This document shows positions 1 to 64,000 of a DNA stretch of 64,000 nucleotides, piece after piece. Both the position numbers and the translations under genes were made by a program. The notes below the pieces were generated by a model. The model had not been told where the DNA came from and did not search any database. It worked only from the letters and a program-made list of their open reading frames with translations. Location: positions 2,144,001 through 2,208,000 of the forward strand of contig CBDCDZ010000004.1 of assembly GCA_965215565.1 (NCBI GenBank). The letters run 5' to 3'. The first letter of the stretch is position 1. Each line of letters opens with the position of its first letter. The DNA is from Trueperaceae bacterium. GTDB taxonomy: Bacteria > Deinococcota > Deinococci > Deinococcales > Trueperaceae.

Positions 1-684
1 TACTCTAACCTCACAGCTAGATGTGACTTGAAACCTCAGCTCTTTATCACCCCACGCTTCAGCAAGCGGGATAGATTCATTACCAGCAAACTGACGAGAT
101 TGCCCATCTTGTACAGAGGTGTGTTTAGAAGGGCTTTGGGAAAGTGGTTGCAAAACGGGATTCTTAGACATGGTCTCCATAGGTGCATCTTGTTCTGAAC
201 TCTCTTCCTTCGTACTCGCACCTTCCTCCTTTACGAATTCGATTGTATCACGGAAAATGCGTAAAACATTAGGAACAGCTTTAGGATTAAAGCCCATCTT
301 TATCAAGTTAGGAGTTATCACAATGTCGTTAGGTAAGTCCAAACCATACTTTTGAACTAGTTCTTGAAAAATACTTGGCAAGAAAGCGATGCTGCTTACT
401 GCACTACTACGCTCAGGGCTCTCGAGTGGATAGATCAATATATCTTGTGCTGTTTCACTCACCTTTAATTCATCGCCTTCTGGTTCTAGCAAATTGTACT
501 TTTGTAGAGCGGACATAACACTATTGGAAGTTCCGTTGAGCCCACCGTAACCAAGGATTCTAGCAATGGCTTCTTTACTTGCTGAATGCATTTGAACTTC
601 TCTATGAATCATCTTAGTTTTTTCAACAGCTTCTCTTAGACTTAGCGACGGATAGTTAGGGCTGCGCGTTACCTTTTTTGACAC
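1..684 (-). CDS. Hypothetical protein, possibly winged-helix-like N-terminus (MSKKVTRSPNYPSLSLREAVEK...LGYGGLNG...SALQKYNLLE); runs off the window's left edge
   Basis: Hand-translated open frame from GTG 684 to base 1 with no stop. GGAGG SD at 691-695 (minus strand). Near-consensus promoter upstream. Absent from the ORF track because the stop lies outside the window. AT-rich relative to neighbours. Confidence 0.8.
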   Translation of the reverse strand, partial: MSKKVTRSPNYPSLSLREAVEKTKMIHREVQMHSASKEAIARILGYGGLNGTSNSVMSALQKYNLLEPEGDELKVSETAQDILIYPLESPERSSAVSSIAFLPSIFQELVQKYGLDLPNDIVITPNLIKMGFNPKAVPNVLRIFRDTIEFVKEEGASTKEESSEQDAPMETMSKNPVLQPLSQSPSKHTSVQDGQSRQFAGNESIPLAEAWGDKELRFQVTSSCEVRV

Positions 685-704
685 GGTCAACCTCCAGTAC
701 AACT

Positions 705-733
705 ATCATATACAACCGCTAACGCCGTGTCAA
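705..733 (-). promoter_or_regulatory. Sigma70-type promoter for the 684 ORF
   Basis: Minus strand TTGACA (728-733), 17 nt spacer, TATGAT (705-710). Confidence 0.75.
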
Positions 734-797
734 ACCTTAACGCGATATATAGTAAGTTAAACACGCAGATGAGGCTATACTATTTTTGAGTTAGGGC

Positions 798-836
798 TTG
801 ACTTTAACTAGTTAGTTGAGTTAAAGTTGCTACACT
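798..836 (+). promoter_or_regulatory. Candidate promoter for the NYN gene with overlapping palindromic operator
   Basis: TTGACT 798-803 with TAAAGT 822-827 (18 nt spacer), or extended -10 TGcTACACT 828-836. Perfect inverted repeat ACTTTAACT-N9-AGTTAAAGT at 801-827. Confidence 0.55.
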
Positions 837-893
837 GAAGGAAGGAGCACGCGGCTTAATAAAGTTTCAAGGTGGCTTCAGTGGTTAAAATAC

Positions 894-955
894 AAAAAAA
901 AGAGACGGTCACAAAAGTGACCGTCGGGTCTAGGGCTATTCACCCTAGGGCTGTT
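894..955 (-). ncRNA. Putative ~62-nt small RNA antisense to the NYN gene leader
   Basis: Minus-strand promoter TTGATT(985-990)-17nt-TAGAAT(962-967). Hairpin CTAGGG-N7-CCCTAG (930-948). 9-bp hairpin GACGGTCAC-N4-GTGACCGTC (904-925) followed on the minus strand by a U-tract (A run 894-901). Confidence 0.6.
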
Positions 956-990
956 ATGGCTATTCTACAGCACGAATAGAGGTAAATCAA

Positions 991-1611
991 GTGGCACATC
1001 ACAACTATGAACGAGTCATTGTCTATGTAGATGGTTTTAACCTCTATTTTGGCATCAGAGAAAACCTTCCCCGAAGCTACAGATGGCTTGACCTGAATGC
1101 TTCCGCGAAGAAGCTCCTCAAGTCCAATCAGAAGCTCGTAGACGTTCGCTACTTCACGGCACGCATTTCGCGACCTATTCAGAAGCAGCAGCGTCAGGAA
1201 ACATATCTTCAAGCACTTGCAGCGGTTGGAGGCTGCACACTGCATTTTGGCGATTATAGAGATAGGTCGAAAACCTGTAGAAAGTGCGGTAACATGCTCT
1301 ACATCCCTGAAGAGAAGATGACGGATGTAAAAATTGCAGTGGAGATGTTAGCTGACGCATATAAAAATCAGTTTGACACAGCCCTACTCATCTCAGGTGA
1401 CACAGACATTGTTCCACCTATAACCAAAATTCGAGAGCTATTTCCAAACAAACGGGTTATCGTAGCCTTTCCTCCAAAACGTTTTAATAATGAGCTAAAA
1501 CAGGTAGCTCACGGATTCATTCGTGTTCGCCGTAGCACTTTGGTTCAGTTACCAGAACAAATCACGAAGAGTGACGGTTACACACTTTCCCGTCCTAGCA
1601 CATGGCGCTGA
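991..1611 (+). CDS. NYN domain (LabA/DUF88, PIN-like) putative ribonuclease with CxxC insert
   Basis: VYVDGFNLY, EEKMTDV and LISGDTD acidic motifs; CRKC knuckle; SD AGAGGT at 978-983. Confidence 0.9.
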   Translation: MAHHNYERVIVYVDGFNLYFGIRENLPRSYRWLDLNASAKKLLKSNQKLVDVRYFTARISRPIQKQQRQETYLQALAAVGGCTLHFGDYRDRSKTCRKCGNMLYIPEEKMTDVKIAVEMLADAYKNQFDTALLISGDTDIVPPITKIRELFPNKRVIVAFPPKRFNNELKQVAHGFIRVRRSTLVQLPEQITKSDGYTLSRPSTWR

Positions 1612-1633
1612 TATTTTGGTAACGCAAAGTCAA

Positions 1634-2470
1634 CTATTCCTCCCCACCCGTCTCCACCGGCGTATCCTCATACGAACTCCAGTCACTCCAAGACCCCACA
1701 TAGAGCTTCGCGCCCACAACACCCACCTCTTCTAATGCCAAGAGGTTATTCGCCGCGCTCACCCCCGAGCCGCAGTAGACGATGACCTCTTCAGCTTCAC
1801 TAGCGTTTGCAAAGCGCTCTTCAAGTGCGTCTTTATCTTTGAGCTTGCCGTTTTTATAGTTTCCGGCAAAGGGTATATTTTGGGCTGAAGGAATGTGTCC
1901 GGCTTTTTTGTCCAGCGGCTCTTCATCGCCTCTATAGCGCTCCGCTCCACGTGAATCAATCAAGACCGTGCTCGAGTCTCCCAACTTCCGCTTAACCTCT
2001 CCCATATCGGCAATCATCTCAGGATTCGGGCGCGGGGTGAAGGTTGCAGCTTCGCGGTGCGGGAGTTCGGCGGTGGTGTCAAAACCCGCCTCTTGCCACG
2101 CGGAGAGTCCACCGTCCAAGACCTTGACGTCGTCGTGTCCCAAAAACTTGAGTAGCCACCACATCCGCCCGGCAAAGACGTTCATGGTGTCGTCGTATAT
2201 GGCAACTGTTGTGTCGTCACCGATGCCAGCAAGCTCGAGCTTCCTCACCAACCCATCCACCTCGGGTAAAGGATGCCGCCCGCCGTGCGCTTGTGGTGGC
2301 GAGGAGAGGTCTTTGTCCAAATCGAAGTAGACCGCGCCGGGGATGTGCGCTTCTTTGAAAAGCTTATGTCCCTCTGTTGGGTCTTGGAGGTTGAAACGGG
2401 TGTCTACGATGATGAGATTTGAGTCGTTCAAACAGTTTTTGAGGTCTTGTGCGCTGATAAAGTTTTTCAT
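1634..2470 (-). CDS. Two-domain rhodanese / 3-mercaptopyruvate sulfurtransferase (SseA-like)
   Basis: HIPGA, GGRHPLP, active-site YCGSGVSA, LYVGSWSDW. Confidence 0.92.
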   Translation of the reverse strand: MKNFISAQDLKNCLNDSNLIIVDTRFNLQDPTEGHKLFKEAHIPGAVYFDLDKDLSSPPQAHGGRHPLPEVDGLVRKLELAGIGDDTTVAIYDDTMNVFAGRMWWLLKFLGHDDVKVLDGGLSAWQEAGFDTTAELPHREAATFTPRPNPEMIADMGEVKRKLGDSSTVLIDSRGAERYRGDEEPLDKKAGHIPSAQNIPFAGNYKNGKLKDKDALEERFANASEAEEVIVYCGSGVSAANNLLALEEVGVVGAKLYVGSWSDWSSYEDTPVETGGEE

Positions 2471-2524
2471 GCTCTGAGTCTAATACGCGCCGCGTTTACA
2501 TTCGTGTTGTCAGGCTAAACTAAA

Positions 2525-3325
2525 GTGATGCGCATCGAGAGTCCCAAGAACGCACAGGTTAAAGCGCTCGTCAAGCTGCGTGAGCGGCGGACGAGGGAGC
2601 GGGAGAAACGCTATCTGATTGAAGGGGCGAGGGAGGTGGGGCGAGCACTGAGCGCGGGAGTTGAACTAGAACGGCTTTACATCTGTGAGGACTTTTTGAA
2701 CGCTGAGGGGGAAGAGGTATTGGCAAGGGCTGATTACCTAGAACGCATCCACCTCTCCGACATCGCCTTTCAAAAGGTCAGCTACCGAGATACCCCCGAC
2801 GGACTTCTCGCTGTTGCGCCGCTGCGCGAGACCTCTTTGGAGTCTTTGAAAGTTAAACCCAACGCGCTTTTTTTGGTGGTGGTGGGGCTCGAGAAACCCG
2901 GCAACCTGGGCGCACTCCTGCGCACCGCCGACGGTGTAGACGTGGACGCCGTGTTCGTCACAGGCGCAGGTACAGACCTCACCAACCCAAACGTCATTCG
3001 CGCGTCGATGGGAAGCGTGTTTAGTCGTCCGGTGCTGAAGGTTGAAACGGATGAATTACTTGCTTGGTTGAGGGAGAATCACATTAATATCGTCGCGACG
3101 ACGCCGCACACCGAGACGAGTTATTGGGACGCTGACTTTTGCAACGCAGTTGCAATTGTTTTAGGGGCGGAGCATGAAGGGTTGTCGGAAGGGTGGCTAG
3201 AAGCGGCGCAGAGCCGCGTGTCTATCCCGATGCGTGGCTTAGCCGACAGTTTGAACGTGGGAACAGCGGGAGCGCTTTTGCTCTACGAGGCGGTGCGCCA
3301 AAGACGAGCGTCCTCAACCTCTTGA
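2525..3325 (+). CDS. TrmH/SpoU family RNA methyltransferase
   Basis: EKPGNLGALLRTA, GAEHEGLS and IPMRGLADSLNV SPOUT motifs. Confidence 0.92.
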   Translation: MMRIESPKNAQVKALVKLRERRTREREKRYLIEGAREVGRALSAGVELERLYICEDFLNAEGEEVLARADYLERIHLSDIAFQKVSYRDTPDGLLAVAPLRETSLESLKVKPNALFLVVVGLEKPGNLGALLRTADGVDVDAVFVTGAGTDLTNPNVIRASMGSVFSRPVLKVETDELLAWLRENHINIVATTPHTETSYWDADFCNAVAIVLGAEHEGLSEGWLEAAQSRVSIPMRGLADSLNVGTAGALLLYEAVRQRRASSTS

Positions 3326-3702
3326 GCCGTAGTCCGAGTTTGCACACTGCCGAGCAACCCTTCAACCGTCGCCGCAATCTCGCCAACGATTGGATTACTG
3401 AGAACAACCTTTGCGCTGACGAGTTGCGCGGCGCTCTGCTCACGAAAATCCGAAAGCGTACTCGTCATAACGACGGGAAGATGGTAATACTCCAGTAAAC
3501 AGCGCAATTTCTCGCACGTACCAAGACCGCTCACCATGAACATGTCCGCGTCTAAGATGAGTAAGTCCGGGGTGCGCCGTCCGAGACTTTGAAGCGTCCC
3601 CCGTCCATCCTCAGCCGTTGCCACCTCGTACCCTAAATCTTCTAAGCAGGTCACGAGCGCAAGAGGTAAGGGGTTGGCGGCAAGGAGAATCGTCGCTGAC
3701 AT
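3283..3702 (-). CDS. Stand-alone, atypical response-regulator receiver domain
   Basis: GYEVATAEDG, PDLLILD, PVVMTS. Lacks the N-terminal acidic pair and the conserved Lys. Start taken at MSATILL. Confidence 0.6.
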   Translation of the reverse strand: MSATILLAANPLPLALVTCLEDLGYEVATAEDGRGTLQSLGRRTPDLLILDADMFMVSGLGTCEKLRCLLEYYHLPVVMTSTLSDFREQSAAQLVSAKVVLSNPIVGEIAATVEGLLGSVQTRTTAQEVEDARLWRTAS

Positions 3703-3996
3703 GGTTCTAGGGTAAGATTTGGATAGAAACCCACAGCTACGAAATGTCACAAAGCGCGTTACAAAGGGGAAAAGTCACACGTTGAGGAACTGTAGCGTGT
3801 GTTGCGGTGGAGCGGTGTGCTCAGGGGCGCTTAGGCGCGAGTCAACCACGTTGGAAAAGTCACAGAAGGAGGTGAATGCAGTACTCACTATTGTTTATGT
3901 CGCGCGATTCCTCTACTCGTTGAGATGACACGGGCACAACGCGCAACGTTGCGGCGGGCTAAGAAGTTGAAGAGGTATAGCGCGTAAAATAGAAGC

Positions 3997-4884
3997 ATGA
4001 TACGGCACGCATTAGTCCAGTTTAAGCCGCATAAAGGCAGGCTCGAGCCCAACTTAGCGCGTCTCGGCGGCATCCTCGAAGACCTCAAAGGCGAAGAGGT
4101 TGACGTGCTCACCCTGCCTGAAACGGCGCTTTCGGGTTACTTCTTGCAGGCGGGCGTGCGCGAGCAAGCCCTCACCGCTAGGCATCTTTTTGACCTCTTG
4201 AAAGAGACGCTTGAAGAAGCGAGGTGGAGCGCACCTTTGGACATCTGCTTAGGTTTTTACGAACGCGACGGCGGCGACTTCTACAACAGCTCGCTCTACG
4301 CGGAGTTCGGTACGGAGAATGAGGGCATTCGGCACGTCCATAGGAAGATGTTTTTACCGACCTACGGAGTTTTTGATGAAGAGCGGTATGTCTCGAGGGG
4401 CGCTCACCTAGACGCCTTCGACACGCGCTTTGGACGCGCGGGGCTCCTCATCTGCGAGGACGCTTGGCACGCGAGCACAGCGGCTGTTCTTGCGCTCAAG
4501 GGCGCAGATATTCTCTACATCCCCACAGCGAGTCCGGCGAGGGACTTCACCGCTGAACACGCTGGACAAAAAGGCGTCCCGAGCAACGCGCAACGCTGGA
4601 AAGATACCGCCAAGGGCATCGCCGCCGAGCATGGGGTTTACGTGCTCACCACATGCTTAACGGGTTTTGAAGGGGGCAAAGGCTTTATGGGGATGTCGCA
4701 TGGGATGGACCCTTACGGTACGGAAGTCGCGGAAGCGCCGCTTTTTGACGAGTGCGTGTTGCTCACGGAGGTACATTTAGAAAGCATCCAAGCCGCCCGC
4801 TACGAGAGCCCTTTACTCGCCGATTTACGCGCTAACTTGCCCGAACTCGTCAGAGCGTTTAGCGAAGTGGGAGCGAAACCGTGA
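3997..4884 (+). CDS. Nitrilase-family C-N hydrolase, likely glutaminase partner of NadE
   Basis: LPETALSGY, HRKMFLPTYGVFDE, LICEDAW (E-K-C triad); overlaps the nadE start. Confidence 0.88.
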   Translation: MIRHALVQFKPHKGRLEPNLARLGGILEDLKGEEVDVLTLPETALSGYFLQAGVREQALTARHLFDLLKETLEEARWSAPLDICLGFYERDGGDFYNSSLYAEFGTENEGIRHVHRKMFLPTYGVFDEERYVSRGAHLDAFDTRFGRAGLLICEDAWHASTAAVLALKGADILYIPTASPARDFTAEHAGQKGVPSNAQRWKDTAKGIAAEHGVYVLTTCLTGFEGGKGFMGMSHGMDPYGTEVAEAPLFDECVLLTEVHLESIQAARYESPLLADLRANLPELVRAFSEVGAKP

Positions 4885-5756
4885 GCCAGACTTTACCTAA
4901 AGAACGCACCACCGTTATCCGCGCGAACGGCAGACCACAGAAGAGCTTGGACATTGACTTAGACACCGTTACGGACTTTCTCATCGCATTTTTACGCGAT
5001 GAGGTCAGGCGGCGTAAAGGCTTTGAGAAGGTTGTGGTGGCACTTTCGGGTGGCGTAGACAGCGCCGTGACGACGTATTTATCCGCGAAGGCGCTAGGAC
5101 CGAAAAACGTTTACGCGCTCCGCCTACCTTATGAGACTTCACATTCTGACTCCTTAGACCACGCGCAACTCGTGATCGACGACTTAGGCATCCACGCCGA
5201 GACGATTGACATCACGGACGCAGTAGACGGCTACACTGCCAAAATTCCGACTATGAACGCGCACCGCAAGGGTAACGTGATGGCGCGGCAGCGTATGATC
5301 ATCGCCTTTGATAAGTCCTTTGAATACAACGCCGTGCCCGTTGGCACGAGCAACAAGACCGAGCGGCTCTTCGGCTACTATACCTGGCACGACGTCGCGG
5401 ACGCTGCGCCCGTGAATCCTCTAGGCGACCTCTTCAAAACGCAGGTTAAAGCGCTCGCGAAGCATCTCGGTGTACCCGAAGAGATTATCGGCAAAGCGCC
5501 CTCGGCGGACCTCATCCCCGGACAATCCGACGAGGACGATTTGGGAATTTCGTACGAACGCGCGGACAAGATTTTGCTGCATCACCTCTCGGGCTACGAG
5601 GACGCCTACATCTGCTCGCTAGGCTTTGAGCAAAACGAGATTGATTTGGTCAAGCGTAAAGTCGCTAAAACGCACTGGAAGCGCGAACTTCCGATTAGCG
5701 CGATGGTCTCGGGAACGGCGATCAACGAGTTTTACCTGCGTCCGGTGGACTACTAG
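4881..5756 (+). CDS. nadE: NAD+ synthetase
   Basis: LSGGVDSAV, GNVMARQRM, GTSNKTE, KAPSADL. Confidence 0.95.
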   Translation: MSQTLPKERTTVIRANGRPQKSLDIDLDTVTDFLIAFLRDEVRRRKGFEKVVVALSGGVDSAVTTYLSAKALGPKNVYALRLPYETSHSDSLDHAQLVIDDLGIHAETIDITDAVDGYTAKIPTMNAHRKGNVMARQRMIIAFDKSFEYNAVPVGTSNKTERLFGYYTWHDVADAAPVNPLGDLFKTQVKALAKHLGVPEEIIGKAPSADLIPGQSDEDDLGISYERADKILLHHLSGYEDAYICSLGFEQNEIDLVKRKVAKTHWKRELPISAMVSGTAINEFYLRPVDY

Positions 5757-5760
5757 TGCG

Positions 5761-6126
5761 ATGAATCCAACGGGCTTTATCGCATTTTATCCTTGCCACG
5801 ACCTCGCGGCGACGACGGACTTTTACACACGGGACTTAGGATTGACGCTCGCCCGCGACCAAAAGAGTTGCGTCATTTTCAAAGTCGCTAGCGAAGCGTA
5901 CGTAGGCTTTTGTCAGCACGAGGGCGAGATTCCTCGTCACCAGGGCGTCATCATCACGCTTCTTACGGATGAGGTGGACGAGGTGTATCAGCGCTTCTTG
6001 CGCCTCAATATCGAAACGGAAGGCAAACCTAAAGAGAACGACTCGTTTGGTATCTATCACTTCTTTGCGCGTGACCCGGATGGGTATCGGCTCGAGCTGC
6101 AACGCTTCAACGAGCCCTTGGAGTGA
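5761..6126 (+). CDS. VOC/glyoxalase family protein
   Basis: DLAATTDFY...LGL and FFARDPDGYRLELQ; start at ATG 5761. Confidence 0.85.
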   Translation: MNPTGFIAFYPCHDLAATTDFYTRDLGLTLARDQKSCVIFKVASEAYVGFCQHEGEIPRHQGVIITLLTDEVDEVYQRFLRLNIETEGKPKENDSFGIYHFFARDPDGYRLELQRFNEPLE

Positions 6127-6127
6127 G

Positions 6128-6313
6128 ATGGACCCGCAACCTCTTAAACCTTTCAACAAGTTCGTCGTCGTCGCCATCGTCATCCTCTCGGCGATCGGTT
6201 TTCTAAACGAACTCTACCTGGGCAACCCGCCCAACGTTTTCTTGCTGATTTTGCTCTTCGCCGTCTTCGCCACCTCGACCTTCTTCTTACTCCGCACAGA
6301 AGGAATGCTTTAA
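6128..6313 (+). CDS. Small two-TM membrane protein
   Basis: ATG right after the VOC stop; two hydrophobic stretches (61 aa). Confidence 0.55.
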
Positions 6314-6326
6314 GGGATGCTCTAGC

Positions 6327-6486
<160 letters not shown>

Positions 6487-6494
<8 letters not shown>

Positions 6495-6903
6495 ATGCGT
6501 GTTCTGCCAAATTTTAGCGGGCGAAGTTACAGCGAGTTTCGTCTACCAGGATGCAGAGACAGCCGCGTTTCTGAGCCTCGAGCAACCCAACCCCTACAAA
6601 GTCCTCGTCGTCTTGCGCGAACACGTCGAAACCCTTTATGACCTCTTGGACGACCAGGCGGCGTGGCTGTTTCAGACGGTAGTCAGAGTCTCGCGGGCGA
6701 TCAAAGAGGTCTCAGGCTGTGAAGGGCTCAACGTGGTGCAGTCCAACGAGCGAGCGGGGCAACAAGACGTTTTTCATGTCCACATCCACCTCATGCCGCG
6801 CTGGACAGGTGACAATGTTGCGCTCGAGTGGGACAACGCGCCAGCCTCCAAAAACGAACTGGACAAACTCGCCGCCGAACTTCGCTCTTTCTTCGAGACT
6901 TGA
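6487..6903 (+). CDS. HIT family hydrolase
   Basis: [22 protein letters not shown]. Confidence 0.9.
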
Positions 6904-6980
6904 CCTCTCTCCTAACGCTCCTTCAACACATTTTGCGCTACCCTAAAGAGGTGAGCAAACCGCCGCAGGCAGATTCGTAC

Positions 6981-7385
6981 GTGGATTACAGCCATGAGAT
7001 GCGCCTCTCCACCAATCCCGCAGTGCGGGCACTCTGGCTTATTCTCGGTCTACTCTTTACAGGTTTGGGCGTCGTCGGCGCATTTTTGCCCGTCATGCCC
7101 ACGACTGTTTTCTTGCTCATCGCCGCCTTTTTCTTCGCGCGGAGCAGCCCTAAGTTCTACAACTGGCTCCTCAATAACCGCGCTTTCGGTCCGCTCATTC
7201 GCGATTGGCGCTCGGGGCTCGGCTTACCACTTAGAGCAAAGGTGTTAGCGGTGTCGCTGATTGCGGTGAGCGTGGGCTCGAGCATCCTCTTCGTCTCCCT
7301 CTTATGGGTTCAACTCATGCTCGCGTTTATTGGTTTCGGCGTCAGCACCTACCTCTTGACCAGACCGACCAAACGCACCTCATGA
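6981..7385 (+). CDS. YbaN/DUF454 family membrane protein
   Basis: LGVVGAFLPVMPTTVFLLIAAFFFARSSP...FGPLIRDW; start is GTG 6981 or ATG 6999. Confidence 0.88.
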   Translation: MDYSHEMRLSTNPAVRALWLILGLLFTGLGVVGAFLPVMPTTVFLLIAAFFFARSSPKFYNWLLNNRAFGPLIRDWRSGLGLPLRAKVLAVSLIAVSVGSSILFVSLLWVQLMLAFIGFGVSTYLLTRPTKRTS

Positions 7386-8011
7386 GTTGCTGTGACCCGA
7401 ACGGGCTTAATGGCCTGTTCAAAGGTCCCGTTGTCGAGGCGGAGTTACGCGCGTTTAAGAAGCGCGGTCTAGGTAAGCGGCAGCGAATATTTTTAGAAAC
7501 GTTACAAGGTCATACTGAAAACCGCTCCGTTCTTGACATCGGCTGCGGTATCGGTGGGCTTGGGCTCAGTTTGCTGAAACGAGGCGCAGCGCACAGCACC
7601 TTTGTGGATGTGTCGAAGGCTTATCTGGCAGCGGCTCGAGACCTCGCCAAAGAACAAGAGGTGCGTAATAAAGCCGAGTTCACCGAAGCTGACTTCACGC
7701 GGACCGACCTCTCCTCTGCCGACATCGTCTTGCTCGACCGAGTCGTCTGCTGCTACCCGGACGCGCCCAAACTGCTCCGCAAAGCGGCAGGGCACAGCCA
7801 AACTCACCTCATCTTTAGCTATCCGCGCCCGGCCTGGTGGATGAAGGTCTCTATGCACCTCTTGAACCTCGGAATGCGCGTGTGGCGCAAGGAGTACCGT
7901 TTTTATGTCCATGATGAGGACGCACTTTTAGAAGCGGCGAAGTCTAGTGGGCACATCTTCAGAGAAAGACAAAGTGCTGGCGTTTGGCGTATCGCAGTGT
8001 TTGAACGCTAA
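7382..8011 (+). CDS. Class I SAM-dependent methyltransferase
   Basis: VLDIGCGIG, LDRVVCCYPD; starts MSCC. Confidence 0.88.
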   Translation: MSCCDPNGLNGLFKGPVVEAELRAFKKRGLGKRQRIFLETLQGHTENRSVLDIGCGIGGLGLSLLKRGAAHSTFVDVSKAYLAAARDLAKEQEVRNKAEFTEADFTRTDLSSADIVLLDRVVCCYPDAPKLLRKAAGHSQTHLIFSYPRPAWWMKVSMHLLNLGMRVWRKEYRFYVHDEDALLEAAKSSGHIFRERQSAGVWRIAVFER

Positions 8012-9321
8012 TTCATGATGATGAATTCAAGTTCGACAGGACCATTCACATAGACGCTTTCTCGCGCCACCGCGCCGATGACCACCGTTCCGTCCAAGCG
8101 AGAGAGCCAGGAGGAGAAGCTGTCGAATTCAGCCGGACTCGGCGCGGGGCGCACCTGCTCGAAAAGCCCGATGCGCTGCAACCGGCCGGTCGTCTCCTGT
8201 GTGAGCCGGGCAACCTCCGCGCGGATGTTGTCGCGGCTCACGGGTGCGCCCTCTGAGCCCAAGTAGACCTGGCGGCTCGAGATAAGCTGTCCCTTTTCCA
8301 GGAGCTTGAGGTTTTCGTACGCCTCGACTTCAACCTGCACGTCTTCTAAGCCGAAACGGTCCGCGCTCGAGACGAGCACCACCAAGTCCTCACCCGGTGA
8401 GGCGACTAGTGCTTCGGTCAGGCTGTCCACCTGGTCACGGCGCAAGATGATTTCGCCCGCGCCTTGACCCGCAGTGGCGCGGTTCGCCTCTTGCACGTAA
8501 GTTCCGAGCGCTTCACGCACCGCGCCCGGCTCTTGCGCGGCGATGGGTTGGCTGTAGACGATTTCGCCGCGCCGATAGGTGAGCTGGCCGCCCTGCACGG
8601 CTTCAATCTGTTCCCTAGCCTCCACGAGCCGCTGCGCCTGCCGCTGCGAATCGCGCTGCAGCGCACCGAGTTGATTTTGCAAGGTCACGACTTCGTTGCT
8701 GAGTCCATTCACATTGTCTCTAAACGTCGCGTTTTCGGCTGCTAAACCTTCGTTAGCAACTTGTAAGCTGCGGTTCTCTTGCTCCAACGCTTCATTTGAC
8801 TCTCCCAAGGCGGTGCGCTGCGCTTCTAAGCTACTCACCTCAACCCCTAAGTTGCTTGCACGTCGGCGCAACGTGCCGAGTTCTTGGCCCAACGAAATCT
8901 GTGTGGTTCGGAGTTGGCTCGTCTCGGCTAGCGCGTCGTCCCTCGCTGTCTCGGCGCTCTGAATGATCCGCTGCGCTTCGGCGAGTTGCGTCTGGCTCGC
9001 CTCGATCTCTTGACGCAGCCGCGCCGTCTCAGACTGCAGCGCGTTTCTCTCTCGGCTCAGCGCCCGCAACTCCTGCGAGACCTGTTGCGCGTTTAGAAGC
9101 GCGTTCGCCGCGCCGCGAAAGGCCACTGACAAAATGCCCAGCGTCGAGAGCATAATGAGGATGCCCGCCGTGACCCCGACGACTTGTCCCGTGCGTTTAG
9201 GACGCCACCCGAAGAGGCTCAAACGCCGCCGCCCTACCGTTGTCCCGAGCACGTCACCCGCGTACGCAATCACGCCTGCGAGCGCAGTGAGCAGTAAGAA
9301 GAGGGCTAGAGTGTAGATCAT
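8008..9321 (-). CDS. DUF3084-type membrane-anchored coiled-coil protein
   Basis: IAYAGDVLG...GRRRLSLFGWRPKRTG N-terminus, long coiled coil; lies downstream of lptB. Confidence 0.8.
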   Translation of the reverse strand: MIYTLALFLLLTALAGVIAYAGDVLGTTVGRRRLSLFGWRPKRTGQVVGVTAGILIMLSTLGILSVAFRGAANALLNAQQVSQELRALSRERNALQSETARLRQEIEASQTQLAEAQRIIQSAETARDDALAETSQLRTTQISLGQELGTLRRRASNLGVEVSSLEAQRTALGESNEALEQENRSLQVANEGLAAENATFRDNVNGLSNEVVTLQNQLGALQRDSQRQAQRLVEAREQIEAVQGGQLTYRRGEIVYSQPIAAQEPGAVREALGTYVQEANRATAGQGAGEIILRRDQVDSLTEALVASPGEDLVVLVSSADRFGLEDVQVEVEAYENLKLLEKGQLISSRQVYLGSEGAPVSRDNIRAEVARLTQETTGRLQRIGLFEQVRPAPSPAEFDSFSSWLSRLDGTVVIGAVARESVYVNGPVELEFIIMN

Positions 9322-9403
9322 AGCGGGGCGCGACCTTTCGTACGGATTCCGATTGATTCTCAATCAATCAGAGCGTTGAACAACCCTTAGAAATTAGCAC
9401 ACT

Positions 9404-9516
9404 TAGAGCGGTTCCACAACATAACGAGAGAAAGTGCCGCAGATATCATCTTATAATGTGCGTGCTATACATCGCGCTAGAGAGTGAGAGTGTTCCAAAC
9501 CAGATGATACCTGCTA
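9404..9516 (+). mobile_element. Family A ~110-bp TA-bounded hairpin element (MITE-like), copy 1
   Basis: GCAGATATCATC(9439-9450)...GATGATACCTGCTA; internal GTGCGTG and GTGAGAG; abuts the lptB stop. Confidence 0.7.
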
Positions 9517-10335
9517 TCAGAGCTGAAAGTCACTCCCCAAGTAGTAGGTGCGTACGTTCTCATCCTCAGCAAAGGCTTCGGGCGTGCCCTCGAACTGCAC
9601 CTTGCCGTCGAACATGAGGTAGACCCTGTCGGCAATCGCGAGCGTTTCGCGGACGCTGTGGTCGGTTAGCAGCACACCTAAGCCGCGCCGCTCGCGCAAG
9701 TCAGCGACTAAGAGCTGAATCTCGCGGATGGACTTAGGGTCTACACCCGTAAAGGGCTCGTCCAAGAGGATAAAAGCCGGGTCAATCGTGAGGCTGCGGG
9801 CGATCTCCAAGCGCCGCCTTTCGCCGCCAGAAAGCGTATCGGCACGGCTATCTGCTAAAGAGGTCAAGCCAAATTCTTCTAAAAGCTCATCTGCTCGCTG
9901 CTCTTGCTTCCATTTTTTAAGGTTCTGATACTCCAAGACCGCCATGAGGTTGTCGCGTACACTTAACTTACGAAAGGCGCTCGGCTCCTGCGCCAAGTAA
10001 CCGAGTCCGCGCCGCGCCCGCTTGTACATGGGCCAAGAGGTAATGTTCTCCTCGCCCAAAAAGATGCGCCCCGCGTTCGGTCTGACAAAGCCCACCATCA
10101 TGTAGAAAGAGGTCGTTTTGCCCGCGCCGTTCGGCCCTAAGAGCGCGACGATTTCGCCCGGCTCCAAGCGAAAGTCCACGCCCTTGACGACGGTGCGCCC
10201 GCCGTACTTCTTCATCAAACCTGTTGCGTAAAGGGAAGGTCCCTTTTTCGCAACCTCGACCTCATCAATTAAATTTTCTTCGGTGACGCCCTCTTCAGGA
10301 GCCTGAACGCTCATAGACATAACCGATGCTATCAC
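9517..10335 (-). CDS. lptB: LPS export ABC transporter ATP-binding protein
   Basis: [57 protein letters not shown]; exact start uncertain. Confidence 0.93.
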
Positions 10336-10376
10336 GCGGAGTTTGAGAAGTCCTTATTAGATTCAACAAGGGTTTT

Positions 10377-10967
10377 TCACACTGCGCTGGGTTCGGGTTG
10401 AGCTTGCCAAAGTTGTGCGTCAGTCGCCCAGGAATCTACGAGGATGAGCATACCGGCACACCAGACGGTTAGAAGAGGTTGAAATCCACCGAAAAACGCA
10501 AAAGGCATGTGAAGAAGTATAGAGGGAAAGAGAAAGGGTAACGTGCCTGCTTGCGCCAGCACCCCCCCGAAGATCAGGCTCTGCCGCACTGCCCGTGTAG
10601 ACCTGAACCCCCTCAAGATGAACCACGCACAAGCAACCGTCAGACCGCCCGTTGCTCCGGCTAAAACAAAAGCTGTGAGAAAACCAACGAACGTGGCGGT
10701 ATCCTCTGACGCCCTCCCTCCGTAAAAGACACTAAGAATGAGTAGTCCGCCTATAAAAGCCGCCAAAAAAGCGAGCACGCTTCCGAAAGAACATAAGAGT
10801 AGGGCAAGGACACGACGCCACCAACTCGCTCGCCCGCCAAGCCCTAGAAGTGCAACCCCGAAGAGCAGGCCTGTGAAGGCGAGTTGCGTAACGCTACCGG
10901 GAAGGAAGAAAAAGACGGGCAGAAGCCCGGTTGCGCCACCTAAAAGCCCGATAAGAAGACGCCGCAT
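10377..10967 (-). CDS. Hypothetical multi-pass membrane protein
   Basis: About six hydrophobic segments; no recognised motif. Confidence 0.6.
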   Translation of the reverse strand: MRRLLIGLLGGATGLLPVFFFLPGSVTQLAFTGLLFGVALLGLGGRASWWRRVLALLLCSFGSVLAFLAAFIGGLLILSVFYGGRASEDTATFVGFLTAFVLAGATGGLTVACAWFILRGFRSTRAVRQSLIFGGVLAQAGTLPFLFPSILLHMPFAFFGGFQPLLTVWCAGMLILVDSWATDAQLWQAQPEPSAV

Positions 10968-11021
10968 ACTTTTAGAGTACGCGGACCTTGGCTAGTTTGC
11001 AGTGACGGATAAGTCGGTAAA

Positions 11022-11053
11022 AGAGGGGCTCGAGCCTAAACTCGAGCCTCTCT
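11022..11053. terminator. CTCGAG-based hairpin, probable terminator downstream of aceF
   Basis: AGAGGGGCTCGAG-CCTAAA-CTCGAGCCTCTCT with an A-run on its left side. Confidence 0.5.
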
Positions 11054-11065
11054 CAACACCATTTC

Positions 11066-11159
11066 GTAGAGGCGGGTTTAAAATCCGCCTCTACACGCTA
11101 CCGCGTTCTCTGCACCTCTTGGCGGTGCTTCGTAGAGGCGATTCATGAATCGCCCCTAC
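11066..11159. repeat. REP doublet (GTAG-type palindromes)
   Basis: GTAGAGGCGGGTTTAAAATCCGCCTCTAC (11066-11094) and GTAGAGGCGATTCATGAATCGCCCCTAC (11132-11159). Confidence 0.8.
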
Positions 11160-11196
11160 GCAACTACCTGTACCTACGGTAAAAATCTACTGCGAA

Positions 11197-12669
11197 TCAT
11201 CCCTCAACCGACATTAAGAAGGGGTCTTCGATGATGTCGCACAAAAGGCGCATAAACCGCGCCGCGTTCGCCCCGTCGATGAGGCGGTGGTCATAGGTCA
11301 CGGACATCGGCATCATCATCTTAGGCTCAAAGGTCTCTTTTTCTTTGTTCCACACGGGCTCGACACTGCCGCGTGACACGCCGATAATCGCCACATCGGG
11401 CGGATTCACGATGGGCGTGAAGTTCGTACCGCCGACGCCGCCCAGGTTCGAGATGCTCAGGTTGCCGCCCTTCATATCGTCGGGTCCAAGCTTGCGGGCC
11501 CTGGCTTTCTCCGCCATCTCGTCTAAGTCTAACGCGAGTTGGATGATGCCCTTTTTGTTCACGTCGCGAATCACAGGGACGAGTAAACCCTGCTCGGTGT
11601 CTACCGCCACGCCGATATTGACGTAGTGTTTGTAGACGACCTCGTTGTTCTCGGTGTCTAAGCTCGCGTTGAACTTGGGGTACTTCTTCACTGCGCCCGC
11701 CACCATCTTGAGGAGGAGCGCGGTCGGCGTGAGTTTGACGCCCGCCTCTTGCGCCCGCTCCTGGTACTTCTTGCGCATGGCGTTGAACTGGGTGATGTCC
11801 GCTTTGTCGAAATGCGTGACCATCGGCACGACCGACCACGCCGTGCTCATCGAGCGCACCGTCGCCTTGCGGATGCCGCTCATGGGCTCGCGGGAGGTCT
11901 CGCCGAACTTGCTGAAGTCGGGCAGGGGCGGCGCGGAAGGCGCTTGCTGCTGCCCTTGTGACGGTTGCTTCTGCGAGGACTTCGCATCCTCTTTTGTCGT
12001 GCCGTCCTCGGCGTAGCGCTTCACATCCTCAGCGGAGATGCGCCCTGCGACGCCCGAGCCCGAAACCTCTTGTAAGCTGACGCCCAGCTCCCGCGCTAAA
12101 CGCCGCACGGAGGGGGCAGCGGGGATAGTCTGCTTGTCCTCTTCGGGGACTTCGTAGGAGTCGGGGGCTTCTTGGGCTCCCTCGGCGCTGTCCGCGTCAG
12201 ATGCCTGCTGAATGTCTTTCTCTTCCTCGTCCACGCTCTCGGAGGTTTCGTCGTCCGAGGTGCTATCATCGGCGCTCTCGTCGCTCGAGGTTTCCTGCGT
12301 AGCCGAACCTTCATCGCCAGAAGCTTCCTGCGTGTCCGAGCTGTCCTCTTCGTCCGCATCATCTTCATCTGCGCCGTCATCAGCGCTCGCCTCGGCTCCA
12401 CCCTCATCTCCGTCAGCGTCCCCGTCTTCGTCGGGCTCGCCGATGGTGAGCACCACATCGCCTATCGCGACCTCGTCGTTTTCCGAGACCTTGATCTCTT
12501 TGACCGTGCCGCTGACCGACGAAGGAACTTCGACGACGGCTTTGTCGGTCTCGAGTTCTAAAACGGGCTGGTCCTCTTCGACCTTATCGCCCACTGACAC
12601 GAGCACGCCGACGACAGTGCCCGATTCGATGCCTTCGCCGACGTCGGGTAGTTTGAATTCAGTAGCCAC
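11197..12669 (-). CDS. aceF: Pyruvate dehydrogenase E2, dihydrolipoamide acetyltransferase
   Basis: Lipoyl ETDKA, E3-binding PAAPSVRRLARELG, catalytic DHRLIDG; long acidic linker. Confidence 0.95.
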   Translation of the reverse strand: MATEFKLPDVGEGIESGTVVGVLVSVGDKVEEDQPVLELETDKAVVEVPSSVSGTVKEIKVSENDEVAIGDVVLTIGEPDEDGDADGDEGGAEASADDGADEDDADEEDSSDTQEASGDEGSATQETSSDESADDSTSDDETSESVDEEEKDIQQASDADSAEGAQEAPDSYEVPEEDKQTIPAAPSVRRLARELGVSLQEVSGSGVAGRISAEDVKRYAEDGTTKEDAKSSQKQPSQGQQQAPSAPPLPDFSKFGETSREPMSGIRKATVRSMSTAWSVVPMVTHFDKADITQFNAMRKKYQERAQEAGVKLTPTALLLKMVAGAVKKYPKFNASLDTENNEVVYKHYVNIGVAVDTEQGLLVPVIRDVNKKGIIQLALDLDEMAEKARARKLGPDDMKGGNLSISNLGGVGGTNFTPIVNPPDVAIIGVSRGSVEPVWNKEKETFEPKMMMPMSVTYDHRLIDGANAARFMRLLCDIIEDPFLMSVEG

Positions 12670-12682
12670 TAGAACCCCTCTC

Positions 12683-12789
12683 GAGCAGGTATCATCTCGT
12701 CATAGCCGTGTGCCAAGATGGAAAGAGCTTAACGCGTACGTTAAAGGATGATACCTGCGCACTTCCACCTCAATGTGACAGTAAACCTA
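12683..12789 (-). mobile_element. Family A element, copy 2 (between aceE and aceF)
   Basis: Reverse complement TAGGTTTACTGTCACATTGAG...GCAGGTATCATC...GATGATACCTGCTC. Confidence 0.65.
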
Positions 12790-12834
12790 ACATGAAGAGG
12801 TAGACATTGTGGCGTCTACCTCATTTAGTTCGCG

Positions 12835-15546
12835 TTACGCGATGTGCGGGTTGCGCTTGTCCGGGTCGATGCCCAGGTCCTCGATAGCTTTAGCGACATC
12901 TTCAGCGTCGTAGTCGCCCTCTTGCGCTAACGCTTGCAAGGTTGCTACGACGATGTGCCGCGCGTCCACCTCGAAGTGGTCGCGAAGCTCTTCGCGCGCC
13001 TCACTGCGCCCGAAGCCGTCCGTACCGAGTGAAACCATCGGCTTGGGCAGGTGCTTGGCAAGCGCGTCGGGTAGGATTTTCATGTAGTCCGAGGCGGCGA
13101 CGAACACGCCCTTGGCGTCCTTGAGTTTGTTGTAAACGTAGGAGGTGCGGGGCTCCTCATCGGGGTGGAGGCGGTTGTAGCGCTCCACTTGCAAGGCGTC
13201 TTCGTGGAGTTCCTTGTAAGAGGTCACGCTCCACACGTCGGCAGCGACTTTATAGTCTTCCGCCAACATCTCCTGCGCCTTTAAGACCTCGTTCATGATT
13301 GCGCCACTGCCGAAGAGTTGCGCTTTGAGCTTCGAACGTTTGCGCTCAGAGGGCTTGAACTTGTACATCCCCTTGAGGATGCCCTCCTCGAGTTCTTCGC
13401 GCTCCAGGTGCTCCGGCGCGGCGGGCATCGCGTAGTTCTCGTTGCCCACGGTAAGGTAGTAGAAGAGGTCCTCTTGCTCCTCGTACATGCGGCGGATGCC
13501 CTCGCGGACGACGGTAGCGAGTTCGTACGCGAACGCCGGGTCGTACGCCTTCACGTTCGGTACGACGTACATCAGCACGTGCGAGTGACCGTCCTGGTGC
13601 TGCAAACCTTCGCCCGCTAAGGTGGTGCGCCCCGCTGTGCCGCCGATCATGAAGCCCTTTGCCTTCATGTCGCCGGCTGCCCAGACGAAGTCGCCGATGC
13701 GCTGGTAGCCGAACATCGAGTAGTAGATGTAGAAGGGAATCGTGTTGATACCGTGCGTGGCGTACGCGGTGCCCGCCGCTAAGAACGACGACATCGAGCC
13801 CGCCTCGGTGATGCCCTCCTCTAAAATTTGCCCGTCCTGCGACTCCTTGTAGTACAGGAGGTTGTCCGCGTCCACGGGCTCGTAGAGTTGCCCGGCGTGC
13901 GCGTAGATACCGATCTGACGGAAGAGCGCGTCCATTCCGAAGGTCCGCGCTTCGTCGGGGATAATCGGCACGATGAACTTGCCAATCTCCTTGTCGCGGA
14001 GGAACTTGCCCAGGACGCGCACCATGACCATCGTGGTAGAAACCGGACGTCCGTCGGTGCCTTTCATGAATTCGTCTAGAATCTTTTTGTCGGGCGTTTG
14101 AATCGGCTCACTCTTTACAGAGCGCGCGGGCAAGCCGCCGCCTAACTTGCCGCGCTGCTCGGTCAGGTATTCGTACAACTCCGAGTCTTTCTCAGGGCGG
14201 TGAAAGGGATACTTAGCGATCTCGTCGTCGTCGATGGGGATGTTGAAGCGGTCACGGAAGGCTTTCATCTCCTCCTCGTTGAGCTTTTTCTGGTTGTGGG
14301 TGATGTTCATACCCTCGCCCGCTTCGCCTAAACCGTAGCCCTTGACAGTCCGCGCCAGGATGACGGTCGGTTTATCTTTGGTCTCCGTCGCCGCTTTGTA
14401 CGCCGCGTAGACCTTGCGAGGGTCGTGTCCGCCCCGGTTGAGCTTGCCCAACTTCTCGTCGTCCCAGTCTTCGATGAGCTTTTTCAGCTCGGGGGTGTTG
14501 AAGAAGTTTTCGCGCAACTCTTCCGCGCCGTAGGCGGCGTAGCGCTGCGACTCGCCGTCTACGAGTTGCTCGAAACGCTTTAGTAGGACGCCCTTGGTAT
14601 CCTTCTCTAAAAGCTCGTCCCACTTGCCGCCCCAGGTGACTTTGATGACGTTCCAACCTGCACCACGGAAACTCGCCTCGAGCTCCTGAATCACCTTGCT
14701 GTTGCCACGCACGGGTCCGTCTAAGCGCTGCAAGTTGCAGTTGATGACCCAGATGAGGTTGTCGAGCTGCTCTCGAGACGCCAAGCCGATCGCGCCCAAG
14801 GTTTCAGGCTCGTCGGTCTCACCGTCGCCCAAGAACGCCCACACCTTCGCGTCGTTCTCCTCTTTGAGCCCTCTATCCACCAGGTAGTTGTTAAAGCGCG
14901 CCTGATAGATGGACATGATCGGCGCGAGCCCCATCGAGACGGTCGGGAACTGCCAGAAGTTCGGCATGAGCCAGGGGTGCGGATACGATGATAAACCTGG
15001 CTCGTCCTGGAGTTCGCGGCGGAAGTTGCGGAGCCGCTCCACGTCGTAGCGGTACTCTAAGTACGCCCGCGCGTAGATACCGGGGCTCGCGTGACCCTGA
15101 ATGTAGACCATGTCCGCGTCCGAGCCTGCGTCGGGCCCGCGGAAGAAGTGGTTGAAGCCGACCTCGTAGAGCGTCGCCGCTGATGCGTACGTCGAGATGT
15201 GCCCGCCGATGCCGTCCGACATCTTGTTCGCCCGCACAACCATCGCCATCGCGTTCCAGCGCAAGAGGTTGCGAATCAGGCGCTCTTTCTCCAAGTCACC
15301 GGGGTACTCGGGCTGCTCCTCCGCCGGGATGGTGTTGATGTAGGGCGTGTTCGCCGTAAAGGGGATGTCCACGCCGAAGCGGTGCGCGTGGGTCTCCAAG
15401 CGCTCCAAAATCTCCTGGACGCGCTCCTTGCCCGCGCTCTCCAGCACGTAATCTAGGGACTCGAGCCACTCGCGCATCTCCACGTCGTTGAGCTTCTCGT
15501 GCTCTTCCGGGTCTAGCTTTTCACTTCTTTTAGTTACGTCAGCCAC
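12835..15546 (-). CDS. aceE: Pyruvate dehydrogenase E1, homodimeric type
   Basis: [45 protein letters not shown]. Confidence 0.97.
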
Positions 15547-15764
15547 TTGCGTCTCCTCTCCTGCTCGTTTCGGTTTTTCGTCTTGACTTCGCTTACTCAG
15601 TTCATCTGTAAGGTTGGTTCAGCTCAATTCAATCTCACAGCCAGTTGTGTCTACTCTACGCCCCACTATGACACAAAACCTTTGTCCTAAGCTGCAATCA
15701 CGCGGTTGGCGAGTCTCTAAAGAACTCAATAAGATAAGGGGAGAATGAGGAGATAAACTAGCGT

Positions 15765-16196
15765 GTGTCTCTAATTTTTACCTTACACCTCGCCACGACG
15801 CTCTTCATGACGGGCGTCATCTGGTTCGTGCAAATCGTCCACTACCCTCTCTTTAGTGGCGTGGGCGAAGCGAACTTTGCCGCCTATGAGGGGCGGCATA
15901 CGTGGCTGACGGGTTTAGTCGTCGCACCGCCGATGCTCTTGGAGCTTGCAACAGGCGCGGCACTTCTTTGGCGTCGTCCCGAAGAGGTCTCCCTACAAGA
16001 GGTCATCGTCGGACTCGCCCTACTAGGCGTCATCTGGTTTTCTACGTACCTCTTACAGATTCCGCGCCACACGGTTTTAGGTGAAGGCTTCGACGTAACG
16101 GCGCACCGTGAACTCGTTTTAACGAATTGGCTGCGCACCATAGCTTGGAGCCTCCGCGCAGGACTCGTGCTCTGGTGGGTAAACCGGCTTTTGTAG
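15765..16196 (+). CDS. Conserved hypothetical membrane protein
   Basis: MTGVIWFVQIVHYPLF, four TM segments; leaderless TAAACT upstream. Confidence 0.75.
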   Translation: MSLIFTLHLATTLFMTGVIWFVQIVHYPLFSGVGEANFAAYEGRHTWLTGLVVAPPMLLELATGAALLWRRPEEVSLQEVIVGLALLGVIWFSTYLLQIPRHTVLGEGFDVTAHRELVLTNWLRTIAWSLRAGLVLWWVNRLL

Positions 16197-16323
16197 AACA
16201 GCTCACGTGAAACACGTGAAAACGAAAGGTGTCCCGTTTTGTGTACATGTGAACATGCATCTCTTTCGCTCACAGTCTTCGCCTAATCCCCTACACAAAA
16301 CGTGGTACACCGCCAAAAACAAA

Positions 16324-16341
16324 AGGAGGGTTTCCCCTCCT
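16324..16341 (-). terminator. Intrinsic terminator
   Basis: AGGAGGG-TTTC-CCCTCCT with an A-run on its left side. Confidence 0.6.
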
Positions 16342-16365
16342 CAGCGGACTCTTGCGAAGCTGGAG

Positions 16366-16614
16366 TTACGTTCGGCTCGTTACAGCCTTGACGATGAACA
16401 GCAGCACCACCGCGCCGACGATCGCCACTAGAATGCTGTAAATATTAAAACCTGTGACGCCAGACGCGCCGAAAGCGTTGAAGATAAATCCGCCGACAAA
16501 CGCGCCGACAATGCCCACGACTATGTCGAGCAAGATGCCCTGATTCGACTTGACGATGAGACTGGCAACCCAACCTGCGATTGCGCCTAAGATGATCCAC
16601 AGCAGAATATTCAT
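16366..16614 (-). CDS. GlsB/YeaQ/YmgE family stress-response membrane protein
   Basis: WIILGAIAGWVASLI...IVVGIVGAFVGG. Confidence 0.92.
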   Translation of the reverse strand: MNILLWIILGAIAGWVASLIVKSNQGILLDIVVGIVGAFVGGFIFNAFGASGVTGFNIYSILVAIVGAVVLLFIVKAVTSRT

Positions 16615-16808
16615 GTTTCTCCTTTATGAGGTCGAGAGGTGTTCGGAGTTTAAGACGCTATGTTCGCGTTATGTTCAAGACGTTGTGCGCTTCGAGCCTG
16701 CCCCCTTTGATCGTTGGATTAATAGATGTTTTAATATTACCTTCAACATCCTATTGATACTGTAATGTGAGAAAAACAACATTAGCTTAGCGTACAGACA
16801 TGCTTTCA

Positions 16809-17033
16809 TTAACTCAGTTTGCGCACGAACCAGGCGAGTCCATTAATAACAAAGGTTAGCACGACGCTCACGACGAGCATAGAGGTTAGCGGAACGAAGA
16901 GAGAAAAGCCTTCACGTTGAACGCGGATGTCGCCGGGTAGTTGTCCAAACCAACTGAGCGCTCTAGGAAAGAGCAGCCAGAGAGCGCCTGCTACGACGAA
17001 GACCAGACCGATGAGGATGAGAACTCGAGCCAC
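16809..17033 (-). CDS. DUF2905 family protein
   Basis: FGQLPGDIRV...FVPLTSML. Confidence 0.88.
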   Translation of the reverse strand: MARVLILIGLVFVVAGALWLLFPRALSWFGQLPGDIRVQREGFSLFVPLTSMLVVSVVLTFVINGLAWFVRKLS

Positions 17034-17036
17034 CTC

Positions 17037-18122
17037 TTAACCCCCTTCCGAGCGGATAACCTCGCCACGCTCTAACGCCTCTTGTGCCATGAACGCGGGG
17101 AGGAGTCCTTCTAACCCCATTCTCGCGTCACAGTAGACCTCTTCCTCGCCGCGCACCACTCTAATGAACGCCTCGTGCTGCGCCACACTGCCGTGATGGA
17201 CAGGTTCCTCCACACCTTCAGGGTGCGTCACCTCAAAGGTTTGGACCTTATCCGCTGTTTGCACCTCCAACACCTTACGGTCTTCGTGCGCGGTGAGCAA
17301 GCCCCCGTCGCCGAAAACGCCCACCTCCAAGCGGTGACGAAAGGGCGCAGTGAAGGAGATGCTCAGGGTGGCTTGTGCGCCGCCACTGAACTCGAGCCCT
17401 ACAACCGCGTTGTCAGGAACGTCCGTCCTCTCCACACGCCACCGCTTGCCGATAATGTCGGTCACAGTCGTCCCGTCTCGAATAAGCGCTTGCGTGCCAA
17501 ACGCCGACGCCGCCACCACGCGCTGACCCAAAAACCAGTTGAACAGGTCGAAGTGGTGGCAGTTTTTTTCGGCGAACACGCCGCCTGTTCTCGAGGAGAG
17601 GTAGCGCCACGCAGCGGGTAAAGGGCGGCGGAACTCATGACAGTACGCCAGGCGCGGCGTGTCAACGGCTCCCTCATCAATCATCTGTTTCATCCGCTGG
17701 AAGAGGTGTGAGTAGCGAAAGACGTAGCCGACTTGCAGGGCTAAACCCGTTTCTTCTTGCACGCCCACGAGGTCTTCGGCTTCTTTCCGCGTCGTCGCCA
17801 TCGGCTTCTCCAAAAAGACGTGTTTGCCCGCGCGGAGTGCCGCCGCTGCCAACTTTGCGTGGCTGTCGTTTGGGGTAGCGATGAGTATAACGTCCAGGTC
17901 TCTCCTAGCCAACACCTCATTCACTTCGCTGTGAAAGTCCACCGGATGACCTAAAACCTCCTCAGCCAGTTGCTTTTGGGAGGGCAAAAGGTCAGTTATG
18001 GCAACAACTTCCGCGTCGGGGAGTGAACGGAGCACGGGCAGATGTTCACGCAGCGCGATGTCACCGCAACCGATGACGCCGTAGCAGATAGGCTGTGAAG
18101 AGGACATGTGCGAAGGAGACAT
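17037..18122 (-). CDS. Gfo/Idh/MocA family oxidoreductase
   Basis: GVIGCG, GKHVFLEKPM, EKNCHHFD. Confidence 0.9.
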   Translation of the reverse strand: MSPSHMSSSQPICYGVIGCGDIALREHLPVLRSLPDAEVVAITDLLPSQKQLAEEVLGHPVDFHSEVNEVLARRDLDVILIATPNDSHAKLAAAALRAGKHVFLEKPMATTRKEAEDLVGVQEETGLALQVGYVFRYSHLFQRMKQMIDEGAVDTPRLAYCHEFRRPLPAAWRYLSSRTGGVFAEKNCHHFDLFNWFLGQRVVAASAFGTQALIRDGTTVTDIIGKRWRVERTDVPDNAVVGLEFSGGAQATLSISFTAPFRHRLEVGVFGDGGLLTAHEDRKVLEVQTADKVQTFEVTHPEGVEEPVHHGSVAQHEAFIRVVRGEEEVYCDARMGLEGLLPAFMAQEALERGEVIRSEGG

Positions 18123-18452
18123 AAGGTAGTGTAACGGCTTCTCTTTGCTCAGGTTTTAATGTGAAGAGGTGGCGGGAGGCAGAAGAACTTATCTATCGAA
18201 CTCGGCACGAAACCTACTGACTTCTGGATTCTAGCTACTGACTACTCCGCCTTCCGATGTGAACTTCGTTAAACCCGCCATGTTTTACACCGCTTACCTT
18301 TTAATCTCAGAGTTTTGTATCGTACATTGAGTTGAGGAGACGCCGAAGCGTCAGACTAGAGAGACATTTGCCACTAGCGGGCGTTCGCGCCGCACTGTGT
18401 AATGTCACTAGACGTAATGTCATTAGAATCAATTGAGGAGACGAACTCACCC

Positions 18453-19121
18453 ATGAACTCATCTACGCAGAAACTCACCGCATACACCGCCATCGGGCTC
18501 ATCGTCCTGATCATCGCCGCCATTGTTTACGTTCAGTTCGGCAGCGGACAGAGCAGCGAGGTGAGCGCCAACGGCAATCTCGACCTCTCGAATCAGCCGA
18601 GCTTAGGTCAAGAGGGCGCGCCCGTCCAGATCGCGCTTTTTGAAGACTTTAAGTGCCCCGCGTGCGGCAGCTTCACGCAGAGCGTCTTTCCGCAGATCGA
18701 GCGTCAGCTTGTCGACAGCGGTCAGGCGGAAGTTTTCTTCGTCAACTTTCCCTTCTTAGGTCCAGACTCCACCACCGCTGCCATTGCCACCGAATGCGTT
18801 TACGAGCAGGACGAAGCCGCGTTCTGGGACTACAAAAAGTTCATCTTCCGTTCGCAGGGTCCAGAGAGCCAAGAGTGGGCGACACCTGAGCTGCTCACGA
18901 GTTTAGCCAGGCAGAATTTGCCGAGCGTTGACGCGGACGAACTTCGCACCTGCATCGACGAGCGGCGTTACGCGGACCGCGTCGAGGCGGAGTCGCGCAT
19001 GGGCTCAGCAGCGGGCGTGAATAGCACGCCGTCTGTCTACGTCAACGGTGAAAAGGTCGAGAGACCCGACTTCAATTCGGTCAGTGCGGCGGTGCAGAGC
19101 GCGCTGGGGCAGACCAACTAG
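18453..19121 (+). CDS. DsbA/BdbD-like thiol-disulfide oxidoreductase
   Basis: N-terminal TM, FEDFKCPAC, GVNSTPS; start at MNSSTQ after GAGGAG. Confidence 0.88.
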   Translation: MNSSTQKLTAYTAIGLIVLIIAAIVYVQFGSGQSSEVSANGNLDLSNQPSLGQEGAPVQIALFEDFKCPACGSFTQSVFPQIERQLVDSGQAEVFFVNFPFLGPDSTTAAIATECVYEQDEAAFWDYKKFIFRSQGPESQEWATPELLTSLARQNLPSVDADELRTCIDERRYADRVEAESRMGSAAGVNSTPSVYVNGEKVERPDFNSVSAAVQSALGQTN

Positions 19122-19125
19122 CGAG

Positions 19126-19611
19126 ATGACGCTGACGCGCTTTCTCAGGGACTTCGGGCTCTACGCTGCTTGGCTGATCGCCATCGTCGCGATGGTAGGC
19201 AGCTTGTATTTCAGCGAGGTACGCGCGTTTGTGCCCTGCAACTTCTGCTGGTACCAGCGCATTTTGATGTACCCGCTCGTCATCCTTTTAGGCATCGCGA
19301 GCTACCGCCAAGACAGAAATGTCGTCCCTTACGCGCTGCCTTTTACAATACTGGGTAGCGGCGTGGCGATGTTTCACTACATGGAGCAGAAGATTCCGGG
19401 CTTCGGCGCGCCTGAGCTGTGCCGCGTCGGGGTGCCTTGCAACGTCGCTTATATCAACTGGTTGGGCTTCATCACGATTCCCTTTTTAGCGCTGACCGCG
19501 TTCGTCCTCATTACGACGATTCTAGCAGGTGTACTTTTCGCTTCACGCGGGCCGCAAAAGGGGTACACTCAAGCTCGAGACGCCTTAGACACTCAGAGCG
19601 TCGCTCAATGA
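19126..19611 (+). CDS. bdbC: Disulfide bond formation protein B (BdbC-type)
   Basis: GSLYFSE, PCNFCWYQRILMYP, second Cys pair, FITIPFLAL. Confidence 0.88.
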   Translation: MTLTRFLRDFGLYAAWLIAIVAMVGSLYFSEVRAFVPCNFCWYQRILMYPLVILLGIASYRQDRNVVPYALPFTILGSGVAMFHYMEQKIPGFGAPELCRVGVPCNVAYINWLGFITIPFLALTAFVLITTILAGVLFASRGPQKGYTQARDALDTQSVAQ

Positions 19612-19701
19612 GCGTATCCGCTAAGATTTTCGTTAGAACCGTGAGCCCCGCCACAGCACCCAGTCCTAAGAGCACCTTTCAATAGAGGAAGAGGAGGCGC
19701 T

Positions 19702-19938
19702 ATGCCACACATCATCTGCGAGCCCTGCATCGGCGTGAAAGACCAGTCCTGCGTGGACGTCTGCCCCGTCGAGTGCATCTACGAAGCCGACGACCAGTTC
19801 TACATCCACCCCGAGGAGTGCATCGACTGCGGCGCGTGCGTGCCCGCCTGCCCGGTCTCAGCCATTTACCCGGAAGAGGACGTGCCCGAAGAGTGGGAGT
19901 CGTTCACGGCGCTGAATTACGAGTTATCGGGTTTGTAA
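19702..19938 (+). CDS. Dicluster ferredoxin (7Fe/8Fe type)
   Basis: CEPCIGVKDQSCVDVCPVECI and CIDCGACVPACPV. Confidence 0.95.
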   Translation: MPHIICEPCIGVKDQSCVDVCPVECIYEADDQFYIHPEECIDCGACVPACPVSAIYPEEDVPEEWESFTALNYELSGL

Positions 19939-19964
19939 TTACCTGACTTAATTTGCATTGCTTC

Positions 19965-20171
19965 GTAGGAGCGGGTTTGAAACCCGCCTTTACACTGTGC
20001 CATATTCGAACTGAGATAATATAGCAAGTATCATTTGGTTTGAGACGCTCTCACGATGTAGAACACCGTGTAGCACGCACATTTGAGAATGATACTTGCG
20101 CTATTCCAATCAGTACTTATGTTAATTGCTATACAGCGCTGATGTAGGGGTGATTCATGAATCACCCCTGC
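19965..20171. repeat. REP doublet interrupted by a family A element
   Basis: GTAGGAGCGGGTTTGAAACCCGCCTTTAC (19965-19993) and GTAGGGGTGATTCATGAATCACCCCTGC (20144-20171). Confidence 0.75.
20022..20131 (-). mobile_element. Family A element, copy 3
   Basis: Reverse complement TAGCAATT...GCAAGTATCATT...GTGCGTG...GTGAGAG...AATGATACTTGCTA. Confidence 0.7.
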
Positions 20172-20207
20172 GCCTTTTTGTGTCTCCGTGGGCTGTAGAC
20201 TGAACTC

Positions 20208-21113
20208 GTGGACGCCATCCAAACTGCCCTCAACGCCACCCTACCCGCCTTCTTCCTCATCGCTTTAGGCGCGTACGCTGATAAACTCTTCCCCGAACTC
20301 CATCTTCCTACCCTTACGCGCCTCACAGTCTACTTCATGATTCCGGCGCTCGTCTTTAACGCGGTGGCAAACACCTCTTTAACCCTCTCGTCGGCGTCCT
20401 TACTCTCGCTCGGGTATCTGCTCTACCTCATTGCACTAGGCGTCGTCTCGGCGCTCGGCTCGGTTGGCTTGAGCGGGGCGCAAACAAGAGGCGTCATCGT
20501 AACGAGTCTCTTTGGCAATACGGGAAATATGGGCTTGCCGATCACACTCTTTGCGTATGGGGAGGCGGGGCTCGAGCGCGCCGTGGTCATCTTCATGCTC
20601 TCGCTCGTACTGATGTTCGTCGTCGGACCAACCGTTTTAGCGGGAAGCGGGGAGAGTTTGCGCTCGAGGCTATTAGACGCGCTCAAGCTGCCGCCGATTT
20701 GGGCGACGCTCGCAGGTCTCGCTTTTACTCTCTTCGCCTGGGAGTTGCCAACGAGCGCAGCAAGAGGTGTGTCCCTCTTAGGTGACGCCGCCATTCCCGT
20801 GATGCTCCTCTCGCTCGGGCTGCAGATGCGCCGCTCGTGGGTGTGGGGCGTGGGGGCGTCGGCGCTCAGAGCGTCAGGGCTGCGGCTCGTCATCGGACCC
20901 TTTATCGCTTACGCGGTGGGCTGGCTCATCGGTTTGCGCGGTTTAGATTTGAATGTACTGACGCTAAGCGCCGCGATGCCCGCCGCTGTCACGATGTTCG
21001 TCGTCGCCGTAGAGGTGAAAGGCGATTACGAAGGGGTGGCGCGGACCGTCGTGGCGACAACGGTTGGTTCACTTGCGGCGATTATGTTGGTGCTCTACCT
21101 CTTGCCGAGTTGA
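20208..21113 (+). CDS. AEC (auxin efflux carrier) family transporter
   Basis: GNTGNMGLP, PPIWA, SAAMPAAV; about 10 TM segments. Confidence 0.9.
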   Translation: MDAIQTALNATLPAFFLIALGAYADKLFPELHLPTLTRLTVYFMIPALVFNAVANTSLTLSSASLLSLGYLLYLIALGVVSALGSVGLSGAQTRGVIVTSLFGNTGNMGLPITLFAYGEAGLERAVVIFMLSLVLMFVVGPTVLAGSGESLRSRLLDALKLPPIWATLAGLAFTLFAWELPTSAARGVSLLGDAAIPVMLLSLGLQMRRSWVWGVGASALRASGLRLVIGPFIAYAVGWLIGLRGLDLNVLTLSAAMPAAVTMFVVAVEVKGDYEGVARTVVATTVGSLAAIMLVLYLLPS

Positions 21114-21122
21114 TCAAAAAAA

Positions 21123-21146
21123 GAAGAGGTGACTTATCACCTCTTC
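21123..21146. terminator. Hairpin terminator between convergent genes
   Basis: GAAGAGGTGA-CTTA-TCACCTCTTC with flanking A-runs. Confidence 0.65.
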
Positions 21147-21164
21147 AAAATATAAGCTTAATTG

Positions 21165-21803
21165 TTAGAGGTTTTGCAACTTCTGATACGCCGCCTCCGC
21201 CCGCTGGCGCACCGCGTCGCTGTTCGAACGCCCGCCCATCATCATATGCATCTCTACGTGGCGGTCCACGTCGCCGAAGATGGAGCCCAAGACCTCGACC
21301 TCTTCGCGGGAGCGCAAGCTCGCGTCGTCGCGAAACATCGTCGTGTAAGCGTACTCGAACTGGCGGTAGTCTATGACGCCTGCTAAGTATTGCTCCAAGA
21401 CTTGCTTGTAAGGACCTAAGTCGCTCGAGCTTTTCTCCACGTTCCCAACAACTTCACCACTCGGCGGCACTTGCTCGAAACCCATGTCAAGCACTTCAGG
21501 CGTAATGTTCCAGTTGTCCACGTCGAAGACCGCTTCGCCCTCTTTGAACAGAATGACTTGCGGCGACTGGTGGACGATGCCTGTACGCTCCGCGATGAGG
21601 TTGCTCGCCGGACGCGCCTCCACCACACGGATGAGCCCGACCATAAGGTCTTCGCGCGGCTCCAGCTTCTCCTGCACAAACCCGAACCCTTGCATCGTCT
21701 TATGGCACGTGCCCGCCTTGAAGATCACGCTGGTGGGGTAGCGCTGCAAAAACGCCTCGGTTGCTTCGGTACTGTCTAAGTTGACCACTCGGTCTCTAAA
21801 CAT
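21165..21803 (-). CDS. YtxJ/BrxC-like monothiol bacilliredoxin with C-terminal helical extension
   Basis: IFKAGTC, RPASNLIAERTGIVHQSPQVILF. Confidence 0.75.
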   Translation of the reverse strand: MFRDRVVNLDSTEATEAFLQRYPTSVIFKAGTCHKTMQGFGFVQEKLEPREDLMVGLIRVVEARPASNLIAERTGIVHQSPQVILFKEGEAVFDVDNWNITPEVLDMGFEQVPPSGEVVGNVEKSSSDLGPYKQVLEQYLAGVIDYRQFEYAYTTMFRDDASLRSREEVEVLGSIFGDVDRHVEMHMMMGGRSNSDAVRQRAEAAYQKLQNL

Positions 21804-21866
21804 AAAAACTCCTTTACTGCCTTCATTTTAAGAAGTGACCTCTTGAGGGTATGTTATGTGGGAAGC

Positions 21867-21969
21867 AGCAATGAGTTGAAAGCAATCCAGTCGAGCTGGA
21901 CGGTACGGTGAGTAACGAGTGCAACCTAAAGGTTTTTCACTTTCAACTCATTGCTCGTTGCTCATTGCT
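21867..21969. repeat. Family B heptamer (GAGCAAT/ATTGCTC) hairpin repeat, carrying a 23-nt insert
   Basis: Homologous to the copies at 29258, 33386, 51765 and 59688. Confidence 0.8.
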
Positions 21970-21978
21970 ATTCCTTTA

Positions 21979-22008
21979 TTGACCTACCCCCCAAAACCTT
22001 GCTACACT
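21979..22008 (+). promoter_or_regulatory. tRNA promoter
   Basis: TTGACC-18nt-TACACT with a TG extension. Confidence 0.65.
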
Positions 22009-22020
22009 CTATTGCTCACA

Positions 22021-22130
22021 TAGGCTCACTGTAGCCACTGAGCTTGTACCACGCAGATATCATCTCTTGATGTGAGAGCTAAGCGATGTTCTACATTGTG
22101 AGATTGGCGCTGACCAGATGATACCTGCTA
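22021..22130 (+). mobile_element. Family A element, copy 4 (in the tRNA leader)
   Basis: TAGGCTCACTG...GCAGATATCATC...CTGACCAGATGATACCTGCTA. Confidence 0.72.
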
Positions 22131-22135
22131 TACCC

Positions 22136-22227
22136 GGAGAGGTGTCCGAGCGGTTTAAGGAGCACGCCTGGAAAGCGTGTGTGTGGGGTAACCTGCACCG
22201 AGGGTTCGAATCCCTCTCTCTCCGCCA
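22136..22227 (+). tRNA. tRNA-Ser(GGA)
   Basis: GGAGAGG acceptor, anticodon arm CACGC-CTGGAAA-GCGTG, long variable arm, GGTTCGAATCC, encoded CCA. Confidence 0.97.
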
Positions 22228-22230
22228 CCC

Positions 22231-22347
22231 TAATAGGTATCACCTACGCAGAGACGCGCTTAGCGGACAGAGCGGCGCGTACACTGAAGGGTGATACCTA
22301 CTTTATTTTACGGTTAGGGATACCCGTGTCGAGGACACAGAGTGCTA
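22231..22347 (-). mobile_element. Diverged family A element, copy 5 (tRNA trailer)
   Basis: TAGGTATCACC...GGTGATACCTA inverted pair (22234-22300). Reverse strand AGGTATCACCCTTCAGTGTACGCG resembles copy 2. Right boundary uncertain. Confidence 0.5.
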
Positions 22348-22391
22348 TCCCAAGCATAGATTATGGAGAGCGTTCGGGGGTTAGTTGAGCG

Positions 22392-23645
22392 CTAACTCCT
22401 GATTTGCCCCTCCCCTTCAATCAGATATTTGTGCGTCACCATCTCCGCTAACCCCATCGGACCCCTCGCGTGGAGTTTCTGCGTCGAGATGCCTATCTCC
22501 GCGCCGAAACCGAAGACGAATCCGTCCGTGAAGCGCGTCGAGGCGTTTACGTAGACCGCCGCCGCGTCTACCTCGTCTCCAAAACGTCGGGCGTTTTCAA
22601 CCGACTTGGTGAGGATGGCTTCGCTGTGCTGAGAGCCGTAGCGGTTGATGTGAGTGATGGCGTCCTCTACGCTGTCTACGACTTTGACGGCTAGCTCGAG
22701 GTCCAAATACTCCGTCTCCCAGTCGGCTTCGGTGGCGGCGCTCGCTCGGGGGTAGAGCCCCTGCGTCCGCTCGCATCCTCTCAGGGTGACGCCGAGTTCG
22801 CTGAGCGCCGAGAGCGCGCTCGGCAAGAACGTCTTCGCCACCTCTTCGTGTACTAAAAGCGTCTCCACGGAGTTGCATACGCCGGGGCGCTGCACCTTCG
22901 CGTTGATGACGATATCTTTCGCGTTCTCCAGGTCTGCCAAAGCGTCCACGAAAATGTGGCAGTTGCCGACGCCCGTCTCGATAACCGGGACTTTGGCGTT
23001 TTGCACGACGTGGTTGATCAGGGACGCGCCGCCACGCGGGATCACCAAATCCACCTTGCCCCTCGCCTCTAAAAGCTCGGTCACGAGCGCCCTGTCGGGC
23101 GAGTCGATGAGTTGAACGGCGTCTTTGGGCAAGCCGGCCTCTGCCAGAGCGCGGCGCATGGTGTCCACGATGACGCGGTTGCTCTCCAGCGCGTTGGCGG
23201 AGCCGCGCAGCACGGCGGCGCTGCCCGCTTTGAGCGCGAGCGTGGCGGCGTCTACGGTCACGTTCGGGCGCGACTCGTAGATCATCCCGATGACGCCGAA
23301 GGGGACCGTGACCTTCTGGACGCGCAGCCCATTGGGGAGCGTCCAGCCGTCCAACACGCGGCGCAAGGGGTCAGGCAGCGCGCCGACGAGGTGGACCGCG
23401 TCGGCGATGTCTTTGAGGCGGGCTCGAGATAACGTCAAGCGGTCGACGAGCGCGTCGGAGGTGCCTTTTCTGCGCTCGGCGGCGACGTCTTTTTCGTTGG
23501 CGCTCAGGATAGCCTCGGCGTGGGTTAGGAGGGCGGCGGCGATACTTTCTAAGGCGGCGTTGCGCTTGGCGCTAGCTAAGCTGCGACTGGCGCGCCTCGA
23601 GCGTTCTAAGAGCGACTCTAGATGGACAGGAGCGGTGAGTGACAT
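22392..23645 (-). CDS. proA: Gamma-glutamyl phosphate reductase
   Basis: IYESRPNVT, IPRGG, CNSVETLL, NASTRFTDG, ISTQKLHARGP; leaderless start MSLTAP. Confidence 0.95.
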   Translation of the reverse strand: MSLTAPVHLESLLERSRRASRSLASAKRNAALESIAAALLTHAEAILSANEKDVAAERRKGTSDALVDRLTLSRARLKDIADAVHLVGALPDPLRRVLDGWTLPNGLRVQKVTVPFGVIGMIYESRPNVTVDAATLALKAGSAAVLRGSANALESNRVIVDTMRRALAEAGLPKDAVQLIDSPDRALVTELLEARGKVDLVIPRGGASLINHVVQNAKVPVIETGVGNCHIFVDALADLENAKDIVINAKVQRPGVCNSVETLLVHEEVAKTFLPSALSALSELGVTLRGCERTQGLYPRASAATEADWETEYLDLELAVKVVDSVEDAITHINRYGSQHSEAILTKSVENARRFGDEVDAAAVYVNASTRFTDGFVFGFGAEIGISTQKLHARGPMGLAEMVTHKYLIEGEGQIRS

Positions 23646-24041
23646 GCTCGAGTATAGCCCAGCGCCCCGGCGCGTTCCAGCCCCCGTAAACGTGGCGGAC
23701 ACGGTACCGGTGCGGCGTTACCGAATCCTCTTTCTAGAACGCCGAAGAGAAGAAGCCCTAAAGCTTAGAGTATTGGCGGACCAGGTGGGAGGTCATGAGG
23801 AGTATTTTTTAGCCTACGCAAATGTCCACTAAGCGAGCGCGCAACGCGCGGGGAGGCCGAGAGCTTCGGAGCGGCTTTCTACTCGTTCGCTCTAAGCACT
23901 CCCTCTTCACCGAAACTCAGTTGATGTGACAAATATAACGCTTTGCGCAATCTCTCACATACTAGGGTAGTAAGTATATCTGTACCTAGAGATGAAGCGC
24001 GCGTAGCGATAATCTAAACGAATTAGAGGCAACGCCACCGC

Positions 24042-25070
24042 GTGCTTGACGAACTGCTTGATAGACGCTTGGACGAAACGCCAGAGAGGAGGAAGAAAGC
24101 CGTGCCGACTGACGCAGCATCTCACATAGAGGCCCGAATGCTCCTCGAGGCGTTCGACGCAGTGCCGCAGCAGATTGCGCTCTTGGACGAAAAGGGCGTC
24201 ATCACCTATGCGAATAGCGCGTGGGAGCGCTTCTCTGAGGAGTGTCCGCCCCTCCACGCGCAGCGCGGCGCGGACTACCTCAACGTGTGCAGAGAGGCGC
24301 GGGGCGCGGATTCGGTGTATGCGGAGCAAATCTACCGGGGTCTTCACGACGTTTTAGAGGGCGCGAGCGAGCAGTTCGTGCTCGAGTACGCCTGCCCCAC
24401 GAGTTCGGGCGAGAAGTGGTTCGTTACGCACATCAAGCCGCTCGAGACGGGCGGCGCGCTCATCTCACACCTGGATATGACGAGCCGCCGACGTTTCGAG
24501 CGGGAGATGGAGCGCGTCGCCTACACCGACGCGCTGACCGGCTTGCCCAACCGCCACGCCTTTTTTGAGCGCGCCGCGCAGATGATCGCCTCGGCGAAAC
24601 GGCACGCCCGCGAGTTACAGCTTCTCTACATCGACCTAAACGGCTTTAAGAGCGTCAACGACGCGCTAGGTCACGACGCGGGCGACCAGCTTCTCGTCGA
24701 AGTGGCGGCGCGTTTCAAGCGGCAGATGAGGGCGAGTGACCTCTTAGCGCGGCTCGGCGGCGACGAGTTCGTCTGCTTACTCGAGGTCCACCCTCACAGC
24801 GGTTATGCGCATAGTGGTTATACCAATAGTATCAAGCAAGTTGCCGAACGCTACGCCGCGTGCCTGGAAGCTCCTTTCAAGCTGGAGCGCGAAGAGGTGC
24901 GCCTAGCTGCGAGCGTCGGCGTCGCGCAGTTTCCGCAAGCGGGCAGCACGCTCCGCACTCTCCTCAAAAAAGCGGACAGCGAAATGTACAGAGACAAGCA
25001 GCAGAGCAAGGTAGGGCGAGAGGTCATGCTAGCCCAGAGGGTCAGCCGCGAGGATTTCAGACTGCGCTGA
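24042..25070 (+). CDS. PAS-GGDEF diguanylate cyclase
   Basis: PAS-like N-terminus, DALTGLPNR, DLNGFKSVND, RLGGDEF. Confidence 0.9.
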   Translation: MLDELLDRRLDETPERRKKAVPTDAASHIEARMLLEAFDAVPQQIALLDEKGVITYANSAWERFSEECPPLHAQRGADYLNVCREARGADSVYAEQIYRGLHDVLEGASEQFVLEYACPTSSGEKWFVTHIKPLETGGALISHLDMTSRRRFEREMERVAYTDALTGLPNRHAFFERAAQMIASAKRHARELQLLYIDLNGFKSVNDALGHDAGDQLLVEVAARFKRQMRASDLLARLGGDEFVCLLEVHPHSGYAHSGYTNSIKQVAERYAACLEAPFKLEREEVRLAASVGVAQFPQAGSTLRTLLKKADSEMYRDKQQSKVGREVMLAQRVSREDFRLR

Positions 25071-25151
25071 GCGCACGCCCGGACCACTTTCACAAAAATT
25101 ACCGCTGTGCACACCCGGAGCAGCAGAGCGGACGAAGCCCTGCTCACCCCT

Positions 25152-26705
25152 TTACTCGAGCGGCTTCGTCCAAGCTCCAGCTAGCATCGTTCCGTCAACG
25201 CTGAAGTCCAGAGTCTCTAGCGGGTTGGCTGAAAGCACCACCACATCCGCGTCGAACGTTCCGCGCAACACCCCCGAACGATGTTCGCGCGAAAGGGCGT
25301 AAGCCGCGCCGGACGTGTAGCCCGCGAGCGCTTGGGCGGGCGTCAGACATTCGGACGGATTGAATACACCGTCTACGCCCGCACGGGTGCAGGCGGCGCG
25401 GAGCCCTAACCTCACGTCGGGGCTCGCGACGGGCGTGTCCGAGCCGAGCGCGAGGTGTGCGCCCGCTTCTAAAAGAGATTTCATGGCGTACGCGCCGCTC
25501 GAACGCTCCGGCAACCACTCACGAATCTGCGGCGCGTCGAAGACGAGGTGATAGGGCTGCAGTGAGGTCACGAGACCCAGCTCGCCCGCGCGCAAGAGGT
25601 CATCGGGGTGGAGGTGTTGGGCGTGCTCGAGCCTCGGTCTGAGCCCCTGCTCCTGCCATTGCGGGCGCGTCCGCTCGAACGCATGGATGACCGTGCGGTT
25701 CGCCGCGTCGCCGATCGCATGAACGACGGGGGTGAGCCCAGCCTCCAAAACAAGGGGTAGGCGCTCCGCCAGAACCTCCGCGTCGTGGACGCTCACACCG
25801 TAGTTGTTCGTATTTGCGTAAGGCTCCAGCACCCACGCCGTCATGCTGCCTAGCGCACCGTCCGCGAAGAACTTCGCGCCGCCCACCATAAAGCGAGACC
25901 CGCCTTGCCCCGTCGCTAGACCGAGCGCGGCAGCGTGTTCGGCGTCCTCTTGCGGGATACACGCCCACACGCGCACCGGAAAGTCCTCGCGGCTCGCTTG
26001 CAGCGCCAACTGCCGCCAATAAGAGGTCGGCTCGTACGCCATGTGGTGAACCGTCGTGATGCCTAAGCGTGCTAAATCTTCCCCGCTCCGCCGGAGCGCG
26101 TCGGCGAGTTCGGCGTCGTTCGGCTCGGGGATGATATCTGAAACCAGGTGCGCCGCCCGCTCTAAGAGCAAGCCGCTCGGCTCGCCGTCCTTTCTCACCA
26201 CCGTGCCGCTCTTAGGGTCAGGCGTGCCCGCGTGGATGCCCGCAAGCTCCAGCGCTCGCGTATTCGCCCAGGCGCTGTGGTGGTCTTGCGACTGCAGAAA
26301 GACGGGGTGGTGCGGCGCGGCGCGGTCTAGCTCGGCTTTGTCTAGGCTCGAGACCCCCCAACGGCTCATGGAGAAGCCGGAGCCCAAAATCCACACGCCG
26401 GTGGGCGACGCTTTAGCGCGTTCCGCGACTCGCGTCATCGCCTCTTCCAGCGTCAGCGTACCTTGTAGATGCAGCCTATCCAACTCTAAGCCGTGCTGCG
26501 TGAGGTGAACGTGGCTATCGTGAAAGCCAGGTAGGAGGCAGCGCCCTTCTAAGTCAATACGCTCAGTGTTTTTATGCGCGAGGTCTAAGACCTCTTCGCC
26601 GCCCACCGCCAAGATGCGCTCGCCGCGCACGGCTAGAGCGCTCGCTTGCGGTTTGTCGGGGTCCATTGTTAACACCGTGCCGTTATAAAAGATGAGGTTG
26701 GGCAT
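25152..26705 (-). CDS. YtcJ-like metal-dependent amidohydrolase
   Basis: PGFHDSHVH, KFFADGALGS, HAIGD, RLEHAQ, GSDTPV. Confidence 0.9.
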   Translation of the reverse strand: MPNLIFYNGTVLTMDPDKPQASALAVRGERILAVGGEEVLDLAHKNTERIDLEGRCLLPGFHDSHVHLTQHGLELDRLHLQGTLTLEEAMTRVAERAKASPTGVWILGSGFSMSRWGVSSLDKAELDRAAPHHPVFLQSQDHHSAWANTRALELAGIHAGTPDPKSGTVVRKDGEPSGLLLERAAHLVSDIIPEPNDAELADALRRSGEDLARLGITTVHHMAYEPTSYWRQLALQASREDFPVRVWACIPQEDAEHAAALGLATGQGGSRFMVGGAKFFADGALGSMTAWVLEPYANTNNYGVSVHDAEVLAERLPLVLEAGLTPVVHAIGDAANRTVIHAFERTRPQWQEQGLRPRLEHAQHLHPDDLLRAGELGLVTSLQPYHLVFDAPQIREWLPERSSGAYAMKSLLEAGAHLALGSDTPVASPDVRLGLRAACTRAGVDGVFNPSECLTPAQALAGYTSGAAYALSREHRSGVLRGTFDADVVVLSANPLETLDFSVDGTMLAGAWTKPLE

Positions 26706-26720
26706 TAGATAAACGCGGCG

Positions 26721-27512
26721 CTACTCGCCCTTGAAGTTGGGCGCACGCTTCTCTCTAAACGCGCTCACCCCTTCGCGCACGTCGGCGGTATTCGAGGCGA
26801 CCTCTTGGAGTTTCGCCTCGAGCCCAAGCTGCGCCTCCAAGCCCTGATGCGCCGAGGCGTTCAGTTCCTCTTTCACCATAGCGAAGGCTTTCGTTGGACC
26901 TTGTGCCAAGCGCTGCGTCAGCTCCCACGCGGTCTGCGCGAAGTCCTCCGCCGGAACGATCTGCTCGCCTAAACCTAAGCTGAGCGCCTCCTCTGCGCCC
27001 ACCTTCCGCCCGCTATAGGTGAGTTCAAAGGCGCGTCCTCTGCCGACTAAACGCGGCAAGAAGTAGCTCGCCGAGGCGTCCATCACCAGACCGATGCCCG
27101 TAAAGCCCACCGCGAAAGCGGCGGAGGACGAAAGCAGGCGCGTGTCACAAGCGAGCGCCAGAGACATCCCCGCGCCCGCCGCCACGCCGTTGACGCCTGC
27201 GATAACAGGTTTGGGCATCGTCGCAATCGCCCTCACGACGGGGTTGTAGTAGGTCTCGATGAGGTCTTCGAAGTGGCCGTCTAGCGGCGTCGAGGCGAGG
27301 TCTGCGCCCGCCGAGAAGCCGCGCCCTGCGCCCGTGAGGAGAACGGCGCGAACGTCGTCCGCCTCCGCCGCCTCTTGCAAGGCGTCACGTAGTTCGCCCA
27401 AGAGGTCCAAAGAGAGGGCATTGAGCACATCGGGGCGGTTCAGAGTAACGCGCAGCGCGGCGTTTTGGTGGATCAGCTCGAGCGTCTCGACTTTAGGCGG
27501 GGCGTAAGCCAT
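26721..27512 (-). CDS. Enoyl-CoA hydratase/isomerase (PaaG-like)
   Basis: LNRPDVLNA, GRGFSAGADL, GVAAGAGMSLALACD. Confidence 0.9.
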   Translation of the reverse strand: MAYAPPKVETLELIHQNAALRVTLNRPDVLNALSLDLLGELRDALQEAAEADDVRAVLLTGAGRGFSAGADLASTPLDGHFEDLIETYYNPVVRAIATMPKPVIAGVNGVAAGAGMSLALACDTRLLSSSAAFAVGFTGIGLVMDASASYFLPRLVGRGRAFELTYSGRKVGAEEALSLGLGEQIVPAEDFAQTAWELTQRLAQGPTKAFAMVKEELNASAHQGLEAQLGLEAKLQEVASNTADVREGVSAFREKRAPNFKGE

Positions 27513-27907
27513 GAGGGGTCCTTTCGGAAGTGCGAGGTGTTGACGATTTGCGTCTCTTCAACCTGAGGTTCGCGGCGAATGTAGAAGCTGGGAGTAGGAA
27601 GTGAGAAGTTGGAAGGAAAAGCAAAGACCTAAAAGGTCCGCATTGTATAGGTGTCTTCTCGCGTCGCCTCGAGGTCGAATTATTGACGCAATCTAGGCGG
27701 GGTTGACATTTGCGCTTCGAGAAAACTATTTGATTTCGTGACAGACGCGATAAGTGAGAACAGTTCGCAAGCTCCTGACTACTAAATTCTGAATAATGAC
27801 TACTCCCGTGCTAGACGGCAAAAATCGCAACAAATGGGCTAAAGAGTCAATAGAACCTAGCTTTCAGCTTAAAGCCATACCTCTTCAGTGTCCCGTCTGT
27901 GTACCTC

Positions 27908-28237
27908 TTACTTTCGCTGGCTGAGGTCCAAGAGTACGTCGTAATCGTCGGGCATCGCCGCGTCGTCTAGCGCAGCTTTATTGCGCCGCACGTCGCCGCA
28001 TGTTTGACACTCGTGGACGATAATCCAGCCTTTTTTGCCGCTGTAGTCCACGTTGACGGGCTCCAAAATACCGCCGCAGTCACTCGCCCTGTCACCGGGA
28101 AACACGTCTACATGGAGCGAATAGAGGCAGTGCGGGCAGTGGTTGCGGTACGAGCCGTTGGCGAGGGGCGGCACGTCGCGCCCGCAGTGGACGCAGGCGA
28201 AGCCCGTGTTGGTGCCTTGGGCAGTGAAGCGGCGCAT
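27908..28237 (-). CDS. RNHCP domain protein
   Basis: Literal RNHCPHCLYSLHVD...PGDRA. Confidence 0.9.
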   Translation of the reverse strand: MRRFTAQGTNTGFACVHCGRDVPPLANGSYRNHCPHCLYSLHVDVFPGDRASDCGGILEPVNVDYSGKKGWIIVHECQTCGDVRRNKAALDDAAMPDDYDVLLDLSQRK

Positions 28238-28252
28238 AGGGACAGAATACAA

Positions 28253-28327
28253 GAGGAAAGAGGAAAGAGAAAAGGACTAAGGACTGAGAGAAAGGCCCTT
28301 GACCTCAGTCCTTTTCTCTCAGTCCTG
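28253..28327. repeat. Heptamer-based hairpin (GAGGAAA/AGGACTG versus CAGTCCT)
   Basis: AGGACTGAGAGAAAGG pairs with CCTTTTCTCTCAGTCCT. Confidence 0.55.
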
Positions 28328-28336
28328 TCAACTTCT

Positions 28337-29167
28337 CTATGGTGAGGTGCTCTGCAAGGTACCGGTGGTGATGCCGTACTCGAGCGCGGGCTCTTCCTCC
28401 CCTACAAAGATATTTACGGTGCGCTCGAAGCTCGGATTCATCGTGTCGGCGATCTGCGCGGTGACTTGTTGGTTGCCGTTTACGGTATCTGCTAAGTCTA
28501 ATGTGATTAACGCGCCGCAACCGTACTGCGCCAAGAGGTCACGGCTCACCGCGACTTGACGCCAGGGCTGCAAGGGGATGCTGCACGCACCCGACTCGGC
28601 GGTGATGAACGCGAAACCGACACGGTTAAGGTTGACTGCGCCTACCGGGGCAGCTTGTACCTCTTCCGAAGAGGTTGCCACTTCGGTCTGCGTCGCAGCG
28701 TCGCCCGCTTGCGCCTCCTCCGCGCTCACCTCGGCATCTTGCGCAGGCTCAGCGTCTACTTGCGCAGCGTCCTCGCTCGAGCCGCCTTCTGCTTGCGCTG
28801 CGCTATCTGCTGCGCTGCCCTCTACGTCTCCCTCGGCAGACGTACCGGCGCTCGCCTCGTCAGGCGTCACGTCGACCGCGCTGACCTCTTCTGAGAGTGC
28901 CTCTTCGCCGCCGACCTCTTCTGAGGATTCGTTCTGTGCGGTTTCTCCCTGTACAGTTTCTCCGGGTGCTCCGGGCTGCTCCGCCTGGTTCCCCGACGCA
29001 TCCTCTGAAGGAATCACCTCGTCATCCGCAGTTTGCTCCGCGCCCGGCGGGTTGTCCGCCGCCCCGCCACCCCGCATAGGCGCGGCGCTCAGGGCGAGCA
29101 CTAAGATGGCGACGAGCAAGACGCCGATTCCGGCGAGGAGGGCAAGGTCAATCTGACGCTGATTCAT
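28337..29167 (-). CDS. Membrane-anchored protein with acidic linker and C-terminal 3D/DPBB-like domain
   Basis: N-terminal TM, E/A/D-rich linker, VAVSRDLL...IADTM...VNIF...ALEYG, similar to the 60540 protein. Confidence 0.7.
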   Translation of the reverse strand: MNQRQIDLALLAGIGVLLVAILVLALSAAPMRGGGAADNPPGAEQTADDEVIPSEDASGNQAEQPGAPGETVQGETAQNESSEEVGGEEALSEEVSAVDVTPDEASAGTSAEGDVEGSAADSAAQAEGGSSEDAAQVDAEPAQDAEVSAEEAQAGDAATQTEVATSSEEVQAAPVGAVNLNRVGFAFITAESGACSIPLQPWRQVAVSRDLLAQYGCGALITLDLADTVNGNQQVTAQIADTMNPSFERTVNIFVGEEEPALEYGITTGTLQSTSP

Positions 29168-29257
29168 ACCCCTATAGTGAGCTTCTTGGTGTGAGAATGT
29201 CAATATCTTGTAGTGGGTCTGTTTCATGAACGACTTGCGGGGTTACGTCATTATAAA

Positions 29258-29325
29258 GTTGAAAGCAATGAGCAACGAGTGAACCTCTTAAGACTCATTG
29301 CTCGTTGCTCACTCCTCGTCGCTCA
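29258..29325. repeat. Family B heptamer hairpin repeat (no insert)
   Basis: GTTGAAAGCAATGAGCAACGAGT...ACTCATTGCTCGTTGCTC. Confidence 0.8.
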
Positions 29326-29380
29326 AAACAATGTAGCGCCTTCACTTGCACCTCTTCACGTGAACGCTCAGCATAAAGCT

Positions 29381-29581
29381 ATGGATTTTGAAGATGCGAT
29401 GCTCTGGGGAATTGGCGCGGTGGCGCTGCTCTTTATCGGACTCCTCGCGTTCGGCGCGCCGCTCTTTTTGAGCTTGGGGCTCGGCCTACTGGGGGGCGCA
29501 GGGGCGACGTTTTATATGTACAGGCGGGGCAATAAGCCTGAGGTGAAGAAGCGGGACGTAGGCAGCGAGGAGCAAGAGTAA
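29381..29581 (+). CDS. Small membrane protein
   Basis: MDFEDAMLWG, two TM segments, charged tail. Confidence 0.6.
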   Translation: MDFEDAMLWGIGAVALLFIGLLAFGAPLFLSLGLGLLGGAGATFYMYRRGNKPEVKKRDVGSEEQE

Positions 29582-29848
29582 GGCTCGAGCTTCTATTTAT
29601 CCAGCGCAAGTGAACTGGTTTCGGCTCTCGAGTCGCCCTCGCGACTTTTATTGGCAGCTTTTAGAAGTTCTATAGGCGTTAGACATTTTCGGCACTACTA
29701 TCTAGGCGCTCTACACGCCTCCCACGTGCTGCGAACTGTCTGGGTAAGCCTCGAGACGCGCCACCTCTTCGCCCCGTCCTACACTACAGAAAGTGAACAC
29801 TTATAAAGCAAATGCAGTGTCCCAGAGGCATCTTCTCGAGAGGTTGAT

Positions 29849-31006
29849 ATGAACATCGCGGTACTCCTCCACAGCAGCGCGGGCGGCAGCGGCGTCGTCG
29901 CCACCGAACTCGGGCTCTGCTACGCCAAGATGGGACACAGCGTCCACTTCGTCGCCAACCGCGTGCCCTTCCGCCTAACTGAGTCGGGGCAGGCGAACGT
30001 CTACTATCACCAGGTGGAGAGCATGTCCTACCCGCTCTTCGACGCGCCCCTAACCACCTTGGCGGAAGCGTCGAAGCTCGCTGAAGTGATTGAGGAGTAC
30101 GGCGTCGAGGTCATCCACGCGCACTACGCCATCCCGCACGCGGCGGCGGCGGTGATGGCTCGAGACATGGTCCACGCGGACCCCAAACCCGTCGTCGTGA
30201 CGACGCTGCACGGCACAGACGTTACCCTGGTTGGGCTAGACCGCGCCTATTTGCGCGCCACGCAGTATTCCATCGAACGCTCCGACGTCGTCACCGCCGT
30301 CAGTCAGTATCTGGCGGACTACACGCGCAGTGAGATGGGCGTGAAGCGCGACATCATGGTCGTGCCGAACGCGGTGGACCACGCCCGCTTCAAACCGCAA
30401 GGACCCAAGGAGCTGCGCCAGCGCTACGCCCACCCCGACGAAAAACTCGTCGTCCACGTTTCCAACTTTCGTCCGCTCAAGCGCGTGGACGACGTGGTCC
30501 GCACCTTCGCGCGCGTCGCGGAAGAGGTCGGCGCGCGGCTGCTGATGGTGGGCGACGGTCCCGAGCGGCAAAAGGCGCTCTCGCTCGCCGCCGAACTCAA
30601 CATCGGCGGGCGCGTCTCCTTCTTGGGCTCGTTCCCGCGCGTCGAGGACATCTTCGCGATCAGCGACCTCTTCTTGCTGCCGAGCACCGAGGAGTCGTTC
30701 GGCTTGGCGGCGTTAGAGGCGATGGCGTCGGGCGTGCCCGTCGTCGCGAGTCGCGTTGGCGGTATACCCGAAGTCGTCGTGGACGGCGAGACGGGCTTTC
30801 TCTGCGCGCCCAAAGACGTCGCGGCGATGGCGGAAGCGTCCTTGAAGCTCCTTACAGATAGCGCGCTGCACGCGCGCATGAGCCACGCGGCGCGCTCGAG
30901 GGCGACGGACTGCTTCAGCGAGAACGAGGTGGTGCCGCTCTACACGCAGGCTTACGAGCGGGCTTTGGCGCGTTCGCCGAGAGCAACCGTGGCGAGCGGC
31001 GCGTAA
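29849..31006 (+). CDS. bshA: N-acetyl-alpha-D-glucosaminyl L-malate synthase
   Basis: [51 protein letters not shown]. Confidence 0.95.
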
Positions 31007-31986
31007 GGAACTGCATCTACAGCGAGGCTGAGGGAGCTGAATAGGGGCTCAGCCAGCCCCACACGCAACCGCTCGTGCGCCGCGAGCGCAATCATCGCGC
31101 CGTTGTCCGTCGCCAGTGAGAGGGGCGGCATGTGCACCTCCAGCGCCGTTTCCGCCAGCCGCTCACGCAACCGCCGGTTCGCCGCCACACCGCCCGCGAC
31201 GACGAGCCGCCTGTGCCCTGCCGCCTGCGCCGCCCGGAGCGTCACGCTGACCAGGCTCTCCACCGCCACGCGCTCGAAACTCGCCGCGACGTCGGCGCGT
31301 TCTATCTCGGGTTGCTTTTGCAGGAGGACCGAGACCGCCGTTTTAAGCCCGCTAAACGAGAAGTCGAAGCCCGTTTGGGTGCGCAGCGGCACGGTGAAGT
31401 TTACCGCGTGCGCGTCACCCGCTTCGGCGAGTTGGCTCAGCGCGGGTCCGCCCGGATAGCCGAGCCCCAGAAGCCGCGCCACCTTGTCGAAGGCTTCACC
31501 CGCTGCGTCATCGCGGCTGTGCCCGAGCGCGGCGTACGCGCCCCACGCCTTTACATCGAAGAGGCTCGTGTGTCCGCCCGAAGCGATGAGGCAGAGAAAG
31601 GGCGGCTGCACGCTGCCCCCATTTGAGCCGAGGCTCGAGGCGATGTGTCCCTCGAGGTGATGAATGGGTAAAAAGGGCAACTCCCGCGCCCACGCCAACG
31701 CTTTGGCGTAGTTCAGACCGACCAAGAGCGCCCCGACGAGTCCGGGACCATACGTCGCGGCGACGGCGGTGACATCGTCTAACGCGACACCCGCCTCCGC
31801 CAAGGCGCGCCGCACCACCTCGCCAATGACCGAGAGGTGCTCGCGGCTCGCCTGCTCGGGCATGACGCCGCCGAAGGGCGCGTGCAGCGCAGTCTGCGAG
31901 GCGATGACGTTGGCGATGACCTCACCGTTTCTGACGACGCCAACGCCCGTGTCGTCACAAGAGGTGTCGATGCCTAAAATAATCAC
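30952..31986 (-). CDS. tsaD: tRNA N6-threonylcarbamoyltransferase
   Basis: GIDTSCDDT, HHLEGH, SGGHT, DDAAGEAFDK, TDNGAMIA. Confidence 0.96.
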   Translation of the reverse strand: MIILGIDTSCDDTGVGVVRNGEVIANVIASQTALHAPFGGVMPEQASREHLSVIGEVVRRALAEAGVALDDVTAVAATYGPGLVGALLVGLNYAKALAWARELPFLPIHHLEGHIASSLGSNGGSVQPPFLCLIASGGHTSLFDVKAWGAYAALGHSRDDAAGEAFDKVARLLGLGYPGGPALSQLAEAGDAHAVNFTVPLRTQTGFDFSFSGLKTAVSVLLQKQPEIERADVAASFERVAVESLVSVTLRAAQAAGHRRLVVAGGVAANRRLRERLAETALEVHMPPLSLATDNGAMIALAAHERLRVGLAEPLFSSLSLAVDAVPYAPLATVALGERAKARS

Positions 31987-32022
31987 GCCGTAAGTCTATC
32001 AGTCAGAATAAGCTTTTACTGT

Positions 32023-32157
32023 TAGCAGTTCCACGACACACTGAGATAGTTGAACGCAGGTCTCAGCTCGCAGAGCTAGCGGAATTTCATCCCTTAAAGT
32101 GCGTGCTAAACAGCGTTTCATAAAGTGAGAGTGTCTCTGACCAGATGATACCTGCTA
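32023..32157 (+). mobile_element. Family A element, copy 6, with a 24-nt internal insert
   Basis: Colinear with copy 7 except for extra bases 32061-32084. Confidence 0.72.
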
Positions 32158-32171
32158 TGTTAAGGGAGCCT

Positions 32172-32229
32172 ATCAGCAAGTCAGCATTTCAGCGGGTCAG
32201 AAAAACCTCACCTGCTGGCTAGCTGACAC
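32172..32229. repeat. Octamer (TCAGCnnn) hairpin repeat
   Basis: TCAGCAAG TCAGCATT TCAGCGGG TCAG...GCTGACAC; related to 61270-61332 in inverse orientation. Confidence 0.6.
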
Positions 32230-32256
32230 GCTCTCAATCTCTGGTAAACTGGCGGG

Positions 32257-33390
32257 GTGACGTTCTCTGAAGTCCTGCGCGACTACCACCGCCTCGAGCC
32301 CCATCCCCTCCAAAACGGACGCTACGTAACGAAAAAGGGCGTGCGCGGCTACCCTGACGTTCCGGCGGGCGCGACCTTATTAGCGAAGGAAGCGGACCTT
32401 TCCGCCGACAAGGTGAGCGACTTGACGGGCAGCGCGGGGTTCGTAGCGTTGGCGGCGCTCAGGCAAGGGGCGAGGGAGGTGCGCGTGGTGGAAAGCTCGA
32501 GAGCTGCCCTGCGCTGCGCTAAGGAGACGTTCTCGGACAAACCTGTGACGCTCGTCGCGGGCGCACCTTGGGACGTTCCCGCTGAATCCACCGACCTCGT
32601 ATGCCTCGCACCTCAAACGGACAAGGGAACGGCGAGGGTTCTCGCCGAGTTCGCGGGGGCGCACGCCGCCCTAAAGCAGGGCGGCGTCGCCTACTTCGTG
32701 ATGCACAAAGACGGGGGCGCGAAGCGTTACGAAAAGCGGGCGGCAGCGCTTTTTGGCAGCAGCAAGGTCATCGCAAAAGAGGGTGGGTGGCGGCTTTCTC
32801 GAGCCATTAAACAAGAGGTCACTGACCGAGAGGATAGAGAAGAGGTGCAGCCCTTAGCCTTCGAGGTTGCAGGGCTGAATGTAGAGGCGTTTCCAGGGAT
32901 TTACGCAGCGGGCAAGCTCGACCCTGGCACGGCGTTTTTGCTCGAAACCTCAAACCTCTCTCCCCTATCGGGAAAGCGCGTCCTAGACCTCGGCTGCGGC
33001 TACGGGCTTCTAGCCCTCAAAGCCTCGCTCGAGGGCGCGTCGGTAACGGCATTAGACGACGATTTGCTCGCCGTGCGCAGCGCCTACCGAAACGCTGAGC
33101 GCTACGGCTTGGACGTGCGCGCGTTGCACTCCGATGTCGATTCGAAAATTCAGGACGAAATGTTCGACACCGTGCTGATGAACCCCCCTTTTCACATCGG
33201 TAAGCAAGTCGTGATGGATGTGCCGCGCGCCTTTTTAGCCGCTGCTCACGCGCACTTGCGCCCCGGCGGAACCCTTACGCTCGTCGCAAACAAGGCGCTC
33301 CCTTACGAACGGGACTTGGCACGGTGGGCGTCATTCGAAACATTGGCGGTGAACGGACAATTTAAGGTGTTAAAGGCAGTGAAAAGTTAA
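32257..33390 (+). CDS. RsmC-like class I SAM-dependent methyltransferase (duplicated domain)
   Basis: PGIYAAGKLDPGT, VLDLGCGYG, NPPFH. Confidence 0.88.
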   Translation: MTFSEVLRDYHRLEPHPLQNGRYVTKKGVRGYPDVPAGATLLAKEADLSADKVSDLTGSAGFVALAALRQGAREVRVVESSRAALRCAKETFSDKPVTLVAGAPWDVPAESTDLVCLAPQTDKGTARVLAEFAGAHAALKQGGVAYFVMHKDGGAKRYEKRAAALFGSSKVIAKEGGWRLSRAIKQEVTDREDREEVQPLAFEVAGLNVEAFPGIYAAGKLDPGTAFLLETSNLSPLSGKRVLDLGCGYGLLALKASLEGASVTALDDDLLAVRSAYRNAERYGLDVRALHSDVDSKIQDEMFDTVLMNPPFHIGKQVVMDVPRAFLAAAHAHLRPGGTLTLVANKALPYERDLARWASFETLAVNGQFKVLKAVKS

Positions 33391-33500
33391 AAGCAATCCA
33401 GTCGAGCTGGTGTACGTTAGTTTTTGCGAAGCAAACGGTACGGTGAGCAATGAGTGAAAAGCTTTAGACTCATTGCTTTCAACTCATTGCTCATTGCTCA
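33386..33500. repeat. Family B heptamer hairpin repeat with nested 23-nt and 24-nt inserts
   Basis: Alignment to the other B copies; overlaps the stop codons of both flanking genes. Confidence 0.8.
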
Positions 33501-34398
33501 GAACGTAGCCTCCACTCGGCTCGAGCCCCAACACCTGCCCCCCGTTCACAAAGGCTTGCATCTCACGCCTGACCTCTCGCGTCACCTCGCCCAAGCTGAT
33601 CGCCGCGAGCGTCGGTCCTGCACCCGAAAGGAAGGCGGCGCTTGCGCCTACCTCTAAGAGGCGCTGTCGACACTCGGCTAAACCCGGAATGAGCGGTTCG
33701 CGGTAGGGCTCGTGGAGCACGTCTTGCGCGGCGACGCGCAGCAGTTCGGGCTTGTTGAGGGCGACGGCAGCGGTCCAGAGGGCGGTGCGGCTCGCGCTAT
33801 AGATAGCGTCCGCGCGGGCGTAACTCGCGGGCAAGGCGGCTCTCGCCTCGCTCGTCAAGAGTTCGAAGTCGGGCACGGCGAAGCTGAAGCGCCAGTCGCT
33901 CGGCAGAGGTAAAGTTTGGCAGAGATAGCCCCCCTCCGCCCGCGCGCTCACCGTGAAGCCGCCGTAGACCGCCGGGGCGACGTTGTCGGGGTGCCCTTCG
34001 ATGTCGGCGGTAAGCTGAAACACGCCGTCTCGCCCCAGCCGCTCGCCCGTCCTCTCGCTTATCATTGTGTCCGCTAAAGCCGCGCCCGCGACGAGCGCGG
34101 CTGACGAGGAGCCTAGCCCTCTCGCCAGTGGAATGGGATTGTGAGCCTCCAACTGCACGCAGGGCGCACGTTCCCCTGATGCCGCGTAGACCGCCCGAAA
34201 GCCTCTGTGGATGAGGTTGTCGGGTGTGTCGGACACGCTACCCTCACCCTGGTAGATGAGGTGGTTTTCGGACGATAAGGTGGCGCTGACCTCGAGGTAG
34301 AGCCCCACCGCAATCCCTAAACAGTCGAAGCCCGGTCCCAAATTCGCACTCGTTGCGGGCACGCGAACCGTGATGCGCTCCGTCATAGCATCCGTCAC
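33484..34398 (-). CDS. thrB: Homoserine kinase
   Basis: VPATSANLGPGFD, IPLARGLGSS, EGHPDNVAP, LSGAGPT. Confidence 0.96.
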   Translation of the reverse strand: MTDAMTERITVRVPATSANLGPGFDCLGIAVGLYLEVSATLSSENHLIYQGEGSVSDTPDNLIHRGFRAVYAASGERAPCVQLEAHNPIPLARGLGSSSAALVAGAALADTMISERTGERLGRDGVFQLTADIEGHPDNVAPAVYGGFTVSARAEGGYLCQTLPLPSDWRFSFAVPDFELLTSEARAALPASYARADAIYSASRTALWTAAVALNKPELLRVAAQDVLHEPYREPLIPGLAECRQRLLEVGASAAFLSGAGPTLAAISLGEVTREVRREMQAFVNGGQVLGLEPSGGYVLSNEQ

Positions 34399-35921
34399 GG
34401 CAGGTCAGACTTGATGCGCTTCAAATCCTGCCAAACGTCCGCGAAGTGCGTGATGAGGTCCGTCGCGATGAGCCCGTCGCCCCACCCCTGCGCGGCGCGC
34501 TCGCCCGCTACGCCGTGCGCGAACGCCGCCGCGCACGTCCGCCCGAAGAGGTCTTCTAACGTCTCAGCGCCCGCGCACCACGCGCCCAAAAGCCCGGAGA
34601 GCACGTCCCCCGAGCCGCCCGTCGCCATCCCCGGATGACCGTGCGTTGTGACGGCGGCGCGTCCGCCTGGTAGCGCGACCACCGTGGAGGCACCCTTGAG
34701 GAGGGCGACGGCGCGGCTCTTTTCAGCGAGCGCTTGCGCCGCCTGGACGGGGTCCCCCAGAATCTCCGAGGCGGAGCGCTCCAGGAGCCTCGAGGCTTCT
34801 CCCACGTGCGGCGTCAACACACAGCGCCCGTGCTCACGAACCGCCCCAAACCACGCCTCTCCGCCGGTCAACGCGCTCGCGTCGAGCACGGTGGGCACGT
34901 CGCTCTGCGCGATGAGTTCGCTCAGGTGAGGCGCGGCGCGTTCGTCCAAACCGGGACCGATGACGCGCACCTGGGCGCGTTTGTTTGAGAAGTCGGCGAG
35001 TTGCGCCAAGGGCTCCTCGTCCCACTTGAGGGGCTGAAAGATAATCTCCGCCCACGTGTTCGTGAAGCGCGCTTCGCCCGCCACCGTCACGAGCCCCGCG
35101 CCCGCCCGGAGCGCCGCGCGGCACGCCATCTCCGCCGCACCTAAGTACTGCTCGGAGCCCGCGATAACGAGAACCGTACCAACCTTGTACTTATGTGTAT
35201 CGTTTGAGCGCATCGGCAGGTGCTCGCTCACGTGTTCGGGCGTGAGCAGCGTGAGGCTCGAGTGCGCCGCCAGCACCTCTTGCGGGATGCCGATGTCAAC
35301 AACTTCAACCTCACCAAACGCGCCCCTCGCCGGATAGAAGGCGCTCGCGCGTTTAGGTCCGGCGAGTTGCACCGTCTTCGCCGCGCGGACGTACGGTCCG
35401 GTGAAGTTCACCTCATCCGCGTTTACGCCGCTCGGGATGTCGATGCTGAGGACGGGGGTGGGACTCGAGTTAAGCACCCCCACCACCTGCTCGAGTTCGC
35501 CCTCTAAAGGGCGGGACAAGCCGCTGCCGAAGAGGGCGTCAACCACGAGCGCGCAGGAGGTCAAGGTACGTTCTACAGAAGCCAAGTCCAGCGTCTCGGC
35601 TGCGCCCCCTACCGCTTTGAACGCGCCGCGCATCACGGCAGGGTCACCCGCAAGCTCGGCGGAGAGTTCGGCAACCCGCACGCTGTAGCCTGATAAAAGC
35701 AGATGTCGCGCCACGACGTAGCCGTCTCCGCCGTTGTTGCCTTTGCCGCAGAGGATGAGAACCGTACCTGGGTTGAACGGATAGTCTGTGCTCGAAAGAC
35801 GCTCGAGAACCGCGTCCGCCACCTTGCGCCCCGCTGTTTCCATCAGGATGAGAGAGGGGATGCCCGCGTTTATCGCCGCCTCGTCAACCGCGCGCATCTC
35901 CTTAGAGGTAAAGAGCTTCAT
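34395..35921 (-). CDS. nnr: Bifunctional NAD(P)H-hydrate epimerase/dehydratase
   Basis: GKGNNGGDG, DALFGSG, DIPSG, LTPHVGE, ATGGSGDVLSG. Confidence 0.93.
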   Translation of the reverse strand: MKLFTSKEMRAVDEAAINAGIPSLILMETAGRKVADAVLERLSSTDYPFNPGTVLILCGKGNNGGDGYVVARHLLLSGYSVRVAELSAELAGDPAVMRGAFKAVGGAAETLDLASVERTLTSCALVVDALFGSGLSRPLEGELEQVVGVLNSSPTPVLSIDIPSGVNADEVNFTGPYVRAAKTVQLAGPKRASAFYPARGAFGEVEVVDIGIPQEVLAAHSSLTLLTPEHVSEHLPMRSNDTHKYKVGTVLVIAGSEQYLGAAEMACRAALRAGAGLVTVAGEARFTNTWAEIIFQPLKWDEEPLAQLADFSNKRAQVRVIGPGLDERAAPHLSELIAQSDVPTVLDASALTGGEAWFGAVREHGRCVLTPHVGEASRLLERSASEILGDPVQAAQALAEKSRAVALLKGASTVVALPGGRAAVTTHGHPGMATGGSGDVLSGLLGAWCAGAETLEDLFGRTCAAAFAHGVAGERAAQGWGDGLIATDLITHFADVWQDLKRIKSDLP

Positions 35922-35986
35922 GGGATTAGTTTACGCGATTGGGGTGAGGTTGGGCGGGGCTCGCTAGCGTTGAGGTACCTTTTGGA

Positions 35987-36099
35987 TAGTAGCTTTAATC
36001 TGAAATAAAGCTGATGTCAAAGCGAGGGGTTTCAACCCCTTGTTCACCACATAGAGATGGCAGAGGGAGCACATAGCAGCGTTCGACTCAGAACCACTA
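35987..36099 (+). mobile_element. Family C 113-bp TA-bounded element, copy 1
   Basis: TAGTAGCTTT...AGGGGTTTCAACCCCTTGTT...AGAACCACTA; colinear with 53808-53920. Confidence 0.72.
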
Positions 36100-36425
36100 T
36101 CATCTTTTGCAGACTGAGGCAACACTCGGGGTGTACATTAAGCCGCCCCAACTCAAGCTCGAGTATCCTCTTTCGCCTTCACCCTACTGGGCAAGTACGC
36201 CTCGAAATAGAGGTACAATGTTGACTTAGCCCGCGCTTACCCCTCGAGGCTCGCGTTTGGTTCTGACCTTTTGCACTTTGACTCTATCATTCCTGTGCGG
36301 CGGTTCGTGAGGCGTTGCAGCGAGACGCCCGGCGGCTCGGTAGGGGTGTAGACTGGGTTTTCATAAAGCAGCCCGTATGATTCCATCGTGACGTTCCCTC
36401 CCCACCCTCCACCCTGGAGACTCTC

Positions 36426-38660
36426 ATGTTCGCCTTCCTAGCCACGTTTATCAGCCGCCGTCCCCGCACCGTCCTCTTCACGTGGCTCCTGCTCACACTT
36501 CTCGCGCTACCCTTTGCCGGGCGCGTCGGCGAGGTGCTCTCCGCAGAGGCGAGTGTCGTGCCGGGCAGCGCCTCCGCGCAGGTCGAGCGTTTACTAAGCG
36601 ACGAATTCAGCGGTCAAGACCAGAGCCTCTTGGTGTTGGTGGTCAGAGCGGAAGACGCCAAAGTCGGCGAGCCCGCCTTCAACAACGCCTTCGAGTCGCT
36701 CGCCGCTAATTTGCGGGCGCTACCAGGCGTAGAGAACGTGCAGGACTACAGGAACGCGGGCGACCTGTCGCTCGTCGCGCCCGATAAAAGCTACGCGCTC
36801 TCGCTGCTCACGCTCAACCAGGCGGCGGAGGCGCGGCGCACGTTGGCGGCGGTGGACGCGGTCTTAGCCGAATCCGAGACCTTTACCTTCAACCTCTCAG
36901 GGAGTCAGGCGGTCAAGCGTGAGCTAGAAGAGATCAGCGGGCGCGACGCGCGTCGTGCGGAGCTGTTCGGCTTGCCGCTCAGCCTCCTCGTGTTGGCGGT
37001 GGCGTTCGGGGCGCTCGTGGCGGCGGGGCTTCCCTTACTCGTAGCGGCGGTCTCCGTAACGCTCTCCTACGCGCTGCTCTTCGCACTCGGTCAGTTCGTT
37101 CCCTTCGCGGTCTTTGCCCAGACGATCGTCACCATGCTTGGGCTCGCGACGGGCATCGACTACGCGCTCCTCATCGTGAACCGCTTCCGCGAGGAGTTAG
37201 CGCGCGCGGCGAACCCCCGCGCCGCCGCCGCCGCGACGGTCATGACGGCGGGCAAGGCGGTGACGTTCAGCGGCTTCACGGTGATGATCGCGCTCGGGGC
37301 GCTGCTCGTGCCTCCGCTGGACTTCATCCGCTCGATCGGTCTAGGCGCGATGGTGGTCCTGCTCATGAGCGTGTCCGTCTCGGTCACCGCGCTGCCCGCG
37401 CTCCTAGCGCTGCTCGGCGAGCGCGTCAACGCGGGCAGATTGACGCGGCGCGTCCCTGGGCAGCGCTCCCGCGCGTTCTGGCGCAAGCGCGCGCGCCAAG
37501 TACAGCGCCACCCGCTGCGCTGGGCGCTAGGCGGCACGCTCTTCTTGCTCCTACTCAGTCTGCCCGCCGCGCGCATCGTCCTAGCGGACCCAGGGAGCGA
37601 AGGGCTGAGCCCGGCGACAGACGCGCGGCAGGTTCAAAATGCGCTGGACGAGACTGGCTTGGCGGGCGTACTCGACTCGTTCGCGGCGGTTTTGGACTTT
37701 GGACAAGCGGGCTTTTTCGAGCCGGAGAGCGTGCGGACCGCCTCGAAGTTCTCGCGCGAAGCCGTCGACATCTCTGGGCTCGAGCAGGCGTACTCACCGA
37801 CGACGGCGGGCGGCTTGCCGCCGCTGCTCCTTTCCGGCTATTACGCAACGAGAGAAACCGCCTTAGAGAGTCCCCTCGCCGAGCTGGTCAGGACCACTGT
37901 CAGCGAGAGTGGGCGCTACGCCCTCGTGCGGCTCTTCCCGGCGGGTGACCTCACCCTCACCGAGGTGCGGCGCGTTGAGGGTGAACTGAGGGCGCTCGGC
38001 CGAGACTTAGGCGCTGAGGTCATTGTCGGCGGCAGCTTGGTGAACGAGCGCGAGTGGACGCGCACGCTCTACAGCAACTTCCCGCTCGCCGCCGCGCTCG
38101 TCTACCTCGCTACGTTCATCCTCTTGGGGCTCGCCTTCCGCTCGCTGCTCATCCCCATCAAGTCAATCCTCCTTAACAGCTTAACGGTCAGCGCGGCCTT
38201 CGGGGTGATCACCCTTATCTTCCAGTACGGTGCGGGCATCTCGCTACTGGGGCTACCTGAGGCGCTCGGCTACGTGGACAGCAGCACGCCCATCTTCGTC
38301 TTCGCCATCGTGTTCGGGCTCAGCATGGATTACGAGGTGTTTCTCGTCGCCCGCGTTTTTGAGGCGCACGAGCGCGGGCTCTCCGACGCGGACGCCGTCG
38401 CCGAAGCGATGGGCGCAACGGGCGGTGTCATCAGCAGCGCGGGGCTCATCATGATCGTGGTGTTCGCGGTCTTTATCTCGAGCCAAATCGTCCTCATCAA
38501 AACGCTCGCGTTGGGTCTTACCATTGCGATCTTTTTAGACATTACCCTCGTGCGCTTAGCGCTCGTGCCTGCGGTCATGTCCTTGGCAGGTACCTGGAAC
38601 TGGTGGCTGCCGCGCCCCCTCAAGCGCTTGGCGGAACGGGTCAATATGCAGCATGATTGA
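36426..38660 (+). CDS. MMPL family (RND-like) transporter
   Basis: GLATGIDYALLIVNRFREE and FGLSMDYEVFL; two membrane repeats. Confidence 0.92.
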   Translation: MFAFLATFISRRPRTVLFTWLLLTLLALPFAGRVGEVLSAEASVVPGSASAQVERLLSDEFSGQDQSLLVLVVRAEDAKVGEPAFNNAFESLAANLRALPGVENVQDYRNAGDLSLVAPDKSYALSLLTLNQAAEARRTLAAVDAVLAESETFTFNLSGSQAVKRELEEISGRDARRAELFGLPLSLLVLAVAFGALVAAGLPLLVAAVSVTLSYALLFALGQFVPFAVFAQTIVTMLGLATGIDYALLIVNRFREELARAANPRAAAAATVMTAGKAVTFSGFTVMIALGALLVPPLDFIRSIGLGAMVVLLMSVSVSVTALPALLALLGERVNAGRLTRRVPGQRSRAFWRKRARQVQRHPLRWALGGTLFLLLLSLPAARIVLADPGSEGLSPATDARQVQNALDETGLAGVLDSFAAVLDFGQAGFFEPESVRTASKFSREAVDISGLEQAYSPTTAGGLPPLLLSGYYATRETALESPLAELVRTTVSESGRYALVRLFPAGDLTLTEVRRVEGELRALGRDLGAEVIVGGSLVNEREWTRTLYSNFPLAAALVYLATFILLGLAFRSLLIPIKSILLNSLTVSAAFGVITLIFQYGAGISLLGLPEALGYVDSSTPIFVFAIVFGLSMDYEVFLVARVFEAHERGLSDADAVAEAMGATGGVISSAGLIMIVVFAVFISSQIVLIKTLALGLTIAIFLDITLVRLALVPAVMSLAGTWNWWLPRPLKRLAERVNMQHD

Positions 38661-39186
38661 CACCATTTCCAGGTCGTTCCTGCGAGGATGACCTGGAAAC
38701 GCTAAGAGGTTGACTCAACCGACTTTCGGTGCGTCTCTTGCGCTGTCCACCTTGGACGGTAGCGTTATGCTAAAATGTGCAAGGGTAATCTGCTCGCGAG
38801 CGCACCAGACGGCGGCTCACCGCGTCAGGCAGCCGTCATTTTACTCATCTCACTATGGAACATTATTGGGTCAGGTATATAGCGTGGAGACTGTTTCTTC
38901 ATCATTCCTTAAAGAATTTCCCCCAGTTCGTTAGGAATGTGACGTGTTCGCGCTTTCGCGCTATGTCTTACTTATAAGGTGAGGGGGTATGGCAAGCAGA
39001 ACGCGCTGAGAAACGACGACATGATTACAGCTATCCCTACTTCTCCCGCAACGAGGGTCCCGGTGTCTACTAAGCGCACTAGGCAATGCTCACTTACGGC
39101 AACGTACACCGGCGCATCTCGTCGGAATCGACAGCGTGCATCTTTACAAATCGCACAAATTACCACTACGTCAGGATGGGGGCAAG

Positions 39187-41100
39187 GTGCAATCTAACCT
39201 TAAACAAACCAGTACCCGCTCAATCGGAGAGCAATTTATCAAACTCGATATTCGCCGCCGCAAGCTCGCAAAGTTCGCCATCGACCTAGCCATTTGGTCC
39301 GTCGCCCCGGCGCTCGCTTTCTTTATCCGTTACGACTGGTCCGTGCCCGCGGAAGGTTACATCGGCATCGTTACCGCGACGGCGCTGCTCGTCCTCTTGA
39401 AAACGGCGGTGACGGTTCCCTTCGGCTTCTACCGGCGAAGCTGGGTCAGAGTCGCGTTTAGAGACGTCGGAGAGATCGTCAAGGTCACTTTGGGTACCGC
39501 GCTCGCCGCGAGCGTCTTGCTCCTCTGGTTAGGTCCGTCCTTGCAGATACCCAGGTCCATCGCCATACTGGACGGGCTTATCGCGCTCTTCGCGATGAGC
39601 GGCGTGCGGGGCGCATTTCGCTACTGGCGTGAAAGCCGGTTGGACAGAGCCGCCGGGGGTGCGGGGCGCAAACGGGTTCTCGTCGTCGGCGCGGGCGAGG
39701 CGGGTTCACTGATCGTCCGCGAGATGTTGCGTCACCCAGAGACAGGGCTCCAGCCCGTCGGCTTCTTGGACGATGACCGCGAAAAGATAGGCTACCGCAT
39801 CGCAACAGTACCTGTGCTCGGCACCGTTGACGATCTGAGCGCCGTCGCTAAAGACCACAAGGTTGACGAAGTGCTCATCGCGCTCCCCTCAACGGACGGC
39901 AGAACGGTGCGCAATATCGTCGAGCGCATCGAAAGCGCCCATGCGAAGCTCAGATACCGCATCATGCCCGGCGTTTACGAACTTCTAAGTGGCGAAGTCG
40001 ACATCAGCCGCATCCGCGAAGTCGAGATCGAAGACCTCTTGCGCAGACCTCCTATCGCACTCGACACAGACGCGATCAGCAGCTATATTACCGGAAAAAC
40101 GGTGATGGTTACGGGCGCGGGCGGCTCAATCGGTTCCGAGTTGGTGCGGCAAATCTGCCGCTTCGAACCTAAAGAGCTGATCTTATTTGGGCACGGCGAA
40201 AATAGCATTTACAAGCTCGAGCGCGAACTCGACCGCGACTGGCCCAGCATTCCCTATCACAGCGTCATCGCCGCCGTGCAAAACGTGGTGCGCTTAGACT
40301 ACATCTTCCAGCACTACCGCCCGCAAGTCGTCTTCCACACGGCGGCGCATAAGCACGTCCCCTTGATGGAACTCAACCCCGAAGAGGCGATTTTCAACAA
40401 CATCATCGGCAGTAAAAACCTCGTCACGCTAGCGCTCAAGTACAAGGTCTCGCACTTCGTCAACATCTCAACGGACAAGGCGGTCAACCCAACCTCAATT
40501 ATGGGCGCGTCTAAGCGGATGGTTGAACGTGTCGTCCAGGCGGCGGCGCGGCAAGCGGGCGAGGAGCAGGTCTTCGCCTCCGTCCGCTTCGGCAACGTGC
40601 TGGGCAGTCGTGGCAGCGTGATCCCCGTCTTTAAGCAGCAGATTCGCGCGGGCGGTCCCGTCACGGTAACAGACCCCAACATGACCCGCTACTTCATGAC
40701 GATCCCCGAGGCGACGCAGCTCGTGCTCCAGGCTGCAGGACAGGGCAAGAACGGCGAAATCTACATTCTGGATATGGGCGAGCCCGTCAAAATTGTCGAT
40801 CTAGCACGCGACCTCATCAAGCTCTCCGGCTTCGAGCCAGAAACGGACATCCCCATCGTCTTTTCGGGTAAGCGCCCCGGCGAGAAGCTCTACGAAGAGC
40901 TAATGACTCAAGAAGAACGCGGCGCATCGACTGCACACAGGAAAATCTTCGTAGCTAAGCCTTCACCGCTGGATATCGATGAGTTAGAACGCACCGTCAA
41001 AGAGTTGCAAGAAGCCGCGCTCAATTCAGATCACGACAAGATTCGGCGGCAACTTGAAGATTACATCCACGGCTGCAACTTTGAGAGCTTGAAAGCTTAG
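39187..41100 (+). CDS. CapD/WbpM-type membrane nucleoside-diphosphate sugar dehydratase
   Basis: Four TM segments, VGAGEAG, TGAGGSIGSEL, AAHKHVP, STDKAVNP, RFGNVLGSRGSV; start uncertain (39136 or 39187). Confidence 0.93.
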   Translation: MQSNLKQTSTRSIGEQFIKLDIRRRKLAKFAIDLAIWSVAPALAFFIRYDWSVPAEGYIGIVTATALLVLLKTAVTVPFGFYRRSWVRVAFRDVGEIVKVTLGTALAASVLLLWLGPSLQIPRSIAILDGLIALFAMSGVRGAFRYWRESRLDRAAGGAGRKRVLVVGAGEAGSLIVREMLRHPETGLQPVGFLDDDREKIGYRIATVPVLGTVDDLSAVAKDHKVDEVLIALPSTDGRTVRNIVERIESAHAKLRYRIMPGVYELLSGEVDISRIREVEIEDLLRRPPIALDTDAISSYITGKTVMVTGAGGSIGSELVRQICRFEPKELILFGHGENSIYKLERELDRDWPSIPYHSVIAAVQNVVRLDYIFQHYRPQVVFHTAAHKHVPLMELNPEEAIFNNIIGSKNLVTLALKYKVSHFVNISTDKAVNPTSIMGASKRMVERVVQAAARQAGEEQVFASVRFGNVLGSRGSVIPVFKQQIRAGGPVTVTDPNMTRYFMTIPEATQLVLQAAGQGKNGEIYILDMGEPVKIVDLARDLIKLSGFEPETDIPIVFSGKRPGEKLYEELMTQEERGASTAHRKIFVAKPSPLDIDELERTVKELQEAALNSDHDKIRRQLEDYIHGCNFESLKA

Positions 41101-41121
41101 GCGCTCATCTAACAGGCCAAG

Positions 41122-41156
41122 CCCCTCAACCTCTTCGTAAGGTTGAGGGGTATTTT
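41122..41156 (+). terminator. Intrinsic terminator
   Basis: CCCCTCAACCT-N7-AGGTTGAGGGG followed by TATTTT. Confidence 0.7.
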
Positions 41157-41232
41157 GTTAGGGGACAATTGTCTATTCAAAGACGGCGCTTTCAGGCCTT
41201 AAACTGGATACTGAGATGATGGGAATGACCTC

Positions 41233-41946
41233 ATGACGCCGACGCTGCCGCTCGCTTTCTTCGCGGGCGTGTTGTCGTTCTTGTCCCCTTGCGTACTGCC
41301 GCTCGTCCCCTCCTATTTAGCGTACGTCGGCGGGAGTTCGGCGGGAGCACGAGCGCCTAGATACCTCCTCGTTCGCAACAGCCTCTTTTTCATCCTCGGC
41401 TTCTCGCTTATCTTCGTGGGGCTCGGCGCGTCCGCCAGCCTCGTCGGAAGCCTTTTACAAGAAAATCGCCGCCTCCTCACACTCGTCGGGGGTATCCTTA
41501 TCGTCTCATTTGGTTTGGTGATGCTCGGCGCTGTCAAGCTGCCTTTCTTGTACCGAGACACCCGCCAGCAGTTCAGCGGCGACAGCAGCACACCCATTGG
41601 TGCGGTGCTCTTGGGCATGGCGTTCGCCGCAGGATGGACACCCTGTATCGGTCCGGTTTTGGGCGGTGTGCTGACGCTCGCAGGCGCGTCGGGGACGCTT
41701 CTATTCGGCGTCGCCCTCTTAGCGAGTTACGCGCTCGGGCTTGCGGTGCCTTTTCTGCTTTCAGCCTTGGCGATAGGCTCGTTTACGCGGTTCTCGAGCC
41801 GTTTCCGCCGCTACCTCCCCTGGGTCGAGCGCGTTTCGGGCGGTATCCTCGTTGTTGCCGGGGTCATGCTCCTTACAGGGACCTACACCGAACTCAACGC
41901 TTACCTCATCCGCTTCACGCCCGAGTGGTTGTGGAGCCGCCTATGA
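41233..41946 (+). CDS. ccdA: Cytochrome c biogenesis protein CcdA
   Basis: SFLSPCVLPLVP and GWTPCIGP. Confidence 0.93.
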   Translation: MTPTLPLAFFAGVLSFLSPCVLPLVPSYLAYVGGSSAGARAPRYLLVRNSLFFILGFSLIFVGLGASASLVGSLLQENRRLLTLVGGILIVSFGLVMLGAVKLPFLYRDTRQQFSGDSSTPIGAVLLGMAFAAGWTPCIGPVLGGVLTLAGASGTLLFGVALLASYALGLAVPFLLSALAIGSFTRFSSRFRRYLPWVERVSGGILVVAGVMLLTGTYTELNAYLIRFTPEWLWSRL

Positions 41947-42674
41947 CGGTGAAAGCGGTCGAGTTGCACAACCTCTCGAGGCGTTACGGCGCGGTCTACG
42001 TATTGCGGGACATCAACCTCACAGTCTCGGCAGGTAAAACGGTTGTGCTACGCGGCGGCAACGGCGCGGGCAAGACGACCTTTTTGCGCGTGCTCTCGAG
42101 CAAGCTCCGCCCGAGTCGGGGCGGCGGCAAAGTTTTCGGGCATGACCTCATCAAAGAAGCCGCTCAGGTGAGAAAGCAGATCGCCTACTTAACCGTTCTA
42201 GGTGGCAGTTACGCGACGCTTTCGGCACTGGAGAATTTGGAATTCGCGGCGAAGCTGTACGGCAAGAGGTTGGGTGGGCAAGAGCTAGAGAGGATGCTCG
42301 GGCGTGTCGGACTCACTGGGGCGAAAGATAAACTGACGAGGACGTTCTCGAGCGGCATGAAAAAGCGCTTAGGCGTCGCGAGGCTCCTCTTGTCGGGCGC
42401 GAACCTCTGGCTTTTAGATGAACCTTACGCCGCGCTCGATGAGGGCGGTAAGACGCTCATTGACGACCTCTTAGTTCAAGCGAAGGCCGAAGGTAAGACC
42501 GTCATGATGGCGTCGCACGATCTAGCGCGAAGTGCGCGGTTCGCGGACAGCGTGTTGGAACTCCGGCAGGGTCAGCTCTTTGCGGCTTCGGCTCCAGTGG
42601 AAGAGGTGGCGCGGACGAACTCTGACGTGCCTGCGGATACGCCGAAGGTCAAGCTCGAGGCTGCCCGTGTCTGA
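41943..42674 (+). CDS. ccmA: Heme exporter ATP-binding protein
   Basis: GGNGAGKTT, FSSGMKKR, LWLLDEP; operon context. Confidence 0.88.
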   Translation: MTVKAVELHNLSRRYGAVYVLRDINLTVSAGKTVVLRGGNGAGKTTFLRVLSSKLRPSRGGGKVFGHDLIKEAAQVRKQIAYLTVLGGSYATLSALENLEFAAKLYGKRLGGQELERMLGRVGLTGAKDKLTRTFSSGMKKRLGVARLLLSGANLWLLDEPYAALDEGGKTLIDDLLVQAKAEGKTVMMASHDLARSARFADSVLELRQGQLFAASAPVEEVARTNSDVPADTPKVKLEAARV

Positions 42675-43344
42675 CCTCGTGACCACCCTTGCACTAGCGC
42701 GAAAAGACCTCTTGCAAGAGGTTCGCAGCAAAGCTGTTACGGTAGCGACGCTCTTTTTCTCCGGCTTGGTGCTCGTCATCCTCGCTTTCGCCATCGGTCC
42801 GAGTGACGCCGCTCTAGCCAACGCCGCGCCCGGCGTGCTCTGGGTGGCGCTCGCCTTTGCCGGGGTCATCTCGGCGGCGCAGAGTTATCAGACGGAGCTT
42901 GAAGAGGGAGCCCTGGAGCAACTCCTGCTCTACCCCGTGCCGCGAGCAGTCATCTTCCTGGGCAAACTCGCCGCGAACTGGCTCTTCATGAGCCTCTTGG
43001 GGTTCATTCTCCTACCGCTCAGTACGACGCTTTTCGGCGCGTCTCTAACGGAGAACTGGGCGTGGCTCCTCCTCACGATTCTGCTCGGCACGTTAGGCTT
43101 TTCGCTCATCGCTACGTTTTACGCGGCGCTGACCGCGAACCTTAGAGCGAGGGAGTCCCTACTGCCCGTTCTGATGTTTCCCGTCGTCGTCCCGGTGCTG
43201 CTCGCGGCGGTGCGTTCCACAGGTGAAATCATGCGTTCAGGCAACCTGCAAATCGCGCAGGACTGGTTACAATTATTAGCAGGATTCGACCTCATCTATC
43301 TGGTGGTCTGCACAGCTATTTTCCCTTTTGTTGTTGAAGAGTAG
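42667..43344 (+). CDS. ccmB: Heme exporter permease
   Basis: PGVLWVAL, ELEEGALEQLLL, LLPVLMFP. Confidence 0.9.
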   Translation: MSDLVTTLALARKDLLQEVRSKAVTVATLFFSGLVLVILAFAIGPSDAALANAAPGVLWVALAFAGVISAAQSYQTELEEGALEQLLLYPVPRAVIFLGKLAANWLFMSLLGFILLPLSTTLFGASLTENWAWLLLTILLGTLGFSLIATFYAALTANLRARESLLPVLMFPVVVPVLLAAVRSTGEIMRSGNLQIAQDWLQLLAGFDLIYLVVCTAIFPFVVEE

Positions 43345-43422
43345 CGTGAACGTGAAATATTTCTATAGATGGTTATCTCGCTTGGTACACGCACCGACAA
43401 CTATGAAGTCAGAGGAGTACGA

Positions 43423-44166
43423 ATGACATCACAAACCATGAAACAAGAACGTCCGCAAAGGCGTCCCATGTGGCTCAACCTCTTCGGGCTCTTCGTCCTC
43501 GCCCTTCTCGGCGTCGGGATGTTCATGGCGCTCGTCACCTCGCCCGCAGACGTAAACCAGGGCAATTTGATTCGCATCATGTACGCGCACGTTTCCGTTG
43601 CGTGGATTAGCTTCGTCGCGATTGTCGCCACGGCGATTTTCGGCTCGCTCTTCTTGTGGCGCAGCAAAAAGATGGATGACATTTTGGCAGTCGCAAGCGC
43701 GGAGATGGCGGTGCTTTACGCAGGGCTTACGCTTATCGGCGGCATGACCTACAGCAAACCGACTTTGAACACATGGTGGACGTGGGACGCGAAGCTGACC
43801 TTGACGGCACTCATGTTCGCACTACTAGTCGGCTACTTTATCGTGCGCGGTTTGATTGATGACCCTGAGCGGCGTGGGCGAGTCAGCGCGGTGGTGAGCA
43901 TCATCACAGCGGTGAGCTTACCTTTTAACTATTTGGCGTCAGAATGGTTCCGCACGCTGCACCCAGCGAAGAGTGTCAACTTGGACGGCAGCGGCGTGAC
44001 GATGGAACCGGCGATGCTGCAAACGCTTCTTTTCAACGTCGCGGTGGCGGGGCTCATCTATGTGTACTTTATGTTTGAGCGCGTGCGCATCGGGCGGCTC
44101 GAGGCGAAGCTCAGCGAAGCGGAGGAACGCGAGAGCGCGCCACGTGGGGAGGTCGTTCATGTTTGA
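43423..44166 (+). CDS. ccmC: Heme exporter / chaperone CcmC
   Basis: RIMYAHV, WWTWDAKLT (WWD), RTLHP. Confidence 0.92.
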   Translation: MTSQTMKQERPQRRPMWLNLFGLFVLALLGVGMFMALVTSPADVNQGNLIRIMYAHVSVAWISFVAIVATAIFGSLFLWRSKKMDDILAVASAEMAVLYAGLTLIGGMTYSKPTLNTWWTWDAKLTLTALMFALLVGYFIVRGLIDDPERRGRVSAVVSIITAVSLPFNYLASEWFRTLHPAKSVNLDGSGVTMEPAMLQTLLFNVAVAGLIYVYFMFERVRIGRLEAKLSEAEERESAPRGEVVHV

Positions 44167-44296
44167 ATCTCTGAGCGCATGGGGCTGGGTCGCGTTCGCG
44201 TGGGCGCAGCTTTTTATCGCGTACGGTGGCTATTTGGGGTATCTACGTTGGCGTGAACAGCGACTATTACGGGAGGACGAGCAATTAAACGATTAG
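44159..44296 (+). CDS. ccmD: Heme exporter protein D
   Basis: Small single-TM ORF (WGWVAFAW...YLRWR) between ccmC and ccmE. Confidence 0.75.
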   Translation: MFESLSAWGWVAFAWAQLFIAYGGYLGYLRWREQRLLREDEQLND

Positions 44297-44709
44297 TGTA
44301 CAGCGTAGCGGGCGTGGCAATTTTGGGCGTGGCGAGCTTCTTTATTTATCAGGCACTCTCCTCGAGCCTCGTCTACTTCATCTTGCCGAGCGAATACGCC
44401 GCGAGTCCGAGCGAATACGATGGGCAGCTCATCCGTTTGGGCGGTATGGTCGCCGAGGACAGCGTCAATTACGACAGCGACAACGTGACGCTCACCTTTC
44501 ATGTGACGGACAGCATCGAGGCGTACCCAGTGAGCTACCCCGCCTCACCGCCTGAGTTATTCAAGGAAAATACAGGCGTCGTGATTGAGGGCAGTTTCGA
44601 CGGGGACACCTTCATGGGTGATAACCTCTTGATCAAGCACAGCGAGAATTACCAAGCCATAGAGGGCGAAGAGGTTGACTTAGAACTCTTAAAGGACAGT
44701 TTGCAGTGA
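44284..44709 (+). CDS. ccmE: Heme chaperone CcmE (start ATT 44284 or GTG 44296)
   Basis: LVYFILPSE, IRLGGMV, PELFKE, LIKHSENY. Confidence 0.9.
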   Translation: MKRLVYSVAGVAILGVASFFIYQALSSSLVYFILPSEYAASPSEYDGQLIRLGGMVAEDSVNYDSDNVTLTFHVTDSIEAYPVSYPASPPELFKENTGVVIEGSFDGDTFMGDNLLIKHSENYQAIEGEEVDLELLKDSLQ

Positions 44710-46700
44710 CAGATTTTTTTACACTTAGTTTGGGACAGTTGGGCGGCTCGAGCGTCCTCTTAGCCGTTGGCGTCATTATTTACGCGATTGTCGTGGGTGT
44801 TTTGGGCGCAGTTCGTCAAGATGCGCGGCTCCAGACTTCGGCTCGCTTCGCCGCCGTTGCCGCCTTTCTCGCGACGACGACTGCCGTGCTCGTCATGGAA
44901 GCCGCACTTTTAACGGATGACTTCAGCGTGAAATATGTGGCGGAGCACTCGAGCAGCCTCTCCCCGCTCTGGGTCAAAATTGTGACGCTCTGGGCGGCGC
45001 TAGAAGGCTCGGTGCTCCTCTGGGCGTGGCTGCTGACCGCGTACACCGCCGTTCTCGCCATGACCGCGCCGAATAACGCTCTGCGCCCCTGGGCGCTCGT
45101 CACCATGCAGATCGTGCAACTCTTCTTCGTCGGCATCGTCGCGACGATTGCGAACCCGTTTATCGTCCTCGCGAATCCGCCGCTGGATGGACCCGGACCA
45201 AATCCTCTATTACAGAATCACTGGATGATGGCGGTGCACCCCTTCTTAATGTATTTAGGCTTTGTTGGCTTGACGGTCCCCTTCGCCTTTGCGATGTCCG
45301 CGCTCATCACCAAGCGCCCCGGCTCGGAGTGGATGAGCCAGACGCGGACGTGGACCTTGACAGGTTGGGGCTTCTTGAGCGCCGCGATTATTGCAGGCGG
45401 CTGGTGGAGCTACGAGATTTTGGGCTGGGGCGGCTACTGGGCGTGGGACCCGGTGGAGAACGTCTCGTTCTTGCCGTGGCTCACAGCAACCGCGTTCATC
45501 CACAGTGTCCAGGTGCAAGAGCGGCGGCGGATGCTTAAAGCGTGGAATATCCTCCTCATCACACTGACCTTCGCCCTCACGATTTTAGGAACGTTCCTGA
45601 CGCGCTCGGGCGTCGTTTCGTCGGTTCACGCCTTCGGGGATGGACCCGTCGGACCTGCGTTTTTCGTCTTTTTCATCCTCACTGTGCTGATTTCATTCGG
45701 GCTTTTGGCACTTCGCTGGGACCAGGTGCAAGACCGGGCGGAACTCGACTCGCCGGTCTCGAGGGAGGGCAGCTTCCTCTTCGGCAACGTGCTCTTCTTA
45801 GCAATGGCGTTCACCATTCTTTTAGGCACGCTCTTTCCGCTCTTAGTCGAAGCGACGACGGGCAACAAGGTTACGGTAGGTGCGCCCTTCTTCGATCAGG
45901 TGAGCATCCCGATTTGGCTCGTCGTGTTCGCGCTGATGGGCGTCGGACCGCTCTTACCCTGGCGCAAGGCGGACAACCAATCTCTCTTGGTCAACCTCGG
46001 CTGGCTCGTCGGGGGGGGCGTCATCACTGGGCTCGTCGTGTACCTTTTGGGCGTACAGAAGCTTTATCCGCTACTGACAGTCGCGCTCGCGGGTTACAAC
46101 TTGGTTAGCGTCGGGCTCTTACTAAGTGGAGCGATTCGTCCGCGAGTCCGCGCGACTAAGCGGAGCGTTGCGTCGGTTTTCGGACAATACGCTTTGGAAA
46201 ACCGCCGCCGCTTCGGGTCCATCATCACGCACTTGGGCGTCATCGTCATTGCGCTCGGTATCGCAGGCAGCGGCGGCTACCGCGTGGACGAGCAGGTGCG
46301 CATCAACATCGGCGAGAGCGCAATGTTTAAGGGCTACGAACTCTTCGCGCAAGATATCTTCATGGAGCAGACGCCGGGACGCATCAGCTCGGGCGGCGTG
46401 GTGGAGGTGCGGCGCGGCGGCGAACTTGTGACGACAATGCGTCCGCAAAACAACCTCTTCGCGGGCTCGCAACAACTCGTGCCCACGCCCGACGTGTACT
46501 ACACGCCCCTTCACGACCTCTACCTCAATGTGAGCACGGTGCGTCCCGGACAGGACCACCTCATCTTGCGCGTGGTGCAGAGTCCCTTAGTCACCTGGAT
46601 TTGGGTGGGCGGCTTTATCTTGGCGTTCGGCACGGTCTACAGCCTCATTCCGCAACGTGAACGCAAGCCGCGCACAGAGAGTAGGGCGGTGACGGCGTGA
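44706..46700 (+). CDS. ccmF: Heme lyase CcmF
   Basis: GPNPLLQ, HPFLMYLG, LGWGGYWAWDPVEN, SVHAF. Confidence 0.96.
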   Translation: MTDFFTLSLGQLGGSSVLLAVGVIIYAIVVGVLGAVRQDARLQTSARFAAVAAFLATTTAVLVMEAALLTDDFSVKYVAEHSSSLSPLWVKIVTLWAALEGSVLLWAWLLTAYTAVLAMTAPNNALRPWALVTMQIVQLFFVGIVATIANPFIVLANPPLDGPGPNPLLQNHWMMAVHPFLMYLGFVGLTVPFAFAMSALITKRPGSEWMSQTRTWTLTGWGFLSAAIIAGGWWSYEILGWGGYWAWDPVENVSFLPWLTATAFIHSVQVQERRRMLKAWNILLITLTFALTILGTFLTRSGVVSSVHAFGDGPVGPAFFVFFILTVLISFGLLALRWDQVQDRAELDSPVSREGSFLFGNVLFLAMAFTILLGTLFPLLVEATTGNKVTVGAPFFDQVSIPIWLVVFALMGVGPLLPWRKADNQSLLVNLGWLVGGGVITGLVVYLLGVQKLYPLLTVALAGYNLVSVGLLLSGAIRPRVRATKRSVASVFGQYALENRRRFGSIITHLGVIVIALGIAGSGGYRVDEQVRINIGESAMFKGYELFAQDIFMEQTPGRISSGGVVEVRRGGELVTTMRPQNNLFAGSQQLVPTPDVYYTPLHDLYLNVSTVRPGQDHLILRVVQSPLVTWIWVGGFILAFGTVYSLIPQRERKPRTESRAVTA

Positions 46701-47311
46701 GTGACCAGACCGACAAGGGTATGAGTAGCACTACAGTAGATAGCTCGAGCGCGGTGAACGCAAACGGCTTAAAACGCCTTCTCATCGTCGTCATCGTCGT
46801 GTCGCTGCTCGGTGCACTCTTCGCTTACGGGCTCCTGACCGATCAAAGGGACCGCTCCGACATCGGCTCGCCGCTTGTGGGTAAAGAATTGCCCGCCTTC
46901 ACCATGCCTCTTTTCAGCCGCTACGCGCCCGAGTACGGTGAGACCTTCGTCTACGCCGAGCACGCCGGGCAGCAGCCGATGGTGGTCAACTTCTGGGCGT
47001 CGTGGTGTGCGCCCTGCTTCGCCGAAGCGCCCGAGTTACAAGCGGCAGCGGAAGAATATGGCGGCGAGGTGCTCTTCGTCGGCATCAACACGCAAGACGG
47101 CAACCAAGAGAACGCTCGAGATTTCCTCAACCGCTTCAACCTTACCTTCCCGAATGGACGCGACGAGAACAGCCGCGTGAGCGTGGAGTACGGCATCTTC
47201 GGACTCCCTGAGACCTTCTTCATCAACGCGGACGGAACGCTCAACTACAAACACGCGGGACCGCTCACGCCCGGAATTCTCGCGGAGCAAACGCAAGCTC
47301 TGATTCAATGA
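46697..47311 (+). CDS. ccmG: CcmG/TlpA thiol-disulfide reductase
   Basis: VNFWASWCAPC, GLPETFFI. Confidence 0.88.
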   Translation: MSDQTDKGMSSTTVDSSSAVNANGLKRLLIVVIVVSLLGALFAYGLLTDQRDRSDIGSPLVGKELPAFTMPLFSRYAPEYGETFVYAEHAGQQPMVVNFWASWCAPCFAEAPELQAAAEEYGGEVLFVGINTQDGNQENARDFLNRFNLTFPNGRDENSRVSVEYGIFGLPETFFINADGTLNYKHAGPLTPGILAEQTQALIQ

Positions 47312-47772
47312 AAGCTGTGATGATTAGATTTTTGACCCTTCTACTTCTCTTTGTCGCTTTCGCGGGGGCACAAGAGGTCCAACTCGAGGCGCAAGTCTTC
47401 GACATCGCCCGCGAACTGCGCTGCCCCGTCTGTCAAGCCGAATCCGTCGCCGATTCGAACTCGCAGACGAGCATCGAGATGCGCAACATCATCAACGAAC
47501 GCTTGCAAGCGGGCGACAGCCGCGCAGAGGTACTCGACTACTTCAGGGCACGATACGGCGACTGGATTCTCCTCTCGCCGCCCAAACGCGGCGTCCACCT
47601 CTTCGTGTGGGTGGTGCCTATCCTAGCTGGGCTCTTGCTCGTCGCCGGGCTCGTCTACTACCTGCGCCGCTGGACGCGCAACGCGGAGAAACCTATCGAG
47701 GCGGACGAGGCAGAGTTAGAGCGGGTAAGGCTCGAGCTAAACCGCCAAAGCCAAAGAGGGAGTGAGGCGTAA
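47308..47772 (+). CDS. ccmH: Cytochrome c biogenesis protein CcmH
   Basis: ELRCPVCQ, RYGDWILLSP. Confidence 0.92.
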   Translation: MKAVMIRFLTLLLLFVAFAGAQEVQLEAQVFDIARELRCPVCQAESVADSNSQTSIEMRNIINERLQAGDSRAEVLDYFRARYGDWILLSPPKRGVHLFVWVVPILAGLLLVAGLVYYLRRWTRNAEKPIEADEAELERVRLELNRQSQRGSEA

Positions 47773-49052
47773 TGGGCATCGTCGTCATCGTCCTCCTGGC
47801 TGGACTCATCTTCGCCTACCTCGCCGTCCCGCTGCTCGTGCCGAGCCAAGCGGACCCGCTGCCGAACTTGCGCGACCCCATCACCCAAGACTTGGAAGAG
47901 GAGCGCGACGCCCTCTTCCGGGCGATTCGCGAACTCGATGCCCGTGAAGACCTTCCCGAAACGCGCCGCGCCGAACTCCACGCCCGCTATGAGGCGAAAG
48001 CGGCAAAGGTTTTAAGGGCACTGGACGAGCGTCAAGCAGAACTAAGGGGACAGCCCACCGTTAAGCGTCCTACCACCCCACGCCGTATTCCTTATGCGGT
48101 ACTGAGCTTGCTCGGCATCATGGTGGTGAGCGCGTCACTTTTAGGGGGCAACCTCGCCGCGAGAGTCGGCGAAGACGCCACCGTGACGACCTCGGATGAA
48201 GGGCAGCTCGAGGCAGGACGCGAACTTCTGGAGTTACAAAACGCCGTCCGCCGCGACCCCACCGAAGAGACGCTCCTCTCGCTCGCGGACGCCTACTGGC
48301 GCTTAAACGACGCCGACCAAGCCGAAGCGACGTATCAGCGCATCATCGCGGAGGTAGACCCGACACCCGCCGTCGCCTATCGCCGCTTAGGATTTCTGAC
48401 CTTGCAAGAGGACACGCAAGCCGCGCTAGGCTACCTGGAGCGGGCGAGAACCGCCGATCCGCAAGACTTGGAAACGCTCTTCGCGCTGGGTGAACTCTAC
48501 TTCGCGATGGGCAACGTTCAAGCAGCGGAGGAAACGTGGGAGAGCTACTTAGCTGCGCCTGGTGGAGCCGAAGATGGAGAGGTGCAAGCGAGGCTACAGA
48601 CGGTACGCGAACTCGCGCCGCTCGTCCAAGCTGCGACGGACAACCCGTCTGAGGCCAACCTCATCGCCCTCGCGGACGCCTACTGGCAGCGCGAAGAGCG
48701 CGAGAGCGCCTCGAGCGTCTACCTCCGCGTTTTATCGGAAGTCAACCCGAACAATGCCCAAGCCATGAGCCGCATCGGGCAGATGCTCTTTTTTAGCGGA
48801 CGCAACGAGGACGCGGTTGCAGCACTCGAGCGGGCGCGAACCGCGAATCCTGAAAACCTGCAAACGCTCCTCTTTTTGGGCAACGCGCACTTCAGCTTAG
48901 GGCAGTTTCAAGCCGCGATTGACGTGTGGGAGTCGTACGTCGAGGTGGCGGGCGGACCCGAGCGGGCGGGGCGCGTGCCGGGTTTGATTCAGGACGCGCG
49001 GGACAGGCTGAGCAACGCGCCACAAAATAGCCAAGAGGACGGGGCCTCTTAG
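47772..49052 (+). CDS. CcmI/CycH-like TPR protein
   Basis: Two TM segments, IRELD motif, duplicated TPR blocks (LADAYW twice). Confidence 0.8.
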   Translation: MGIVVIVLLAGLIFAYLAVPLLVPSQADPLPNLRDPITQDLEEERDALFRAIRELDAREDLPETRRAELHARYEAKAAKVLRALDERQAELRGQPTVKRPTTPRRIPYAVLSLLGIMVVSASLLGGNLAARVGEDATVTTSDEGQLEAGRELLELQNAVRRDPTEETLLSLADAYWRLNDADQAEATYQRIIAEVDPTPAVAYRRLGFLTLQEDTQAALGYLERARTADPQDLETLFALGELYFAMGNVQAAEETWESYLAAPGGAEDGEVQARLQTVRELAPLVQAATDNPSEANLIALADAYWQREERESASSVYLRVLSEVNPNNAQAMSRIGQMLFFSGRNEDAVAALERARTANPENLQTLLFLGNAHFSLGQFQAAIDVWESYVEVAGGPERAGRVPGLIQDARDRLSNAPQNSQEDGAS

Positions 49053-49061
49053 CCTCTGAGT

Positions 49062-49652
49062 ATGTCAGACACGCCATCCGATAAAGGGAAAAGAGCCTCC
49101 TCCGAGCCTCCAATGAGTGAAGAGCGCCGTACCGTTATCAAATGGCTCTGGCGCGTGCCGGTTCTAGCGACGCTCGCCGCAGCCGGCTGGGGCGTTAAAG
49201 AGGCGTACGACGTTCACTTCAACAAGGCGCGTCCAGATGAAAACCCGACTTTCACTCCGAAGGTTCCTCAGCGCGTCGCCGCTCTGTCTAATTTCGAAAA
49301 GGTCTGGAGCGCGGTTCCCTTCGTTTTAGAGGGAACGCCCGCGCTCGCTCTGCGCTTACCCGAGCCGATGGCGGGGGGGCTCGAGGCGAACGGCAATCAC
49401 TACGCCGCCTTTAGCCAGGTCTGCACGCACCTGGGCTGCTTGGTCAACCTGAACGACAACCTCGAAGCCATCAACTTCGCCTTTAACTACCGCACCGAGC
49501 ACCCCGCGCTAGTCTGCCCTTGTCACCTGAGCGTATTTGCGCCCTTAGAGTCAGGCAGAGCAGTGAGCGGTCCAGCGGTGGAGCCGCTTTCGAGGGTGCA
49601 GCTTAGGATGGAAGGAGATGCGCTCTTTGCGGTAGGACTGGAAGAGGTCTAG
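49062..49652 (+). CDS. Rieske 2Fe-2S protein with Tat-like RR
   Basis: CTHLGC and CPCHLSVF; ERRTVIK. Confidence 0.9.
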   Translation: MSDTPSDKGKRASSEPPMSEERRTVIKWLWRVPVLATLAAAGWGVKEAYDVHFNKARPDENPTFTPKVPQRVAALSNFEKVWSAVPFVLEGTPALALRLPEPMAGGLEANGNHYAAFSQVCTHLGCLVNLNDNLEAINFAFNYRTEHPALVCPCHLSVFAPLESGRAVSGPAVEPLSRVQLRMEGDALFAVGLEEV

Positions 49653-49673
49653 GGGAGATTCTCGAGGAGATAT

Positions 49674-49886
49674 TCAGCGCTCGCCGAGTTTAACAATTTC
49701 AAAAACTCTTTGAAGCCCTTCGGTAGTCGGATCGTAGCCATAGTTTACCTGACGCATAAGCTCGGCGGCTTCCAAACGTTCTTCTGGCGTGCGGCTCAGC
49801 CAGTACGCTTTATCGTCACTCTCCTTGTGTAAAGACGCAACCGAAAAGGCTGTCTTATCGAGGCGGATAGAGGGAACGTCGCTCAT
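49674..49886 (-). CDS. Small conserved hypothetical protein (DKTAFSV...YWLSRTPEERL...LQRVFE)
   Basis: Recognisable small-protein pattern; leaderless TATGAT upstream. Confidence 0.7.
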   Translation of the reverse strand: MSDVPSIRLDKTAFSVASLHKESDDKAYWLSRTPEERLEAAELMRQVNYGYDPTTEGLQRVFEIVKLGER

Positions 49887-50003
49887 TCGCTACATCATAC
49901 CTTTTGCTCATAGAGGACACAGGGTCTATTCACAAGGTTGGAGCGATAGACTTATCTTCGTGTCACATCAACAGTTCAAATCAAGGTGATGCTCGGGGAG
50001 ACT

Positions 50004-50984
50004 ATGCATACTAAAGGTAACCTTAGACTGAGCGCTCTACTCGCCCTCTTAGCACTTCTTCTAGCGGCATGTGAGGAAGACGCTGTTACGCCTCAACCTG
50101 AAGTGGAGAGGCTCGAGACCCAAGCCTGCACGCGCACATGGCCGCTTATAGAGCGCGGTGACAGCAACCAGGCGGTGACGACGGCGCAGTACCTCTTGAG
50201 GGCGAATGGACAAAGTTTGAACGTAGACGGAGCCTTCGGTCCCGGCACTGAGAGCGCTGTTCAGCGCTTTCAAGCGGCGCGAGGACTCGCCCAGGACAGC
50301 AAGCTCGGTAAAAATACCTGGGAGGCGCTCGTCGTGACGGTGCAGAGCGGCAGCCGGGGCTACGCGGTGAGAGCGGCGCAGTATAAGCTCGGCATTTCGG
50401 TGGACGGGATTTTCGGCTCAGGTACGCAGAGTGCCGTCATCAACTTTCAAAAGGACAAGGGCTTGAGCGCGGACGGCGGCGTCGGTCCCGACACGTGGGC
50501 GGCGCTCGTTGGCAGCGTGAACTGCGCGAGCGGCACGCGGGCACAGTTGGCGCAGCAAATCTTAGATAGCAGCCGCATCACGCTCGGGACGAGCAGCAGC
50601 ACGCCTGGCGGCAGCCCACGCCAGAACATCCTCGATACGGCTATGGGTAAGCCGGTGAAGTCGGGCTGCTTCGACTTTTCGCGTTGCGATTCCACGGTTT
50701 ATCTCAGCACGAAACTGCTCCAAGCGATGCTCCAGATGGCGCAGAGCAATTCCTACTACGTGACCTCACTCGGGGGCGGGCGGCACAGCGCAGGCTCAGA
50801 CCACTACAGAGGGCGCGGGCTCGACTTAGGCATCTGGAACGCTCAGACGCTTAGCTACCCGAACAGTGCCCACACCTCCGCTCGCAACGCTTGCATAAGC
50901 GCGGGCTCCTATCCGGGACAAACCTTCAATGCTTACAACGAGCCACGGGGACACAGCAACCACGTTCACTGCGCGTTTTACTGA
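50004..50984 (+). CDS. Peptidoglycan-binding lipoprotein with C-terminal M15-like Zn-peptidase domain
   Basis: Lipobox LLLAAC, repeated DGxFGxxT...FQ PG_binding_1 motifs, SDHYRGRGLD and HSNHVH. Confidence 0.8.
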   Translation: MHTKGNLRLSALLALLALLLAACEEDAVTPQPEVERLETQACTRTWPLIERGDSNQAVTTAQYLLRANGQSLNVDGAFGPGTESAVQRFQAARGLAQDSKLGKNTWEALVVTVQSGSRGYAVRAAQYKLGISVDGIFGSGTQSAVINFQKDKGLSADGGVGPDTWAALVGSVNCASGTRAQLAQQILDSSRITLGTSSSTPGGSPRQNILDTAMGKPVKSGCFDFSRCDSTVYLSTKLLQAMLQMAQSNSYYVTSLGGGRHSAGSDHYRGRGLDLGIWNAQTLSYPNSAHTSARNACISAGSYPGQTFNAYNEPRGHSNHVHCAFY

Positions 50985-51030
50985 AGTTGTGCGCGGAGCC
51001 ACTACCCAATTGATTTAACTGCTCACGTAA

Positions 51031-51131
51031 TACGAGGTTGCACGACTTAGTTTTGCAAACTAAGTCGTGCCCATCTGTGATGGTAAGCTCAGACGCCCTC
51101 AGTAAGGATAAGTAAACCGTGCAATTCCGTA
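51031..51131. repeat. TA-bounded 101-bp element with internal perfect hairpin
   Basis: TACGAGGTTGCACG...CGTGCAATTCCGTA ends; GCACGACTTAGTTT-TGC-AAACTAAGTCGTGC hairpin; single copy in the window. Confidence 0.45.
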
Positions 51132-51191
51132 TAACCTCTCTTCCAAGCGGAGTGTCCACAAACGGAGCCCCGCCACCTGCTACACTGTCCC

Positions 51192-51758
51192 ATGACTCAG
51201 GTTGCACCCACCGAGCCCGGTACATTAACCGTCCGCCCTGCCACCGCGAGTGACGTTCCCGACATCTTCAACCTCATCGGTACGTGGGCGGCGCAGGGCA
51301 AGATGCTGGTACGCCCTATGACCAATATCTTCGAGAACCTGCGCGACTTCTACGTGGCGGAGATTCAGAGGGAGAGCGGCGCGGAGTTCGCAGGTAGCGC
51401 GGCGCTGCACATCCTCTGGGGCGACATCGCCGAGGTGCGCGGGCTCGCCGTTAAACCCGAAATCACGGGCGGCGGCATCGGCAAGAAGCTCGTCGCCGCG
51501 TGCGAGAGCGAAGCGCGGCGCATCGGTATCCCGACGCTCTTCGCCTGGACGTACTCAGTCGAGTTTTTCGAGCGGTGCGGCTTTCACCTCATCGACAAAA
51601 GCAGAGACCTCCACCCGAGGGTGTGGTCCGAATGTCTGCGCTGCCCCTTTTTTGTCGGCTGCAACGAGAACGGGATGCTCAAGAGGTTGGAGGGCGTGCC
51701 GATGCCTAAAGATTTGCCTACGCCGCCACCTACGCAGGTGCCGCCGGGAATTAAGTAG
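51192..51758 (+). CDS. GNAT N-acetyltransferase (short ArgA-like)
   Basis: IFENLRDF, AEVRGLAV, GGGIGKKLV, VWSECLRCP. Confidence 0.85.
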   Translation: MTQVAPTEPGTLTVRPATASDVPDIFNLIGTWAAQGKMLVRPMTNIFENLRDFYVAEIQRESGAEFAGSAALHILWGDIAEVRGLAVKPEITGGGIGKKLVAACESEARRIGIPTLFAWTYSVEFFERCGFHLIDKSRDLHPRVWSECLRCPFFVGCNENGMLKRLEGVPMPKDLPTPPPTQVPPGIK

Positions 51759-51764
51759 TTTCTC

Positions 51765-51831
51765 GAGCAATAAGCAATGAGTCCCGAGCAATGAGCAATG
51801 AGTGAAAATCTTTAGCCTCGTTGCTTTCAAC
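51765..51831. repeat. Family B heptamer hairpin repeat
   Basis: GAGCAAT tandem units...CTCGTTGCTTTCAAC. Confidence 0.75.
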
Positions 51832-51875
51832 GTTACAGAACAGTCTTTACCGCGCCCTCTGCGGTAGCCTACTTT

Positions 51876-52478
51876 ATGATCGACATTACCGGAAGTATCT
51901 ACGTCTGCTATCACCGCGACGATCAGGAACACGCGGACACGTTCTTGCAGGACTTCGACCACCTCTACGGGCTCGCCGTGCGGCGTGAGGAGGATGAACT
52001 CCCCGAGGACATCCTGCGCGATAACGACAAGCACAACGTGATCCATAAGATTCGCGAGCGTTATTTGGCTGACTCCGTCATCACCGTTGTGCTCATAGGA
52101 CCTTGCACTTATACGCGCCGTGCGGTGGACCTAGAACTCATGGCGTCGCTCCATCACGGCGGCGACGATATGGCAGATCCGGATGAGGCGGAGAGGCTGC
52201 CGAACGGTCTTCTAGGCATCATGCTCCCTAACTACAACAACGCGGGCTTTCCCGACAGGTTAAACGAGAACTTGCAGGTGCCTGAGGGGGGCACCAGGTC
52301 CTACGCCGACGTTATCCCCTATCCGCAGAGCAAAGACGAACTCGCCGAGGCGCTCTCCGAGGTAGCGCGTGCCCGCACCGAACGTCGTGACCTGGTCAAT
52401 AATTCGCCCCACATGTTCAGCGAGAACAGGGCGTGCATTCCGCCCGAGCCAGGTGAGCAGTTCGCGACGAAGGAGTAG
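51876..52478 (+). CDS. ThsB-like / MTH538 (DUF1863) TIR-domain protein
   Basis: IYVCYH..DQ, IRERYLADSVITVVLIG..T..R..VDLEL.ASL, PNGLLGI, PDRL. Confidence 0.8.
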   Translation: MIDITGSIYVCYHRDDQEHADTFLQDFDHLYGLAVRREEDELPEDILRDNDKHNVIHKIRERYLADSVITVVLIGPCTYTRRAVDLELMASLHHGGDDMADPDEAERLPNGLLGIMLPNYNNAGFPDRLNENLQVPEGGTRSYADVIPYPQSKDELAEALSEVARARTERRDLVNNSPHMFSENRACIPPEPGEQFATKE

Positions 52479-52537
52479 CGGAGCTACAGAACATCAAAAG
52501 AGGCTCGAGTCTCTCTTCTGAGAACGCTCGAGCCTCT

Positions 52538-53152
52538 TCACTTTTGCACCGCCACCTCCCAAACCACCTTTTCACGCCTATAGCGAAACGTCGTCCGCTC
52601 TGCCATGTCTAGAACGGTCCAGCCTGAGAGAAGTTCCGCCACGTCCTCCTCGTTGAAAAAGCGTCGGGGCAGTCCATCTACAAGGTAGTAGTTCTCCTCC
52701 AACCTCTTCCCGACCTCTCGACTCCCTAAACCTCTTACCGAGTTGAAGCGGGCTAAAAAAAGACCGTCCGGCTGCAAACAGCGGCGCACCTCTTGTGAAA
52801 TCTCGAGCGTCACGTTCCACGGAAAGTAGTGAAGCGAAAGCCCTGCTATAGCAATGCTAAAAGAGGTCTCGGCAAAGGGGAAGGGCTCTAAGAGGTCAAG
52901 AGGTTGGACGGTAGCTTTAGGCGCGGTTTGCTTCGTCAAGCGTAGCGCCTCTTCTGAAAAGTCGGTAGCGAGAACGCGGAAGCCGCGCTCCGTCAGAAAA
53001 CGAGCGTCTTGCCCCGCGCCGCAGCCAAGCTCGAGCACAGTTCCCTCACGCCTCGCTTCTAAAAGGTCTAAGTAACGCGCCAACCAAGGGTCAGTTTGGG
53101 TTGTATCCGTTTTGGCTCGAGCGTAAACTTCATTCCACCGTTGCACCTTCAC
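52538..53152 (-). CDS. Class I SAM-dependent methyltransferase
   Basis: VLELGCGAG, ATDFS, LSLHYF. Confidence 0.88.
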   Translation of the reverse strand: MKVQRWNEVYARAKTDTTQTDPWLARYLDLLEARREGTVLELGCGAGQDARFLTERGFRVLATDFSEEALRLTKQTAPKATVQPLDLLEPFPFAETSFSIAIAGLSLHYFPWNVTLEISQEVRRCLQPDGLFLARFNSVRGLGSREVGKRLEENYYLVDGLPRRFFNEEDVAELLSGWTVLDMAERTTFRYRREKVVWEVAVQK

Positions 53153-53215
53153 CCCTTTACAACGTGAGCATAGCCCCCTTACTTTCGACTACAATAACTG
53201 AACATTCCGTTTAGG

Positions 53216-53326
53216 TAGCAGTTCTAAAACATACTGAGACGGATGAGCGCAGATATCATCCCCGAACGTGCGTGATGGGCATTACTTCACAAAGTGAGAG
53301 TGTAGCTGACCAGATGATACCTGCTA
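53216..53326 (+). mobile_element. Family A element, copy 7
   Basis: TAGCAGTTC...GCAGATATCATC...CTGACCAGATGATACCTGCTA. Confidence 0.72.
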
Positions 53327-53351
53327 AGGGCAGCGCGAAAAGGAGACGCAT

Positions 53352-53783
53352 ATGATTTCGGTCAGGCAACTCTTGGACAAAAAGGGCTACGACGTCCTCT
53401 CGGTTCTCCCGAGCAATACCGTTTTTGAAACCATCACCAAGATGGCGGAGCGCGGCGTCGGCGCACTGCTCGTCATCCGCGAAGAAAAGCTCGTCGGCAT
53501 CGTCTCCGAGCGCGACTACGCCCGTAAGGTCATCTTGCAGGGACGGCGTTCACAAGAGACCACCGTTGAGGAGATTATGACGCCAGAGCCCTTCACCGTG
53601 ACACCTTCGCAGACCGTCACCGAGTGCATGGAACTTATGACGGAGAAGCGCATTCGCCATTTGCCCGTCGTCTCTGAGGGCAAGGTGATAGGCATTATCT
53701 CGATCGGTGACGTGGTGAAGTCGGTGATTTCAAACCAAGCGGCGATGATTGAGCAGTTGGAGACGTATATTACAAGAGGTTAA
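53352..53783 (+). CDS. CBS-domain pair protein
   Basis: GIVSERDYARKV, RIRHLPV, GIISIGDVVK. Confidence 0.92.
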   Translation: MISVRQLLDKKGYDVLSVLPSNTVFETITKMAERGVGALLVIREEKLVGIVSERDYARKVILQGRRSQETTVEEIMTPEPFTVTPSQTVTECMELMTEKRIRHLPVVSEGKVIGIISIGDVVKSVISNQAAMIEQLETYITRG

Positions 53784-53807
53784 AAAGCGACTAAATTCAG
53801 TTTCTGG

Positions 53808-53920
53808 TAGTGGCTTTACCTGGAATGACATCGATGTCAGAACAAGGGGTTTCAACCCCTTGTTCACCATGTAGAGATAGCAGCAGGGAGCACATGGCAG
53901 CATTCGACTTAGAACTACCA
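53808..53920 (+). mobile_element. Family C element, copy 2
   Basis: Colinear with 35987-36099; AACAAGGGG-TTTCAA-CCCCTTGTT hairpin. Confidence 0.72.
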
Positions 53921-53952
53921 CCCAGTTTCTTATCGGGGAGGCTCGAGTAAAC

Positions 53953-54021
53953 AGTAGTCAGGTATCAGAATTCAGCATAGAGGAAGCTACTGAGTTCTGA
54001 CCACTGACTACTTGCTACCTG
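53953..54021. repeat. Heptamer (TAGTCAG/CTGACTA) hairpin repeat
   Basis: AGTAGTCAG...CTGACTACT; related runs at about 18225-18248 and 27773-27806. Confidence 0.55.
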
Positions 54022-54065
54022 CAACAGTCAATCATCCCTCATTCACAAAAGCTGTACCATACCCT

Positions 54066-54386
54066 ATGGAATACACTCACCTCACCTTAGCGCGGCGCTT
54101 TTCGGACGAGAAGATGCAAAAAGTTCCGGTCTTCGAGACACCTAAGATGTTTTATGACCAGTATTGCCTCTTGCCGGGGCAGTCGCAAAAGGTGCACAGC
54201 CATGAGGGTGAGGACAAAGTGTATCTCGTGCTGGAGGGTGAGGCGGTGTTCGATATCGGCGGCGAGCAGGAGATGTTGACCGAAGGGACCGCCGTCATTG
54301 CCCGCGCGGGCGTGCCGCACGGAGTCCGTAACGACTCGGGCACGAAGCTCGTGTTGCTCGTGACGATGGCTCCCAAACCTCAGTAG
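54066..54386 (+). CDS. Cupin domain protein
   Basis: HSHEGEDKVYLVLEG and PHGVRN. Confidence 0.9.
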   Translation: MEYTHLTLARRFSDEKMQKVPVFETPKMFYDQYCLLPGQSQKVHSHEGEDKVYLVLEGEAVFDIGGEQEMLTEGTAVIARAGVPHGVRNDSGTKLVLLVTMAPKPQ

Positions 54387-55195
54387 TGGTGCACAAACCG
54401 GAATTGCGCGGTTTGCCGATTGACCACCTGGGCATTGCTGTGAAAGATTTAGAAGCGGCGAGTCTTCCGTACCAGTTGCTCGGACTTCCTACCGAGGGCG
54501 AAGACGAAACTATCGAGTCACAAGGGGTCAAGGTGCGGGCGCTCATAGCGCAGGGAAGTTTGCTGGAGTTGCTCGAGCCCACCTCACCAGACAGCCCCAT
54601 CGCCAAATTCATAGAAAGACGCGGCGAAGGGCTTCACCACGTTGCGTTTAGGGTGGATGACTTGGAAGAAGAGGTGGCGCGTCTTACCAAAGAAGACGCA
54701 CGCTTCATCATCACAGAACCGAGGGCAGGCAGGGCAAATACTCGAGTGGTTTTCTTACACCCTAAGTGGGCGAACGGCGTACTGATCGAACTGGTTGAGC
54801 ACTTGCAAGATAAGCGAGTGACCCGCTCTTCTCTGACCTCTTATCTTCGCTATATTCCCGCTATCTTCTGGATGGGGTTGACGTTTTGGCTCTCAGACTC
54901 CCCCGACATCCAGGGCGCGTCAGGCTGGATTGACCTGCGCCCACCGCTTGACAAGGTTGCGCACGCGGTGAGTTTTGGAATACTTGCGCTTCTTTTCTAC
55001 TTGGCAACCGGACGCGCCTTACTCTCCGTCCTCTTAGCCTCGCTCTACGGCGTTACAGATGAATTCCACCAGAGCCTCGTGCCGGGGCGCGACGCGGACC
55101 TCTTCGATTGGATAGCGGATACAGTAGGGGCGGCGGTGGCGGTGAGCACCGTTCTTTCTCTGACTCGCTGGCGTCCACAGTGGACTAAAAGGTGA
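54386..55195 (+). CDS. mce: Methylmalonyl-CoA epimerase fused in frame to a VanZ-like membrane domain
   Basis: IDHLGIAV, GEGLHHVAF, FLHPK...GVLIELVE, then DKVAH...YGVTDEFHQSLVPGR...DWIAD. Confidence 0.85.
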   Translation: MVHKPELRGLPIDHLGIAVKDLEAASLPYQLLGLPTEGEDETIESQGVKVRALIAQGSLLELLEPTSPDSPIAKFIERRGEGLHHVAFRVDDLEEEVARLTKEDARFIITEPRAGRANTRVVFLHPKWANGVLIELVEHLQDKRVTRSSLTSYLRYIPAIFWMGLTFWLSDSPDIQGASGWIDLRPPLDKVAHAVSFGILALLFYLATGRALLSVLLASLYGVTDEFHQSLVPGRDADLFDWIADTVGAAVAVSTVLSLTRWRPQWTKR

Positions 55196-55272
55196 ACCGA
55201 AGGGTGAACGAACAAGCTACAATAGCGCGTGACCTTTTTTTACTTTGACCACGTATCAACTTGGAAATGCTT

Positions 55273-56055
55273 ATGAAGTTGGCGATTGTCGGCGCAGGAA
55301 AAATGGGTGGTGCAGTGCTCACGGGAGCGCTTAGAGCGGGGGTGCTCGAGCGAAACGACGTCGGCATCTACCACCCTAATGAGGCGCGGCGCGAAGCCCT
55401 AGCACAAAGCTACGACGTTTCACCGCTCAGCGACGATGAGGTCCACCAAGCCGAACGTATCCTCGTCGCCGTCAAACCGCAATCCTTTGATGAGGTTGCC
55501 CCTCTCATCGCGAGGCGGAGCGCCTCGTACATCTCGCTGATGGCGGGCGTTTCAGCGGAAACCATCGCCAAGCGCGTCGGCAGCAGCCGCGTAGTGCGCT
55601 CAATGCCGAATATGGGTGCGAGAGTCGGCCTCAGCGCCACCGCGCTCGCCGCGCTGCCCCAAGCGACATCAGAAGATATTGAGATGGCGGAGAGACTTTT
55701 CAGCGCCGTCGGTACGGTCTATCAAATTCCAGAGCGGCTCTTTGACGCCTTTACAGGTTTGGCAGGTTCGGGACCCGCCTTTGCCGCTGTCTTTGCAGAG
55801 GCGTTAGCCGATGGCGGTGTTCGCGTTGGCTTTGGGCGGGATGTGGCGAGAGATTTAGCACGTCAGGTGATCTTAGCAACAGCTAAACTCTTAGAAGAAG
55901 CCCCTCCAGCGAACCTCAAGGATGAGGTCTCGAGCCCCGGAGGAACCGCCATCACGGGCGTTACCGCTTTAGAAGAGCACGGGCTACGCTACGCCGCCAT
56001 TCGCGCAGTGCAGGAGGCGAGCGCCAGAGCCCGCGAACTTAGCCAGGAAGATTGA
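55273..56055 (+). CDS. proC: Pyrroline-5-carboxylate reductase
   Basis: VGAGKMG, AVKPQ, RSMPN, GSGPA, VSSPGGT. Confidence 0.95.
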   Translation: MKLAIVGAGKMGGAVLTGALRAGVLERNDVGIYHPNEARREALAQSYDVSPLSDDEVHQAERILVAVKPQSFDEVAPLIARRSASYISLMAGVSAETIAKRVGSSRVVRSMPNMGARVGLSATALAALPQATSEDIEMAERLFSAVGTVYQIPERLFDAFTGLAGSGPAFAAVFAEALADGGVRVGFGRDVARDLARQVILATAKLLEEAPPANLKDEVSSPGGTAITGVTALEEHGLRYAAIRAVQEASARARELSQED

Positions 56056-56098
56056 GGCGTTACCTCGAGGGGGGCGACGCCCCCCTTGGGAGGACCCA

Positions 56099-56653
56099 AT
56101 GTTCAAACACCTATTCGTACTTGCCCTACTTCTCGCTAGCACCGCTTTTGCCCAAGACTACTTCCCCCACCGCGACGGCCTCTCGTGGACGTATAGCAAC
56201 GGGGAGACGCAGACGCTCAACGGTCCTACTGAAATCGCGGGCGAAGAGGTCATGGTCTTGACGCACTTCTTGGATGGCAATGTCATCTCCAAGGATTATC
56301 TCGCCTACGACGCCATCGGCGTGTTCTCTTACGGCACCGAAGCGGGCGGGCAAACGCTCCTCTACAACCCACCGCTCACCCTCTACGCGGGCGACAACTT
56401 GCAGGTCGGACAGAGTTGGCAGAGCGCCACGAGCGTGGCGGGTTTCGACATCACGCTCGCCGCTGAAGTGATGGGGATGCGCGGCGTGCGCACCGATGCG
56501 GGGCGCTTTAACGCCTTGCAGGTGCGTCAGAGAACATTCACCAATACGGGAGCGCAGACGACGCTCGACCTCTTTGTTGTGCCAGGTGTGGGTGTGGTGC
56601 GCTTTGTGACGCAAGACGGTACGGTTGTTGATTTAGTTGAAAAGAACTTCTGA
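56099..56653 (+). CDS. Secreted beta-rich hypothetical protein
   Basis: Signal peptide ending AFA-Q, DYFP...WTY, VRTDAGRF, PGVGVVR. Confidence 0.75.
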   Translation: MFKHLFVLALLLASTAFAQDYFPHRDGLSWTYSNGETQTLNGPTEIAGEEVMVLTHFLDGNVISKDYLAYDAIGVFSYGTEAGGQTLLYNPPLTLYAGDNLQVGQSWQSATSVAGFDITLAAEVMGMRGVRTDAGRFNALQVRQRTFTNTGAQTTLDLFVVPGVGVVRFVTQDGTVVDLVEKNF

Positions 56654-56672
56654 CCTTTTGATTTTTAGACGT

Positions 56673-56706
56673 AGAAAGGGCTCGAGCCAAAGCTCGAGCC
56701 CTTTCT
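56673..56706. terminator. CTCGAG-based perfect hairpin between convergent genes
   Basis: AGAAAGGGCTCGAGC-CAAA-GCTCGAGCCCTTTCT. Confidence 0.7.
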
Positions 56707-56707
56707 C

Positions 56708-56932
56708 TTAGAAAATCCCGCCCCCAATTGCCAAGCGAAGCACCGCTAAGACCAACGCAAAAATGCTCACATTGCGCCCGTTGGTGCGGTCACTGAGCAG
56801 CCCGAAAACCACACCGATAACCGCGATTCCTCCACCGATCCAGGCGAACACCGCGCCTACGATGGGGATGATGGCGGTTAAGACGATAAGGATAATAGCG
56901 AGGATTCCAAAGATAATTGCGACAACGTTCAT
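56708..56932 (-). CDS. Small membrane protein
   Basis: Three hydrophobic segments. Confidence 0.7.
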   Translation of the reverse strand: MNVVAIIFGILAIILIVLTAIIPIVGAVFAWIGGGIAVIGVVFGLLSDRTNGRNVSIFALVLAVLRLAIGGGIF

Positions 56933-56988
56933 ACCTAGTTTTACCGCATTGGGATGAACTTTTGGGTTATAAAGGAAGCAATACGAGC

Positions 56989-57165
56989 GCTTGCCGTAAC
57001 TTTAGAGACGTTATCACCAAACGTCTTAGAGAAAATCCCGGAGAGATGAAGGCCTACTTGCAGCTTGCACTCGAGGAGTTTGCAGAAGATGATGATACCG
57101 AGGCGCTTATGCTTGCCTTGCACACAGTAGCCGAAGCGAAAGGGGAACGACGTGGAAATGTATAA
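56989..57165 (+). pseudogene. Truncated addiction-module antidote-like fragment (lacks HTH)
   Basis: FRDVITKRLRENP...AYLQLALEE...[13 protein letters not shown] stops just where the HTH would begin; start uncertain. Confidence 0.55.
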
Positions 57166-57445
57166 TCCTCCCCACCCCGGCGAAGTGTTGCAAGGACTTT
57201 ATTTGGAGCCGCTCGAGCTAACCGTCACCGCTACCGCGCAAGCTCTCGGCGTAAGCCGCAAAACGCTCTCCGCCATCATCAACGGACGCGCCAGCGTAAC
57301 GCCCAATATGGCGTTACGTTTCGCTAAAGCATTTGGTGGTAGTCCCGGCAAGTGGCTGACGATGCAACAAAAGTACGACCTGTGGCAAGCAAGGCAACGC
57401 GCTGACTTGACTGGGGTCAAAGTGCTTTATGAAGTGGCAGCGTGA
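57152..57445 (+). CDS. higA: HigA family antitoxin (orphan)
   Basis: [37 protein letters not shown]. Confidence 0.9.
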
Positions 57446-57460
57446 AGTAAGCCCGAGCGT

Positions 57461-57653
57461 ATGAAAGTGCTCGGGCCCATTACGCTACTCACCCAAATAT
57501 GGTCTCATTCGTGGGCAAGTCGGGACGGTTGTTGAAGTGCTTGCGCCGGATGTGTTTCTGGTTGAATTTAGTGATGATGGAGGGCGGACGATTGGGTTGG
57601 TAGTGCTCGAGGTAAAGGAGGTTTTGGGGCTCGAGGACACTCGATCTACTTGA
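57461..57653 (+). pseudogene. Frameshifted DUF4926 family gene
   Basis: KYGLIRGQVGTVVEVLAPDVFLVEFSDDGGRT from 57495 is out of frame with ATG 57461. Confidence 0.7.
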
Positions 57654-57657
57654 ATCC

Positions 57658-58374
57658 TCACTCCACGACTTTCTCCTCTTGAGCTTCAGTATCGTTGAGA
57701 GATAAAAGCCTATCGCTGACTTCTTTTGCCCTCACCTCAAAAACGTAAACATACTCCAAAACATGTTCAACGAGCTGAAGCATTGCCTCTGCCATTTCCT
57801 TATCTGTTTCTTTTTCTAGGTCAAAATGTGCGCCGAGATTTCTTCCCCCTACTATAGCTTTGGTCAAATTGAGAAAAGGTTGAGTCAGGTCTTTGTGCTT
57901 CGGCAATTTCTGGAGTTGTTGTCCGAGCATCCCCTTCCGCTCCTCTTCTGGAAGCATCATCTTAGTCACACCCTCGAGTGCTTTCCCACACATCGTTGCA
58001 GTTGCGTCCCAAATACCTGCATTGAAAGAGCGGTTTGCATCTTGGTAAGCTCTAAGAATTCTTTCAGGAATAGGGTACTCATCAAATTTCTTATCACGAG
58101 ATTCACGGGCTTCGGGAAAGGAGAATATGGCTTCACACGTATTGTCTCTAGTTTTGGGTTTGATGATCCAGAACAGCATGTTACCATCACAACGAGTGCA
58201 ACGAGTCTTTACTTGCGCTGTCTGAGTGTTTCCATCATAATTGCTGCTGTATATTACGACGTGGTTAGTAAGTTGTTTGCAGTGAGCACATTCCGTATCG
58301 AAACTTGCTGGATATTGGTAGCTGCTAACTGGATTCCACTTCTTAACAGCATTTAAGGGTATTTTTCCCATCAC
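57658..58374 (-). CDS. DUF4145 (HEPN-like) protein with N-terminal Zn ribbon
   Basis: CAHC/CTRC, ATMCGKALE, RNLGAH (Rx4H); AT-rich. Confidence 0.8.
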   Translation of the reverse strand: MMGKIPLNAVKKWNPVSSYQYPASFDTECAHCKQLTNHVVIYSSNYDGNTQTAQVKTRCTRCDGNMLFWIIKPKTRDNTCEAIFSFPEARESRDKKFDEYPIPERILRAYQDANRSFNAGIWDATATMCGKALEGVTKMMLPEEERKGMLGQQLQKLPKHKDLTQPFLNLTKAIVGGRNLGAHFDLEKETDKEMAEAMLQLVEHVLEYVYVFEVRAKEVSDRLLSLNDTEAQEEKVVE

Positions 58375-58380
58375 TAAAGT

Positions 58381-59652
<1,272 letters not shown>

Positions 59653-59687
59653 TCATAACGCCGAGCGTAGTCAAATCGCGTTTTAGT

Positions 59688-59755
59688 AACAATGAGTTAA
59701 AAGCAATGAGCAACGAGTGAAAAAAGCATCGAACTCGTTGCTCATTGCTTTCAAC
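59688..59755. repeat. Family B heptamer hairpin repeat (no insert)
   Basis: GTTAAAAGCAATGAGCAACGAGT...ACTCGTTGCTCATTGCTTTCAAC. Confidence 0.8.
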
Positions 59756-59770
59756 TTCTCTAAAGAGGTG

Positions 59771-60442
59771 TTACTCCGCTATAAATGGTTCCTCGAGCCG
59801 CTCGTTATTCACCACCACCGTCGCGTGCTCTTTCGGACTGCACTCCCGCAGATACAGCCGCTGCCCCTCCACGTAGCGGCGATTTTCGGACGCGTGCGGG
59901 TCAGGTGAGCCTTCGCCTCTTTGCGCACCTCTCGGGATAGAAATCGTGAAATCCACCTCTAAAAATATAGAGAAGTCCCAGTAATCCCTCAGCTCAGGGC
60001 GGTGCAAGAAGATACCCTCTAAAATTAGGATAGAACCAGGTGCGGCTTGCTCCTCTGGCATCGCCACGGGTGCATCTTCGCAGTGGTCAAAAACGGCGGT
60101 GCGGTAACGGCCTGTTCCGCCGGGGCTGAGCGGGTCTAAAAGCGCGGCTTTGAGCGCGGTGTAATTATAGGAATCGCGGAAGAAACCCTCGGGTGACCTC
60201 TCGCCTAAGCGGTACCTCACCACTCGAGGGTTATGAAAGCCGTCCACCGAGGCGGTGATAAGAGGTCTACCGGACGCGCTCAAAATCTGCGCCAGCTCTG
60301 CGCTAAAGGTCGTCTTCCCTGCACCGTCTACGCCGTCGATACCGACTCTGATAACGCGGCCTGCAGGCAACGCCAAAATTCTGGCGGCGAGACTCCGAAG
60401 AAGGTCCGAGCGCGCTTTGGTGGAGTTGACTCGAGCGTCCAT
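59771..60442 (-). CDS. Uridine kinase-like P-loop kinase
   Basis: GIDGVDGAGKTT, SVDGFH, EGIFLHRPEL. Confidence 0.85.
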   Translation of the reverse strand: MDARVNSTKARSDLLRSLAARILALPAGRVIRVGIDGVDGAGKTTFSAELAQILSASGRPLITASVDGFHNPRVVRYRLGERSPEGFFRDSYNYTALKAALLDPLSPGGTGRYRTAVFDHCEDAPVAMPEEQAAPGSILILEGIFLHRPELRDYWDFSIFLEVDFTISIPRGAQRGEGSPDPHASENRRYVEGQRLYLRECSPKEHATVVVNNERLEEPFIAE

Positions 60443-60539
60443 CGTTCTCAAGTCTATCAGCACTTTCAAACTTGGCAAAACTGTTCCTCGGCACTTGGTC
60501 CGGGCGGCGAGACGTGCTATTTTCGAGGTGGAGGCTAAC

Positions 60540-61187
60540 GTGACTTTGCGTACGATTCTGAGGTGCGTCGCGCTCGGTACGATCATCGGGGCGGGCGTGA
60601 CCGCCTTTCAACCCGCCAAAGAAGTGAATGTTGTGCCAAAAGCGACGGTTAAGGTGAAACGCTTCGTCAAGCTTCACCTGTCTCCACGAACAAAAATTCT
60701 CAGCGAGCCGCGCAGCCACGACTTCGAGCGGCACGGACCCCCCGCTAAGCCGAACTTCGTGCTGCGGGCGACGGGGTACAACTCTCTCGAGTCGCAAACG
60801 GACGACACGCCTTTCATCACCGCTATAGGCTCACAAACGCGCCCCGGCATCGTCGCCATCAGCCGCGACCTCTTAAAAGGTAGCATTCCGTACGGCTCGC
60901 TCGTGCGGCTCAAAGACTTGGGCGGCTATCGCGGCGGCGGCTACGGCAAGTTTCAAGACAAGCTGGACGCGCAAGGGCTCTTTATCGTTGAGGACACCCT
61001 CCATCGGCGCAAGACGCAGCAGGTGGACGTGTGGTTCGAGTCGTATTATGAGGCGTTGCAGTGGGGCGTACGTAAGGTAGAAGTCGAACTCGTGCGGCAC
61101 GGCTGGAACGGCGCAACGCTCGACCACCCCGAGGTGGCGGAGATTGCGGTTGTTCCGGTGTTGAAGAGCAACTCGGCACTTCAGTAA
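60540..61187 (+). CDS. 3D-domain (MltA-like) exported protein
   Basis: ATGYNS...QTDDTPFITA, VAISRDLL, VEDT, VDVW, ALQWG; GGAGG SD. Confidence 0.85.
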   Translation: MTLRTILRCVALGTIIGAGVTAFQPAKEVNVVPKATVKVKRFVKLHLSPRTKILSEPRSHDFERHGPPAKPNFVLRATGYNSLESQTDDTPFITAIGSQTRPGIVAISRDLLKGSIPYGSLVRLKDLGGYRGGGYGKFQDKLDAQGLFIVEDTLHRRKTQQVDVWFESYYEALQWGVRKVEVELVRHGWNGATLDHPEVAEIAVVPVLKSNSALQ

Positions 61188-61269
61188 CAGGTTACGGTTG
61201 AAAACCGGTTACGAAGTTTCCTGTCGCTTCGCGCTTCTACGGAGCCGGGAACGCTTTCAGCGTTCACCT

Positions 61270-61332
61270 GTGTCAGCATCTCAGGTTTTTAGCCTTTCCT
61301 GACGAGCTGAAATGCTGACTAGCTGACCAGCT
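61270..61332. repeat. Octamer (TCAGC/GCTGA) hairpin repeat
   Basis: GCTGAAAT GCTGACTA GCTGACCA; inverse relative of 32172-32229. Confidence 0.6.
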
Positions 61333-61361
61333 ATAAAAAACGCGCACGATAGACTAACCCC

Positions 61362-62537
61362 ATGCGCCGCTTTGTCCTCTTTTTAGCCTACCGCCACATC
61401 CGCCGCCGCCCTCTTCAGAGTCTCCTCACAGTGCTCGGTGTGGCGGTTGGCGTGATGGTTCTTGTTACGGCGCTTTCCCTCACAAACGGTTTTATCGACG
61501 AACTCATCCGCAGCACGCTCAAAGCGACGCCGCATGTGACGCTCAGGGGCTATGACGGCGAGCGTTTGCCCGACGACCCCGCAGTGTTAGAAGCGATTGG
61601 CGAATTCGGTAACGTGGAGGCGGTCAGCCCCTTTCTCTCCACACAGGCTTTAATCGCACGGCGAGCGAACGCACAGCTCGGCGTGAGCGGGCGGAGTAGC
61701 TACACGCAGATTTTAGGAATTGACCCGGTACTGGAGCAAGAGGTCTTGGATTTAGAATCATTAGAGCAACAGGCTGACACCCTTAGGGGTGACGGCATCG
61801 TCTTGGGCGAGAGCTTAGCGCGTCAGTTGGGCGTCTTTGCGGGTGATGAGGTGCAGATTGTCAACATCGACAGGAGCCGTCAAGCCTTTGATGTAGCGAG
61901 CACCTTTCGCGTCAACAACGAACTCATCGACAGCGTAACCTCGTTCGCTTCGATTCCGAATCTGCAAGACTACCTGCGAGCTGAGGGTGAAATTACGGGT
62001 TATCACGTGCGCGTCTCTGACCCCGAAGCCGCTACGGAAATAGGTCAAGCCCTGAGCCGCGAATTTGACCTTCTCGCGACGCCCTGGCAGAACCTCTTCG
62101 GCGGGCTGATTGATCAGCTCAACTTACAAAAGGCGCTCATCGGCGTCGTTGTATTCCTCATCGTCATTGTCGCGGCGATGGGAATCGCGAACATCCTCAT
62201 TTTGACAGTTTCAGAAAAGACCGAAGAGATTGCGATTTTGCGGGCATTGGGCGCGTCGCAGCGGCAAATCGTCTCGGTGTTTACCTTGGAGGGCTTTCTC
62301 TTGGGCGGCGGCGGCACACTCCTCGGAGCGCTTTTAGGTCTAGGCTTGTCGCTCTACTTCAAGTTTCAGCCCTACCCGCTGCCCGGCGACCTCTACTTCA
62401 TCACGCAGCTTCCCGTGGAGCTTCAAGCCTGGGACTTCATCTGGGTCTGTGCACTTTCCATTATCACCAGCGTGGTGGCGGGGGTGATTCCGGCGCGGCG
62501 GGCGAGTGGGTTGGACCCGGCGGAAGTGTTGCGGTGA
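61362..62537 (+). CDS. LolC/E-like (MacB/FtsX) ABC transporter permease
   Basis: SLLTVLGVAVGV, EKTEEIAILRALGA, YFITQLP, PARRASGLDPAEVLR. Confidence 0.9.
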   Translation: MRRFVLFLAYRHIRRRPLQSLLTVLGVAVGVMVLVTALSLTNGFIDELIRSTLKATPHVTLRGYDGERLPDDPAVLEAIGEFGNVEAVSPFLSTQALIARRANAQLGVSGRSSYTQILGIDPVLEQEVLDLESLEQQADTLRGDGIVLGESLARQLGVFAGDEVQIVNIDRSRQAFDVASTFRVNNELIDSVTSFASIPNLQDYLRAEGEITGYHVRVSDPEAATEIGQALSREFDLLATPWQNLFGGLIDQLNLQKALIGVVVFLIVIVAAMGIANILILTVSEKTEEIAILRALGASQRQIVSVFTLEGFLLGGGGTLLGALLGLGLSLYFKFQPYPLPGDLYFITQLPVELQAWDFIWVCALSIITSVVAGVIPARRASGLDPAEVLR

Positions 62538-62634
62538 ATTCCCCGGCCCTTTGAAAGGGAGAATCGCAGTGCGGACGTTGCAAGGAGACTCAGGGATTGC
62601 ATCTCTGTAAGTTCAGGAGGTGGGGGCCTCGAGC

Positions 62635-62823
62635 CTAATCCTCTTCATCCTCTAGGATGTCTTCGGCGGGAATCCACACGGCTTTTCCGCCCCGCCATAC
62701 GACGATAGGGTTGCCTGCTTGTTTGTGCTTGCGCCTCGCATCCCTAGCGGCTTTGGCGAGGGCTTCGCTAATAATCTCTGGGTTTTCAAACGCCTTTTCG
62801 ATTCTATCCTTGTCACTATCCAT
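62635..62823 (-). CDS. Small protein coupled to the zeta-like gene (candidate antitoxin)
   Basis: ARRKHKQAGNPIVVWRGGKAVWIP; overlaps the upstream gene's stop. Confidence 0.7.
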   Translation of the reverse strand: MDSDKDRIEKAFENPEIISEALAKAARDARRKHKQAGNPIVVWRGGKAVWIPAEDILEDEED

Positions 62824-63412
62824 AGCGCTTCTTGACCTCTTCCCAAAGTTTCGAATCACCGATCTGCCTGTCTGTTCTACCCGTTCCTGATGCTACCAGT
62901 CTGGGCGTCCTTGTGCCGGTGTTGTCGTAAAAAGTCCAGCGGTTAGCGAGAGGTTGGTACAGCTCGAAAAAGTTGCGCAAACCTGCCTTATAGCGCCTTC
63001 TCACCGTTTCAATCGGCACGAAATGACCGCCGAATCTGACCCGTTCTTTCACTCGTTGAATAGCAAACTCGGCAGAAGGAAGCCATAAGAAAACCAGATG
63101 GACGCGGTAGCCGCGCTCCTGCTGACGCCGCAGCCAGGGGGCGAACGAGCGGCTCGCCAGCGTCGTTTCGAACGCGAACGTCGCTTTAGCCTCTGCCAAT
63201 TCGTTCAACCTCTTCAACATAATACGCCCCGCTGCAAACGCCGCGCCCTCTGGGTCAAATGCAGATAGTCCTTGCGCAATCGTATCTGCATTGACAAACT
63301 CAGAAACGCCCAGCGTATCTCTCAGCAGAAAAGGTGCGCTTGTGGATTTGCCTGCGCCGTTCGGTCCTGCGATGACGATGATGTAAGGAGGCACGTGCGC
63401 CAAGTTTAGCAC
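62816..63412 (-). CDS. Zeta-toxin family P-loop kinase
   Basis: IAGPNGAGKST, FVNADTIA, FAFETTL, RVRFGGH. Confidence 0.85.
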   Translation of the reverse strand: MLNLAHVPPYIIVIAGPNGAGKSTSAPFLLRDTLGVSEFVNADTIAQGLSAFDPEGAAFAAGRIMLKRLNELAEAKATFAFETTLASRSFAPWLRRQQERGYRVHLVFLWLPSAEFAIQRVKERVRFGGHFVPIETVRRRYKAGLRNFFELYQPLANRWTFYDNTGTRTPRLVASGTGRTDRQIGDSKLWEEVKKRYG

Positions 63413-63432
63413 TCATTTTATAAACTGTAGGG

Positions 63433-63777
63433 ATGAACAAGCGCCTACGCAAAAAGCTCCATAAGGGCGAGTTTAAGGAACTCGCCGTTGAATTCATTAT
63501 CATCTTCCGAGGTAACTTATTCACGCCGGAATATAAATCCTGTATGGATGACCTCTTTAGCTTCGCAAAAGCTCTTGGTGTGGAATTGGGCGGGAGCGAG
63601 TACCCACAAGAGAAGCGGGTTGACCTCATAGGAAGTGCGCTCAAGGAGCGTAGTAGCGTCTCCTTAAACCAGCGCGAGAAGATACTGAACTGGCTCGAGA
63701 CTCATGAAGAGGTCATCGAGGCGAGAGGTAGCCAGCTCTTCGATATCTACTATCTGCCTAAGACCATTCCTTATTGA
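63433..63777 (+). CDS. YggL/DUF469 family protein
   Basis: MNKRLRKKLHKGEFKEL N-terminus, QREKILNWL. Confidence 0.75.
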   Translation: MNKRLRKKLHKGEFKELAVEFIIIFRGNLFTPEYKSCMDDLFSFAKALGVELGGSEYPQEKRVDLIGSALKERSSVSLNQREKILNWLETHEEVIEARGSQLFDIYYLPKTIPY

Positions 63778-63790
63778 AGTGCTTGCACGC

Positions 63791-64000
63791 CTATAGTTCA
63801 ATATCTCCTGGTGGGACTTTCTTTATTTTTTCCTGCCACAGTCTAGCTTGCTCTAAGCGCCGCCTCTCTTCTTCGTGATCAAACTTCATGTAGACAGCGC
63901 CATTCTCAAACCGTTGAAACACAAGAATGTCACCCTCCTCGGTTTCGTTGAGAAGCAGGGCGCGAGGAAAGTCGATGATGGCTAACGGTCCGGTATTCAC
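63791..64000 (-). CDS. DUF3006-like protein, 3' part (start outside the window)
   Basis: FPRALL...EGDIL...DHEEERRR...GDIEL. Confidence 0.55.
   Translation of the reverse strand: MNTGPLAIIDFPRALLLNETEEGDILVFQRFENGAVYMKFDHEEERRRLEQARLWQEKIKKVPPGDIEL

What the first reader, a model, noticed from the sequence alone, without database searches (positions are those of the whole stretch)
21887..33444. Nested 23-24-nt hairpin micro-inserts inside other repeats: candidate ultra-small mobile elements
Seen by aligning repeat copies. Empty family B sites read AAAGCAAT|GAGCAACGAG (29258, 59688). Copies at 21867 and 33386 carry the same 23-mer CCAGTCGAGCTGGACGGTACGGT at that junction (21887-21909). In the 33386 copy a second, different 24-mer TGTACGTTAGTTTTTGCGAAGCAA (33411-33434) sits inside the first. 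A third 24-mer TCTCAGCTCGCAGAGCTAGCGGAA (32061-32084) interrupts the stem of family A copy 6. Each insert is a mini-hairpin (CCAG/CTGG, TTGC-GAA-GCAA, AGCTC-GCA-GAGCT) plus a ~10-nt tail, with no evident target duplication beyond a 1-nt ambiguity. Established: very small (20-30 nt) dispersed mobile repeats occur in cyanobacteria and their mechanism is unresolved. Inference: a similar fixed-length, precise insertion process acts in this Deinococcota lineage, and its enzyme is unknown.
Basis: partly seen in the sequence, partly recalled or inferred. Interest (0 to 1): 0.75.

Follow-up and report, generated by a model that had tools for sequence, protein, structure and literature searches.

The report
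Nested twin-hairpin mobile DNA micro-elements
This bacterium carries hundreds of 20-27-base DNA pieces, each folding into two back-to-back mini-hairpins, that have slotted precisely into other repeats, into each other and into genes; they share their build with a cyanobacterial element whose way of moving is still unknown, and their loops suggest they travel as single-stranded DNA.

Summary
Insert 1 (M1, 22-23 nt) has 50 copies, 34 carrying further inserts. The same 22-mer occurs in 19 Chloroflexota records. Insert 2 belongs to a T-class of about 220 copies in over 100 variants, found at high copy only in this genus. Insertion, not deletion, is shown by an 8-codon insert in a HicA-like gene and by M1 in transposase genes. 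T-class elements share one build: a 5' T, then two abutting hairpins with GNA/GNNA loops, inserted 5' of an A with no duplication (71 of 100 versus 7 in shuffles). The 21-nt HIP1 inserts of Nostoc (SDR5) have this same build. Best model: a single-stranded DNA nicked dumbbell moved by a one-strand cut-and-join enzyme acting in trans. No candidate enzyme was present in every carrier, and a circular-folding test did not favour the true ends. Insert 3 occurs at one host site only. The scan has noted SDR-like nests in at least 42 other genomes (unchecked). Verdict: new variant of SDR; mechanism open but testable.

The parts
21886..21908 (+).
   Evidence: boundary
21863..21971 (.). Family B heptamer palindrome hosting M1; same sequence family as the arms flanking a four-helix-bundle (PF05635) gene in G002
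29256..29311 (.). Family B copy, empty junction
32023..32157 (+). Family A repeat (about 110 nt, inverted ends, about 250 copies) hosting insert 3
32061..32087 (+). Insert 3, S family, 24 nt net; registers 32061-32084 or 32064-32087; seen at this family-A site only
33385..33499 (.). Family B copy overlapping the stop of the 32257-33390 ORF, hosting M1 with a nested T element
33397..33443 (+). M1 split at the junction of its two hairpins
33411..33434 (+). Insert 2, T-class (SDR5-type build): 5' T, 2 nt, hairpin with GTTA loop, 2 nt, hairpin with GAA loop, inserted 5' of A
   Evidence: architecture
51754..51831 (.). Family B copy, no M1
59690..59759 (.). Family B copy, empty junction

Best explanation
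These are non-autonomous ultra-small mobile elements of the SDR kind. SHOWN: they are discrete 19-27-nt units inserted at many unrelated sites, in fixed register, with no target duplication (T-class) or at most one shared pyrimidine (M1). What is conserved is a fold, two hairpins with no linker and usually one extra 5' T, which brings the first and last bases together. INFERRED: the moving form is single-stranded DNA folded as a nicked (or closed) dumbbell protected by GNA/GNNA mini-hairpins. A trans-acting enzyme does one single-strand cut-and-join: it opens a target strand 5' of A (T-class) or 5' of a pyrimidine (M1) and joins the element in, and replication fixes the insert in one daughter. 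Targets are mostly loops and junctions of other hairpin-rich mobile repeats, and much of the copy number then comes from riding on those hosts. My best guess for the chemistry is HUH/Y1 (TnpA-REP-like). Odds: independently inserted units about 0.95; ssDNA twin-hairpin intermediate about 0.65; HUH enzyme about 0.35.
For: Polarity: an 8-aa in-frame insert in a HicA-like gene is absent from 5 of 5 homologues, and M1 frameshifts an IS gene that has an empty paralogue. Target rule: the base after the insert is A in 63 of 65 element-site pairs while the base before varies (G31, A17, C13, T4). Geometry: 5' overhang = spacer + 1 in 71 of 100 distinct T-start inserts with a terminal stem, versus mean 7.3 and maximum 18 in 1000 shuffles; six stem types covary (AC/GT 48, GC/GC 13, AT/AT 5, CT/AG 3, CC/GG 1, AG/CT 1). 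Loops: 64 of 71 first loops and 44 of 71 second loops are GNA or GNNA; GNA 43 versus its reverse complement 9 among 93 triloops. GNA/GNNA mini-hairpins are far more stable as DNA than as RNA, resist nucleases and bind SSB poorly (PMC13037366, passages). M1 covaries at 16-22 (CG 163, TA 51 of 245 contexts) and 3-13 (CG 236, AT 6), which makes one 6-bp helix if its ends are joined. Tandem head-to-tail M1 copies exist. No transcription-strand bias (M1 12/13, T 60/58). RVT_1 found in 1 of 6 carrier genomes. A subclass-2.4-like RAYT is in 8 of 9 carriers versus 6 of 33 non-carrier Trueperaceae. TnpA-REP enzymes cut ssDNA at CT or CA sites with a GTAG tetranucleotide 2 nt from a 5-bp stem (PMC8266576), a layout like the GNAG of T-class elements.
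Against: Circular folding with shifted ends did not favour the true boundaries under DNA or RNA parameters; the review says current models fail on these hairpins, but the test still gave no support. G002, the genome richest in unsplit M1 (36 copies; 97% complete), had no Y1/RAYT match in three searches, and its mutS and mutL abut where G000 has the RAYT. That RAYT carries its own different palindrome. It was also not found in G367 or G368. The C of the CT/CA rule is not conserved at these targets. No gene flanked by the elements stands out and no free intermediate was seen. RNA parameters favour the opposite strand in 92 of 137 variants (mean gaps 0.1-0.3 kcal). Variants are related, so counts overstate independent events; the 245 M1 contexts include chance matches from a degenerate scan. 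No orthologous filled/empty pair of the same host copy was found at 4 window sites.
Confidence: 0.5

Rival explanations
1. Host junction-processing enzymes do the job. The inserted element and its flanks form a four-way junction, and a topoisomerase IB, a resolvase plus ligase, or a tyrosine recombinase excises or captures the nuclease-resistant dumbbell in one strand exchange. No dedicated transposase exists.
For: The T-class hot spot in M1 is exactly the base-pair step opposite M1's own end junction. No mobile-element enzyme tracks all carriers. TopIB is in 4 of 4 carrier versus 7 of 32 non-carrier Trueperaceae.
Against: TopIB was found in 0 of 5 Chloroflexota carriers (completeness not given). 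Integron integrase was found in 0 of 3 genomes of this genus. A universal enzyme does not explain patchy bursts: the T pattern has 40-57 copies in 3 genomes and 0-1 in 58, and the M1 tail has 43 copies in one and at most 7 in 300 other genomes of that class. RuvC, YqgF and ligases were not tested.
Confidence: 0.2
2. A few old insertions were multiplied by duplication of host repeats and gene conversion between repeat copies, so the units are passengers rather than independently mobile.
For: 37 of 50 M1 copies share the family-B junction. All 77 S copies sit at one family-A site. Hosts turn over as whole units between species.
Against: The same 22-mer lies in unrelated coding and non-coding contexts and in two phyla. 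At least 28 different inserts occupy one M1 junction. T elements occupy 28 site strings, plus a gene. This rival probably explains copy number and the S family, not the origin of sites.
Confidence: 0.12
3. RNA intermediate with reverse transcription, the route I recall Elhai et al. 2008 favouring for SDRs (paper not held).
For: RNA parameters make the opposite strand more stable in 92 of 137 T variants. G001 has four copies of an RT gene.
Against: RVT_1 was not found in 5 of 6 carriers, including the 99.99% complete G000. Loops are GNA triloops and GNYA as well as GNRA tetraloops, the DNA mini-hairpin pattern. No transcription-strand bias, although host copying could blur one.
Confidence: 0.1
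4. The small four-helix-bundle (Avd-like, PF05635) protein whose gene is flanked by the heptamer hosts is the missing factor or its partner.
For: Present in 8 of 9 carriers versus 7 of 32 non-carrier Trueperaceae. Family B flanks this gene in G002, with an M1 in one arm. The Nostoc plasmid annotation lists three 'four helix bundle' genes.
Against: Its flanks are the heptamer repeats, which explains the link without the micro-elements. In G000 it is flanked by family F, not B. No catalytic activity is known to me (recalled). Not found in G061.
Confidence: 0.08

Closest known systems
SDR elements of Nostoc punctiforme, especially SDR5 (Elhai et al. 2008, Genome Res 18:1484; not held, recalled; the SDR5 site is confirmed by a passage of PMC4390886)
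   Same: 21-27 nt, precise insertion, nesting, heptamer-repeat hosts (last two recalled). Tested here: the 21-nt inserts between bases 3 and 4 of HIP1 on plasmid pNPUN01 have the T-class build (5' T, overhang 3/spacer 2, two GNA hairpins, followed by A).
   Different: No sequence identity: the exact M1 22-mer had no cyanobacterial hit among 63 GTDB loci. Hosts are Deinococcota and Chloroflexota. Targets are many N|A sites, not HIP1. M1 and S have the big hairpin first. The evidence here points to DNA rather than RNA.
REP/REPIN with TnpA-REP (RAYT) (PMC8266576, PMC6006769, PMC3116915; passages)
   Same: Short palindrome with a GNAG tetranucleotide 2 nt 5' of a 4-5-bp stem; ssDNA logic; no duplication; RAYT 2.4-like genes in most carriers.
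   Different: Single units, not inverted doublets; no cognate RAYT flanked by these elements; -1 C not conserved; the resident RAYTs carry other palindromes; G002 lacks one.
IS200/IS605 ssDNA transposons and their gene-less derivatives
   Same: Strand-specific insertion without duplication; enzyme contacts with unpaired T in hairpins (PMC8266576 passage).
   Different: Ten times shorter; the conserved target base lies 3' of the insertion; no autonomous partner found.
Folded-ssDNA integration by tyrosine recombinases (integron attC, CTX phage; recalled)
   Same: One strand exchange on a folded single strand, resolved by replication; M1 sits in attC-like separators of Chloroflexota gene arrays.
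   Different: A 6-8-bp helix looks too small for two recombinase boxes; no IntI found in this genus; attC-like sites are hosts, not the element.

Membership tests
SDR (SDR5-type) | Dispersed unit of about 21-27 nt | tested here: met
   19-27 nt, mostly 21-24; the length range for SDRs is recalled
SDR (SDR5-type) | Precise insertion with empty sites and no duplication | tested here: met
   112 T copies with an exact empty allele; coding examples
SDR (SDR5-type) | Nesting and residence in heptamer repeats (recalled) | tested here: met
   34 of 50 M1 nested; 37 of 50 at the heptamer junction
SDR (SDR5-type) | Same secondary structure as the Nostoc element, kept by compensatory changes | tested here: met
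   T-class only: a sequence-free scan gave 111 versus 4 (G000) and 3 versus 0 (350 kb of the Nostoc plasmid, all HIP1-type inserts); covariation. M1 and S have a different hairpin order.
SDR (named families SDR1-8) | Sequence identity with a named family | tested here: inconclusive
   Unrelated to the Nostoc HIP1 inserts; no cyanobacterial hit for M1; the consensus table of the 2008 paper could not be read
SDR5 proper | Insertion into HIP1 | tested here: not met
   None of the 28 site strings is HIP1
REP/REPIN-RAYT | Invariant GTAG tetranucleotide 5' of the palindrome | tested here: not met
   The second base varies: first loops GAA 32, GCA 10, GTA 9, GGA 4 of 71
REP/REPIN-RAYT | Cognate RAYT gene flanked by the repeat | tested here: not met
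   Both Y1 domains of G000 carry other palindromes; none found in G002
REP/REPIN-RAYT | Cleavage by TnpA-REP in vitro | not testable with these tools
   needs biochemistry
REP/REPIN-RAYT | Inverted doublet as the unit | tested here: not met
   Empty-allele events are single 19-27-nt units
Classical MITE | Terminal inverted repeats and a target duplication | tested here: not met
   T elements show zero junction ambiguity at many sites; M1 at most 1 nt
Retroelement | Reverse transcriptase in carriers | tested here: not met
   RVT_1 in 1 of 6 carriers; only this one profile was used

The most novel reading that the evidence does not exclude
A distinct mode of mobility: 21-24-nt single-stranded DNA dumbbells, perhaps covalently closed, that are recognised by shape rather than sequence. 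They are excised and inserted by one strand exchange of an enzyme not yet linked to transposition, work the same way in Nostoc, Deinococcota and Chloroflexota, and can cross phyla with an unchanged 22-nt sequence.
Probability: 0.3. Interest if true: 0.9.

Novelty: new variant of a known kind. Interest (0 to 1): 0.7.

Why it matters
How SDRs, among the smallest mobile DNAs described, move has been open since 2008; a 2015 paper still only speculates on SDR5 insertion. This genome gives more than 100 natural variants that define the substrate (5' T plus two abutting DNA mini-hairpins), a target rule and a short list of candidate enzymes. The same build is present in a cultured cyanobacterium, so the question can be tested with oligonucleotides and knockouts. 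A duplication-free writer of about 21-24 nt would also be a source of in-frame peptide inserts and a possible editing chemistry. Searches of the held library found no paper describing this build or such elements in Deinococcota or Chloroflexota. The 2008 paper itself could not be read and may already describe the two-hairpin fold.

Tried and rejected
Circular minimum-energy folding with shifted ends gave no support for the true ends. A loose T-class scan had 373 hits versus 256 in the control and was discarded. The first genome-wide insertion scan timed out and was redone on repeat loci only, so solo inserts are under-counted; events with GC-rich anchors or heptamer content were filtered out before the counts. 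Autonomous partner: none among genes between same-family repeats, orphan family-A ends or genes flanked by micro-elements. Candidate enzymes not matching all carriers: Y1_Tnp, RAYT, RVT_1, TopIB, IntI, PF05635 (71), Rnl1-like RNA ligase (2 of 43 genomes, broken in G000), GIY-YIG (present also in the non-carrier G005). IS110 has 7 copies in G000 and was not profiled. No M1 in viral contigs. One T variant scanned in GTDB gave 2 loci. The architecture scan found 0 hits in 339 kb of Chloroflexota and 237 kb of metagenome loci. Replication-strand test uninformative because GC skew is weak. Rfam gave only a tRNA in 19000-36000. Sequencing runs: no RNA holder listed; the contigs laid showed no empty allele at the three sites, and X1/X2 may be the source sample. 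Elhai 2008 not held; one literature search returned only irrelevant papers. A survey of the build across cyanobacterial genomes was not done.
Full report
OBSERVATION. The three inserts are present as stated. The window is C4:2144001-2208000 of a 4.49-Mb genome. Related records holding the same element are titled Trueperaceae. Family letters A, B, C, F, G and the class names M1, T and S are working labels.

M1 (INSERT 1). There are 50 copies in G000 versus 0 in the reversed genome. Sixteen are simple, 34 carry inserts at the junction of the two hairpins, and 28 different inserts occur there. Thirty-seven follow the family-B heptamer junction; the other 13 lie in other repeats, inside T elements or in an IS gene. 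Nine apparent reversed copies at the B junction proved to be chance matches. The unsplit 22-mer is in 4 of 61 relatives: G000 12, G001 21, G002 36 and G035 4 copies (G035 is unpublished, and all statements on it rest on that genome). An exact GTDB scan gave 63 loci: 23 in two Trueperaceae records, 39 in 19 Chloroflexota records and 1 in an alphaproteobacterial record, against about 0.1 expected by my arithmetic. It is patchy: the tail motif has 43 copies in G062 and at most 7, near background, in 300 other genomes of that class. In Chloroflexota M1 sits in separators of same-strand gene arrays that look like attC sites, in palindromes beside Y1 transposase genes, and in head-to-tail tandems (these labels are my recognition, not database calls). 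Variants compensate at positions 16-22, 3-13 and 1-15. Joined end to end, M1 is a perfect 6-bp dumbbell with two 5-nt loops; the same pairs also fit two stacked hairpins in a linear strand.

T-CLASS (INSERT 2). A strict scan gave 251 hits versus 29 in the reversed control, in 137 distinct sequences. One T pattern has 57, 40 and 49 copies in G000, G001 and G002 and 0-1 in 58 other relatives. For 112 copies an exact empty allele exists. They comprise 55 sequences at 28 site strings; the next base is A in 63 of 65 element-site pairs and the preceding base is free. From motif-free insertion events, 82 of 255 distinct inserts fit a two-hairpin geometry versus 10.7 in shuffles. Among 100 that start with T and end in a stem, 71 have a 5' overhang exactly one base longer than the spacer between the hairpins, versus 7.3 (maximum 18) when the 5' part is shuffled. 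The element is therefore one extra T plus two abutting hairpins of about 7-8 bp in total. Loops are mostly GNA or GNNA (64 of 71 and 44 of 71). That is the DNA mini-hairpin motif, much less stable as RNA, nuclease-resistant and a poor SSB ligand (PMC13037366, passages).

S FAMILY (INSERT 3). There are 77 copies in 44 variants with compensating hairpins, all at one site in family A. The matching empty flank occurs in 19 of 209 empty sites. Independent mobility is not shown.

DIRECTION. A HicA-like gene (C4:643126; label recalled) has a 24-nt in-frame T insert lacking in 5 of 5 homologues, and the G000 gene also ends in a different frame. M1 frameshifts two copies of an IS3-like gene whose paralogue at C4:3670829 is empty, and interrupts reading frames in L093, L096, L099 and L120. 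At four window sites the relatives differ by whole host repeats or by different nests, so no clean orthologous pair was obtained.

HOSTS. Family B has the same sequence as the arms around a PF05635 four-helix-bundle gene in G002; family F flanks that gene in G000 and G001. Family A has about 250 copies and no partner gene was found.

LINK TO SDR. The 2008 SDR paper is not held, so its content is recalled. A passage of PMC4390886 says SDR5 inserts precisely between the third and fourth bases of HIP1. In 350 kb of Nostoc plasmid pNPUN01 the 21-nt inserts at that position read 5' T, two bases, GNA hairpin, two bases, GNA hairpin, then A. A sequence-free scan for this build found 3 versus 0 there and 111 versus 4 in G000, but 0 in the Chloroflexota and metagenome loci held. 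The T-class is thus SDR5-type in structure, though unrelated in sequence and target. M1 and S reverse the hairpin order.

MECHANISM. Shown: discrete units, exact junctions, a target base rule, a conserved fold, DNA-type loops and no transcription-strand bias. Inferred: a ssDNA intermediate with abutting ends, one strand exchange, and fixation by replication. Against: circular folding did not favour the true ends, RNA parameters favour the other strand, and no intermediate was seen. Enzyme profiles, as carriers / non-carrier Trueperaceae: RAYT 2.4-like 8 of 9 / 6 of 33, absent from G002; PF05635 8 of 9 / 7 of 32; TopIB 4 of 9 / 7 of 32; IntI 3 of 9 and none in this genus; RVT_1 1 of 6 carriers. 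Kin are not independent, most genomes are incomplete, and 'non-carrier' means only that the M1 pattern was not found. I favour HUH chemistry only weakly. TnpA-REP cuts ssDNA at CT or CA beside short palindromes tagged by GTAG (PMC8266576, first part and passages), and subclass 2.4 is abundant in Cyanobacteria (PMC6006769, passages), but the resident RAYTs carry other palindromes.

LITERATURE AND EARLIER NOTES. PMC3116915 (passages) names SDR origins as unresolved. PMC3733652 (passages) lists GTAG repeats in Cyanobacteria and Chloroflexi without these elements being named in the passages seen. No supplements were read. Earlier scan notes report SDR-like nests in at least 42 genomes (46 findings, 8 shown); I did not check them, and a look-up by this sequence found none.

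VERDICT. Real, independently mobile micro-elements; a new variant of the SDR kind, with a cross-phylum structural rule that makes the open mechanism testable. Interest 0.7.

Noticed in passing
G000 C4:3784734-3788051 (L001): A Y1 transposase domain sits in frame inside a large restriction-modification-like gene, followed by peptides encoded by family-C palindromes.
   Followed up: partly
G000 C4:3590035-3590553 (L181); G001 L182: A RAYT subclass-2.4-like gene with an internal palindrome (family G, window about 20145-20169) lies between mutS-like and mutL-like genes; these genes abut in G002.
   Followed up: yes
window 9407-9520, 19971-20169, 22021-22133, 32023-32157, 53217-53328: Family A: about 250 copies of a 110-nt repeat with inverted ends, fixed-length variable segments and a 31-nt insert; no autonomous partner found.
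   Followed up: partly
L061, L062, L063, L064, L065, L066: Four-helix-bundle (PF05635) genes are each flanked by a different heptamer-repeat palindrome, and the gene-less palindromes are dispersed repeat families B and F. This looks like an undescribed mobile cassette type.
   Followed up: partly
window 35995-36063, 53815-53883; G000 C4:1550429, 2115255, 2311366, 3438706: Family C repeats begin with the same end sequence as a 4-copy IS1-like element (label recalled); one copy splits an Rnl1-like RNA ligase gene at C4:2114967-2116785.
   Followed up: partly
L045 and L046 (G002:C2 and C1): G002 holds two versions of the region orthologous to window 21165-22224; the C1 version is nearly identical to G001, suggesting mis-binning or recent transfer.
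   Followed up: no
L149 (G061:C6:36001-56000), L150, L153: Chloroflexota cassette-like arrays have very long separators stuffed with several other 17-31-nt nested hairpin units.
   Followed up: partly
G000 C4:3663719-3663985: A small ORF carries a 21-nt T element in frame (7 codons); no homologue was checked.
   Followed up: no
G000 C4 (e.g. 279749, 1694761): Two 27-nt insert families also nest in S and T elements; one fits the twin-hairpin build exactly, the other does not.
   Followed up: partly
window 51027-51135 and 61187-61244: Further palindromic repeats of other families, one with a T-like start.
   Followed up: no
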